Program-made: the position numbers and the translations under genes
Shown: positions 1-64,000 of the stretch, piece by piece
Layout: each line of letters opens with the position of its first letter
Position numbering within the stretch: position 1 is the stretch's first letter
Assembly: GCA_024704765.1 (NCBI GenBank)
Contig: JAKMXF010000347.1
Location: 62,001-126,000, forward strand
Origin: Oopsacas minuta
Lineage: Eukaryota; Animalia; Porifera
Direction: 5' to 3'
DNA length: 64,000 bases
Notes under the pieces: generated by a model
Told to the model about the DNA's origin: nothing
Database searches by the model: none
The model's input: the letters and a program-made list of their open reading frames with translations, nothing else

Positions 1-3000
1 GCTTTGGAAAAAGTTTTAGAAAAGAAATTTATTAAAGTGATTTCAGAAATGGAGAAGAATGTCGATAAGAGATTGAAATATTTAGAACTAGTTTTATTAG
101 AAGAGATAATCACATTATGTTCCCATAAGAAGGAAAGAACAGCTGGAGAGGAATTAGCTGAGAAATATGTGTGTGAGATTAAGCAGTGGCAACCTTTAAT
201 GGAGAGAGGATTGAGTATTAATCCAACTGATGAATTCGGTGATGAGCTCCAATTGACTATAAGGTAGTTGTATACATAATTAACCAGATTAGATGAATCT
301 GTATACATTTTATGTCTGTCTATTATTCCATGTATTAGGAGCGGAGCAAACTAAACACTATTACTTTAAGTTTAGCAATAAGCACGTTTTGTTGAATTTA
401 TTTTCGAACCTTTTGGTCTCAAAAATAGACATTCCTCGAAACACAATATACATATCATCAAGATGAAATCTTCGAACGGTCTAATTGGTTCCACGCCGAG
501 GGCGAATTAACAATATTAGCCATATTTCTCATCTTTTCTTTACAAAACCTGCATCTTATTGTTGGCAATCTGAACGCTAAACATAAACAATTTGGTTATG
601 TGCTCACCTCAGAGTGCCAACAATTGATTATTCTATTCTTTAGAAATAAATGGAATCGCATCCTGGCAGTTCAATTATTCATTTCTCACTGTACTCTCAA
701 AGTTGGATTCAATGTAACAGAATCTAGTATTAACAGATTATTTATGGTACTGTCATATAGCTGTAATAGATTTTTGAGGATACATTATTGTTCGATAATT
801 ATTTCTGTAATCTTTACTAGATCCTTGAAGAATGTCCAGATTTCACTTCAGCAAAAGTCATTAACAGTGTAATTAAGATTTTATCAAATTGTTTGAAGAA
901 AATGAGCAAAGCAATAGGGTAAGAATATTTGGATTATTATTCTATTCTCTGTTTACAAAATAATATTGAAATATCTTCACAACAGAGCTCCTGCACTCAA
1001 CAGACAAAGGTTCAAAGAGCAAGCCACTAGATTCTTCATTTGTATTCTAACCGATCTAACATTCAAATATTTAAAGATTGGAGATAGAAATGAAGATCTG
1101 ATATGTCTGTTAATGGGGTTTGTGACTTTAGACGAGGAGAGTATCAGTCAACTGGTTTCTGACCAAGAAAATATGAATATTTTTAAAAAAGATGGACTTG
1201 ATCCTTCTCCAGCTTTCAGAACTTTATTATTACAGCTATTAATCAGACATAGGTACGTATATACATTTCCTATATTGCAACTAGTGTTATACTTATTTGA
1301 AACTCAAAAATTGCACTAGTACCTATATAGAATGAATTATATAGGCGCAATGAGAGTCATTTTGATTGTGCACCGCGCCGTCGGCTCACCTTGATATTCG
1401 TGCGCCCACCCAGATTCTGCTCCACCATGATTAAAAAGTATATGGCGGGTGGACACGAGGTTATCTCCGCCCACCCTGACTCGGGAGCCTAGTTGTGCCA
1501 CTGACTTAAATTGCTCACTCGAAAATGTATATTTCTGTTCTCTGATTTATAACACTATTTTACTATCTTTAGGCCAGATGTATTTAGAGAAAATATTTCT
1601 GCATATTTGAGGAATACTGTATATAAATATCAGAATCATTTGATGCAGAAAGACTTGTATCTATTGATAGTTCAATCTATTGAGGTATCTTGAATTACTT
1701 ACATGTATATCTTCATTTGGAGAATTATCAATTCTACTCTCTTCTAAATAATAGCGCGCTTAGCTTGTTTGCGCTGCGTGGCTTGTGAACACTTGTATTT
1801 CTATGGAACTCGGCACTTTGTGCCTCCAATATTTATTAACAACAAATATTTAAATATCCACCTGCGCTTGCTAGGTCGCTGCAAGAAGGAATATACACAG
1901 TATTTTTTGGAAATTATAATTTTATTATCCATGATCCATCCGAATTCCATTTGATGGCATTTTGTGGTAATCCTGGAGCTGCTACGTGACTTTAGGTTAG
2001 GAATCTGGGCCATTTATGCCTCAGGCATTTAGAAATTCTAAAATATTTCGAAATTTCGACAATTTGGAATTTTGTACAATCATGATGACGTAATAATCCC
2101 ATAATTAATTTGCTTTTGGTCAAAATCATGATGTCAGGACAGTTAACCCATTGAGTGGTACCTGTGATTCAAATTTCTAACTTCTATAAAGTATATTGGC
2201 AGAGCTGTGGCAATTAATGTGATTTCTCGTCGAAGACTCGAATTTGTCCGAGCCAGGCCAAATACCACTGCATGCCAAAGACTGACCTCGAGGTTTTCCA
2301 GTTTCTTCAATCAATTCTGTATATACAAACATATATATACACATAGATTAATTGCGTTTTAATAATATAGACAAATGTAATTCGCTTGCTAGGTCGCTTT
2401 GCGACAGCTTAGTTTTACAAGTTAGATTAAGGATTAAACAGCTAAATTTTTTATTGCTATTTGTCGCTACGCGACCAGATATAATCGAACCTTACTTGGC
2501 ACTACGTGCCTCGAATAAAGAAATAACAAAATTTTTATAATACTATTATCAATGGTCCGTCCGAATTATTTTAATGACCTTCTGTGGTGATACCAGAGCC
2601 GGTAAGTCGCCTTTGGCAAGTAAACTTGGCACTTCGTGCCTTGGGGATTGAGAAATTCTCAAAAATTTTGAAATTTGGAATAGTTGTATCTTTTATACAT
2701 TTATGATGACGTAATCATTCAATAATGACTCAGCATTTAGTCAAAGTCATGATATCAGGACATTTCAGAAATTCATACCTATGACGAAATTATGACGTAA
2801 TTGTCACCTTTTTGGATTACCGAAAAATCACCCTAATGGACACTGCTCAGCCAATATACACGATAGAGATTTGAAATTTGAATCGCAGATAGTCAGCTAG
2901 ACCCAAAATACCCGTGTATGTAAAAAAGACGTTCTAGGAATTTTCCAGTTTCTTTAATCAATTCTGGACATAAAAGCATATATATATATATATATAGGAC

Positions 3001-6000
3001 ATTAGTCGATCACCAAATTTATGATCGGAGATCATGATTCCGATCCTTGTACCAAAAAGGATCGCGATCACAATCACGATCATTTTCCGATTACTGTGGC
3101 AGTCTGTCCGTCCGGAGTGGCCATGCGAATCTACCTGTCCGATTGCCATGAAAATTAGTGCATACATTTTTAGATACATTTTGGGGTATAGATTCATAAA
3201 TTTTCAAATTCTTCTGCTTAAAAACTAAAATTTTCGGGAAAATGATCGCGATCTTACACTCGATCACTGTTTATAAATGATCGGCGATCATCCTCCGATC
3301 GTGATCGAACGATACTAATGCCCTATGTATATGCACACACATACAGATTACAGTGGAGTCTCCCAAAACAGAAATTTCATATAAGGAACTTGAAGATGCG
3401 AATTCTGATTCAACGTATGTACTTTGTTACCCCATTGTATCCGTTGAAAGCAAGTCTCTACCAATATATATGTTTTGAGACTTTGAAATCATGAGCCATT
3501 AAAAGTAATAGACAAATTAGTCCATAACTGTTACATTGGCATTTGTATTGCATGATGAGATAGGCTTCAGGGGGTTATTGTGGGATTTTAGTAACCATAA
3601 TATAGGTTGATCATTTTTGGATGTATGTACTTATCAATAATCTATATTATTAAATCTCAATTGTTGTTTGTCCGTTGTCAAGGTAAGGATTTATGGTATG
3701 CAATTTTGAAATTGTTGCATAACTAGGTATTTATCAGGTTTATCAAGGAAGTAAATAGAATTCAATAAAACTTCACTAAATATATCAAACATGCTGAATC
3801 CGATTTTCACACTTTTGGATTAATCATATGTAAATTTATTGTTTTTATGAATATAAAGTAAACAAATTATCCAAATCTCAAAATATACGTACAGCCTTGC
3901 TCTAAACGGCTACACATGTACAATTTTTATTCAATAATTTATATGCCCTATACGTATATTTGTGAATTACATTGTTCTAAATATATCTATATTATAATAC
4001 TCAAAGGGGCAGCAATTTGGAGAATAATGGATACCACGAGGGACAATGAGCCGAGTTCATCGCGAAGTGAGAGCCAAAGGCTCGTCGTAATACGTCTTAA
4101 ATAAAGACGTTTTAAACAACTTAACTTTGAGTAAATTTATACTTCATTTTCTAAATTATTTCATTTAGGATTCTCTTCATCAAAGATTCAGACAAGATTC
4201 CCCTCCAAATCAACTCAAAAGTTTTCATTCTATATTTAACAATATAACCATCCGTTACCTTGCTGATACGCAGCTATCTTATGAATTGTTGGAAAAGATA
4301 GCTACCCTGAGGTTTATCTGTTTGCACATATCTAGGTGGATTATTGAATGTTTTGATCTTCTAAACACGCATCCAGACACACCTCACGACATCTTCAGAG
4401 ATGAACAGAGATTAATTACAATCTTCCAAGACATCTGTCTAATGGATGGCTTTGAAGATCTCCATACTCTTCTTTTGAAGAACATTTACCATCAGCTAGG
4501 AAGTGATACACTAAATATTCTTACTAAAAATCCTGCTTGCTCATGGGTTGTACCAAATCGTGTGAGGGAGAAGATTGCTGAGGTATTTATTTTACTATTT
4601 TCATATCTTGTAATACGAATTTTAGATGTTTTATGCAAGGTTTTACAAATTTCGATATCTATACTATATATTGGTAATATGATATGATCGATATCGATAA
4701 ATATCGCAAAAAATTTTTCTAAAGATCGAAATATCCGGAATTTTCAGATATTTCGATATTTCTCAACATTGTTCTCCTGATTTTGTGTCATCCCTGATTT
4801 TGTGTCATCCCGGATTGTGGAATTGGGAATTTGAAGCAAGCTACAACTGTTGGGTTGGGTGTGTTTTTTCGAATTCCTGAATAACGTTTTGGTGGTGGTG
4901 GCAATAATAGCCTCACCCATTTATTTTAAGGTATAAATGTTATGGGAGATGTTGGCGATTTACAAAATATGGCTTCAATTTTGCATTAGTATGGTTTAAT
5001 ACCGACTGGATGGCTTCTTCAAATTTATATCGTAGACACTCTTTGTTAATCAATTGCCCTCGAAACGTTCATTTGAACAAATTGTTACTGTTACGATGAA
5101 TGAGAACTAAGAAGATATGAATATTCAAATGAGACTCAATTTTTGGGGTGCTGCATTTGTCAAGCAAAATTCCTTGGATTTATCAGAATCTTTGCAGTAT
5201 ATATTTGTCAGACAGATATTTGCATTTGTCCGAATTCTCTCAGAGAAATGCATTTACAAACATCTGTTGCATATGTTGGCAAAGATTTTTACCAACAATC
5301 AGAAGTTAGTCAAACATCCGGATTTGATACATGTGACTGATAAATCCAAGTAATCTTACCTGCCAAATACACCGCCCAAAATTGAGTTCACTATCTCGTG
5401 TCTCATTTGAATATTCTTCAAATTGTATTTTCTCACTTCTCATTATCGGTAATGGTAACAATTTTTACCAATGAACGTTTTAGGGTAAAATGATAACAAA
5501 GAGTGTCGGGTCTGCGGTATAAGTTTGCAGAAGCCATATTGTTCATATTAAAACCATAATAATGCAAAATTGCCATATTTTGTACATCGCGAACATCTCC
5601 AATAACTAATATAGTAATACATTATATTTAAGAAAATATCCTATTCCATTAATTAAGCTAATTTCCTGATTATATTTATTTGCTGGGTTGTTTACTTGTT
5701 ATTTTAATTTAGTTACCCGCGATCATACCTGATTACTTCATAATATATGGAGAAGTTTATGTGAGAATTACAAGTGCAGTAGAACTAGTCAATTTGTTAC
5801 AGAAGAAAGACGCCCTGTTGCAATTCATCAATTCAGAAACTGTAAGTAATATTGTAATGATACAGTGGAACCTGCGTAAACCGACACTCGTTGGGACATG
5901 AAAATTAGGTTAGTTTGGAATTGCCAGATTATGAAGGTGAAATTTCACTGTGCCAACTATAGATTAATATAGTGGCCCAGTATTGAAATGGTTGCCTATA

Positions 6001-9000
6001 TTATTTTTTCTATTTTTCTCCGTAAGCACCCTGCAGCCAAAACTGGATAGAATTATGGTGATATATGGTGTGAGAACTATTGAAGATATTCGTTGGATGT
6101 GCTTCTCCCCTTTGCTAATCAATCGAAACCAAGTGCCACTATTTCACACTGGTCAAACTTTTGTCTGGCCTCTAGCAAAAAATTATGAAAGGAAAGGTGC
6201 CAAAAATTTCACACATTTCGAAAGAGAGAAAAATTCTACACCTTCGGACTCTTCAAGAATTTTTATATTAGTTATAGTTTTTTGATGAAAGTAAATGAAA
6301 AATATTTATTTTTTAGCACTATGTCATCGGTAATAATTCTATTGTTCTTAGATGTTGAATATTTATTAGCTAAACAATAGGTACTTCTAGTGGTGTATAT
6401 ACTACGGGCGTTCAATAAGTAGTCGTTATTCCAAATTTTGTAAGTCGGAATATTTCGACCCAGATCAAACTGAATTTTCTAATAACAATCCATCCATTGT
6501 GAATTCAATAATGCAAAGCGTTTTTGATTCAGACGTCTCGTTCTAATATTGTACTTATTTACATTTGACAGTTTATTATAGTAACATTTTAATGGCTTCA
6601 AAAAGTACAGATTTCATAATTGAGCAGAGAGCATATGTGAAGATCAGAACACTGCTCAAAGTTTCACCAACAGATGTCCACAAAGATTTAGAGGAAGTTT
6701 ATAAGGATACAGCACTTCCATATTCCACTGTTGTTGATTGGGCTAGACGCTTTCGTGAAGGTAGAGTGTCCATTGAAGATGGGGCAAGGATAGGGAGACC
6801 AGTTTCCAGCGCCAGTGACAAAAATATCCTTGAGGTATCCGCGTTACTTGAAGAAGACCCTCATACCACGCTTGTGGAGATAGCTGATGCGGTTGGGATC
6901 TCAACGGGAACTGCTCAAGCTATTGTACATGATAATATGAAATTCCGAAAGATATGTGATCGATGGGTACCGCATTTACTAACTCAGGCCCAGAAAGCAA
7001 AGAGGGTCCAATGAGCTTCTAAATTGCTCTCTGAGTTTGATCGAGCTGACTCCAGAAGGTTATTTGAGATAGTAACAGGTGACGAAACTTGGGTACGTTA
7101 TTCTGAGCCTTTATTAAAAGAAGCAAACAAAGTATGGGTGGCAAAAGGACAGGATCCACCAATGATCCCTCGACATGACTTTCGGACCCGAAGGTTATGT
7201 AGTGTATATTATTTGATTTTAATGGTCCAGTGTGTCAGATTTGTGTCTCCAAATACCAAACAATAACAGGCTCCTTCTACACCAATGAGTGTCTAACAGA
7301 GGTTGAAAATTCTACCAAAATCGACGGCCAAGGACTGTAACTCGTGGATTGCGAATATTGCATGATAACGCCCGACCGCACAAGACAAAGTTGGTTAGAG
7401 AAAAGTTAGAAGTTATGAAGATTGTGGAGCTAGATCACCCTCCCTACTCGCCAGATCTAACTCCCTGTGACTTTTGGTTGTTTCCAAAGCTAAAGAAACA
7501 TCTATCAGGCAGGAAATTCGAGAGTCGAGCTCAGATAGGATCGGCGATTTCCAGTATATGAAAGGTGTACCAACCGAAGACTACAAAAAAGTATTTTTCG
7601 ATTGGATAAAAAGGCTGAAATTGGTTTTACAGCACCAAGGGGAATACTTTGAGAAACTCCATCACTGACTATACATTATGCTAGAAAAATTTAGAATTAC
7701 AATGTGATAACGACTACTTATTGAACGCCCGTAGTAATATGCATTCATTGAATATCTAAATTTAACGGTAGCTTTAATTATTTCTATTATATTTATGAAT
7801 ATAATATTTTTCATATTAACTATGGATAATTTAAAAGACATGGATTTGCCCGATTATATAACCTTTGAATAATCGTAGAAGATTGTCCTAAACAGCAAAA
7901 GGGGTAATTCAATACGCTGATTCCGAATTTGACACTCTTGACCGATCAAATCTTCCCCAGTATTCCCTTCTATTAATATTATTTAGTCAACTGATAATTA
8001 TTGCAAACATTTTGAACATTTTATGTCCTAGATAATCATAGTATATTGTAAATATATTTTTTGATGGATTTGAAATACTCGCTCCGCTCGGAAAAAATAC
8101 AAAATTCCAACCTGTGCCGACAGCTTAGACTATTAATTAAATGTTTGAAAAGTGGCACTTAATTGGAGGCACTATGTGTAATGAGATTAAAACTAACCTC
8201 TCATGGTGCCTCCAATTACTATTTCAGATCAGAAACACTGCCGGATTATAGAGGTGTCGCTTTATGTAGGTACAATTAATGTCTGAACTATATTATGCTA
8301 TTTGTGTTTATTTTGTAGCCCGAAGCTAATATTACTGAATGTCTCGTATACTCAATGTTCCAGGAAGTTATCAAATTCTTCTTAATCCAACAAAATGATC
8401 AAGCTCAAACGCTTTTTGAGGTAACTGAATTATTTATCTAAGGATATAAAAATTACTAAACAAGATACTCTGGTTATACACATCTTGATCCAGCAAATAC
8501 TAACATTTAACTGATGATAATATTATATTTATAGAAATTCCTGACTCTAAAAGACTTTATGAATTCTGACCTGAAGGAAATCAACCCAGAACTAAACAAT
8601 TTAGTTATTCAGATAACAACTAACAACTTTGGAGATGGAAATCTACCTAATCTTAAACTTACAGATACTTCCAGTAATCATGAATTATTCCTAATCAGAC
8701 TAATATACCATGCAGCTGTTATGCTATCTTGTAAGAAATATCACAAGCTGTTCCTACCTATTGCTTTGATATACGAGAACCCTCAGACTCTACAGGACAG
8801 ATTATTTCCTACTATGATGGATGATCAGTTCAATTCCGCAAAAGCTGCAATTGGAGAATCAGGAAATTGGTATCAATGTCCTAACGGTCATCCTTACTTC
8901 ATTGGATATGTAAGATATAGATATTTTATATTTCTACAAAACCACAATCACCTTTAGTTTAGTGTCTAATGCAAGCTCATCGCCGGTTACTAGATCATGA

Positions 9001-12000
9001 TTTTGACTTTAGTCGAGAATTACGATTATGTAATTAATAATAGGGATGCCCTCTCCTTGTAACGCTACAAGGGGAGGGTTGGTATGCGAAGTATGACAGT
9101 CCAGTTCTTTTTGTATTTCAAACAGTTTGAGGACGGGGGTACATTACACTGTAGGGATCATCCATGCGGCCATATATGGACTTTAGGGGAACCAAATATG
9201 GCATGACAGGCCCACTTCTCACCATACTCACTGTACTAACCAATCTAAGTTGAGTCGTTCTAAACTTGATCAGCCGGACTGTCTCTTACGGCCATGTTTT
9301 TGGGAATTGCTCCTTTATATTAAACTCAGGTGCTTTTTGTGTAATAATCAGGGTGTATTCCTAAGTATAAAAGTAAGGGAACACTACAAACACTACCCCT
9401 TCCACTAAATTAGCGTCTCTTATGTGGTATAATCTACTCCTTTTGATGTTCTAGTTTTCCAGACTTGTCTACATTAACATCTATGAAATACAAGATATTT
9501 ACACTAAATGTGGAAAATTCAAAGTAGAAAAGTGGATGCCATCATATTTAATACTTTTTAGTTGACGCAAGCATTGCCACATGTAATCGATACTTACAGA
9601 AAAATATATTACTTGGGAATAAAATGTGACTATAATGTTGAACTCTAATTTCTAAACTGAATAATATAGTTAAATAATCCAAATATTCCATAAAGTAGCC
9701 TTCGCGTTCCTCTTCGTTCCCCCTGGAATTTAAAGTAAAGCAACTGCGTTCCCCCAATACACCCTGGTAAATAATCCTATACGTATTTCATTAGTGCGGA
9801 GAAGCTCAAGAAGAATTTACTTGTGCAGATTGTGGAAGAAGAGTTGGGGGAAATGATTATGTATTAGTAGCTCAGAATGTGTTGCTTGAGAAAGCTAAAG
9901 ACGAAACAAGAACAGGATACTTATTAGGAAACGCTAATGATGCTAGGAATGTATCAAGTGGGGAAAGGTTGTTAATTTACTATATTTCACAAGAAAATTT
10001 GTACTGTCAACTTCATAGCTCTACAATTTACAGTCAGACTCATAGTTACTTATGCAAAATCTGTACCCAACGGGACCAAAATATTTAGTGCATAACATAG
10101 CGGCATTATATTGAATTATTTAATACGAATCCCATGAGAAATAATTATAATTTATAACGATAACAGACTATTGACTTTATAATTATACGTATTATGGAGC
10201 ATGTAATTATATAAATATGTGTATATACATATAGGGAACTATCTCCTGCTTCAGTTAGGATTATTCGTATACTAATGGACATCTCCTTCATCTGGTCATC
10301 TTGTTCCAAACATCCTACAGACAGGAGTCCATTACTTCCTTCTCTCATAAAAGGAGGACTAGATGATCCTAGAGATCTTCCTAACTTCTTCTATCTACAT
10401 CTAGAGAGAGAGATTGAATATTTAACCAGACTGACAGGAAAGAACTTTGAGGAAGTTATCTTCTTTATCCATCTGATCATAAAATCTGTCATGGAAACAG
10501 TAGGAGAGCCATGTGAGTGGTTTAACAGTTCGTAGTATATTTGTAGTTATTATTCGATTATATTACAGGTGGAATTCCTACTGATTTAACACAGCGTGAA
10601 TTGAGAGAGCAGTGGGAGAGAGAATTTGATAAGAAATTCATTCAAACTATACTCAACTCTCTAAACACAGATGTACAAAGACAGATGGAACAGGTGCTGA
10701 GTGAAAAGGGGATAGCTAACAATCCTTTACTCAGGTTAATACAGAGATTAGTATATTAGTTGAATTATCTATGAATTGTCCTAAATCTTTAGAATGGTAT
10801 ACGAGAGAGATGAATCAGAACCAAACAACCCGTTACCTCATCTATGGCGTTACAGAACTATCGTGAGTCTGGAGCATTTCTCTCAGAGCTTCAGTACAGC
10901 TAATTTAAATGCCAAAAACAAGTGTCCGTTAGTAGACAAGTTCCTGAAAGAAGAAAACAAATTATTTGTGACTCGTTACTTACCAGACATTGTACAGCTA
11001 CAGAGACGAGTAGGAGATAAGTTCCTACACAGATTGGATAGGAGAGAAGCTGCTAATACTTCTATTAAAGATTTCTTAAATAGAATGAAAACTGGTAAAC
11101 ATGGGTCCAACTGAATGGTGGAAAACATGGAAAAGTGATGGGGAATGAATGAATGATGCATTTATACGAAAATTCAGAAATTCCACCATTTTCCACAATT
11201 CAGTCAGACCCTTAAATATAATGTCTATATTTACATAATTTAATTGATTCTGTGTTAATTTCGGCAATTAAATCTCATTTTAGAGAACAAACATGAATCA
11301 GAAGAATTAGCTAGTTTAGTGGAGAGTCTTGCTACAGCATGGAGTATGATTGGAGAAGATGTGAAGAAGAATGGACGTCTCACATTTGACGAAGCTCTAG
11401 AACAACAAGAAATAACTCCTGCTAAATCTCTAGCTTACCTGCTCCCTTCCTCAACAGGAAAGGGAGTGCTGATCACCTCACTCACTGACTATCTAGTGCT
11501 GATACACAACTCATTTGTACACGTCTACAGAGACAGAGTGAAGGGGTATGTATCATTCTATTAAATGATATGTCTACAGACATGTCTCATATTATTCTCA
11601 TTGTATTAGGTCTCGTAGTAACAAGATACCACTCCGTGAATTGAATATAAGTCATGTGATTGTTTACGAGGAAGACTTGCAGCCTCTACTACTGTCACAT
11701 GCTCATTACTCACTAGCTCTCGGACAAGGAAGTCAAGTGACTTATGATTTTGAGGGAGTAGAACAGCAATTAATGGAACAATTCATTCAGAACAAACCTC
11801 TTATTCAAGCAGAACATCTCCGCTTTGAATATATTCGTGAGGCTTACAACCTGGGTGTGTTTGAGCAGGTGCGACACAAAGTTCAACAGGTCAGTGTATT
11901 TTATAATATGACTTAGTTCTATATTGTGTTTGTTCGAAAACTATTTGCAATTCCATAAATCTAGCACTAATCCCATTGATTACACTTTGTAATTGTATTT

Positions 12001-13726
12001 ACTTCACAACTATAACTAACTATCTTTCCCAGACTGAAGTGAAGGAGATAGTATGGATAGCTATAAGAGAAGATTTAGACTCTCTAGAAGCAATTAGTGA
12101 TGTCCTCCTGTTGTTAGATGTAGTGATTGGATTCTTATCTTCAGTAGGAGGAGATCCAGAACAGAAATTGTCAATCTACCTTTATGAAGTTCTAAAGTAC
12201 ACTCATGATTCTCATGGATCTGGTCCTCTACAGAGTAGAAGAGTATGTGATTTCTTCATATTATTGTTCCTATTTGACAATACACGGATATGTATTTACA
12301 ACTTGACTTTCTTTAGGCAGAGACAGTATTGTATCTGAAACATATAATCAGCTTCTGGACTCTGCTGTCAATAGAGAAAGCTCGTAAGCTCTCTCTCCTT
12401 GGACAGGTATGTATATTATGATTCAGTAGCTAGTCAGTAAAATTCTAGTATTCAACATTTTGTTTGTTCAGATATATTTCCCACAATTCGTATACTTGAT
12501 GGGACCATTACTTCACATTTGATATTTCATTATAGATTCCTTTCTCATCCTTGAGAGATGAATTTCAGGAAGTTGTGAGTAAGGAGGAAGCACAACAAAT
12601 TACGCGAACCTGTGATAAATTCCCAGTGGCAAAGATATTGATGTATCTCCACGAATTTATTCTATTCTTTCTACGAGAGAGAGATGTTGATGAAAAGAAT
12701 TTTGGGTGAGTTATGCAATACTTTTATCAAGAATATTTACTGAAACTTTAATATCCATATTTCATGGATCTGGATACTATTTACAATCAACAGCGAGATT
12801 TAAAATTACAATTTTTCTCTTTCTATTATTCTAAAATTTTCTATGTTAAAACATTGGATAATGTCTAATTATTTTATTGACTGTTATTTGATGGAATAAG
12901 AGAAGTAAAAATTGTAATATATGAATCAGGTTAAATTAGAAAATCGACCTGCAGGTGAATTTCAAACTGTCGGTAGACCAGTCGGGCAAAATCTCGACTG
13001 GTTCCATCTCTGAACCCAGTCAATCGAAGTAGGATTTTCCGGAACCTCACTTCATTTAGCTAGCCGTGACTCGATCTAGGAGCATCTCTCTTCATAAATA
13101 TACTCTATTATTGGTTAGTGCGCTTCGCTTGCTAGGTCGCTACGCGACTGCTTAGTGCCTCAAGTTAGCTTAAGTATTTAACAGCTAATTTTCTTAGTAA
13201 TTTGAAGATACCCCTGTAAGCCAAAATCAGCCATGGGGGGTCTTCCAATTTCTTCAATCAATTCTGGGCATACAAACAAATCGATATACACATATATACA
13301 TCTATATTATTCCAACGCAATTAATCTGTGTAAATATCAAGGTTGCAATCATTCAATATTCGGTATTCGGTTAGACTACTATTCATGAATACTGATATTC
13401 GGTTCGAGCGGTTTCAACCTTTGTTATACCCGAGTTGTAATTACATAGAATCCTATGTAATCAGAAATTTTAGTTAGTTATATGCCGAAAAACGTTATAT
13501 CCGAGTTCTACTGAATATAGATTAATTGCGTATTTATTATTGTTGATTCTCTGATAGACTGAAGGATAGTATAAAGATATACGCTGATGACAATGATTGG
13601 AAACTCCCTGAAGGATTCAATCACTTCCCTGAAGTAATAAAGCTATCACAGTGTGCATCTGCTTGGGCTGTATTAGCTCAGGAAGAGCATAGAGTTTCTA
13701 ACCCTCTAGCTAACCATAACGAATAA
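1..13726 (+). CDS. RNF213: RNF213/mysterin-like E3 ligase, 3' part (5' end outside window). Exons: 1-263, 644-746, 821-918, 986-1252, 1573-1684, 4169-4582, 5713-5841, 8319-8420, 8535-8909, 9795-9967, 10235-10512, 10569-10734, 10793-11094, 11284-11545, 11610-11889, 12033-12242, 12317-12406, 12536-12705, 13558-13726
   Basis: Hand-spliced with GT-AG introns. All 18 junction phases are consistent, giving 3963 nt (1320 aa plus stop). Motifs are collinear with the human RNF213 C-terminal region: KWNRILAVQLFISH, DPSPAFRTLLLQLL, LYLLIVQSIE/DS, LFPTMMDD, RZ finger WYQCPNGHPYFIGYCG..CADC, REQWEREF, RYLPDIVQLQR, LLPSSTGKG, VIGFLSSVGGDP, LKHIISFW, YLHEFI, FPEVIKLSQCASAW. Confidence 0.93.
1740..3345 (+). 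mobile_element. Two tandem non-autonomous Helentron/HINE (DINE-1-like) elements (about 1740-2365 and 2370-3345)
   Basis: Both copies share CGCTTGCTAGGTCGCT near the 5' end, blocks such as ATGATGACGTAAT, and CCAGTTTCTT(C/T)AATCAATTCTG followed by a (TA/CA)n microsatellite and an AGATTA tail. A third copy lies at about 13100-13300. The family assignment is by structural resemblance only. Confidence 0.5.
2995..3325. mobile_element. hAT-like MITE nested in the TA microsatellite of the preceding element
   Basis: 12-bp TIR TAGGACATTAGT ... ACTAATGCCCTA (1 mismatch), with dense internal GATC/CGATC repeats typical of hAT subterminal regions. The TSD is obscured by (TA)n. Confidence 0.6.
3640..4090 (+). 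mobile_element. Helitron-like non-autonomous fragments
   Basis: Two ATCTATATTAT(T/A)A 5'-type starts (about 3640 and 3986) and a 3' GAGCC-AAA-GGCTC hairpin near 4070-4082. Confidence 0.35.
4945..5601. mobile_element. Foldback-type MITE with about 210-bp imperfect terminal inverted repeats (RNF213 intron 6)
   Basis: 4945-5160 (GGGAGATGTTGGCGATTTACAAAATATGGC...) is the imperfect reverse complement of 5363-5601 (...GCCATATTTTGTACATCGCGAACATCTCC). Confidence 0.75.
6402..7734 (+). mobile_element. Full-length (1333 bp) mariner DNA transposon in RNF213 intron 7
   Basis: Perfect 28-bp ITRs (CTACGGGCGTTCAATAAGTAGTCGTTAT and its reverse complement), flanked by TA at 6400-6401 and 7735-7736. Confidence 0.95.
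6592..7668 (+). pseudogene. Inactivated DD34D mariner transposase
   Basis: HTH N-terminus, WVPHLL, TGDETW, HDNARPH and YSPDLTPCD motifs, with 34 residues between the 2nd and 3rd Asp. In-frame TGA at 7012-7014 and frameshifts near 7190, 7310 and 7550. Confidence 0.93.
13338..13423. mobile_element. About 86-bp hAT MITE, copy of the 22606 family
   Basis: CAAGGTTG...CAACCTTTG ends; core ATTCATGAATACTGATATTCGGTTCGAGCGGTTTCAACC shared with 22606-22692 and, inverted and partial, 34748-34840. Confidence 0.65.
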
Positions 13727-16250
13727 CAACATGTAATGTCTGATAGAGAATTATTTGAAAAAACAATAATATTATTTATATCTAACACTATAAAAAATAT
13801 ATTTGTATTTCATAAGAACTAATCTTAATTTTCTTTTGGATGTTTATTGCTTTTGATAGATACGTTTTACCAGTGTTTGTATTTATTAATTGTTTTATAA
13901 TATACTTTGCTTTCAGATCACTTGGCTATGCTCGGTTATGTTTGTAAGAAAAATTGAACTGTGTTCTGTGTATTATGTGCTGGCATATATTTTCTGGATA
14001 ACTATAAATAACTTAGCCCACGAAATGCGATTCAAATTTGTGTATGCAACAAAGTTTCATCGTGTTTATGTTAAATTTCCATATTTTCTAATTCTAATTC
14101 AATTTGTTGCATCGTGGATGGTAAGAGTTGGATACAACAATGCTGCAAGAATCTTGTTGCATGGGAATAGGAACATGTAGAATTTTATGCAACAATGTTA
14201 TCTGCAAACATTGTGTATATACAGTGGAATCTCCCAAAACTGACACTTCGAGAATCGCACAAGGTCCTACAACGGACGGACAGATACCATGTCCCAATGT
14301 GCCCGTTATTCGGAGACTTCACTGTATGTATGTTGCCTTTTTGCATGCATCAAAGTTGGATCATGTATAATAAACTAATATAAGATCATGAGTAATTTAC
14401 CAGATAAGATTATATTCAAAATAAGCTTGAGTACTGAACTGGACATATTCCATGATGTTATGTGAGGTTATTATATTAATAGAATGCACATTACGAGTTA
14501 CGACGAATTAATTCATATTTTTTTTGTTTATTTTTTGGTGATTTAGGGTATATGAGGATTCTGTTTTGAAACTAGCAAGTAACGCCGGGCACCATTGAGA
14601 AAATTATCAATTATTATTCATAAATTATTCAGGACAATAAAGAATTTATTGACCTTATAAGGCAATGGAAGGGTTGAAACTAGATTTCACAGTGTTATTC
14701 CATTTCTGTGTAATTCGGTGGAATTTCCATATATTCGTCAGCTTAAAATTTTAAAGTTTATTCTCACTCTACAGTCGTATATGAATCTTCTGATATTTTG
14801 AGCTACCCATCATGCAACCTTTGATTATCCAACACTGAACATTTCCTGTTCTTCTATTAACAAGCATCATACTAGCTCTATTTACGATAACAACAATCTA
14901 TCTCAATATTCTTAATTCTCTTGTACTATCTTGTAAGTTGAGACCTTTCTTCCATCTGAACGCCTTCAAGTTTACACAATTCTCTACGACAAGTAATTAA
15001 TGTGATTCCTATCAATAATAGCTTCGTGACCGAATATGCCTTTATATGTCGGAATTATCCATTCAATGCCTCTTTAACTAATAGTCTAACTTCTCCAAAG
15101 AATTAATTCAATAAGTGGAATTTGTGAAACCTTACCTTTACTAGTCATTGCATATATACAAGTCATTGTATAAATTTTAACAGCTGTATAGCTGTAGTTA
15201 TAATTATTATTGGGAATTTTAAGGAATTTTCATCACAAATAGTTTCAATGGTAAAGTTTATATTCAGTAGACTCCGCTTAACAGGGACACATCGGGAACA
15301 GGTTATTTGATCCGATTGAGCGGAATAAAGGTGTTTGCCTAATTAAATGAAATAATTCAATTGAGCTATTTGTTTGGTTCTGTTTCTGGCTAAGTGACCC
15401 GATTAACCGGTGGCTCTATTATGCGGACTCTTAACTACTTATTCAATGTTAGGTAATATTTGACACATTTCGCACTCTGATATCAAATATATTATTTTAT
15501 TTTAATTATATAATTATATTTATAATTCATATTCTATAATCAATTATATTGAGAGTGTAAGAGTAACACAATTGATGCTCTATTCCATTCTACTATCGGT
15601 TCCCAACCATTTTCACCATCCTTTTCTATTTTTTCACTCGCATAGTCCTCCAAAGCAAGTTAACTACTCTATTGTTGAGTAATACCCCATCGAAAGTACA
15701 AACTTTGAAATTTTCGGATCGTTTAGTGTCTTCCGTGAATCAAAGTAGATAGCAATCACAGGTAAATACAATTAGATTTGTCCATATTATTCCCAAACTT
15801 TGTCCATGTGCCAAGCTTATTAGAATTTCCTAAATCAAGAGAAATTGGTATTAATTGAGTTACTAATTATCTTTACCAGAGTTTGTCCCGATTAACCGAA
15901 AATATTTATTATTAACCTGAATGTAGATGATTCCGTTCCTGGAGATTTGTCCCAATTAAGTGGAGATAACTGTATATTCATGTGTGGTAGTTAGAATTAA
16001 TGTGAAAAACCTGTGGTAGATACCTTTGATGTAACCGCAATAAAATCAATTAATATTCATAATGAATTGGAGAATATTTGTCTATTGTAATATGAATATT
16101 GATTGTCGTGCAAACACACCACAAATACATGTAATAATTATGCTCTTTACATTGTTTACAGCCTGCTGGGATGCTTACATACATCATAAAACCATCTACC
16201 TGCTTGAGAACTATATTATTTATTTATATTATTAGTTGCATAACTGTTTC

Positions 16251-18491
16251 ATGGCCTCGTACAAGAAGGAGGACGCATACAGAGTACTACACTTGCTAGA
16301 GGAGTACAGGAACTCCCTCCCAGTTAGTGAGGCAAATGATGAGGTAGCTCTTAGGCTAGCTCTTGACAATCTTATTGCCGCGATCAGAGCACGGCTTTTC
16401 ACAGCACTCAGCGAGCTTTTAGAATTCTACAACGAGTGTTTGTTAGATCCCTCCAAAGCTAGCGAAGAGAAATCAAAATACAGTTCATCTCTAGCTCTGC
16501 ACTGGCAGCAGGGTAGTCTACCTCCTGTTAGCCCTCTGCACAAACCGATAGAGGCTAGCATGGGGTACTACGACTTCGATATTGTCATAAATAAGGGGGA
16601 CTCAGAATTGGGTATCAGTCTATCAGCTGGCATAGGACAAGAACAGGGGGTATTAATTTCTAATATTGCTCCAGGCAGTGCAGCTGATAGGTTTGAAGAT
16701 ATCAGAATAGGAGACCGTATCTTGGAAGTAAACAGAGTATCATTTCTTACAATTTCACAACAGACAGCAGTCAATACACTAAACAGCATAACTGGTGATA
16801 TAGAGTTAGTGCTGAGGAGAAATCTCATAACTAGAGAAGGAGAGAGAAAGATAACTGTAGTGCCATTGAACAAACTGAACGGTAGCCTCGGCTTCACTAT
16901 AAAAGGAGGTACAGATGCTCAGCTGATTAGCGAACATGACGGTATATTCATCTCTAAAGTTTTCAAGAAGGGAGCGGCTGAGAAGACAGGACAGCTGTCA
17001 CCTGGTGACAGGATTATCTCTGTGAATGGGAATAACATTGAACACGTGACACATGATGAAGCAGTGAGAGTACTGAGTTCTTCGGGTGAGAATATTCTTA
17101 TTAAAATCGAGAAGGGAGTATTCTCTTTGGATAATAATGACGACACGTGTTCAGTTCATGAGACTACTCTGGAGAGAGGTGAGCACGGATACGGTATTAA
17201 AATTATTGGTAGGGAAACGCCTTCACTCGCCGTGTATGTGTCTCAGGTTACACAAGGAGGACCAGCTGATATCAGTCAGAAGATATCCAAAGGTGACCGT
17301 ATCTTAGAAGTGAATGGACAGGATGTACGACAAGTAACCCATGAAGTAGTAGCCAGTATATTCCGCTCCTCTCAGCACCATGTACACATCAAGGTACGGC
17401 ATGCTGAAGAGGGTTGGGAGCAGGTTATGGCAGCTAACAATGGTAGTTCTGATCCTAACGCACCTCTCAATATTCTATATCAGGACACATTCTTCCTCAG
17501 AGCCTGGTTCCATTTCGATCCTAGTGTTGAGCCTGATATCCCGGACGCAGGTCTTATGTTTGGACAGAATAGCATTCTTTGTGTGGTTAATTCTACTAAT
17601 TCAGACTGGTGGCAGGCGTGTATAGTGGATGACTTTGGTAAGTTCAGCCCCTGTGGTTTGATACCCAGTGAAAAGTACCAATTGAAGCGTGAGCATCTGA
17701 AGAACAGATCTGTTCACTTCCCTGATCAGGAGTCCTCTGACGTAGATAATACAGAGGTTAATAAGACGAAGAAGAAATTATTTCAAAAGATATCTAAAAA
17801 GGTAAAACGCACGAAGCACTCTAGCAAAGCAAGTAGTGACTCAGAAACAGTTGGCACTACTCCTTTCTATACTCACGTAGAGAAGCATGAAATTGAGGTG
17901 AAGAGACCTGTTATCCTGCTTGGACCTCTCAAAGATCATCTTAACGACATGTTAGTGCAGGAGTACTCCTCTGCTTATGCAGGGTGTGTACTCCACACCT
18001 CCAGGCCTCGGAGAGAGAATGAAGAACACGGAGTAGATTACTACTTCGTGTCTAGTGAGATAATGGAGCAGTATGTAGCTGATGACAGCTTTATAGAAGC
18101 AGGGCATTTTAATCAGAATCTTTACGGTACTACAGCACGAGCTGTTAGAGATGTATTAGATGCACAGAGACACTGTATACTCAGTGTAAGTCCTCAGAGT
18201 ATTCATAGACTTGAACAGGCAGGGCTGAGCCCTATCGTGATCCTTCTCTACCCTACCTCCCCTTCCGCACTTCTAGAGTTACCAGAGTATCAACACACCC
18301 ACCACATACAACATGATGACTATGAGAAGCAGATAGAACTTGCTGACAACCTTACCCATGATATTGGAGAACAGCTGACTGGAATTGCAAAAGGAGATAA
18401 CATAGAAGAACTACTCTACTCAGTAACTAATATTATCAATGCTCACAGCTACAAAATAGAATGGATTCCTGTCAGAATTGAACTACAATGA
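16251..18491 (+). CDS. DLG: Discs large MAGUK (L27-PDZ-PDZ-PDZ-SH3-GK), single coding exon
   Basis: ATG at 16251. MASYKKEDAYRVLHLLEEYR resembles the DLG1 L27 N-terminus. Three PDZ repeats (ELGISL, SLGFTIKGG, GYGIKIIG), SH3 (LRAWFHFDP...DWWQA...GLIPS) and GK (RPVILLGPLKD, HTSRPRRENEEHGVDYYFV, FIEAGHFNQNLYGT). Confidence 0.95.
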   Translation: MASYKKEDAYRVLHLLEEYRNSLPVSEANDEVALRLALDNLIAAIRARLFTALSELLEFYNECLLDPSKASEEKSKYSSSLALHWQQGSLPPVSPLHKPIEASMGYYDFDIVINKGDSELGISLSAGIGQEQGVLISNIAPGSAADRFEDIRIGDRILEVNRVSFLTISQQTAVNTLNSITGDIELVLRRNLITREGERKITVVPLNKLNGSLGFTIKGGTDAQLISEHDGIFISKVFKKGAAEKTGQLSPGDRIISVNGNNIEHVTHDEAVRVLSSSGENILIKIEKGVFSLDNNDDTCSVHETTLERGEHGYGIKIIGRETPSLAVYVSQVTQGGPADISQKISKGDRILEVNGQDVRQVTHEVVASIFRSSQHHVHIKVRHAEEGWEQVMAANNGSSDPNAPLNILYQDTFFLRAWFHFDPSVEPDIPDAGLMFGQNSILCVVNSTNSDWWQACIVDDFGKFSPCGLIPSEKYQLKREHLKNRSVHFPDQESSDVDNTEVNKTKKKLFQKISKKVKRTKHSSKASSDSETVGTTPFYTHVEKHEIEVKRPVILLGPLKDHLNDMLVQEYSSAYAGCVLHTSRPRRENEEHGVDYYFVSSEIMEQYVADDSFIEAGHFNQNLYGTTARAVRDVLDAQRHCILSVSPQSIHRLEQAGLSPIVILLYPTSPSALLELPEYQHTHHIQHDDYEKQIELADNLTHDIGEQLTGIAKGDNIEELLYSVTNIINAHSYKIEWIPVRIELQ

Positions 18492-18654
18492 TATCCCTCT
18501 TGTAATCCGTACAATTTTTGGTACCTTTTGTTATTTTATTGAATACTCATTTCTAACTTATTTATAATTCAATATTTGATGTTCAACTTATTCAATAAAC
18601 AACCTCGTATCTTATTCAATATTTTACTTACAAGGAGGGGAGAAATGCTGTTAA

Positions 18655-18740
18655 CTGTTAACTGCAAATCTTTCCTCGCAAAAAAACCCATTAACTTTTA
18701 CAGATGGGATTTTGAGTGAGGAAAGGTTTGTAGTTAACAG
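18655..18740 (+). repeat. 86-nt inverted repeat/hairpin between DLG and GCAT
   Basis: 37-bp arms (18655-18691 and 18704-18740) with 31/37 Watson-Crick pairs plus 3 G-U pairs on the + strand, and a 12-nt loop. Confidence 0.85.
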
Positions 18741-18814
18741 CAAACCTTTTATGTTTTGTTAATATGTGCTAATATTTGGAGATGATTCTTATTATGCACA
18801 CAGTTTGTAATAGG

Positions 18815-20074
18815 ATGCTCGGTCATACCGCAGCAAAGCTAATAACAACTCCAATAATATCAACACAGATCAGATGTCTATCTGTTCTCTCCGGCATCCG
18901 TGAGCAAATACAGAATGAGCTACAATTAATAAAAGATGCAGGGACGTTCAAACACGAGCGTGTTATAACATCCCCTCAAGCAGCCCGTGTTACCATCCAG
19001 GGGAGAGATCAGCCTCTCCTCAACTTCTGTGCTAATAACTATCTGGGACTATCCAGCAACAGTGAAGTAATATCAGCTGCTAAGTCTGCTCTGGCCACTC
19101 ACGGGGCCGGTATGTCCTCTGTCCGATTTATATGCGGTACTCAAGATATACATAAGGAGCTGGAAAAGAAGATATCTACGTTCCACCAGAAAGAAGATTC
19201 TATTCTCTACTCCAGCTGTTTCGATGCCAATGCTGGGTTCTTTGAAGCATTTCTCAATGAAGATGACGTTATAATAAGCGACACTCTAAATCATGCTAGT
19301 ATAATCGACGGAATCCGTCTAAGCAAGGCTAAGCGCCTCAGATACAAACACATGGATATGGACGACCTCGAAATGCAACTGAAAGATAACCAGAAGTCTA
19401 GGAGACGTCTGGTGGTATCAGATGGTGTATTTAGTATGGACGGAGACATAACTCCACTCAAGGATATTCTATTCCTCGCTTCTAAGTACAATGCTCTCGT
19501 GTTTCTTGATGAATGTCATGCTACCGGTCTGTTTGGTAAATCAGGCCGCGGTACAGAGGACTATTATGACGTCATCGGAAAAGTTCATATAATTAACTCT
19601 ACACTAGGGAAAGCATTGGGAGGGGCCTCTGGCGGGTACACATCAGGACCTAAGGAGATAATAGACCTCCTCCGTCAGAAATCGAGACCCTATCTCTTCT
19701 CCAACACCCTCCCTCCTCCCATGGTAGCTGGGGCCTCTAAGGTGCTGGATATTCTGATGAGATCCTCTCAGCTGACTGAAAAACTTGCTTCTAATACTAA
19801 GCAATTCCGTGATAAGATGACATCACTCGGATTTAAAATCCTAGGAGCTAACCACCCCATATGTCCAGTCTATCTTGGTGATGCTCGCTTAGCAACGGGA
19901 ATGGCAGAAGATATGCTAAATCGTGGTATTTATGTTATTGGGTTTAGCTATCCAGTGGTACCAGAAGGACAGGCTCGTATCCGAGTTCAGTTATCAGCTG
20001 TTCACAGCTCTGAAGACGTGGATACCTGTGTTAACGCATTTGCTGAGATTGGGAAATCTAAAGGAGTTATATAA
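18815..20074 (+). CDS. GCAT: 2-amino-3-ketobutyrate CoA ligase (glycine C-acetyltransferase), mitochondrial, single exon; the frame is open from 18776
   Basis: LNFCANNYLGL, SVRFICGTQ, DTLNHASIIDG, DGVFSMDGD, VFLDECHATG, PLP-lysine motif STLGKALGG, QKSRPYLFSN, ARIRVQLSA. The N-terminus MLGHTAAKLITTPIISTQIRCLS looks like a mitochondrial presequence. The start codon is uncertain. Confidence 0.95.
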   Translation: MLGHTAAKLITTPIISTQIRCLSVLSGIREQIQNELQLIKDAGTFKHERVITSPQAARVTIQGRDQPLLNFCANNYLGLSSNSEVISAAKSALATHGAGMSSVRFICGTQDIHKELEKKISTFHQKEDSILYSSCFDANAGFFEAFLNEDDVIISDTLNHASIIDGIRLSKAKRLRYKHMDMDDLEMQLKDNQKSRRRLVVSDGVFSMDGDITPLKDILFLASKYNALVFLDECHATGLFGKSGRGTEDYYDVIGKVHIINSTLGKALGGASGGYTSGPKEIIDLLRQKSRPYLFSNTLPPPMVAGASKVLDILMRSSQLTEKLASNTKQFRDKMTSLGFKILGANHPICPVYLGDARLATGMAEDMLNRGIYVIGFSYPVVPEGQARIRVQLSAVHSSEDVDTCVNAFAEIGKSKGVI

Positions 20075-20429
20075 GCGACATACACGTTTAGTTTTAATGT
20101 TAGATAATTTTATTTGTATTTCCGTATATTCTTCACTTATTTACTACATCAGTAGCCATTACATATGACCCGTAACTTCAAGATTGTATCCAGATTCTGA
20201 ATCCGGGGGAGCTCTGAGTAAGCCTAACTGAATCCAGTGTGTGGAGAGAGTTTCAACTGCTTAATAATTAATTAGGTCAACTCCCGTCATTATATATCAT
20301 CAACTGAGTACTAATCTCACTAACATTAAATGACTATACTTCATGTCTGATTCAAATAACCACTAAATTACTACAACCTATCACCTAATAGTTATATAGT
20401 TAGATGACACAACTGGTATAAGCAAGAGA

Positions 20430-22394
20430 ATGAGTGAGCATGACTCTTCCATCTCCTATCAAGAGGCTCCAGATTACCTATCCTGGCCGTACCCTTCTGA
20501 TACTCTGTGTGGAGTCCCGTGTAGTAACACATTTGACAATAAATCAGGCCTCTCAGATGATCTAGCCTTCCTCACATCAATGCCAGAGTTCTGTGACGTC
20601 ACCTTCCTGGCTGGAGAACCTGGAGAACCTGTACAAGCAGTGCGAGCTATCCTTGCTGCTAGAAGCAGGGTAATGAAGGGAATATTGCTAGACGCAGCTA
20701 ACGGATATGATTCTCTGAAGAGTAAGAAAAACAAGAAAAAAGGTAAAAAAGGTAAAAACAGGAGATCTGTAGACTTAGTGCTCAGTATACCAATGCGTGA
20801 CTTTGATGCTGACACATTCCGTGAATTGATACAATACCTACACACTGGTAAATGCTTATTCCAGCCTAGTACAGTGATAGGACTAATGAATGCATGTGAC
20901 TACTTCGGGATTGATGAGCTTAAACGTGCTTGTCTTGGCTATATAAACAGATGTGTGGAGGTAGATACTGTATTGACATTACTCGGTACTGCTGAACAGT
21001 ACATTTCTCATAAATACACTAAAATAGCTCTCAAACCAATATTAGAGTTTATAGACACAAATGCTGAAGAGATTCTCTCTCTAGACGGATTTGCTAGTCT
21101 ATCAGAGCATGTAGCTATTCTAGTGTTTGGTAGAGAACAATTACAAGTGTCTTCCTATTCAAAGTTTCAAGCAGCTCTATCTTGGTGTCAATATCACAAA
21201 ACAGCTGATCAGTCTCTGAGTGATACTTTCTCTCCTTTCGTAGACTACGTAGCTCTACATGAGATTCCCGCTATGCAGCTGATGACTATTGTCAAGCCGA
21301 GTGGTGCTGTCAAACAGGAACTAATTCTTAACGCCCTAGCCTTCCAAGCGGATCCAGAGAGTGTAGACATTTCCCGTCTCTCTTCCAGACAGAGACTTAA
21401 CTCATTTCCTGCTCTCTACCAATCAATGGATGTTATTGAAGAGAATACACCTCCTAAACTATCACTCAGCTACACAGGTACTAGTATACTACAATCCATC
21501 AGTACTCCACCTCCTAAGAAGAGTGAACAAGCTAGTCCTGTCCCGAAGATATCTAGAACTCTACCCTCTACTCCAGAGGAGGAACCAGCTAGCTCTCTTC
21601 AATACAAGAACAAACAAATTCTAAACAAACCACCTCATCCCCCTAAGCCATCAACACAAGACGTGAGATCTCGTCTGGATGGTAGTAACGTACATATCAA
21701 TAACTTAAAGTTCCATGCAGACAAAACAGTTAGTGAAACAGCACTAAACACTTCATTAAAGCAGCCTATTGATATCAGTCCTATAGACTGTGTAATAGAG
21801 AGCTTCCGTAGCTCCAGTCAGCTCAGTGACTCTAAAGATAGTATGGGAAACACCATGGATGATATATCATTACATTTATCACGAGATGATGACGTCATAG
21901 CTGGTAGTGAGCCCGTGGAGATTACTAGCTCTAAATCCGTGACTTATAAGAAATCATATTCTGACAGTTCTGATAACAGTGAGCATACTAAATCTACCCT
22001 AGTCAGTCCTCTGACCCTCTCTCTCCAGCAACAACAACCTAGACCCGTCCCTCCTACAGACGGACTATACGAGACATCTAGTAGTAGTAGTGAGGGTAGT
22101 CTAGGCCAATTAGACGCTCCAGTAAATTCGAAACACAGCAGTAGTGAATTGGGAGGACCAGAACCCACGTACTGTTCCTCTCACTCATCTCTCTACTCTG
22201 ATGGTAATCAAGCAGGTGACATGAGCGATATTAGTCAGGTGTCATTTAACGATACTCTTCTCCCTAAACTTAAGGAGGTTGCTTTGGACCCATCTGAACC
22301 CCCTACGAATCAAACATGGACAGATTCGTTCGACAGTAGCGATACACCAGATCCTAGCCCCAAATCCCCATCTAAATCTCTTAAAAGCACATGA
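20430..22394 (+). CDS. BTB/POZ-BACK protein of the serine-enriched protein (Drosophila gprs-like) family with a Ser/Pro-rich tail, single exon
   Basis: FDNKSGLSDDLAFLTSMPEFCDVTFLAG, AVRAILAARSRV, FRELIQYLHTG, GLMNACDYFGIDELKRAC, VDTVLTLLGTAEQY and SKFQAALSW match the gprs-type BTB/BACK pattern. The C-terminal half is low complexity. Confidence 0.8.
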   Translation: MSEHDSSISYQEAPDYLSWPYPSDTLCGVPCSNTFDNKSGLSDDLAFLTSMPEFCDVTFLAGEPGEPVQAVRAILAARSRVMKGILLDAANGYDSLKSKKNKKKGKKGKNRRSVDLVLSIPMRDFDADTFRELIQYLHTGKCLFQPSTVIGLMNACDYFGIDELKRACLGYINRCVEVDTVLTLLGTAEQYISHKYTKIALKPILEFIDTNAEEILSLDGFASLSEHVAILVFGREQLQVSSYSKFQAALSWCQYHKTADQSLSDTFSPFVDYVALHEIPAMQLMTIVKPSGAVKQELILNALAFQADPESVDISRLSSRQRLNSFPALYQSMDVIEENTPPKLSLSYTGTSILQSISTPPPKKSEQASPVPKISRTLPSTPEEEPASSLQYKNKQILNKPPHPPKPSTQDVRSRLDGSNVHINNLKFHADKTVSETALNTSLKQPIDISPIDCVIESFRSSSQLSDSKDSMGNTMDDISLHLSRDDDVIAGSEPVEITSSKSVTYKKSYSDSSDNSEHTKSTLVSPLTLSLQQQQPRPVPPTDGLYETSSSSSEGSLGQLDAPVNSKHSSSELGGPEPTYCSSHSSLYSDGNQAGDMSDISQVSFNDTLLPKLKEVALDPSEPPTNQTWTDSFDSSDTPDPSPKSPSKSLKST

Positions 22395-22605
22395 AATGAC
22401 ATCCTGTATACTATTTTTACATCTACCAACAAGCAGTATAGATATATGAATTTTTAACTCTCCTATACTGATAATATACCTATCACTTATGTACAACATA
22501 CATATTACTTATTAACATATGTTCATTGATGTAATTCTCATTATTTATATATTTTACGATTTTTTGAAAATACAATCCTGAACTAAGACCAAAATGGCTA
22601 ATTTG

Positions 22606-22692
22606 CAGGGTTGTTACCGAATATTATCAGTAATATTCGGTTAGGCTACTATTCATGAATACTGATATTCGGTTCGAGCGGTTTCAACCAAG
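22606..22692. mobile_element. 87-bp hAT MITE with perfect 8-bp target-site duplication
   Basis: Ends CAGGGTTG...CAACCAAG; CTAATTTG at 22598-22605 and 22693-22700. Confidence 0.85.
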
Positions 22693-23099
22693 CTAATTTG
22701 ATAATAAATAAATCAATTATTTGCCATTTAATTTGTCACGTATTTGCAAGAAATGTGGAGTTGTCTCGTCATAAATATGTACCACGTCATGACATCTTAT
22801 ATCTATTCTAAAATTATTCGACTATGTATATGTAAAGAATATCGATATACTCCTTGGAAGAAACCATTATTCTGTAACTGTTGAATTTCTATATGCGATA
22901 GAATCGTAAGAGGAATTCAAATACTTATACGTAATGACGAATAGTTGTATCTAAATGGTGTAATACCTTGCACACATTTGTAAATATAATTTCTCCAGTT
23001 TACCTTATCTGATCTTTGATTATGTAAGATACAGTAAGAACTTTGCTTTGTACATGTACATACATACGATGTAATGCAAAATTGCAATCTTTGTGCATA

Positions 23100-23420
23100 T
23101 CCTATAGGGAGGTGTCCTAATGGCATGGACGATGTGCGATGTCCGTCCGTCCGTGCGGCCTTCCGAAATCTAGCAGTCGAATTAACATAAAAATTGGCAG
23201 TTGCAGCTCGGGTATGAATTGTTTCTAAAGTAAATATTTCACACCTTTCTATGTAAAATACAAACCCCCCAAGCTAGATTTGTTGTCAGGGGTAATACGG
23301 TGCGTAGAGTCCGATTTCGAGAATTTCAGAGTCTGAAATTTAAATTCACAGATTTATCATATGAATAATCATATTTTACACCTTTTTGCATAATTTTCAA
23401 AATCATGCTAGAGGTTTCGC
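23100..23420 (+). repeat. DINE-1-like interspersed repeat; related copies at about 26480-26690 and 26910-26960
   Basis: (GTCC)n microsatellite at about 23142-23153. Blocks TTCACACCT...GAGTCCGATTT...CAGATTTATCATATGA(A/T)TAATCATATTTT(C)ACACCTTTTTGCATA recur at about 26480-26650 and 26916-26960. Confidence 0.55.
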
Positions 23421-23707
23421 TTCCAAACAGGTTGATTGTAAGATAATTAATTATTCGGAATTTTATCCATAGTATTAGAGGATAGAATATGAAGTACATT
23501 AAGGGGAGAATGATATTGAGTAAGCTGAAATATTTATCGGATTCAATAACACCTCTGTGTATCCAATTAAATATTAATAAATCTTGCTTTCAGCCTTGTG
23601 GTAGAAGATTAGTTTACATGCAATAAGTATATAAGGCTACAGAGATTACTATAAATACTAGATTGTTATGATTACCATATAATTATTCGTATTTTATTAA
23701 TAGTTTG

Positions 23708-24844
23708 ATGGCTTATGACACTGGTAATGCATTTTCTGAGCCTAACTTGGCGAAAGTTCCTCTGAAAAACAATACGGACAGATTCGGATTTGACTTTACA
23801 GCAGATGAAGTTTCCTATGACTATTGTATACCAGTACAAGTCCTCAGGAAGAGAGAGCTGAAGTGGAACAGAATGTTGAAGAAGTTTGACAAGTTCAAGA
23901 AGAAGCACCCTGACTTACTGAAGAGTCGTTGTAGGAAGGGAATACCCTATTCAATGCGAGGACTCGCATGGTTCCATTTATCAGGTGCTAACATAATGGA
24001 AGATAAGAATAAAGGATTATTCGAAAAACTTCATTCTCAACAGAAACCTGAATGCGAGAAAGACATCGGTATGATTATGAAGGATCTACATCGCACATTT
24101 CCTAAACACGAATTGTTTTCTACTCCTGAGGGTCAGACAACTCTCCAACAAATACTCACAGCTCTAATGGCTTACAAACCAGAACACGGCTACTGTCAGG
24201 CTATGGCTCCTGTAGTAGCTACACTACTAATGCATATGCCTGTAGAATCTGCTTTCTGGGTAATGGTAATGGTAATGGAGTCTTATCTGCCTAGCTATTA
24301 TACTGAAGGATTCCAAGTATTCCAGATTGACTGCGAATTATTTGACATGTTGATGAGTGTGTATGCTCCTAACGTATCAAAATATTTACAATCTATAGGA
24401 GCTCTATCTGTCGTATACCTGCTGGAATGGTATATGTGCATATTCTGTAGGACACTACCCTTCTCTTGTGCTCTCAGGATATACGATATGTTCTTCTGTG
24501 AAGGTCCTATCGTTATGCATAAGACAGCTATCTCTCTAATGAAGTTATATATGGAGAAGGATAATAATTACCTGAATTTTCCAACCATTTCTGATTTCTA
24601 TCCAGCCCTCAAGCATTTACCGGAAGATGCAACACATGAAACTGTTCTTATACCTACAATACTCTCAATCAAGCTAGGCAATAAGTTACTCACCAAAATG
24701 CAGGAGCGAGCAGCGAAGAAATTCAAAATAGTAGAGGACTCAAGACAGATCAATCGAATGCAGCACACACAGTCTATCACCAATCTTGCTAATGATGATG
24801 GTGGTGATACTTCTGATGAGGGTTCAGTCATTTCAGCTATATAA
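23708..24844 (+). CDS. TBC1D10: TBC1D10/EPI64-family Rab GAP, single exon
   Basis: DRFGF, RELKWNRM, KSRCRKGIPYSMRGLAW, Arg-finger IMKDLHRTFPKHELF, Gln-finger GYCQAMAPV, LEWYMCIFCRTLP and RIYDMFFCEG. First ATG at 23708. Confidence 0.9.
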   Translation: MAYDTGNAFSEPNLAKVPLKNNTDRFGFDFTADEVSYDYCIPVQVLRKRELKWNRMLKKFDKFKKKHPDLLKSRCRKGIPYSMRGLAWFHLSGANIMEDKNKGLFEKLHSQQKPECEKDIGMIMKDLHRTFPKHELFSTPEGQTTLQQILTALMAYKPEHGYCQAMAPVVATLLMHMPVESAFWVMVMVMESYLPSYYTEGFQVFQIDCELFDMLMSVYAPNVSKYLQSIGALSVVYLLEWYMCIFCRTLPFSCALRIYDMFFCEGPIVMHKTAISLMKLYMEKDNNYLNFPTISDFYPALKHLPEDATHETVLIPTILSIKLGNKLLTKMQERAAKKFKIVEDSRQINRMQHTQSITNLANDDGGDTSDEGSVISAI

Positions 24845-25651
24845 TACAATTATTTGGTGTATATTAGTTCGTTGACATACTTATGCTATTGATATAATTA
24901 TATGCCTTGAACATACACATATGTTTATAGTAAAGATGTACCATTTATTTCTTACTTATGATGCAATATTTTCCATATTTCTTGTATTAATTCAATTTCT
25001 CTCGTATATTCATACGCCCGGGACTTCAAATTTCATATTCCTTCAATTTTGTCAATTTCATAGATTGAAGTTGGATTTTTGTATTTAGACTCTAATGATA
25101 TTTGTTTATTAGTAAGCGAAGATTTGCGGATTTTTGTCGCAGGACAATTTGTCGCGTGAACCTTCCTAGCAACGAAATCCCACCTGATGTATGCAGTAAT
25201 TTTCTGGAGAAATTTTTTTAATATTACTAATGCCTTTTGAATTGCTTTGGCTACTTACTATCCACTCCGAAACTTTTAAGGTATTTCACTTGCATTACTT
25301 TAATTCTACATGGAAGTGTTAGTTTTTCCATTTGTACCATTGATTAGTTCATTTGTCCCCATTAATATATAATAATTGCATCAATTTGATATTACAGTTC
25401 CATCTTGTCCAACTATTTCACGATTTTGAAACTACCTTTTTAATGATGTTATTTATTTAATGTTTCTTTCCAGTGTGTCGGATTTGTGAAGGATTCTAAA
25501 TTTGTTATCACATTTAAACGACTTCACATATTATCTGAATGCACTGCAATGTGCTACAAATATTTATTGCTCTAAAATTAGTTTTCGCTAGAGCCTGGAA
25601 AACATGTGAAGTATGAGTATCGTGATAATATATAATATATACTAACCATAG

Positions 25652-26174
25652 ACTCCTTTAAATAAGGAATGTATGGAGGTGCTCGAACTCCTGTCCTGCA
25701 ACTTGTGTCCAGTTCCATATATTTCAAAAGTGGCTACGTTTTTCTCCGAATATGTAATATATTACATATTTTTAGAATTATATTTCATCAATCCGAAAAT
25801 GCAAAATTTTCGTCAAATGTGTGCTTAGTAAGCTTTTTTGGCGTAAATGTGTCTATCTTTGATACACCGTAGAACGATAAATACTACAAATAAGATTTCA
25901 GATTTCATACTCAATAATCCAATGATATTTTATACAAAATGTTAAAACTTTACATAATTAAGATAGACATATTTAGCCCAAAAATGCTGACTAAGCACAA
26001 AATTTCACACATTTGACGAAAATTTTGCATTTTCGGATTGATGAATTATATTTCTAAAAATATGTAATACATTTATTCAGCAGACGAAATGTGGCAATTT
26101 TGAAATACAGAACTCTAATGGACCCAAGTTTCAGGTACCGAGTTCAAGCGCCTACAGTCCTTCTTTAAAGGAGT
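25652..26174. mobile_element. Foldback-type MITE with about 210-bp inverted arms (different family from 4945)
   Basis: 25652-25860 (ACTCCTTTAAATAAGG...TTCATCAATCCGAAAATGCAAAATTTTCGTCAAATGTGTG...) mirrors about 25960-26174 (...CACACATTTGACGAAAATTTTGCATTTTCGGATTGATGAA...TTAAAGGAGT). Confidence 0.8.
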
Positions 26175-27157
26175 ATATGATAGTAACTAATAACAATCCA
26201 ATTATCACCTTAGGTTATTATTAGTTGTGTCAAGGAATTATCTAGGAGGGTAAAATTCAGAATCTTTCCCCATACCGTAACACTAATTCACTGGTTTAGG
26301 GGTATGAAATTTTAAAGGAGGAGCGCTAGGAGCGTACTCCGAATAACTTGTATAACTCCCTGAGTTATAAGGCAGAAGATAATGGTAACTAGTGTTAGTG
26401 TTGTATGATTGTACTTTTGTATAGAACTGTATCACTTTCTAGGATTGTTAATAGGGTGGTTCTGAACTTGAAATTTGAAATTTCACACCTATCTCTGTAA
26501 AGTTATGAAGGATGCTAGAGATTTGGTTTCAACATGTTTTCAGGGTAATTGGGTGCGGAGAGTCCGATTTTGAGATTTTCAAATAAAGTTACGAATTCAC
26601 AGATTTATCATATGATTAATCATATTTTCACACCTTTTTGCATATATTCCAAAATGATGCTAGAAATTTCGTTTCAACGGTTTGTGAAGGATAATCGAGT
26701 GCAGCAGAACCTCGTTATTACCAACACGGTTAATACAAATTTCCAGATAAGACGAACAAATGTTTACACAAATCAGGTACCCATTATTGGTCATTCAATT
26801 AGTATTAATTACTCAGGTTAGAGCGAACAATTTTGACCTTTCGTTAGTGTTAATATTAGTATTAACCATATTCCACACTAAGATTCTAACTTCGACATTT
26901 TCAAATCTCATCTACATGATTTATCATATGATTAATCATATTTTTCACACCTTTTTGCATATACATTATAGTATTATTACAAGCAATGAGAACAATATGT
27001 AACTGAAAATATTATTACTAATTATGTATATGGAGTATTCATTGCCTAGAGATAATTCGCTGTTTAGATCTCGCGCCCGTTAGAAAGTTAGAATTAATAG
27101 GCTCATTTCATATTTGATAAATTCATTTCAATCCTCACAACATATTATATTAATATA

Positions 27158-28603
27158 ATGAAGTTTATAATAAATTATGATAACAATTTGTACAAATTCA
27201 ACACGAATTCTTCAGACAATAAGAAGGTAACATGGCTGAAGCAGAAAGCAATGCGTACAATCACAAGTATCAACTTGGCAGGTCAGAAAGAAATGATTCT
27301 ACGAGTTGGTAAACTTTCTTTTGATGACGACTGGAATTTATCTACAATTCCTTATGGAACAATATTACATTGTCATCTGCATAACCCCATGGTGTTAGAA
27401 GGAGTTGCTTTGAAAGTTAGATTGGCTTATAACGAAGAGAGTGTGTATTTCAGTACAATTGACTGGGATAACTCCATTCTAGATATTAAGCTAGCCATCC
27501 AGCATAAAATAGGTATTCCTATTGGTGTATTCAGACTCTGTTATGAAGGAGAAGAACTGTATGATGTACAAACACTCAGGTCATTAATGGTGCCGAAAGG
27601 TTCTATATTTGTGTGTGAAAACTGGGACGGATGGAACGAATTTCTTATAGCTGCGAAACAAGGATTAACACAGGGATTAGAAGATATTATCTCTTCTGAT
27701 CTTAAGGTACGAGCTTATCAGATGCAGGTTGGCTTATACATTGCAGCACACCTCGGTCACACTGATTTCGCAGAGAAAATGATCCATGGGGGTGCAAAGG
27801 GAGACCGTCCTGTTGGACCACATCCTACAAAGAGATGGTGCCTTCGGAAGAAAGACGACTCACCATACTACAATTCAATACCTATACACGAGGCTACAGC
27901 TCGAGATCGTCTCTCAATACTTGTCCTTATTGTAGCAGGGATTCCTAATAGTATTTACGTGCTGAATAATGATGGAGATAGTCCACTTGATATAGCTACT
28001 AAACTTGATAGTAAAAAATGCAAACGCTTTTTAGAAAAAGAACTTATCGGTCAGAAAAGTAAAGCAAATCCTTCCAGCTACACAGCTAGGGAATTACCAA
28101 CTAAACTCACATTCAATCCGGAGCATAAATTCACCTACAAACGTTCCTACTCTCTTGAGCAACATCTCACTTGCCCGTTTTCTTCGAAATTAATACATGT
28201 GGACAAGCTACACACAAGTGCACAGAACTCTCAAGGCTTGAAGAGAATGTATAGCGAGCAACAACGTAATGGTCAGCGTCTCAGATTCAAAACATTTCCC
28301 TTTGTCTATAACGAGTATACTAAGAACGATTACAAAGCTAATCAGTTAAATTTACATTCACTTTCCAGACCTATTTATACTTCTCCCTCGAAAACTCATT
28401 CAAACCCTAACAAACTATTACAGGAAGTACAGGATATGAGAGGACAGAGTAATAATGATAAGGCTAGAGCTTGTCTGAGTCATGCTAAGCTAGCGTCTAA
28501 TGATACTTATCTCACACAGGTAAAATTAGCTACCAAATTAAATACAAGGAATTTGTTAGAGAAAATAGAATATTCTGAGAAGATGAAGATTACTATTATT
28601 TGA
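27158..28603 (+). CDS. ANKUB1: Ankyrin repeat and ubiquitin-like domain protein (ANKUB1-like), single exon
   Basis: Two N-terminal ubiquitin-like segments, then ENWDGWNEFL, YQMQVGLYIAAHLGH, VGPHPTKRWC, PIHEAT and GDSPLDIA, in the same order as ANKUB1. Confidence 0.8.
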   Translation: MKFIINYDNNLYKFNTNSSDNKKVTWLKQKAMRTITSINLAGQKEMILRVGKLSFDDDWNLSTIPYGTILHCHLHNPMVLEGVALKVRLAYNEESVYFSTIDWDNSILDIKLAIQHKIGIPIGVFRLCYEGEELYDVQTLRSLMVPKGSIFVCENWDGWNEFLIAAKQGLTQGLEDIISSDLKVRAYQMQVGLYIAAHLGHTDFAEKMIHGGAKGDRPVGPHPTKRWCLRKKDDSPYYNSIPIHEATARDRLSILVLIVAGIPNSIYVLNNDGDSPLDIATKLDSKKCKRFLEKELIGQKSKANPSSYTARELPTKLTFNPEHKFTYKRSYSLEQHLTCPFSSKLIHVDKLHTSAQNSQGLKRMYSEQQRNGQRLRFKTFPFVYNEYTKNDYKANQLNLHSLSRPIYTSPSKTHSNPNKLLQEVQDMRGQSNNDKARACLSHAKLASNDTYLTQVKLATKLNTRNLLEKIEYSEKMKITII

Positions 28604-29295
28604 TTAACGAGTCATTTCTCTTACAGATTATTATGACTAGCCACAACTAATGCAATTCGCTACGTATAACTGTAAGCTGAATGAATCATTTAAATATTTT
28701 CCTTACAGTGAATATTCTGAAAAAACAGCTTCTATTTGGAGCTTTAGACCACCTAAACGAAGCTACATACATCCTCACTGCACTGCTTAATAAGAACACC
28801 AAGAGGTAGTCCATATTTATGCTTATCCAGAATTCGAATAACTAATCATTCTCATTGAAAAGGCCTTAGGCAATCATTCACTTCTAGTTAATAAGTAATT
28901 GGCAAAATTCGTTTGATTATTCATCTCCAAACACACATATCACTAATCCTAGTCTTTCGCAATTCTGATTTATTTCTAAAAATAATATCTACTAGTATTT
29001 ACACAATAATAGCGTAGTTGATGTTCTGGCTTTTTCAGCAATTGTTTGTTGAGTTATATCTGTAGCCTCTCTGTAGACACAAATTATGTAGATTTGCTCA
29101 CAATTTGTACTGTAATGAAAGCTCAAAAGAGCTTTTGCGTTGGATCAGAGTTAGCGATTGCCCTTGATGTTGTCTTGATATCTGTATACCTTATGGTAGT
29201 TGTTCAAGACAATTGCATGCCTCCCAAAAAATTTGGACTAAATGCCGATTTTGAAATTGGACAAACAAAAACAACCCAAAATTTGGACTAATGCA

Positions 29296-30149
29296 TAGTG
29301 GCGTACCAAGGGGGGCCGGGGGCGCGGTCCGCCCCGGGTGCCACTCAAAGGGAGGCGCCAACCTTGACTGAGAGAGATACATTTATATTATATATTTTTG
29401 AGATCCCAGATGTAGTTTCTGCGTTCCTACACATACCCGCTAAACTATATTACGTTTATTTAGCAAAATAGATTCATCATGCCTACATTATATAACATTC
29501 AAAACATATGCTGGAAAATAAACATCTCACATACAGGGTGGGCAAAAAAATTACGGGCCCGGACAATTGGCTTCGAATATACATAATATTTAGGAGAGAT
29601 TAACAAAACCTTATAGTTATAGAGCTAAAATGGAGTACAAGACGAATACAAGCTGTTATTATCGTAGGTTGAAAATCTATGAGGATTAGAGCTTGTTCTA
29701 AATGAACACCATAAAAATATTTCCATTTTTTTGGATTTTTAGGCCAAAATTCCCATTACATTCTTCAGGACTATTTCTCCCGGAATGACTTGCACGGTCT
29801 TCGGATCTACTATTTAGGTTTTTAACAGTTTTTTCAGTCTGAAATTTCTTAATCAAACCCTGAATTCTCGATTTCCAGGGCGCATTTTTGATATCGAATA
29901 TATGCTAATAATTTCTGTAATTTCCTTGAAGGATGGCGTTTCAAAAATTCTCTGAACTCGCTAAGACTTCTACTGAATACTCTATTACTTCGTCTTTGGA
30001 TTATCTAACATATCTTTACATAGAATAAATAGATTATTATTACTCTGTTTTGACTAATAGTTTCAAGTTGGCCTGAAATGTGCACGGAAAAAGGGGGTTC
30101 CAACTTCAGATTCCGCCTCGGGTACCATAAGTGCTTGGTACGCCCAGTA
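29296..30149. mobile_element. Non-autonomous hAT-type element, about 850 bp
   Basis: TIR TAGTGGCGTACCAAG...CTTGGTACGCCCAGTA, with 8-bp TSD CTAATGCA / CGAATGCA (1 mismatch) and G-rich subterminal repeats. Confidence 0.7.
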
Positions 30150-30517
30150 CGAATGCATGTGACCCTGTCAGAGCATTAACTCCTCCATTTTTAGAGCCGC
30201 TCCTAACCAGCTCATCGAAAAATGAAGCACTCTCCAATTCCGCGCTCCTTTTTCACTCTTCCAGAATAAATCACTAGATTTGCATCCTAGATGATCAGTA
30301 CCAACTTGGACCGATGCACCTTATTCATACATTATTTTACATTACTTAAAATTCACCTTTTTTACATTCACAAACAAGATTACAATTACGTAAGTAATAT
30401 ACATATAATTATACATATTGTATGATTAAACTTAAGAATTCAGGGATAAGAAGTACTTCACACACACAATTCACAACACTGTACAATAATAACAAATCAG
30501 TTAGAGTACTGTAGAGG

Positions 30518-32177
30518 TTACACTTGATTGGGTGTAGTCTCCGAATAAGATGGCGGTATTTCAACCTGAGCTACCATGTAGGGGGGAGGTTGATTTTCAG
30601 CGATTTTCTCAGGACTACTGATTGATTCTGTCAGTCTACGAGTACCCGGCTTCGTTCTCCATACTCGGGACATAGCACGTTTGTAATGGATTCTGTACAT
30701 ACAAGCAAATACAATGCAGGTTATTATCACTCCCACTATCACCAAAGCTCCTAGTGTTAACACTCCAAAGTAGATGTAACTAGAAGGAGTATCTGTAATT
30801 AATTATTATGTCTCAGAGATGGAACGGGTCAGCCTAGACATTCTTGCGTTGCTATGGACAAAAGGTGTTGAATTGACCACTTAAATGACGAGGAATTTTA
30901 CAAATTTAAATTGTGGCCTTTAGTTGGATATTTAATTCCTTCAATAAAGGTTGCTTAAGTGGTCAATTGTGGCCGACACTATGGATATTGGAGTTGACAC
31001 TATATCCACAAATGAATGATTATGCCTTTTTACTATATAGCAAAATGTCTTGCGAGAATTGGGCAGTATGTATCTGAATATTAAACTGCCAGTCGATCTG
31101 TCGGTCAAAACCCGAAGGGTTCCCTCTCTGATATGTAATACATAAATATTTGTTAATACTACTAAATGCTAGCAGATGGACAGTGTGTTTCATAATTATT
31201 GGGACTAATTTCAATGGTCTATAAACCTTTCGATAATATACATTGTTTCGATCTTTGTATATAATTATTGATGTCTTTATTCTATTGTGATTAATAAACA
31301 TTTTCGGAGAGATTTTGTATTGTTTACAAGACCATGTCTTAACTTAGTCTTCTAGTTCGGATAAGCACTAGACAAAGTGTTTGTTACCTTTTTCGAACCT
31401 GCAATTAACTGGAAAAGTTTTTAATACTTTAAATAGAATTATTTATATATCTCAAGGGAGTATTCGGAATAAGATCAAAATACTTTTTGAAGCTGGAATG
31501 ACATATACAAGAGTTTGGGAGCTTATTACTCTCAATGCAAGAGATAGATAGTACTAAGCTCCCAAAGAATACCGTCTATAAGGTCTTGAAGGGAAATCGT
31601 GACAAATATTCTCTTGAACATAAGAAAGATGCTGGAAAATCTCCAAATTTACACTCAACCAAAGAAAATCGATAATTAACGCACTGAATTTATTCCCCAC
31701 TTTTTTGAGAAAATATAATTCTATCGATAGAAGGTCGCGAATATTAATAGAGAATCAAGAAAAAAAGACAAAATATTAGTTTCTTTCGTGTAATTATTCT
31801 AAACAATCAGCTGAATATACTTAGCTTTGTAATTACGAATTTGCTAGCCTGTTACAAATATTATAGAATTTAGAAAATTAATAGTCCCCAATAACAATAA
31901 TTATGAAACGCACTGTGTATTCTAGTTTGTTTTATCTCGTTTCATAAATATGTCTAATCCCTTGATTGTTTGAAATGACGCAGCAGATGTGATAAATTTT
32001 ATAATACAACTTCAGAAGTTGGCTAATCACCTGGACTGATAAATAATAATACAAACTGATGTGCAAATTGACCAAAATATACTTACCCTCTGTCAAAGCC
32101 GAGTTTCCTGTTTATCGGATCAACCCCAGCACTTCCAGAGTCATAAGCTCCTTCTGCATTTGCTCCCAGTACATATG
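30518..32177 (-). CDS. 3' part of a single-pass membrane protein with two PPxY motifs. Exons (- strand): 32177-32087, putative microexon 31398-31388, 30792-30518; upstream exons not resolved
   Basis: The last exon encodes YIYFGVLTLGALVIVGVIITCIVFACMY (TM), basic RIHYKR, then QPPPY and IPPSY. Canonical acceptor at 30793-30794. The upstream exon has AG/GTAAGT boundaries, and the phases close only through the 11-nt exon. Confidence 0.6.
30814..31129. mobile_element. hAT-like MITE, about 315 bp; a matching right end lies at about 12940-13012
   Basis: TIR CAGAGATGGAAC...GTTCCCTCTCTG; the 13000 copy ends GGTTCCATCTCTG. The TSD is only partly conserved. Confidence 0.55.
31462..31676 (+). pseudogene. 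Tc1/mariner-type transposase N-terminal HTH fragment (frameshifted)
   Basis: Two frames read IRNKIKILFEAGM and LSMQEIDSTKLPKNTVYKVLK...SLEHKKDAGKSPNL, resembling the HTH plus GRPR-like linker of Tc1-family transposases. Confidence 0.45.
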
Positions 32178-32422
32178 CTACAGTTTAATACGTTTGTTAA
32201 TTAATAGTACGATTATGACCGGATGATATTATGATAAATCTGGAAGAAATTGTACGTATTAATCGAGCGGAAATCTTATCCGAATTCTACTCTATAAATA
32301 TACGTAATTCTAATAGATATTAGTTAATTTATAATAGATTTTAGGCAAACTATAACCTTCATGCTATGCCATGACGTTAGAATTATATATTCTTGTTATA
32401 CTTTAATACCCTGAATGACATC

Positions 32423-32857
32423 CAGTAGAACCTCTATAAGTGGGGGAGGTCCGGCCGGAAACCTCCTGATGACCCTCATTACCCATTTATAATATCAAAT
32501 GTAAATGTCTCTTAACTAGAGATTTTATAGTGAAAGGTATAGCCACTTCCTCCAACCACGGTTATTTCAACGTTTTTGATTAATATAATGTGTCTTAGGG
32601 TTATTGGTTGAATTAACAAATTTGTAAGAAATTTTCTTCTGAAAAACCTAAATTAATTATTGCGATTTGTGTTTTCCAAATTTAGCACAAAAATTGATTA
32701 TTCAAGAAAATTTTTCGTTGAATTTCCCACTTTTAGAGGTAAATTTCGATGGTTTTCTCTAAAGTATCCCCATTCCCCATTCCCCATTCCCCACTCCCCA
32801 CTCCCCGCTTATAGAGGTTCCCCATTTATTGAGACCGTACTTCTAGAGTTTGCACTG
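32423..32857 (+). mobile_element. Pogo/Tigger-like MITE; inverted second copy at 51043-51474
   Basis: AGTAGAACCTCTATAAGTGGGGG start, internal inverted CCCCGCTTATAGAGGTTC, CCCCATT repeats and ...GCACTG-TA end. The same blocks occur in reverse order at 51043-51474. Confidence 0.65.
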
Positions 32858-34907
32858 TACTTTGAGTGTGTCAACTTGTAGAATTCACTAGTATAGCAAG
32901 ATATCAGCTCTAATAACCTTGAACATTAAATTTGTTTCTAAATAACTTTTGAATATTAAAGTGTTTACCTGAAATAGTCATCAAGATGAAAAGTGCAAAT
33001 TTCATTCTCTCTCGCTGTTGATATTATTTGAAATGATAGATTTATTAATATTAGCTTATAGAAAATAATAATATAATCTTTATATAATTCCTACTCTAAC
33101 GCTAGGCCTACAGCACACAGAAAGTAATGCCACATAATCACAACTATAATATGATTGTCGCCTAATACATCATTTTCAGTTGGCTGTACATTCAGCAATT
33201 ATCTTTCCTTGGTAATATATTCTCTATTTTTCACTTAGTTGTACACGAAATGATTGTGTGTTCTTTAAAGCGGATTGGTAAGAAGTACAACTTAAGGAAA
33301 TTCATAATCAAAGTTATGATAATTATACGTCTACCCTTGTTACTTGAATATTTGTGTAATTAATAATTATTATTAACAGTGTCATTGATATTTCACTAAC
33401 AATGTAATAATCGCAGAAAACTATCTATACAACCAGATTATGTTATCTATATATGAAGCAATAGAGGCTCATGCTACCTCACCGAATACATAGTTGTCAA
33501 GCCTCGTCGCGCATCCAAAGTGAGACTCATGTATTTGAAAATATCTCACTTTCCTTATCTCTTTAAAATGTTCTGGGAAATGAAATCTAAGGCAGATATT
33601 CATAACGAAATGAACACTATTTGGCCATTATTATGGGTGGCTATCCTATTAGCCATCCATTTTATTTCTAAACCTAGCTATATTCAACCGATCTTATTTA
33701 GATTTTACGGATAGATTTACAAAAGTTGACAACTTATTATTAATTATCTGCCATCCTTGATCCCAGCATAACAACTGTATTCTTCTATGGTGTGTGGTGT
33801 CGCTGTATATTCAATTAGTAAAATAAATGTTTGCTACACTTAACTTATACCTAGAACAAATTATCAATGTTTATGGTTGCTATTATAGCAACCATAATTC
33901 TTTCCCATATATGGATGGCATGTGCTGAAGGTTCTGTAACTGTAAGACACACTAACACGCCCTTTATCAACCAGACTTCAACTTAAATATATAAATTTAT
34001 CTGAAATATATTCTACAATACGAGTTGAATTTGGGCTTCCCTAATTCACGGAACGGACAAGCTTTTCTTGAAGAAATTTCAAATTTGTCGCTTGACACAT
34101 ATTTGACCTTGAAAATCACAGAATAGTGTAGAAAACAGTTTTCAAGCGATTGTTATGACAGTTTACGTCGATGATAATCAATATATGAAATGTGGAGCGT
34201 AGCCAGAGTTCATGAACATATATAGACAAGTATTGAATTTGAACACAAATACCAGTCACAATATCATAGTTTCCACCAAACGAGCATCATGGGATTATTG
34301 CGTTAAATTATTTTACACAATGCAAAAAGATTGATAATTATTCAATATATTTATTGAAAAAAAGTTTTCTTTCACGGACTGCCAAGTTCAACATTCAAAA
34401 GCTTGTATGTATAAGCTGCAGAGTTCCTTCGAGTGAAGTATGTACTGATAACTATTCCACTATTATTATTTTGTATATTATCCATAGTACTTCTTGTATG
34501 TTAAACACGCTACACTATGCCATGGTCAATTAGATTATGCTGCAAGACAAAATCCTAATTGAGCCCAGAATTTCTAGAGAGGAGCATAAACACAGGTGGA
34601 TGATTATTATTAGGTGGAGCAATAAATTATTTTTGATTTGATTGAATTGTAACTAATCTAATCTAATTGTTTATCTTCTCTCGATCCCTGCCCGCACAAA
34701 TATTTTTATTATCCTAAGTAATGTTCACTATACTGATAAGCACAAATCAAGGGGTTGAAACCGCTTGAACTGAATATCAGTATTCATGAATAGCAGGCTA
34801 ACCGAATACTGATATTATTCGGTTAAATCAGCCGAATACTATTCTTAATATCGTATGTATTTCCCTTTTTCGGGCAGGAGAATACCGCGGGGCATATTCA
34901 GTGCAAT

Positions 34908-35400
34908 CAGGGTGACCAGATCTCCCATGCCAAAAAGAAGGACAGTTTTCAAAGTCAAATCATTTGTGTTCGATTATAATATTGTATTGTATGTTTATCA
35001 AGAGATACAAATTAACTAACACTGAAATACATAATTAAGGTAATATAATCCAAATTTCGTGATACATGTTTGTGGTACTAAATAATAAATATAGTTTGTG
35101 TATTTGGCATTGGAACAGATTTCTTCAATGCAACTTCTTTATTGGTTAATTTTTGATGATTTCTCTGCAACTCATTTCAAAATTCACTATTACTTTAAGT
35201 AGTGCACCAACAGTGGAAATGTCTAGTTTGTTTCTGTCGTCGCTCCATTGTACCTTTGATAAACTGAACACTCTTTCACACACCGCGTTAGATGCAGGGA
35301 TAGCAAAAATAGAAGATACTAATTTTCTTGTGTAGATAATATTTGATATTTAGTGAATTTTCATTCGTATTTTCAAGTACAATACACTTCACGACTATAC
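34908..35400 (-). mobile_element. Truncated hAT transposon with a transposase C-terminal dimerisation-domain remnant (about 35095-35340, - strand)
   Basis: TIR CAGGGTGACCAG at 34908. The - strand frame reads RKLVSSIFAIPASNAVCERVFSLSKVQWSDDRNKLDISTVGALLKVIVNFEMSCRE, the hAT 'IPASNA..ERVFS' motif. This frame is not listed in the ORF track. Confidence 0.8.
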
Positions 35401-36065
35401 TACAAATAACTCAAACTGCCTCCCCCTGTTTCCAAGAAAATCAAAAATGAGAAATAAGCAATTTAATTACATGGCATAATGTGCGAATTTATTTGTTGCT
35501 TTGAAATATTTGCACAAAATTATTAATGCGAATGTATTGACCAAATATAAGTAGCATTTATCACACAATACACATACGTATGTGTTATCAATTCTAAATA
35601 CATTTCCAATTATTACTTTATTTATCTGTGTAATAATATAGAAATTAGCAAATGAATGCAACTAATGGCCTATCAATGGAATGGAATCAACATAATCAGT
35701 CAAATTAGCCAGAAGTTTGATAAGAAGCTTGTCACTGTTCCTCTCTAAAGTATCCTTAGTACTGCTCTGCTGTCCAATTGCTTCAACTCTCTCAACGCAT
35801 TCCTATGACTTGAAGCTAGTACTACAGCACTCATACTGAGTACATATATATATATATATATATTCACTTCAAAGATCACAGATCTCTAATGAGTACATAA
35901 ATGCATTCATAACTTATACAACCCATCAAGGTAATACTCCTCAAATACTATATTTGTAGAATTTCAAGCTAGGATTCATAATTGATTTTCAGTTGAATAT
36001 TTTCGATTTGATATTTTTGCAAATTTAGACTCAGAACATTTGATAATCAACAAACATAAAACACA

Positions 36066-39000
36066 ATGTCAATACCTGGAGCAGTTTCTGTGATCGTAGA
36101 CGCCGTCCCTGTAAAGGAGGTTATTACGGATGAAATTAAATCATACAGCATTCAGGAGTTGGATGACGTACCTTGTCTCTCTCATCCCGACGAGATGGAT
36201 GAACTCAAGACTGATATCAAACTTGAAATTGAAGGAGAATGTGAAAATGCAAATGTCTCCACTCCCAGCGAAGAATACACAAATGTAAGTGTATTACTTA
36301 TTGTAACATATATTCATTACACATTTTAATTTATTCGAAATCTTGATTAACGAACGGACTTCTCATACATTATTAGAGCTCAATTGAAATCTAAATATTT
36401 CATATTTCACCTTGTAAGTTCGTATTAGAAGTTAGAACATAATTTATAAATTTCCTCTTATTTGTATTCTTATTTGTATTCTTACGTTAATAATACGAAT
36501 CAAAAAATCATTAGAAATATAATGTATTCAGATTTGTGAATTTAGTTTTTCATATAGGAATGGAATTAACTTTTATTTCCTAAAATCTTAATTATTTTCA
36601 AAACTTTTGTCATTATTTTACAAACTCTGTTAGAAAAGATTGAGATATCCGATTTTTAATTGATAATGAATTGATAAACGGTTTAGTCGTATTACTTGTG
36701 AGCTTACATTTTAGATTCTCTCCATCAATTACTTACTAATCATTAGAGCTTTATTTTACTAATATTTTGATTCCCTCTTTGTGAGTATCTCACTCTTGAT
36801 AATTAGTAATTATGAATTTTCATGAAAAATTATTAATCAATCGAGGCTAAATATTCAAATGTTGAAATAGAAAATAGAAAATAGAAAATAGAATATAATC
36901 AGTTTATTCTAATTTTGCGCTATCTTGAATTTCCATTTCCATTTACTTAATTGGTTCTAATTATTAATTATTTCAATTTATTCAAAAGTTTCATAATTTA
37001 ATGCCTAACATTTATTTCTGTCCATTAAAGAGCAAATAATTGTAACGAAGTATTATAACAGAACTGAATATATTTATTATTATATTTTCTTTCCTTGGAT
37101 TTGATTAATATTTCTTTCTTCAAACTTTTCTAATTTGTAATAATTTTCAAAATCATAAATCTGCAATTTTTACATAAATATTATGTTTGAATATGCTTAA
37201 TCAATTCTAACAATCAGAAATTAGTTGATGTTATAGTTGGTTGATAGATATTAAAGTTCGCACTTCCTTGCTCCACGTCTCACAATTCTATTTAATAGAT
37301 AATGGATTGGTTTCATAACCTAACTCGTATATTGCTAAGAGTTTTTCCTAAATAAATTTAATTGTAATATATATATTGCTTTGACTTGATTAGCACAATC
37401 ATGTAACATTATTGTTTGTTTTGCTTTGTTTACAATGAACTTGTCCACAACACAGCAATAATCAATTCGAAATTAAGCTACAAGTGAAATAAGCATTTTA
37501 AGACTTTGAAGTTCCGTTTATATAATTACTCAATTAAATTTTTGTATAAACCTTGTTGTAACGAGTCTTATCAAAGAATTATGTTTGATGATAAATGTAT
37601 TACACAGTGAGTGGGTTAAATTCATGTAAGAAGTATAGATTGGTTAGCTTTTATTTAATACCATTAGGATGCTGTGTATTTTATCTAAAGACGTAATTTC
37701 ATATACGCAAGTATATTTGAGGCTGTAATTAGTTGTTAATGAGCTAGAGGAGTTGACAGAATTATGTTTTCCGTCCGAATATAATAGGAGATTGGAAGTC
37801 TGCCATTAGTAATACCCAAATTATCATTACTAATTGTAGAATATCATGACTGTAGTATAACAACACATAACAAATAGATGCTTATTTTTGGCCTTAGGAT
37901 TTTGAAAACCATAATATTATTTTAATATTTTCACACTGGCATGATTTCCGTTCTTTTATCATAATTAATACTTTAATCACTGTTTATTGTGTATTATTAT
38001 AATTTGAATATATTCGAATACAAAGCAATACTAATCCTCAACATAATTATCAGTTGTCATGAATCCTAATTAAATACATTTGACGAAGACATGATGTCAA
38101 AGCGAATAATAGGAATCTGATAATATTAAATTGTCCTATCAAGCAATTAAACTCAAACTAAGTCTTAATTATTAGCTTTGAAATGAGATTAATGATAATT
38201 ATATTAAACTTAAGTCAGTTTTGGTCAAATTTCAGATATCAACTCACCATCACGTTTGATATCATTTTACAGATAAACAAACAATAGAGTTACTAATTAA
38301 GTAATTTTGGAAATTGATCTGGATTGTACACATCTTGATATCGTACTCGTTTGCTAAATTTGATCCTTTGCATTCCTTGTTGCATACTTACATGTTTCCA
38401 CGAACCATCATCCTCTTCAAAGTATGTAACCGAATATTAGATTTATAATCAACTTTATTCTTTGAGTAAAATACTTAAGTATTTGCTACTCCAATTATTT
38501 GGAAATTTTATTGATTCAAATATCTTTCACGATATTTATTTGAACTTATCCTAGAATCCTGGTTCAATTATTTAGCTCTCATGTTTACCACTATACCTTA
38601 GTAAAGAACAAAGTCAAGCCAATATATTTGGTATCTTAATCTCATTAATGCATTCTTGATCAATTCATATTCTCAAACTAATTGGATATCTATGTAAAGA
38701 GGTTTCAAATCTTCAAATGTAGTTTCTGAAGCCGAATTAACCTTTTTGTCAGTGAAAAACTTGATGAATCACCTTAGTTAGTAGAGATGGAGTGGTAGGA
38801 TTAATTTCAATGATTCTCTCGCTTTTTAATATTCTCAGATGGTGCACTTTGAACTTGAATACTTAGTTCACTAATAAATTGTAACTACTAGTATTACAGT
38901 TCTGAGGCATTTGAATCCATAAAACTCCAAATATAATATGTCGCATTTAGTTGTTGGGTTCCTCTGGCTACTGGATGGTATTCGTACGAAATTTTCATAT

Positions 39001-42000
39001 ATATTATGATAAAATTTTATTTATCGAATTTAAACATTTGAATGAGTTTTATCTCATATCAAGAGGTTAATTAGTAATTATTATTATTTGTAATAAGGGT
39101 ACAAAAAGGAAGTCTTATGTATTGTCCAATTAGTGGATTACCCAGGAAAAGTTGTAACATATCTAAGAATGGTCCTATTATTACAATAAATCTATTATAT
39201 CTATCTTTTCTAGACATACACCAATTCCAACAAAACTACAAGTAAGTTTACACTCTGTAAGTTAATTATTCTTGTCTCATAGCACTTTATTATGAAAGTT
39301 AATTGAATTGAGAAATCATTAATTTCAAATTCACAGATGAATGTATTAGAAATTCTTACAATAATAACTTTGTAGGAGGATAAGTATGTGGTCATTATAT
39401 ATCTTGGTGGAATCAAATTATCAATTATCCATTCCCACTAGATTATCTGATTTAATTATTGCATTTGTATTTTTTATAACTTTCATTACAATAAGCAAGT
39501 GTTAGATGTACAATCTTATTTTAATACTTTTCTCCAGTCATAATTATCCATTAACTAAATCAATTACACTTGCAATTAATTGAGTAATTCAGTGGTAGAC
39601 CTAGAAAAGAAAGAGATTATAATTCTAATATGAACAGATATCGCTTCAGCACAGTCCACTCAGTCTCAACTTGGTGAATCTCTCTGATAATAGTACTGTA
39701 TTTATGTCAATAGACAATACTTTGAAGTCTTACACACACATGCGATAGCTATACCAATAGTGTTAATAAATTTGATGTAAAATCAACCCTCAGATAAGGG
39801 ATTAAGTATAGCTAAAGTGAGATTGTTGTATGGATTTGCGGAATTTCACACAACCATTGTTACCACAGATTTATTGATTATGTCACAAACAAAAATTTGA
39901 ACAAATTTTACTTGCATAGAATTTATTGAATAAAACTTGATCGTAATCGTTCTGATGAACAGTCTAATATTAGTATAGAAAGTCAATAAAGATTTTAGAA
40001 TAATTATCTGTATTTTACTCAACGTAACCCTTCCGCCAACCAAGTCATCATCAAATTGCTTTCATCTTATACGATTAGGTCAATATCAATTAGAATATTT
40101 TATGTGGTCACGAGCAATGCTTTGATATTGAATCAACAGTTACATATCAAGTTATTTATTTGATTTGGAACTCCCTACTATACTTCCAGTAAAATGTACA
40201 TCCCAAAGTTGAAAACTTATGTCTACTTAATATAGTTATTATGTTGACGTAGATTCCGCTCGGATCACGCGTCACTGCCTATTCAATCCACTCCAGGCCG
40301 TGCGTCTCAGGACTACATCTGCTAAATGAGTTTAGTGTATGGGTGAAAATTCAATTACTAGTAATGAGAACAATTAAATATTAACCTATAGACCAGCAAG
40401 CATACAAATCAATAGATACAGCTTATGCGATAAATTGATTGCACCATAAAATGCAAGGTCAAAGATTAATAATGACTTTGTACTTTACCATACACCTAGT
40501 AATTATATATTTCAGTACTGAGTTATATTAAGAATAATCTAAGCTTCAGTACACATTGGCAAGTTTGATCTGTTTTTGGCATAATTATGTTCGAGTATGA
40601 AATGTGATAGCTAGTTCTTTTCCAATTTATTCCAAATACTATTGCATATGCATTACGTAATTTCATGAAGTCAACTCTCGTTATGGTACGTATTCGATAT
40701 ACGCAGTTGTTCGAAGTTTCCGTTCTCGATTATTTATTTATTTATTTTTTCCTTACATTGAGCTAACTGAGAACTAAATTGTATGATAGAATGATAGAGT
40801 CTAAAAGATGACTAAACTTTACGACCACTTGAAATATGTAACTTGTTCGAGGTCTTATTCATTGAAATTCCTTTTGCACTTGTTTATTTTGGCATTCTTA
40901 ATACATAACGTTTCTAATCATGGTATCATTTGTTACTCTATTATAACCGATTTCCTGGTGATGTAATCCTTTAAACTACTCGTCGTTAAATTTAGTATTT
41001 GATAGATACTCAAAATCCTTACTATTCCAAGCCTTCATGACAATACTTGCTTCATATGACGTGTAAATTTCTCAACTGATTACTGGTGTTATTTCTAAGC
41101 AAATCACTCTAAAACCTCTTAAACTACCGTGACTAGAATGAAAATTTCTTTAACTGTTATCCTTCATTGCCCACATGTCAAATTACATTGTTAGCCCTCA
41201 ATTGTGCACCCAACTCTATTCTCAAACGTATACGCTTCAATTGTATTGCACTCGTGGAGCTTACACAATCGACCTAATAAGAGTTTTTCTATTGACAGTA
41301 CTTAGAGGCAATGTCATATGTTTATTCACGAGTCATTATTAGAACCCATGTCAATAATTCTAAGGTTTTATATTATTTGAATCAGTTATGGTATTGCACT
41401 GTTAGAGGAGAGCAATTCTCATACCACTCAATCAAAAGTATGTATTCAAATTCACAGACCATGGGACAATCACTTTTGTATTGCGATTTGATGTCTTCAT
41501 TGAATTGTAAGGAAACACCATTGAATCCACTTTATGCCACATTTCAAGTACTTTTCTCTTCACTCATGATTGACTAGAAAAATTTTAATGAATAGCCCTC
41601 TACAATAACTTATGACATTTTAATCATAATCAAATCCTCGTTAATGGAATGATAATCCAATTTTGGATACTAAACCATTTAGAAATTCAAAATATAATTT
41701 CTTTAAAATAAGACCTCTTAATTGATTTGCATTGATAGAGAATATTTTGACCAATTAGCTAGTAAACTCTAGTTAATCGAAATCTGAGGGGTCGTTAGAA
41801 GAGATCTATAATGTAACTATATAGGAAGGTTTCATGACCTTTGGCCTTTACGGAATTTCTTGGTGTTCAGTAAAATCCGATTTCGATATTGTTTAAATGA
41901 TTACGGAATTACAACAGTAAATTGTGTGTCCATCAATACAAATCTCTAGTTTATAATTGTCTTAATTATTTCTCTATATCACACTTTAGTAAAGATATGA

Positions 42001-45000
42001 GAGCTTTATACTAGCATATCTAATATTTTCCTGTATTCTCTCTATCTGTCATTCCTGGGTATCTTCTCTCCTGTTAGATTTCATACACTGGTAAAGTAAG
42101 GGATTAATTAATTCAATAAATATTTCTATTTTATTTCAATTTTTTCTAAGTACTCTAAATACGCTAAATCTGTAGGACTGATTAATTATGTATCCGTACA
42201 AAGCTCAATTGTTGGTTGTTTGTACGGTTCTCTTTTTCCAGGATTAATTGAAAAACTACAGTATATCTTAATCCGAAGCCCCCTATTCATTTGCTTATTC
42301 GACCAATTAATTATTCCCTTCAATTTAAGATTGCTGAAAATTGGCATACAGGTGTATACAGGTGTATTTTACATGATGAGACAACTGTTGATTTTACAAG
42401 CGAACTAAAACTAAGTGCGTAACTGCTTTGTATATATAATTATTCAATAATCATATTACGTATTATGTAAATAATTGCAATCGCCTAGAATCATCGCTTG
42501 ATTAATTCAAAATTCGATAATATAGTTACGCGAATAATTAATTAGTAATAGGGATTTCTTTCGTTTAACATTTTTGTACATTATGTCCAAAACGTTACCA
42601 GGCGCTAAGTTGTACCCTAGAGGCCCGAATCAAATGAGACTGAAGGGCTCCCGCTACCCTTATCATGTAGACACTAATTCAATTATTCAAACCTATGTGT
42701 ATAACGAAAACGGAATACTTGTATAAACTTTTGAATCTATTAAATATTTGGCAAATGTATACACGTCTTGTCACAAAGTCACAAAAATAATAAATCTCAA
42801 TACAGTCTAGATCTTCTCATACTTCTCCATGCAAAGTATTTTCCATACTATAAATTATTCAGTAACTTGTAATAAAATCTTATTGATTGTACACACTAAT
42901 ATAATACTAACTTTTGGGTACAAACTTATCAGTTGAACGAGCTACTATCAGTGTATTCCACCAGCTGAATCCCACTATATTCTTATAAATTTATAGACAA
43001 TATATCATAAATTTGGTTTAGAATTATGTTGAAAATGATCTCCCACACAATTAACGAACGTTATATTATATTCACAAATATGTACTTTCGACTGTAGGAA
43101 GCAGTGATACTTAGATGTGAAAAATTTAATAAAAACAGTAGACATGAAGTTTGGGAAAATGCCCCCCCTCTCTCCCTCTCTAAACGGATCATCGAAACGG
43201 GCCTCATGCTCCTTGGTGGTACCCCAATTATCCACAGGCAACTATATTTCCAACGAAATTACTTTTGTAATACTTTTGAGATAATCCTAAAATTAAAACC
43301 AGCAGAGCACTTGAAGTAATTCTACTGCCCCGCTAGTATATCTATTTTCTTACTTTTAAGAATTCATTTAATTAGCTCAAAGGTTTTCCTTCTCTTAGAA
43401 GGAATTTAACCTTCTGAGCTTATTGATGAGACTTAAATCAGTAATTAAGTTTGCTGCCATGTTATCTGTCATATACTGACATTATTTCTAGTACTTTACT
43501 TATCTGGATTCTCAGTTATATACTGTATTCATCTAATACGTATTTATTTCTAGCTACGAACCATGTTACTGTTGCAAAACTGAGTGATTTGAATAATTAT
43601 AACAGCATATTGATACAGGTGAATATCTAAAATTATTTATATTTACAATTTCAATTGTATTGAATTAATAATGAATTTAATAGACAAATCCAAACAATGG
43701 AGAAGTCCTGCCTAATACCGCCCCTGCTCACTTCCTCCTATCTTCTCCCTCCTCTACTAACGGTACTCAAGCAACGAGTGCTGTCCAGGTCCCTACTAAC
43801 GACAGGCCTCACGTACAAGCCAATGTATTCTGTCAGTACCCGTTACAAACCATAGGAGTACAGGCTGTACAGCCTGGTACCATAATGTACCCAAAACCTG
43901 AATACAAAGGAGCTGCTGCTATTCCCTTCCCAGGACAATGGGGGTTAGTCACTAATCAATTTATGAATAATCTTACTATAGTACATTAGATCAGTTGATC
44001 ATTTTGTATTTGTATTTGTAGGAGCTATCCTTATGTGCCATGTTCTTCTCCCGTAACACCTGGCTCATATATTCAGCCTACTCCAGTCTCCCTAGCTCCA
44101 GGATACCAAGTTGTATACGGTAAGTGATTTCTAATATATCAAATAATTTTAAGTAAATGACCATTTTATTAATGTATTTCTTGTTACAGGTATTCCTCCT
44201 AACCAAATTCCAACACCAGGGCCTCCAATCTACGCACCTCAAGTAGTTATACAACCGCCTAACGCTAGCGTCGACATGGTAAGCAATAATTCTATATTTC
44301 CTAGATTTAAATTATAAGCAGCTTAGCAACAATTAATAAATAACTAAATATGCGAGCGTTTAGCACTCAGCCCAAAGATTGAATATTTAAATTCTTTGGT
44401 TGTGCTACAACCTTACACAATTCCTTGAGTAATTCAACAACTTGGAATTTTCTATGTTTATAATAATGAATGTAGACCATATCATATCAATTCATACTTT
44501 TCATAATACGAATTGATGTGATCATTATCATTCTTTTGTTTCCTCCTAGAACGGTAGTGTAAAGCCTCAGCAAAAAGAGAAGAGAGTTCATATTAAGAAA
44601 CCGTTAAACGCGTTTATGCTATTTATGAAAGAGCAGAGAGCTAAAGTTATACAGGAGTGTACGCTGAAAGAGAGTGCTGCTATAAACCAGATACTTGGAA
44701 AGATGGTGAGTATTATAGTATTTAGATATGATTGTACAACCAGTATACATCACTGAGGTAGTAGACGTTTAAATAATTTAATTTTTAATTAAGTAAAAGT
44801 CCCTCTTCAAGTAATCACTGATTGCACTCGATTCAGTACCGCCCCCAATTTGAACAACAATCTTCAACTTAATAATAATGTGGGGTAATTAATTTTTTAT
44901 CGTCAGGTTTAGGGAGGGATTAGAGGTAAAGATGAATTCTTTGGCTTATAAGTTAATGTATTATTAATGTTGTTTTTGAATATTCTAGATTGTATAACGT

Positions 45001-46815
45001 TACTTTAATTGCAGTTATTAAAACCTAATTGCGATCAAGCTCCTCCCTGTTAAAATATTACCCTCCCTCGAGATATCTGAACTGCAACTTATTAGCGATT
45101 AAAATTTACTATCAAATTTCAGTTGAAGGAATTATGCAAGGTTGTTGTTCTACAGGAGAGGATATCTGCAAAGCTAATTTATTCATACAATTAGCACTTA
45201 CTACAAAGCTTATTATTTATTTGCATTTCAAAGGACCAATTCTGCTCACCACCTGCATAATTAATCATGAATACTACGCTCATAGATACGATAACATAAC
45301 ACCATATGAGTGAATATCACCCACTGCCTGTGTGTCTGTGTATGCTGAAATATGCCAAAATTGTTTCCTTGCCCTCGCGTAATATCGGTTAGGAATATTG
45401 CTTTCATGTTCCTTACCATAAACATTATTTACCAGATGCATAGAAACTGTCCCCAATCAATATAATTAGCTATTTTTTTAATGTCATTATCTCTAAGATT
45501 ATTGTAATATAATACACATTGAAATGCTAAAAAATTGCATAAATTACTGGGTAATAACATGTAAGTAGGGTAGGCAAGTGGTATTTGTGTTCTTACGATT
45601 ATAATAATAATGTATAACCACATTATCATCATGAGGACCATTGTAGCGATATTCCTGAATTCAGCTTTATCTAATTGTAATAATTATCTTTGATCTCTGT
45701 AATCCAGTATGGTGTAGTAGGAGGAACTGTGGAGAATAATGCGCACGTACTATTACCATGTTATGTACAGGCTACGTTTATAATTTTATCCTTAACTTAG
45801 TGGCATGCACTGGAGAAACATGAGCAAGCGAAGTATTATGAGATGGCTAGGACTGAACGGGCTAACCACATGCAATTATACCCAAGTTGGTCGGCTCGAG
45901 ACAATTACGCCTCTAAAACTAAGAGAAAACGGAAGAAGAAGGATGAAGGAATTGGTTAGTTGGCTAATATATTTATCCAATAAATTCGATTTTAGTTTAG
46001 TCAGTAAATGGATTATTTTCTGTGACTTAATCTTGTAAATTCATGACTAGATATCACGCTATAATCTGTGATTATTCATCGCACACATGAATCATTAACT
46101 TGTACAATTACATATGAACTATACAAACTAACACGTAATCTTCACTTGACAAGTGAAGCTTGACAGGTTGAAACGCATGGCAATGATGCAAGAATAATTT
46201 TATGAACTTGTTTCTGTTTTGTAGAAGGAGAGTCTAGGAAGTGTCGTGTGCGTTATAGTGTGGATAATAACAAACTTCCTATATTGTGTAACACTTGCAG
46301 GTAATACATATTATTATTGAGTCATTGTATTCACTAATTAACTGGCTCGTGCATATTTACATTGTATTTCTTGGATAATTTGTAAATAAATGCGAAAATT
46401 CATGTAGCAATCTTCGTTACTATTTTCGTTTCGATCTCTTAGAAATTACTATATTTTGATATATACACCTTTAAATAAACTCTTTCTTAGAAAAAGAAAG
46501 AATAGTGATGGTAATTCAACAGAAAACAACAGTGAGGGGGGTGACGACTACTGTAGATGTGAAACATATGCTACCATCATTTCAGAAACAGTTCATAATA
46601 TATTAGCTAAAAAAGAACAATTCTTATCAGAACCCTGTCCGAATAGTCAAGAGAGATTTAGTAGTCAGGATTCAAAACGTCACGTACTTGATTCACAAGA
46701 TTCCCAATCAACTAGTAGAGACTATGAAAGCGATCAAATACAAACAGACGATGAAGCTGGTACAGTAATCACATCAATTTGCAACCCATCAATTCCCGAA
46801 CAAGAGCTAAACTAG
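36066..46815 (+). CDS. TCF: TCF/LEF HMG-box transcription factor, 458 aa. Exons: 36066-36284, 43684-43943, 44022-44119, 44190-44278, 44550-44705, 45801-45954, 46225-46300, 46491-46815
   Basis: HMG box [75 protein letters not shown], basic tail KRKRKKK and a C-clamp-like exon. Exon 1 aligns with the beta-catenin-binding domain. All phases are consistent. Linking exon 1 across 7.4 kb is inferred. Confidence 0.9.
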
Positions 46816-47278
46816 AATCTCTCGTTCAAATTCAATTATGTCTAGTTCGCTCAAATTGACAATCCAATCTACGTAGAAAGAATATATAAATACGTTCGTT
46901 ATTTTGTATCTAGCATGCAGTTATCACTAATTTTTACTTCATTTTACATCTCATAGGTGTAATACAATGTGTATCTGTGTTCCGCTTGAATGTGCTAATT
47001 CTCTATCAAATGTATGTATTAAATTATACTATCATATATAACTATATTCCTTGGTTTATTAGGGGCTTAATACTTTTTGGTTGGTATTTTGTCTTATTTC
47101 TTTTGGGATTGAAAATTTTATTTTCTACGAATATATTTTCAGTTACTCTTCCATTATAATTATCCTCACATACATTTCAATGGAAATTGACAGGTAAATA
47201 TCTCTGTTTCAATATCACAATTTCCAATTGCTTTGAACTTTCCGTAAATAATTGTCTGGCAAAACTAAAGTTCACACG

Positions 47279-47346
47279 CAGAGGCGGATCAAGGGGAGGG
47301 GTTGTTGGGTTGCAACCCCCCTTTAATATTCCTGGATCCACCCCTG
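47279..47346. mobile_element. 68-bp MITE-like inverted repeat
   Basis: CAGAGGCGGATC...GATCCACCCCTG termini; related left ends at about 50189 and 50936. No TSD seen. Confidence 0.5.
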
Positions 47347-48672
47347 AACTGCTTTTACGTATATACTGCACTATGGGACAGTCAAATTTCGTCTTAACAA
47401 TAACTCTAATAGCGTATTATGTATTTAGGTAACATTCTTTGAAAAAATAGATAAATTAAACTATTACCGTGTAAGTACATTAATAACTATCAGCAGATAA
47501 GTATTAATGAGAGTCTACTAAACTTCTAGACTGTAATGTGTAATTAATTCATGTTTGTCGATTTGTTCTTGACAATAAATAAATTGAATTGTTTATCAAG
47601 TTCTAATCTAATCATAGTCTTACCTATTCTAAAAGCGAAAAAGTACGTACAAATACAAAGCAATCTACAGTAGTTATTGGGAGTTTGAGAGTGCTTAAAT
47701 AATATGAATTGTATACCTCTTTATAGATATTTTATGCAATGCAGTCGAATCGTTTTGGCACCGAAAAATGCACGAAAAATAGGTAAAAAGGCCCAATGAG
47801 TTTTATATGTATTATGGAGAAACAAGCACACGCAAAGGCAAAACACCAAAAAAACGAGTTTGACTTTATACATTATAATCTCAGGAGAATAATTTGAAAG
47901 CTGAATACAGTGTTACTAAAAGGAAATTAATTTACAATATAGTAACACTAATTTACGTGAATTATTCTTTCGTACATTTACAGATATGCATTTTGTAAAC
48001 ATGTATTAAGCACAGATAAACCTACAAGACATATTTCAGTGGGTTAACATAATCCTTATATATCATAGATATTACTAATTATTATAGCATCCGTGCGGTT
48101 GTTTGTTCCCAAATCGCTTACTAATTGATTGTAATATTTGTGTTTAGTTTCATGTTTGATATAGCACACAGGATGTTAATGCAAACCTTGTCCCGTTGGT
48201 TTAGGTTAGAGTAAGATTTTATGACGTAATTTCAAAAAAACTCAGCTCTAATAATGGAATGCAAATAACAACTCGAAATACTAGATTTAAAACACTTGGA
48301 CTAGCATAGAGGTAGTGGTATTTCTGAGATCTGGGCTCCTTCAGACAGGCGAAGCTCCCAGGATCTCGAGGTTCGAAGGTAATTTGATTCTCATTGCTAC
48401 ATCGGGGTTAATCTATTATAATTGACTTTATTTAAACCAATACATGTACCGTCTGTGACAGGATGACTTAACCATTTGCCTCATCAAATTAGAAACCAGG
48501 GTAATCTTGTATCAAATGAGTTGGTTGCATTACATTGCAGATTGTCGCTATATTGTGCAATCACCTGGTTAGCTGAACAATAGTTATGAGATGTACAGCT
48601 GGGATATTTCCCGGGAGAAGAGTTCACCATTCTCAAGTTTGAATACTAATTACAACAAATATATTGCTCATA

Positions 48673-48789
48673 CAGTAGAACCTCGTTAATACGTACACCA
48701 AGGGATCGTCGAAATTTGTACTCCTTATCCGGAGTACGTATTAACCGGAAATTCGTATTAAATGTGTTCGTATTAACGAGGTTTCACTG
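48673..48789. mobile_element. 117-bp Tigger/pogo-like MITE
   Basis: TIR CAGTAGAACCTCGTTAATACG...CGTATTAACGAGGTTTCACTG with TA on both sides. Confidence 0.85.
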
Positions 48790-51700
48790 TATAATATTTA
48801 AACTTTAGATAATTACATGTGGTTAGTGTGTATGATATTTTGACGTCACTGAGTAGAATATATATATATACTGGCTACACCAAAATTATCTTTTGGAATA
48901 CAGGGGCTAGCGTCCTTCGCTTAATTGGGACACTTCCTAGGAAGGATTCATGCATCGGATCCAAGCCATAGAGATGTTCCAGAACTTCCACTTAGTCTGG
49001 AACTCTGGTTACTTGAGGCAAACTATTGTGTAGGACGTATCCTATTTAAGAAGGTTGACTGGATCAGTTGGTACTAGATTTATATTCTATATTATTACCG
49101 ACAGCAGATTAATTAATTAATCTCCAATTTGTGGTTTGTTAGTGTTTCACTGAGATTTGATTAACAATGTGGTCGACAAGTTTGGGATATACAAGATGTC
49201 GACAATTATTGTGAAGATGTACAATTGTACAAGACTACTCTCTGATACAATTACAAAGTAATTCCGTGGGGTATAATCTAGCTACTTAATAACTACTTTT
49301 CCACGCTCAATGCTATATATCGAACATACTTCAAACAATTCGACGTGAAATTCTTAATACAGCTGATTATTCAAAGCCGGAGTATAGATATGGTATTATG
49401 CTACCAAACACATTATGGGCGAAATTCGTGTATACACATTGTACAGCTTTCAGTACATTTGTCTCAAAAATTACTAAACCGTAGTTTGAAAATGATACAT
49501 AATTAATGGACTTACACATTAATAATTAATAGTAGAGAAAACTGATCTTGGTACAAATTTGTGTAGAATAACCTTTACAATTTTGTACTAGGGTCATATG
49601 TTTCGTCGCTTGTTGAAACTGTGCCACACCACTGATTAACAGAAATATCTCTAATCTAGCCTATATATGAGCTGACAATTGTATTATTTGATTTGTAATA
49701 ATTTACTGCTATTCTATAAATCATGCGATTGGAGTTTTGTTAACGAAACTTACGAGAGCTCAAAAAGTAATTATCTGTAAAGATTAAGACTACCCTCTTT
49801 CATCTCTCAATTTGGCCACCCGTACGAGTATCCTTATCAGATAGAGATGTTATTGCATAACAGCAGTGAAATAATTGTATTAGCTATTGTAGAGGTAGAG
49901 ATACGTATTTGCTCTAACATAGCGATGAGTAAACTCAGCTCAGTTCAAAGCTAATTAACTGAGTCAAAAAATAATTATAAACTGAGCTGCTAAGGACGAT
50001 ATTGTTACAAATATATGTAATGTATATCTAGAGAGGTATTTATCCTGAAAATATGGCCCTTGAAGCTAAAGTAGAATCTGATAATATCTCCCCTAAAATG
50101 GATTGGCCAAAAGCTATGTACTATGTGTCTCACATATAGAGGGAGCAGTTTTTTTGTCTTCTAATTCCCAATTTTCCATGCCTTACAATCAGGGATGGAT
50201 CTAGGTTCAAACGTCAGGGGCTAGGAGATGGCTAGATAAAACACTGCTTACAATTGGGAGTATAGCAGTGACATTTGTTGTATCTCTAGATAAATGTATT
50301 GATAGTATCAACAATGTGACATCAAGATACCATGTATAACCTATGTACACAATGCTACCCTCTGTTACATTATATTATAAAGTTAATTAAAACATTGCAT
50401 AAATATTGGTAAATTTAATGAAGTAATTGATTAAGATTGAATGATGACTAGAAGATAAAAGAGACACTGTCCAAACTAGAAGTGTAACCAGTGGCAGTCT
50501 TAATACAATTATAATAATGACACAATAAACTGATAAACTCAGTTTGTAGATTGGATACTAGTCATATTCACAGTTGTATAACTTCTTTGTTTAATTCACA
50601 CAATGTTATTATTCAAATATTGGAATCAACCCTTTGAAGTTTCTAAGCTAACTAACGTCAATTAAAATATCCAGTGATTTAATTACTGGTTCACCATCTG
50701 TATGCTGGCTATTTCTTGAAATAGGTTGTTGTATTAACCTGAACAATGTGACTTTCCTGAAAATTGCAGCCATCAGCTTATTAGTTTTATCTCCAACAGG
50801 TGCTATATTCAGTATTATCTATTGCTGCATAATGATGACTACCTATTGCAGTGGTGTCTAAGCATTCTATTTTTATAAGACAGTTCAATTTTCTTTGTAT
50901 TACAAAAGTCTGACATAGGCTATTTATGATATATTCAGGGGCGGATACGGGATATTGGTAAGGAAGGGGCGGGGAAAATTTGGTAGCAGCTTGGAAAAGA
51001 CTTTGAAGACCATGCGGATTTAATTATTTATTTATTATAATACAGTGCAGCCTGAATAAGTGGGGTCTCTATAAATGGTGAACCTATATAAGCGTGGAGT
51101 GGGGAATGTAGAATACATTAAGATTACAATATCTTCCTACGTTATAATTTACCACCCCATTAGTGGGCATGTAAAACTTCAAGAATTATCTATTTTGTGT
51201 TAAATTTTTATTAAAATATACGTATTTATTGCTATTATCAATTGAAATCTAATTCTCAGAAATTATTTCCTACAAAATGTATTCTCAACCAAAACCTTAG
51301 GTGATAGGATCTAATATTATTGAATTTACAGACGTTGGAGCAAGTGACTATATAATTCCACCCAAAATACTCTGGTAAGGGACATTTGCAGTTGAAATTA
51401 TATTTGGGGAATGGGAGCGGGAGGGTATCAGAATATTTGTCGTTCCAACCACCCCCACTTATATAGGTTCTACTTTATTAATCTAACAAGTAACAACTAT
51501 GAATTCTAAAATGTTTGAAAACTATGCATTAAGCAGAGTTTGTCTACGTCTGATAAATACTTTGTGCATATATGTGTAGATAATTATTCAATAAAATTCT
51601 TAAGACGAATAAATTTTATACAGGGAAGGGTGAGGAGGCCGATTGATAACGTTTGAACGACCATACAAAACTCGGTTGTATTTTATTCTTAATTACAGAC

Positions 51701-53395
51701 AAATATTCAATGAAAAACGAATCTACGTATAAATACAAATATCACAAAATTTCTATAATTACTAGAATGACGATTTCGAGATAATTAGCAATTAAAAGCG
51801 GATCTCATAAAGTTGTTCAATAGATAGGTAAATTTGATTATTAGCGATGTATCTGTATTTTGCAGTTAATCGAGTAATCTAATATTAGAAAGTATGTCCA
51901 TTCAGGTGCTAATTTATTTATCGTATTTGAGGTGAGCTTTTAGCTACGAAGATGCAATCTCATACTCTCAAATACGGATACCTCTAATTTTAGAGTACCA
52001 ATGCTGGTCACCCTCTCCCTGGATGTGGAGATGTGTTGTATAGTCTATATATTCCTTAAAAAGATTCCGTTGGGAATTTCTATTTTATTTGATGTTTTGA
52101 TTGGAAAGTTGGTTTGTTATACCTGATACACCTAAGTATAATTACAAATTCCTATATATGGTAGAGGATAAGGATTTATACAAAAACTCCGTGAGGTAAC
52201 CATGTATATACACCTTTGGGTGTATAAAGCCAAAACACCTCCTGGGCTGAGATGCAGAGCTCTGATGGAGCATAGGTTTGTATCTTAATTAATTTAGTAT
52301 ATCAACAGGGGTGTAAACAGCTAGATTTTAACAGCATTTCACCATCCCTGATATCAAGAAAACGTCAATACTCACAATACCGTTCAATTTCCATAATTAT
52401 GTAACGTTTTAACTGCATTGTGAACACACTCCTCTATGTATTACACACTATTCGCGAAATATCTTCCCCTTCAAAGTACTTAAGACACAATATAACAAAT
52501 AGGACAAACGTATTGGTCATTAAATAAGCTAGAATAATGTCAGATATCTGCTATTTATTCTTAGTTAAATCCAGATCTCGAATCAGCCAGTCATATAACG
52601 TATCATATTTACATACCGTAAATATGACTTGTTCAATATCACGCACTGTCATAAGTTGCTTATCGCCTCTCCCATTAAACATTAAGTAACGTTGAATGAC
52701 CTTTTAGTCTATGAATATGTCTAATGATAGAATGACTTAGAATGTGTCAATCTTCCCAATTAACTGACAAATACATTAGGATATATAAGCAGGCGCGTAG
52801 GATGATGCATGCTATAGTCACGAAGTGTACCTAATGAAATAATCACGCGTGCAGCAGCACGATAATACATCAAGTAATGATCTAATTATCTGTTGCAAAG
52901 GGTAATGAGATTAGTATTACCAATATATTGATCAAAACATTCCATCGAAATATTCAAACTAGGGATAAAAACAAAAGTCTGTACAATAGTAATTCAATTC
53001 TTTAATCTAGCTGCAATCAGCTTTTCTATTTGTTTAGTATGACATTAAATACACGGTTATACGTATTAGGTAATTGTTTGGTGGGAATAGAATGCGAATA
53101 GGTGATAGGATCAGAGGAATTCTCGGTGGACCATGGTCCTAGCTGCCCCTCTTGGGTATGCATAGTGACAAGTCATAGAATTCTGTATAACGACTTTGTA
53201 TTCTATGAGTTTTATTGGTAGCAACATATTACAAATCCACGCTAGGCCCCATGTTTACGTCACTAAGGGGTTGCTACATATCCTAGCAACATACGTATGT
53301 TGTTAGTTACTACGAATAACGATCCATTATTTAGTTCGTTTAATCTTGCATATACGTACTAGGTGTATACGCATTACAATACATTAGTCTAATTA

Positions 53396-53683
53396 ATGTT
53401 AGGGAAAATACTAATCTACTTGAAGGGATCACACTTCTTCCGAGTGGGACTACCCATGATATCGCTGTGTCTTATTGGTACACACGGATTAAAGTTCTAC
53501 CAAGAAATAAGATATGAAGAGAAAGAGTCTAGACAGAGAATTCTAACTGGGAAAGAAATGATAAATCTAACAAAATCAAATAGAAAACAGCTTAGCTTAG
53601 AGAGTGAGTATGAACGTATGATGAAGAAGGTTGATCTTACTACTTACAAAAACAAACGTGTACCCAGACCATGGAAGGAATAG
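53396..53683 (+). CDS. COX16: Cytochrome c oxidase assembly protein COX16
   Basis: FFRVGLPMISLCLIGTHGLKFYQEIRYE (TM), LSLESEYE and C-terminal NKRVPRPW, matching the COX16 family; 95 aa. Confidence 0.88.
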   Translation: MLGKILIYLKGSHFFRVGLPMISLCLIGTHGLKFYQEIRYEEKESRQRILTGKEMINLTKSNRKQLSLESEYERMMKKVDLTTYKNKRVPRPWKE

Positions 53684-53917
53684 AATACTGTTTTATTTGA
53701 TGTTATTATAATATTATTTCACAAAATATATGAATTAAAATACGAGTAACAAAATTATGGGAATTCAAGTTGAGATCATTCTAAATTGGCCGAAAAAGAT
53801 TGCTCGTAAAATGAGATGATGTTAGTAGTAAATATTTCTAGAATCAACCATACAGCATATGGTAGGGGATTTCAAAAAGTGATTGGAATATCGTTTGGTT
53901 CTTTAGTCTATATATTA

Positions 53918-54023
53918 CAGTAAACCCCGTTATAACGAAGTGCTTCTTTACTTCATATAGCTTGAAAGTAATTGATTTACTCCACTTACAACGCAATAAA
54001 ACCGGGTCCCGAGTAGTTTACTG
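53918..54023. mobile_element. 106-bp Tigger/pogo-like MITE
   Basis: TA-CAGTAAAC...GTTTACTG-TA. Confidence 0.6.
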
Positions 54024-54530
54024 TATTTATATATATCGTGTTCTCGACCAATAAATAATCAAAACTTGTCTGTTAATATATTAGCAGGGAGATTTATTTA
54101 TTTCCCAATTCAGTAGTGTTTGCCAATTAGCAAGGGAAATTCATGAATGCTCTACACTCTACAGTCTATAAACTTTTAAATATTATCCAGAAATATTGTT
54201 GCATAGCCAATGATTGTTGACATTAGGCAAATACAAGGCAGTCCCAGGAGGGATTTGAAAATCTTGCCCCCAGTCCGGTCCCAGTTTTGCCAGATCCTCA
54301 GATCACCACTGATCAGTATATAATAAGATTGCAACATCCTGGGACCGCCCTTGGTTAATACGTAATATATTGATAAATGCACTCTTCTATTTTATAATTT
54401 GTGAAAATAACAATAGTAACAACAAACTCGTAATATACAATACAAATACATATACGCACATCTCATCCCTGGAATAATCGATATTCAATCAAATACGAAA
54501 GTGTAAATCACAAGTGTGAATGAAAGCTGA

Positions 54531-57500
54531 CTAATAGTTAGCTAGCAGACTAATCGCATAAGCACATCCTACCCGTACCTCAGGTATACTGTCATGCAGG
54601 AGACCTATCAGAGCCTCAGAGACCTGTTCACTCGATATCCCCTCTTGGAGATCTCGCGGAATGTGGTAGAGCATGAATCCGACAAAAAGCGCAGCATTTG
54701 CTCTAACATCAGGCCACACACTCTTGAAGAAGAGAGTAGCACTCAGAGTGAAGAAGTTGAGTTTATTAGGGAATGCTATAGCTAGTTTTTTAGTAAGGCC
54801 ATCTAAGAATTCCCCATAAATAATCTGCTTATTAGAAGATAAGTGTTTCTGGAACATTTGGTTAACATCCTCATTACCAATTAGAGGACCTACTTTGCAT
54901 AGAGTCTGTTTACAAGCAGACACTACACTCTGCTCGTTCTCATTCATGTGTACTAGTATAGTCACTAGATTAGAGAATATCTGCTCTAAATAAGGATCCT
55001 TAGAAGGCCCATCTCCGAACTGAGACAAGTCTCCGAATAGTGTGAATGCAGCTGTCCTCACCCCTGGGAGAGACTTCTCAAAACACGGTCGTATCCTTAA
55101 GATTATATTAACCAAGATAGGTCTAACATGTCCCTCGTCTATTTTAGCTATAATCTTGCTGAGCCCGCTCATTGCTTCCATAGTAATATAGTCATCAGGA
55201 TCTTCCTTATCATCCATGCCTGACATCATAGCAGATAGTACTGTAGTAGAGAATGTCTGTACAAGCTGCTGGTTGTGTGACGCTATATTACCCAGACCTC
55301 TTATACACAGCATACGGACTGTGTAGTGAGAATCTACTAGTCTACCGAGGAGACTGTTGATCAGCTGTTCCACAAGATCCTTCTTTATCACCTCCTCCTC
55401 TCCCTGTTGTACTATACCCATTGCTTGTTGGTTGATAAGCTCCGCGAAGAATGCTGTACTAACAATACGAAAAGGATCGTATATACTACTGAGTGCGGAA
55501 TTTAACACGTGTACAGTTTTAGGAATAAATCCAGAAGCATGTAGTGAGAATGCTCTAGCTAGCTCTGTTATACCCTCAGGATACGTGAATCCTCCTTCTA
55601 ACAGACTCCAATAAGACTGGCTATCCATTAAACTGATTATAGTGTCCTGACTAGCTGCAGTTAACAGTATACGAAATGTATTGAGAGTCTCTTGTATGGG
55701 AGAGTCCGTATCCTTTCCTTTAACTTTCTCTGAACTTTGACCTTCTATCATAGCACACACCCCTATACGAGTAATCATCTGTGAGAAGAGACGTGGGTAG
55801 TGCTCCAGGATAAGCCCCTCCATCTCATCTAGAGGGAACAGCTGAGCGAATACGCACACCACTGCTCTAGGCTTGGGAGTACTCAAGACCCTGACTACCC
55901 CTCCCTCATTCTTCTCCTGATACGGTAGACTCCTGTCCAATGTATCCATCAGTACATCTAGCAGAGGTTTAGCCAGACTGGGCTCTCTAGCTAGACATTG
56001 CCAGGAATCTATCATTTCCTGAGTCAGCTGATTAGATCTATCCAGCAGGTGAGCTACTATAGGCTGTAGATGATATGTAGTGTATGTCCTGATGCATCTG
56101 AGTGTGCCTGTTCTATTCTGTCCTGGAGGAAGCTTGCTCAGCTGATCCAGCAAGCTGTCTAGGATCTGAGAGAGAGGTGCTAGCAAGGATTGACCTTTGA
56201 CCTTTAGAGTTTGATTAAGTACAACCACAGCACCTGAAGCACTACTAGCTTCAGCATCCATCAATCCTTCTATAGTTACCCCGATGAAGCTAAGCACCAT
56301 ACTATCTGGTAGTTTTCTAGCTAGTACCTTACCCAGATCACTAGCTAGATTAAACAAGCCATCTTCGTTATCAGCACGTCCCATTAAGATAGATAGAGCC
56401 TCAATATACTGATCCTTGAGGTCAGGATTAATACCCATGTATCTGTTATTAATCAGGAGTAACAGCTGTATGGAGCGTAAACAATCTGATCTGACGCACA
56501 ATAAGGGGTCAGTAGCCTTTGGTACCAGGTACCCTAACAGCTCTGGGAGACAGGAGAAAGGGGACTGGTCTGTAGAGGGCGAGGATTGTCCTCCCTGTCT
56601 ACCCTCTCTAGATTGTGTGAGATTATCTAAGTATTCTAGTAATACACATTTCCATAGAGAAGCTGCACGCATCTTGAGGGGGTGAGGCTGTGAGAGGTAA
56701 GGCAAGAAACTCCTAAACATCTCAATTAGGTTATCAGTATTAGGTTTCTTCTTCAGAAGTTCTTTCAAGAAGCTGTTAATATCCGTCATGACGTCATTAA
56801 ACAGCTGATCAATAGAACCAGTGAATACATCTTTCTTAGAAGGTATCATCATCTGTGTGTCGGGTAGAGCTATAACATATTCAAACACTGTATTAGTAAT
56901 ATCAGTCTGTTCTTGTGCCTGTAGAGGTGGGTCTAGCTTAACTAGTGTAGTTAGAGCCTGTATACAGAGAGACCTTGTGTCCGTGAGGATAATAGACTTA
57001 CTCTCCTGTTTGATGTATGTTTGTAGATGCTTGATTAGATCCATTCTGTGTGTAAAATCACATGTATTCTCTCCTAAATGAGATGGATGTAGTGCTCTAC
57101 CTATAAGCTCTATCGTCTTAATAAGACTGTGTTTAACTGCTGGGTCTTTAATATTATTAAAGTGTGGGTTAATATTTCGTATTATAGTTACTTCAATACG
57201 AGAGGGGATGAGAGCAGGGGGAGCGTATAAACTAGAAAATCCGTAGCATAACATTACAGTGCTCTTAATCCTCTCTACATCAGCTTCTGATTTATCCTTA
57301 GTTAGACCGAATAATCCAGTGCTTTTACGTACCATATCCTGTGATGATATTTGTTCTAGTTTCTCTAGAATTGTGTCCAGATGTGAAGCAGCTGATATAC
57401 CATAACCACATGCTAATCCTTCCCTCTCTACCTGTTTAATATGTCTAACTGTATTAAACATAGCAGTCAGCTGTTCTTGTAAAAATACTTTATTAGTTGT

Positions 57501-59498
57501 CTTCCTTAGCACTACACCCTGACACTTATACAGTATAGCTTTCTCATCTGAGTACTCAGCATATAGAGATATACACTGTTCAGATAGCTCTTTACCCAGT
57601 AGTAACAACCAGTCCTCATCGTCTAGCTCATCTAGAGTCTTAGACAGTAATTTCATTATAAGGTCCTCCCATGTCTTCTGTGAGAATGTGCCTTGTGAGT
57701 AGAATTCAGTCAGCTGGGTGATTAGCTTAGGTATCACAGCATCCCATAGAGACACTAGATCTTCGTGTATGTTAGGGGATAAAGCTTTCATTAGTTTGAG
57801 TACATGTACACCTCTTAACTCGTTAGGACCATCAATCGGTTTGATAGGTACACCAGCTAGTACCAGTAGTCTAACAAACATGCTATGAGGCTTAGGAATG
57901 TTAACCATTGTCTCGTAGTCCAAATCGAAGTCCTCCTCCTTATTCTCTCGCTTGCTAGAAGCCATATACACCAGGGTTTGACACACAGCTCCTATACTTT
58001 CTGTAAACTGTACTGGCACTAAGAATTCTAGTAAGAATGGCCAGAATACAGTAGTCATCTGTGGTAGTGTAGTAGTCATCAAGTATAGCATATTCTCTGA
58101 TATTTTTCTCAGCTCTGAGTTAGTAGGAGTATCAGTATCTGATTTAGCTGTAGAATCCTTCTTCTCCTTAGGATCAGGAGGGAGAGAGGCCTGCTGTACC
58201 AGGAATTGTACCATAGTATGACCTCCTTCTAACCCCAGATAGTCCTTATGTGCCATAGCCTTAATAACCATGACGAGTGCTCGTCTCACCCTGAGATTAG
58301 GGTCCTGACATATTATCTTAAGACCGTTAAGTATCATTGGTTTCTTATCCTCCAACACCTCATCAGCTGAGTTAATCAGGTGACTTAGAATATCCATAGC
58401 TCCGAGTCTTGTCTTCTCGCCAGTCGGTTCTAGTTTTGATAAGAGAAACCCAATCATTCTATCAGAATTTTTTCGCGATATAATTTCGCAAGTTCTCCAT
58501 GCTTCGTTCCGGTTCTTAAGCGACATAGGGTTGACAGCATCTATGGGTTGGCAAGCATGTAAATACAGAGTATTCAGCAGAACTTCAAGATGAATATCAA
58601 GAGGAATATCTTTATCCTGAGCAGCACTTATGACGTAACCTAGACATTGTGTGATATAGTAATGCTCTTGGTTCTTACGATACAATCCTAGTATCCCATT
58701 GAATAGACGGGCAGATTGTTCGATTAATGTCTCAGTAGCTAGCAGAGCTGCCATATGTCCTAACGCATCCATGATAGCTAGTCTGAGTTTACTCTCTTTA
58801 GAATTTATCCACACATTGAATAGTATGTCGTATGCACTGTATACTTCTCCAGAGAAGTCAGATCTAGATATACCATGCTTAGCAGCCTCTCCTTTATCTC
58901 CTGTGTAGTTCAGGACAGCTTCACAGACCCTTCCTACACAGCTAGCAAATGCCCACTTCATATTGTCCTGTTTAACTGCTCCCATCATAGGTAGCATTCT
59001 CCCCAGCACTGCTTCCCTCTTAACAAGTGGTACTATCTTGCTGTTAGCACTAGCTAGTTGTCCTAAAGCCTGTATAGTGAAGAAGTGAGGTATTCCAGCT
59101 GTTGGCATCTTGTCTAATAACTTCAATGCTACTTCCTCTGGATAGCGAAGTCCTGACGTCACGAGTATGGTGCTAGCAGCTGTCTGCCAGTCCGGTACTA
59201 TCTCAAGTGTCATTGACATTTCATTGATACCTAGTTGAATGATTGAAAGATAGAGTTCTTTTGACAGGTTGTCTAAATGCAGTTCTATAACTTTATTCAT
59301 AGTGTTGAGTAGTAGTATACGATGTATTTTGTTCAGTTTAGGATGATCCTGTAGATATCCTATTGTCTGTATAATTGTTGTGTCAGGCTTTGTACGTCCT
59401 ATGTCTAGAAGAGCGGAGCAGATGGCTACTTTAGCCTCTTCCTGACGGTCATAAGCTGTCTCTATCAAGGCATTAACGAGTTCTTTTAGAATTGACAT
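54531..59498 (-). CDS. MROH1: Maestro HEAT-like repeat protein MROH1 (HEATR7A), 1655 aa in one exon
   Basis: LIETAYDRQEEAK, DWQTAAS, PHFFTIQALG, RMLPMM, FWPFLLEFL, STVMLCYG, LVPKATDP, RMLCIRGLGN, RIRPCFEK and FFKSVWPDVRANAALFVG. HEAT-repeat character throughout. Confidence 0.92.
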   Translation of the reverse strand: MSILKELVNALIETAYDRQEEAKVAICSALLDIGRTKPDTTIIQTIGYLQDHPKLNKIHRILLLNTMNKVIELHLDNLSKELYLSIIQLGINEMSMTLEIVPDWQTAASTILVTSGLRYPEEVALKLLDKMPTAGIPHFFTIQALGQLASANSKIVPLVKREAVLGRMLPMMGAVKQDNMKWAFASCVGRVCEAVLNYTGDKGEAAKHGISRSDFSGEVYSAYDILFNVWINSKESKLRLAIMDALGHMAALLATETLIEQSARLFNGILGLYRKNQEHYYITQCLGYVISAAQDKDIPLDIHLEVLLNTLYLHACQPIDAVNPMSLKNRNEAWRTCEIISRKNSDRMIGFLLSKLEPTGEKTRLGAMDILSHLINSADEVLEDKKPMILNGLKIICQDPNLRVRRALVMVIKAMAHKDYLGLEGGHTMVQFLVQQASLPPDPKEKKDSTAKSDTDTPTNSELRKISENMLYLMTTTLPQMTTVFWPFLLEFLVPVQFTESIGAVCQTLVYMASSKRENKEEDFDLDYETMVNIPKPHSMFVRLLVLAGVPIKPIDGPNELRGVHVLKLMKALSPNIHEDLVSLWDAVIPKLITQLTEFYSQGTFSQKTWEDLIMKLLSKTLDELDDEDWLLLLGKELSEQCISLYAEYSDEKAILYKCQGVVLRKTTNKVFLQEQLTAMFNTVRHIKQVEREGLACGYGISAASHLDTILEKLEQISSQDMVRKSTGLFGLTKDKSEADVERIKSTVMLCYGFSSLYAPPALIPSRIEVTIIRNINPHFNNIKDPAVKHSLIKTIELIGRALHPSHLGENTCDFTHRMDLIKHLQTYIKQESKSIILTDTRSLCIQALTTLVKLDPPLQAQEQTDITNTVFEYVIALPDTQMMIPSKKDVFTGSIDQLFNDVMTDINSFLKELLKKKPNTDNLIEMFRSFLPYLSQPHPLKMRAASLWKCVLLEYLDNLTQSREGRQGGQSSPSTDQSPFSCLPELLGYLVPKATDPLLCVRSDCLRSIQLLLLINNRYMGINPDLKDQYIEALSILMGRADNEDGLFNLASDLGKVLARKLPDSMVLSFIGVTIEGLMDAEASSASGAVVVLNQTLKVKGQSLLAPLSQILDSLLDQLSKLPPGQNRTGTLRCIRTYTTYHLQPIVAHLLDRSNQLTQEMIDSWQCLAREPSLAKPLLDVLMDTLDRSLPYQEKNEGGVVRVLSTPKPRAVVCVFAQLFPLDEMEGLILEHYPRLFSQMITRIGVCAMIEGQSSEKVKGKDTDSPIQETLNTFRILLTAASQDTIISLMDSQSYWSLLEGGFTYPEGITELARAFSLHASGFIPKTVHVLNSALSSIYDPFRIVSTAFFAELINQQAMGIVQQGEEEVIKKDLVEQLINSLLGRLVDSHYTVRMLCIRGLGNIASHNQQLVQTFSTTVLSAMMSGMDDKEDPDDYITMEAMSGLSKIIAKIDEGHVRPILVNIILRIRPCFEKSLPGVRTAAFTLFGDLSQFGDGPSKDPYLEQIFSNLVTILVHMNENEQSVVSACKQTLCKVGPLIGNEDVNQMFQKHLSSNKQIIYGEFLDGLTKKLAIAFPNKLNFFTLSATLFFKSVWPDVRANAALFVGFMLYHIPRDLQEGISSEQVSEALIGLLHDSIPEVRVGCAYAISLLANY

Positions 59499-60499
59499 CT
59501 GTTAGGGTTATAATTCACGTGTCATACTATTTTAACTAAGAATATATTTAAAATAGGCTAATATAAATGAATATAAGCTCAGGGTTAGTAGGTGTGGATA
59601 GACATATACACCAGCTACTCATGCATTTAACTACATACGTCACTCCATTTACCGATGCTATCATTTAGCTAACGATTATATGATAGCAAAAATAAATACA
59701 ATAGTTATTTAGAAATCACTTCGGTTTCACCGATCCAACTTTATCATCTATCGGTAATTACAATCCCAGAAAAAATGATCAGAAGATTCTGTATAAGTAA
59801 ACTCCAAGCTCTATTACAATTGTACACCAACAAGAGTTTTAAACAAAACCTCAAAGTTTCGAGTGATCAAAATTATTGTAAGATCTAATAATTATGATGC
59901 ATTTTATTTCCATCAAATAATTAATACACACATACGTGGGTATGTATTATCCACTTACTTGTTGCCATATTCGTACTTCATATCAAGGAGAGTTCACTAA
60001 AATCCTCTTAAGTCCAGTCAACATTTTCATTTCACCTGACACCGATAATCATAGACACAAATCTAACTTCCATTATCCTTATTATATAAAAGTGCAATTT
60101 CTATTTACCTATTACTTGAAGGCCTACACACACATGAGAAATATATTCTAAATCAAATCACAAGATGTTCGTTAACTAGATAAATGATTAAACCTTGAAT
60201 AGCATCCTTTCAAGAGTATTTTCTCATTTATAGGTATTAATGGACACAAAATAGAAAATAATTGGATTACCCCTAGGTATTTATATATTGTGAAAATATA
60301 CAAGATTCCGTTATTAACTTTCAAAAAGAATATTTAGTGTATGACATAGCCAAATACTGAAAGTTCTTAGCCAAGAAATCATTCATGACTCTAAGGTGAA
60401 ATCCAAAAAGGGAAATTTGTCAAACTTAAGTTTATTAGATATTTAGATTGTACCATATATAGTAATATATATACATGCAATATAAATGCATACCCTATA

Positions 60500-61906
60500 T
60501 TAAGACAGCTGATTCTTACCACTAAGCCACATATCAAATACAGTCTTCATGTTTCTAGAGTCTTGTGTATTGACAGTAGGAACTACATGCTGTGGATTTA
60601 AGAACTTGACAAATCTTCGGAGTTCATTATAACTGCTATGTTCACTATAAGGAAGATCATATATGAGAATGTTGTAGAATTTATTAGGTTTTATTTTGGT
60701 GAGCTCCTGATTCTTCTTGTAAGCCCAACCAGTAGGACGAATAGCTATAACAGAGGAGTAGGAGGGGAATCTATCTCTATACTCTCTGATTTCGTGTAAA
60801 GATAACACACTAATCTTAACTACATGTAGTTTGCTAGTACGTGAGTCTGTTGTTATCCGTTCTTTCAACTCAGGCCAGTCATAACATTGCAATAAATTAA
60901 ATTTACTTTTATTAACACAAATCTTACAATCAAGAGCCTGTGCTATTCCCAAATACATTCTCTCCTTACCCACTAGATAGCTGCCTACTAGGATGAGCGT
61001 ATTAGGATCTGACTTAAGTGCGTTCTTACACAGAGTGATAGCATGGTTTATGACGTCATCCTGAGGTGGAAACGTGTACACAGGATTCATGTAGGTTGTG
61101 TCTAGGAACAGAGTATCTACATATAGTCCGGATAGACATGGAAAACTCTCCATCTTAGAATGTCCTCTAAAATCTCCTGTATGAATATAGTGCTTACCAT
61201 CTGGTGTAGTGAATTTGAATATAACAGAACCAGGACAATGGTTAGCATCTAATAACACTACATCTACTCCTTGTATAGTGTGTGTTATGTCTAGGATAAG
61301 AGGATGTATATTGATAGAGTTTACACGTATTTTATTCAGGACTAGATTAGCCGTTGTCTGAGTGCAGTAAAGATCTGAAGAGAACTTCTTGCTTAATCCC
61401 ATGTAGTGGTCTGCGTGGAAATGAGATAGGAAATATGCTTTACAGTTTGGAATTACACCATATGAGAATGCATCTACTGTGAATTGAGTACCTGGTATTC
61501 TCTTGTGGTCAGGACAAGTTTTCTTATTTACAGAAGAGACAGGGTCGCGTTTAATTAATGTAACTGATTTCTTTGTAGTATTTGACTCAGCTTTTCGCTT
61601 CCTCTTACCATTCACTGGGGGAGGCTCTGGGATGAATGTAGGTGGCAACTTCTTACCATCCTTGTCGGTTAAAAAGAATGAAATCACATTAGTTTGTTTG
61701 GGTTGATTTCTACTACTAATTGTTTCATGATTTGTTAATGGTTTTCCCTCAAACAGTTCGTAAGATATAATCTCACAATCTTCTGAACTATCTTCTATCT
61801 CAGAATCAATTTCATCTACCATATCTGCTAATGAGTCAAAATCTTCATCCTCTTCTTTAACTTTTAAATTTATGTTACCCAGCTCGTTGAAATCTGTCAG
61901 ATCCAT
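60500..61906 (-). CDS. DCLRE1A: DNA cross-link repair nuclease SNM1A/PSO2 (metallo-beta-lactamase plus beta-CASP), single exon
   Basis: KTCPDHKRIPGTQFTVDAFSYG, FLSHFHADHY (HxHxDH), DANHCPGS, HTGDFR, LFLDTTY, GSYLVGKER, RPTGW, PYSEHSSYNEL and VVPTVN. First ATG at 61906. Confidence 0.92.
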   Translation of the reverse strand: MDLTDFNELGNINLKVKEEDEDFDSLADMVDEIDSEIEDSSEDCEIISYELFEGKPLTNHETISSRNQPKQTNVISFFLTDKDGKKLPPTFIPEPPPVNGKRKRKAESNTTKKSVTLIKRDPVSSVNKKTCPDHKRIPGTQFTVDAFSYGVIPNCKAYFLSHFHADHYMGLSKKFSSDLYCTQTTANLVLNKIRVNSINIHPLILDITHTIQGVDVVLLDANHCPGSVIFKFTTPDGKHYIHTGDFRGHSKMESFPCLSGLYVDTLFLDTTYMNPVYTFPPQDDVINHAITLCKNALKSDPNTLILVGSYLVGKERMYLGIAQALDCKICVNKSKFNLLQCYDWPELKERITTDSRTSKLHVVKISVLSLHEIREYRDRFPSYSSVIAIRPTGWAYKKNQELTKIKPNKFYNILIYDLPYSEHSSYNELRRFVKFLNPQHVVPTVNTQDSRNMKTVFDMWLSGKNQLS

Positions 61907-62477
61907 TATTCGTGTTAACACAATGGGATCTATTACTATTACTACATATTAGCCCTTTAGAAACGATCAGGAAATGTATGAGTACTGTAACTACCATGCA
62001 ACGATTGACGTACAATCTCGTAGGCTAATACCTCAGATCAAATATACTACGTACATGCTAATATCGAAAATCAGAATTTAGCTATCTTACGAAATAATAT
62101 CCATGGATTAGAACATATGATTATCCCTCAATCCTAGCTTCGTCGTAATATAAGCTAAAGTATAAGAGTATAATACGGTCTTAACTGCTTAAGGGCTACC
62201 TCTCCCAGTCCCTTCGGTGGTCGTTATAGGCAAGTTTGTCTGTATAGTTTAATATTATTGATACTACAGTAATAATAATTGTCAGTCGTAAAATATCACA
62301 AATTACTAGTGTAGATGCTATAGTATACCAAACGAATATAAAATCCCAAATATATATACAAATACAAAGAATACAAATCCATATGGAATAAACTAGCTAC
62401 GTATTTAATAAGGAGGAGATTATGCCATAGTTGAGTAGTTACGATTATGATAAGCTAGGGTTAGTACTTAAGATATT

Positions 62478-64000
62478 CTACCAGTGTGAGTTGGGGATAG
62501 GGTAGTAGTGAGGGTGCGGCATCCTGTGTACGTAGTAGGGAGGTGGTCCTCTAGGAGGTCCCTGGTTGTGAGGGTGATTGGGGTCCATATGGTGCATGGG
62601 GGGACCGTATGGAGGGTACTGCTGGTTAGGAGGGATGGGAGAGTTAGGGCGGGGTGTAGGAGATGGGATCTGATTTGGGTGTTGTAGAGGAGGAGCTTGA
62701 GCATTGGGATGTATGACCTGGTGAGGAGGAGCAGGTCTAGGGGACTCCGGGGGAGTAGGGAGAGGAGACGGAGTGGAGTGTAGTCCTATAGGAGGAGGGT
62801 AATGAGGAGGAGGAGGAGGAGGAGGGGGATTATGGTAGGAAAACTGTTGTCCGTGAGGAGGTGGACCCTGATGAGGAGGGTGGGAGTGTGGATGGTGGTG
62901 AGGAGGCATGTTAGCACCAGGAGGAGGGGGAGGAGGTCCCCATTGACCGCTTGGATGTGGACCATGCATAGGAGGCATGGGCATAGGTGGAGCACCTTCA
63001 TGCCAATGATTCCCGTTCCAACCTGGAGGAGGGTGAGGAGGGTGCGGGTTCCTAGGAGGCATACCGTTAGGATCTACTCTCTCCCAGTGAGGAGGGGGAG
63101 GAGACGGCTGGTGGTAGATAGGACGTGATTGAGGTGAGTTAGCAGGTGTGAAGGGAGGAGGAGGAGGAGGTCGTGAGTATTGGTGTTTTGATTTAGGTTT
63201 GTTCTCAGAGAAGTTATTTAGTTTATATCTGGTTCTTGTGATCTCTTTAGCTCTGTAGCTGTCCTTGTTATCAGAATCTGATGTACAAGATTCTGAGTCA
63301 GATGAAAATGAAGGAGGTCTTGTCATCTTTATTGAGTCTAGACCATCATCTCCCCAAATATTTTTACTCGGCCATAATTTAGAATCTGAACAATGGAACT
63401 CCTTACTCCCAGTTTCCTGGGGAAGAGGATACTCGTATAGTGTGTTCATGTGAGTACTGTCAATGCTGTCTTCTAGTTTCGTATTACCTCTGTTCTTCAC
63501 TTGAGGAGGAGAGGTGCCAAAACCTGTCTCTTTTGAGGGAGGGGCAGGGAAGTCAAGATCTAGCACCCCACACAGAGTAGGCCAGCTGTTACACTTGGTG
63601 AGGTTATCATTTGATAGAGAACTACTCCAATGTTTACCTATCTCACCAGCTGCTTGTATATTGTCAGTAGAGGTAGAAGGATTAATTGATAGATTATTAA
63701 CTGACTGATGCTTCTCTGGTAATACACCTGTAACAGTCGTTTGAGAGCTGTCTACACTGAAGTTACGCTTATGGTTACGAGGTGATTTATCTTTAGATGG
63801 AGATGGTACTGCTTTTTTATCATCCTTCTGTTTAGGGGAGTTTAGATCTTGATTAGTTTTGTAGAATAAGTCAAAGAAGAAGTCTCTAGACCCGTCTGTA
63901 CCGGGGTCATCTCGTGGCCATGAGTTAAGACCAGGTTTCTGCAGTTGTTCCCATTTCCTGAATCTGTCAGTATGTAAGTGTTGGAGGGTCGTGTCTTGGA
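62478..64000 (-). CDS. 3' part of an unidentified protein with a Ser-rich linker and a Pro/His/Gly-rich C-terminus; the frame is open to the window edge
   Basis: The frame continues without a stop from 63566 up to 63998 (QDTTLQHLHTDRFRKWEQLQKPGLNSWPRDDPGTDGSRDFFFDLFYKT...), so the ORF is at least 507 aa. No family recognised. Confidence 0.75.
   Translation of the reverse strand, partial: QDTTLQHLHTDRFRKWEQLQKPGLNSWPRDDPGTDGSRDFFFDLFYKTNQDLNSPKQKDDKKAVPSPSKDKSPRNHKRNFSVDSSQTTVTGVLPEKHQSVNNLSINPSTSTDNIQAAGEIGKHWSSSLSNDNLTKCNSWPTLCGVLDLDFPAPPSKETGFGTSPPQVKNRGNTKLEDSIDSTHMNTLYEYPLPQETGSKEFHCSDSKLWPSKNIWGDDGLDSIKMTRPPSFSSDSESCTSDSDNKDSYRAKEITRTRYKLNNFSENKPKSKHQYSRPPPPPPFTPANSPQSRPIYHQPSPPPPHWERVDPNGMPPRNPHPPHPPPGWNGNHWHEGAPPMPMPPMHGPHPSGQWGPPPPPPGANMPPHHHPHSHPPHQGPPPHGQQFSYHNPPPPPPPPHYPPPIGLHSTPSPLPTPPESPRPAPPHQVIHPNAQAPPLQHPNQIPSPTPRPNSPIPPNQQYPPYGPPMHHMDPNHPHNQGPPRGPPPYYVHRMPHPHYYPIPNSHW

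What the first reader, a model, noticed from the sequence alone, without database searches (positions are those of the whole stretch)
8868..9860. RZ finger keeps all zinc ligands and the nucleophile Cys but has Tyr in place of the catalytic His
Seen: WYQ-C-PNG-H-PYFIGY-C-GEAQEEFT-C-AD-C-GRRVGGND-Y. The spacing matches human C4505/H4509/C4516/C4525/C4528 exactly, but the position 21 residues after the catalytic Cys (human H4537) is TAT Tyr at 9858-9860, one base from CAT His. The residue before the Cys is Tyr rather than Glu. Known: C4516 and H4537 are the proposed active-site pair for RNF213 transthiolating E3 activity. Inference: with no RING either, this copy may be a catalytically impaired or decoy paralogue, or may discharge ubiquitin onto a different acceptor.
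Basis: partly seen in the sequence, partly recalled or inferred. Interest (0 to 1): 0.75.

Follow-up and report, generated by a model that had tools for sequence, protein, structure and literature searches.

The report
Sponge RNF213 RZ finger with Cys/Tyr
A glass-sponge copy of the giant immune ubiquitin ligase RNF213 really has tyrosine where human RNF213 has its catalytic histidine, but the gene is intact, expressed and under selection, and the same His-to-Tyr swap recurs in about one in six related zinc fingers across animals, so it looks like a maintained natural variant rather than an error or a dead copy.

Summary
Observation confirmed. An RZ-type zinc finger (Pfam PF20173, both halves above the curated cut-off) is split by a phase-0 intron (exon 8535-8909, exon 9795-9967). 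Spacing of the four zinc ligands, the nucleophile Cys and the general-base position matches human RNF213 exactly. That position is TAT (Tyr) at 9858-9860.

It is not an assembly error. An RNA-like contig is identical over 9795-9968 and spliced at the predicted junction. An orthologue on a metagenome contig has TAC. Three paralogues in this genome also have Tyr.

It is not a pseudogene. The same gene has an uninterrupted 3969-codon exon upstream for the N-arm and AAA core, and dN/dS against the orthologue is 0.135.

Tyr is the one recurrent alternative to His. Of 140 representative RZ fingers, 116 have His, 23 Tyr and 1 Ser. Tyr arose separately in hemichordates, bivalves and sponges.

The 'impaired or decoy' reading is therefore only partly supported. 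The His matters in mouse RNF213 and human ZNFX1, but the evolutionary evidence points to a maintained Cys/Tyr variant of untested chemistry.

The 'Tyr before the Cys' is doubtful, because the RNA contig and the orthologue both have Asp there. No RING was found. The genome is probably Oopsacas minuta. The scan had already noted RING-less RNF213 copies elsewhere in this genome.

The parts
8535..8909 (+). Exon A of the RNF213 homologue: end of the E3 module plus the first half of the RZ finger (W-Y-Q-C-P-N-G-H-P-Y-F-I-G-Y at 8868-8909)
   Evidence: Acceptor AG at 8533-8534 and donor GT at 8910. Pfam PF20173 positions 4-23, 29.7 bits. tblastn to Glandiceps RNF213-like P0007 residues 4073-4183. RNA-like depth in run X1 starts at about 8534.
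8877..8891 (+). Zinc ligands 1 and 2: Cys codon TGT 8877-8879 and His codon CAT 8889-8891 (human C4505 and H4509)
   Evidence: Read directly from the sequence. Spacing is identical to the human residues named.
8907..8909 (+). Codon before the nucleophile Cys: TAT (Tyr) in the assembly, doubtful
   Evidence: The X1 spliced contig reads TGAT instead of ATAT at 8906-8909, giving Gly-Asp. Orthologue L027 has GAC, Asp. 0 of 139 RZ representatives have Tyr here. Window 8695-8914 is 100% identical to scaffold C162, which continues into a different intron and exon.
8910..9794 (+). Phase-0 intron (885 nt, GT..AG) that splits the RZ finger just before the nucleophile Cys codon
   Evidence: Sequence. The junction is seen in the X1 contig. 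All nine RNF213-type RZ loci of this genome have an intron at the same position. The orthologue's intron is 239 nt.
9795..9967 (+). Exon B: nucleophile Cys (9795-9797), zinc ligands 3 and 4 (9822-9824 and 9831-9833), Tyr at the general-base position, and the start of the C-terminal domain
   Evidence: Pfam PF20173 positions 25-52, 28.6 bits. The X1 contig is identical over 9795-9968. tblastn to P0007 residues 4180-4243. The donor lies at 9968-9969 and the next exon starts at 10235.
9858..9860 (+). TAT, Tyr, at the position of human H4537, mouse H4483 and ZNFX1 H1881
   Evidence: Codons at this position in relatives: orthologue TAC; paralogues C347:178k TAC, C162 TAC, C299 TAT; C144 GAA, Glu.
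10235..12250 (+). Further exons of the C-terminal (E2-docking) domain of the same gene; exon borders not all defined
   Evidence: tblastn to P0007 residues 4243-4734, and to P0008, P0096 and P0132. The orthologue contig aligns at 10242-10521 and 10563-10708.
1..8534 (+). Earlier small exons of the E3 module of the same gene (for example about 984-1253 and 4169-4687), with no RING finger detectable. The giant N-arm and AAA-core exon lies upstream of the window at contig C347:46873-58779.
   Evidence: tblastn. 3969-codon open frame. No RING in any open stretch of 35 aa or more between the AAA core and the RZ finger, by motif listing and by Pfam.

Best explanation
This is the RZ-finger active site of an intact, expressed RNF213 (mysterin) paralogue of a glass sponge, probably Oopsacas minuta. 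It has a natural Cys/Tyr pair in place of the Cys/His pair of the studied mammalian enzymes.

Shown:
- The zinc site (C-H-C-C), the non-ligand nucleophile Cys and the downstream E2-docking domain are all kept.
- The Tyr is inherited, shared by a sub-clade of paralogues and by an orthologue.
- The gene evolves under purifying selection.
- Tyr is the only residue that repeatedly replaces His at this site across animals.

Inferred: the finger still accepts ubiquitin from an E2 on its Cys. The Tyr hydroxyl takes over, or changes, the second step, which is positioning and activating the acceptor nucleophile. The likely result is a slower or differently selective discharge, not a dead enzyme.
For: - Motif and spacing.
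- Same gene as a dynein-like AAA core: a 3969-codon uninterrupted open frame, 39% identical over 1858 aa to a hemichordate RNF213-like protein.
- Homology to the C-terminal domain after the finger.
- Expression and correct splicing, with exon B identical to the window.
- Orthologue L027: dN/dS 0.135 over 258 codons and 0.127 over the RZ core, nucleophile Cys kept, Tyr codon TAC against TAT.
- In this genome Tyr also occurs in the copies at C347:178k, C299 and C162, using both Tyr codons.
- Of 140 representative RZ second halves that keep the nucleophile Cys and both zinc Cys, 116 have His, 23 Tyr (20 with canonical spacing) and 1 Ser. The other one-step neighbours of His (Asn, Asp, Gln, Arg, Leu, Pro) are absent.
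- Named Tyr-type proteins come from Saccoglossus, Glandiceps, Pecten, Pinctada, two Mytilus species and Oscarella.
- On a 775-column tree Tyr sits in three separate well-supported places. The sponge copies form their own clade with His-type copies branching first. Together this implies at least four origins.
- Raw covariation: Met or Trp four residues after the nucleophile Cys in 79 of 120 His-type fingers and 0 of 27 Tyr-type fingers.
Against: - No Tyr-type RZ finger has been assayed.
- Replacing the His is damaging where it was tested. Mouse RNF213 H4483A has more than 10-fold lower autoubiquitination (PMC12075652). ZNFX1 H1881N loses the RZ-dependent activity (bioRxiv 10.1101/2025.09.05.674436).
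- The gene also lacks a detectable RING.
- It belongs to a family with clearly degenerate relatives: C162 has Phe for the nucleophile Cys and C144 has Glu for the Tyr.
- Purifying selection on the finger could reflect a binding role rather than catalysis.
- The search profile contained 4 Tyr rows out of 9, which may slightly inflate the Tyr share.
- The Met/Trp covariation could not be tested free of relatedness, because only one starred independent pair was available.
Confidence: 0.6

Rival explanations
1. Catalytically impaired or decoy paralogue. Without the general-base His and without a RING, the protein can no longer pass ubiquitin to substrates. It persists as a regulator, a scaffold in RNF213 oligomers, or bait for pathogen effectors.
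For: - His-to-Ala and His-to-Asn mutants of the mammalian enzymes are strongly impaired.
- No RING was found.
- The family is in rapid turnover and includes degenerate copies that are still transcribed. The C162 copy, with Phe for the nucleophile Cys, is seen spliced in RNA.
Against: - A dead finger should lose constraint, yet the RZ core has dN/dS 0.127 and keeps the nucleophile Cys in the window copy, its orthologue, C347:178k, C299 and C144.
- Across 140 representatives the non-His residues are almost only Tyr (23 Tyr, 1 Ser), arising at least four times. That pattern fits a chemically useful replacement, not random loss.
- Tyr-type proteins of hemichordates still have a RING, so Tyr is not tied to general decay of the E3 module.
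Confidence: 0.27
2. Assembly or sequencing error: the true base at 9858 is C, giving His.
For: A single T/C difference separates TAT from CAT. The neighbouring exon A shows signs of allele or paralogue mixing in the assembly.
Against: - The RNA-like contig is identical over 9795-9968.
- The orthologue from an unrelated metagenome sample has TAC.
- Three paralogues have TAC or TAT at the same codon.
- No alternative letter at 9858 appears in the listed differences of four runs. That list was truncated, so this point is weak on its own.
Confidence: 0.01
3. Decaying pseudogene in a birth-and-death RNF213 array; the Tyr is one of many neutral changes.
For: - At least nine RNF213-type RZ loci are in the genome, two of them on this contig.
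- Mariner-like transposase remnants lie inside an intron of this gene at 6565-7561.
Against: - An uninterrupted 3969-codon exon.
- All examined exons are open and have canonical splice sites.
- The gene is expressed and spliced.
- dN/dS is 0.135 at dS 0.74 against the orthologue.
Confidence: 0.03

Closest known systems
RZ finger of human and mouse RNF213 (C4505/H4509/C4525/C4528 zinc site; C4516 nucleophile; H4537 general base; mouse C4462/H4483)
   Same: Same Pfam family. Identical spacing of all six landmark positions. The same gene context: a dynein-like AAA core upstream and an E2-docking C-terminal domain downstream.
   Different: Tyr replaces the general-base His. No RING is detectable in the E3 module. 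The residue four positions after the nucleophile Cys is Gln, not the Met or Trp usual in His-type fingers. The finger is split by an intron. It is one of at least nine paralogues in a sponge.
RZ finger of human ZNFX1 (C1860 nucleophile, H1881 general base)
   Same: The same fold family and catalytic layout. This genome also has a ZNFX1-like single-exon gene with a complete His-type RZ finger (contig C302).
   Different: [quoted passage not shown] The window gene is an RNF213-type AAA protein. In ZNFX1 the His is kept, and H1881N is inactive in the RZ-dependent assay.
Tyr-type RNF213-like proteins already in public databases: Saccoglossus kowalevskii XP_006816196, Glandiceps talaboti XP_077981890, Pecten maximus XP_033741837, Pinctada imbricata KAK3098458, Mytilus coruscus CAC5415238, Mytilus galloprovincialis VDI52044, Oscarella pearsei EP00118_P024112
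   Same: RZ finger with all zinc ligands, the nucleophile Cys, and Tyr exactly at the His position. The bivalve proteins also lack a Pfam-detectable RING.
   Different: They are separate origins of the Tyr on the trees. The hemichordate proteins keep a RING. None is annotated or discussed as an active-site variant in the papers searched. The Oscarella model has a C-x-C instead of C-x-x-C.
Cys/His pairs of other transthiolating zinc-domain E3 ligases (RBR RING2, RCR ligase MYCBP2)
   Same: The RNF213 papers draw the same mechanistic analogy: a Cys takes ubiquitin from the E2 and a nearby free His deprotonates the acceptor.
   Different: The folds are unrelated. No natural Cys/Tyr version of these is known to me (from memory, not searched).

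Membership tests
RZ-type zinc finger (Pfam PF20173) | Match to the family model above the curated gathering score | tested here: met
   Exon A scores 29.7 bits and exon B 28.6 bits against a cut-off of 27. Together they cover model positions 4-23 and 25-52 of 54. The same result came from the six-frame search of the genome.
RZ-type zinc finger (Pfam PF20173) | C-H-C-C zinc ligands with the spacing C-x3-H-x15-C-x2-C | tested here: met
   Cys 8877-8879, His 8889-8891, Cys 9822-9824 and Cys 9831-9833 have the same offsets as human C4505/H4509/C4525/C4528.
RZ-type zinc finger as a transthiolating E3 active site | A non-ligand nucleophile Cys 11 residues after the first zinc Cys | tested here: met
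   TGC at 9795-9797. It is kept in the orthologue and in four of five close paralogues.
RZ-type zinc finger as a transthiolating E3 active site | General-base His 21 residues after the nucleophile Cys (human H4537) | tested here: not met
   TAT, Tyr, at 9858-9860, with no other His within 35 residues. Among representatives, 116 have His, 23 Tyr and 1 Ser, so the His is not universal in the family.
RZ-type zinc finger as a transthiolating E3 active site | Ubiquitin thioester formation and discharge | not testable with these tools
   Needs protein biochemistry.
RNF213 (mysterin) family | Giant protein with a dynein-like six-module AAA core upstream of the E3 module | tested here: met
   Contig C347:50251-58689 aligns to P0007 residues 667-3241 and P0151 residues 1420-4104 in one frame. 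The open frame is 3969 codons.
RNF213 (mysterin) family | C3HC4 RING finger in the E3 module, about 490 residues before the RZ finger | tested here: not met
   Pfam finds the RING at that distance in P0007, P0091, P0116, P0019, P0044, P0096 and P0132. It finds none in any open stretch of 35 aa or more between the AAA core and the RZ finger here. A short RING exon split by introns is not excluded. RING-less relatives exist: P0009, P0037, P0140 and P0151.
RNF213 (mysterin) family | C-terminal (E2-docking) domain after the RZ finger | tested here: met
   tblastn of four RNF213 proteins matches 10233-12212 in order.

The most novel reading that the evidence does not exclude
Cys/Tyr RZ fingers are a functionally distinct, selectively maintained catalytic subclass of RZ-type E3 ligases. 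They make up about 15% of representatives and arose at least four times (sponges, bivalves, hemichordates, Oscarella). A co-adapted catalytic loop, with no Met or Trp four residues after the Cys, accompanies the Tyr. The Tyr changes which acceptor nucleophile is ubiquitylated, or how fast. This would diversify expanded RNF213 immune arrays in invertebrates.
Probability: 0.3. Interest if true: 0.65.

Novelty: new variant of a known kind. Interest (0 to 1): 0.42.

Why it matters
RNF213 and ZNFX1 are the only human RZ-finger ligases. Both act in cell-autonomous immunity, and their Cys/His dyad was defined only recently. Nature has repeatedly replaced the His with Tyr, and almost only Tyr, while keeping the nucleophile Cys under selection.

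This gives a ready-made experiment on the second catalytic step: H4537Y or H1881Y swaps in the mammalian enzymes, and Tyr-to-His or Tyr-to-Phe changes in a natural Tyr-type finger. It also raises the question whether acceptor chemistry (ester against isopeptide) can be tuned.

For this genome it shows that the copy is a working member of an expanded sponge RNF213 family, not an assembly fault. If Tyr-type fingers prove inactive, the finding becomes a catalogue of conserved pseudo-enzymes, which is less interesting.

Tried and rejected
- **Assembly error at 9858:** rejected.
- **Pseudogene:** rejected.
- **A link between the Tyr and loss of the RING:** rejected. Tyr-type hemichordate proteins keep the RING, and some His-type proteins (P0140, P0151) lack it.
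- **A mistake of mine, corrected:** I first took the 5678-aa Pecten protein P0151 for a Tyr-type protein because it shares a cluster with P0009. Reading its finger showed His. The Tyr-type Pecten protein is P0009.
- **Tree on the 51 usable columns of exon B:** too poorly resolved to count origins. It was replaced by a 775-column tree of long proteins and an exon-A tree.
- **Relatedness-corrected test of the Met/Trp covariation:** only one supported independent pair, so no test was possible.
- **Pattern search of the genome for an exon A ending GGTGAT:** no exact copy found, so the Asp form seen in RNA is not in the assembly.
- **Literature search for invertebrate RNF213 expansions or Tyr variants of the RZ finger:** nothing relevant found.
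- **Not done:** the costly word-index protein search was not used. No structure was predicted, because the tool returns no coordinates to measure a Cys-Tyr distance, and because the finger would have had to be joined across the intron.
Full report
**What is in the sequence**

Window 8868-9860 holds an RZ-type zinc finger split over two exons on the + strand.
- Exon A (8535-8909; acceptor AG at 8533-8534, donor GT at 8910) ends with W-Y-Q-C-P-N-G-H-P-Y-F-I-G-Y.
- A phase-0 intron of 885 nt follows (8910-9794).
- Exon B (9795-9967) opens with C-G-E-A-Q-E-E-F-T-C-A-D-C-G-R-R-V-G-G-N-D-Y.

Each half on its own passes Pfam's gathering score of 27 bits for ZnF_RZ-type (PF20173): 29.7 and 28.6 bits. 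Offsets from the first Cys are +4 His, +11 Cys, +20 Cys, +23 Cys and +32 Tyr. These are the offsets of human C4505, H4509, C4516, C4525, C4528 and H4537.

**What the literature says**

Four residues (C4505, H4509, C4525, C4528) bind the metal. C4516 (mouse C4462) is the nucleophile found by activity-based probe cross-linking. H4537 (mouse H4483) is placed next to it in models and proposed as general base (bioRxiv 10.1101/2024.09.24.614677; bioRxiv 10.1101/2021.05.10.443411). Mouse H4483A lowers autoubiquitination more than 10-fold (PMC12075652). In ZNFX1, H1881N abolishes the RZ-dependent activity (bioRxiv 10.1101/2025.09.05.674436). No paper that I found mentions a Tyr at this site.

**Is the base real?**

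Four public runs of one sample hold parts of 8400-10400. Run X1 has an exon-like depth profile: thousands over the exons and near zero over the introns. It contains a 208-nt contig at depth about 800. That contig consists of 30 nt of exon A, four further letters, and then 9795-9968 without a single difference. This confirms both the splice junction and the TAT in a transcript.

Those runs may come from the assembly's own sample, so I looked for independent evidence. The best hit of a profile search, P0001, lies on a 1287-bp metagenome contig (ENA ERZ23489589, locus L027). L027 carries four consecutive exons of the orthologue from a related organism, 77-91% identical in DNA, with a 239-nt intron at the same place. 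Its finger keeps every landmark and has TAC at the Tyr codon. An assembly error is excluded.

**What gene is it?**

The window is contig C347:62001-126000 of a 61,460,524-base assembly in 365 contigs. These figures match the Oopsacas minuta v1 genome (61.46 Mb, 365 scaffolds) listed in Table 1 of PMC10282587. The organism is therefore most probably this glass sponge.

Upstream on the same strand lies one uninterrupted open frame of 3969 codons (C347:46873-58779). It aligns in a single frame to the N-arm and AAA core of RNF213-like proteins, with 39% identity over 1858 aa to a Glandiceps protein. Downstream of the finger, exons up to about 12250 align in order to the C-terminal domain.

Between the AAA core and the finger, no open stretch of 35 aa or more shows a RING, either by motif or by Pfam. 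In seven comparison proteins Pfam finds the RING about 490 residues before the finger. So this is an RNF213 homologue without a detectable RING, in agreement with other notes of the scan on this genome.

**Selection**

Against L027, summed over the four exons (258 codons), dS is 0.74 and dN is 0.099, giving dN/dS 0.135. For the 36 codons of the finger core the ratio is 0.127. The pooled values were obtained by adding up the per-exon codons inside a script.

**Paralogues in this genome**

A six-frame search with PF20173 finds ten RZ loci. One is a ZNFX1-like single-exon gene on C302 with a complete His-type finger. The other nine are RNF213-type and share the intron just before the nucleophile Cys.

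| Residue at the base position | Copies |
|---|---|
| His | C66, C49, C177:591k, C177:545k (one residue shorter) |
| Tyr | the window copy, C347:178k (107 kb downstream on the same contig), C299, C162 |
| Glu | C144 |

Both Tyr codons are used. On a tree of exon A, the eight RNF213-type copies tested (C162 was left out) form one clade (SH-aLRT 91). The His-type copies C66 and C177:545k branch first. The Tyr therefore arose inside the sponge family.

**How common is Tyr elsewhere?**

A profile of the nine exon-B translations was searched against 1.84 billion representative proteins. It gave 222 hits at E up to 0.001. Of the best 150, 140 keep the nucleophile Cys and both zinc Cys. Among these, 116 have His, 23 have Tyr and 1 has Ser. 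Twenty of the Tyr cases have fully canonical spacing. The profile itself held four Tyr rows, which may favour Tyr hits slightly.

Named Tyr-type proteins come from the hemichordates Saccoglossus and Glandiceps, the bivalves Pecten, Pinctada and two Mytilus species, and the sponge Oscarella. A tree of 37 long proteins (775 columns, with the site itself masked) puts Tyr in three separate well-supported places and Ser in a fourth. With the sponge clade this makes at least four origins.

His codons are one step from Asn, Asp, Gln, Arg, Leu and Pro as well as Tyr, yet only Tyr recurs. That pattern argues for a replacement that keeps some function. Hemichordate Tyr-type proteins keep their RING, while the bivalve ones and some His-type proteins lack it. 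The two traits are therefore not coupled.

**A possible co-adaptation**

Four residues after the nucleophile Cys, His-type fingers have Met or Trp in 79 of 120 cases and Tyr-type fingers in 0 of 27 (Fisher p 3e-11). Within this genome the His-type copies have Trp, Trp, Trp and Arg there. The Tyr-type copies have Gln, Val, Val and Ser.

This is a raw count. The relatedness-aware test had only one supported pair and says nothing. I report the covariation as a lead only.

**The codon before the Cys**

The assembly has TAT (8907-8909). The only spliced contig that carries this exon B reads GGTGAT, giving Gly-Asp. The orthologue has Asp. None of 139 representatives has Tyr there; the position is Glu, Asp, Asn or Gln in nearly all.

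Window 8695-8914 is 100% identical to scaffold C162. In C162 this tract begins right after an N and then runs into a different intron and an exon B in which the nucleophile Cys is Phe. RNA contigs show that Tyr-ending exon A spliced to the Phe-type exon B. No exon A ending GGTGAT exists in the assembly.

The window may therefore be a mosaic of alleles or paralogues at the end of exon A, or the site may be polymorphic. I could not settle this. It does not affect exon B or the Tyr at 9858-9860.

**Mechanism**

Shown:
- an intact zinc site
- an intact nucleophile Cys
- an intact E2-docking domain by homology
- expression
- purifying selection
- recurrence of Tyr

Inferred: the finger still receives ubiquitin on its Cys. 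In related Cys/His ligases the His serves the second step, not the first. The Tyr then alters or slows the transfer to the acceptor, perhaps shifting which nucleophile is used.

I give 0.6 to the reading that this is a maintained, still catalytic Cys/Tyr variant. I give 0.27 to the impaired or decoy reading. Its main support is that Ala and Asn replacements of the His are strongly damaging in the mammalian enzymes. Error and pseudogene together get under 0.05.

**Novelty and score**

The gene is an ordinary member of the RNF213 family, and Tyr-type relatives already sit unremarked in public databases. What seems undescribed is that the general-base His has a recurrent, conserved Tyr alternative. 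I rate this a new variant of a known kind. Interest is moderate (0.42): it is a clear, cheap hypothesis for RNF213 and ZNFX1 enzymology, but its functional meaning is untested.

Nothing here is a toxin or a virus. Spliced pieces were searched exon by exon, by reference only.

Noticed in passing
G000:C162:7959-10432 (loci L012, L018, L023): A close relative of the neighbouring paralogue has Phe (TTT) in place of the nucleophile Cys and keeps Tyr at the base position. Its exon A is 100% identical to window 8695-8914 and begins right after an N in the scaffold. An RNA contig shows this exon A spliced to the Phe-type exon B, so a nucleophile-less copy is transcribed.
   Followed up: partly
G000:C144:787041-788514 (loci L009, L019): Another RNF213-type paralogue has Glu (GAA) at the general-base position. 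Its first RZ half reads W-H-R-C-P-K-G-H. On the exon-A tree its nearest relative is the C347:178k Tyr-type copy, with the window copy next.
   Followed up: partly
window 8906-8909: The assembly reads ATAT (Gly-Tyr). The spliced RNA-like contig that carries this exon B reads TGAT (Gly-Asp). The orthologue has Asp, and no RZ representative has Tyr here. This is a possible allele, gene-conversion tract or assembly mosaic.
   Followed up: partly
window 9632-10078: Runs X2 and X4 hold a contig about 94% identical to the window. It has a dense patch of changes and a 1-nt gap at 9801-9817, the loop right after the nucleophile Cys. It may be a divergent haplotype or an unassembled paralogue. The difference list was truncated, so its codon at 9858 is unknown.
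   Followed up: no
window 6565-7561: Mariner/Tc1-like transposase remnants in three frames, including a helix-turn-helix part and the D-D-D/E region with the 'HDNARPH' motif. They lie inside an intron of the RNF213 gene.
   Followed up: no
RZ fingers of the 150 best representative hits: Met or Trp four residues after the nucleophile Cys occurs in 79 of 120 His-type fingers and in 0 of 27 Tyr-type fingers. This is a raw association, not corrected for relatedness.
   Followed up: partly
G000:C302:284717-284851 (locus L001): A ZNFX1-like gene has a complete His-type RZ finger in a single 2058-codon open frame (74 bits to PF20173). The sponge therefore has both kinds of RZ protein.
   Followed up: no
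G000:C49:49422-49757 and G000:C177:591529-591863: Two nearly identical His-type RNF213 RZ loci lie on different contigs. Their exon B differs at three residues. They are either a recent duplicate or two haplotigs of one locus.
   Followed up: no
window 16236-24844 and 54531-59498: Several large intronless open frames flank the RNF213 gene: a 751-aa MAGUK-like protein with PDZ, SH3 and guanylate-kinase parts, a 432-aa aminotransferase-like protein, 654-aa and 379-aa proteins, and a 1655-aa HEAT-like protein on the minus strand. This fits the many single-exon genes reported for glass sponges.
   Followed up: no
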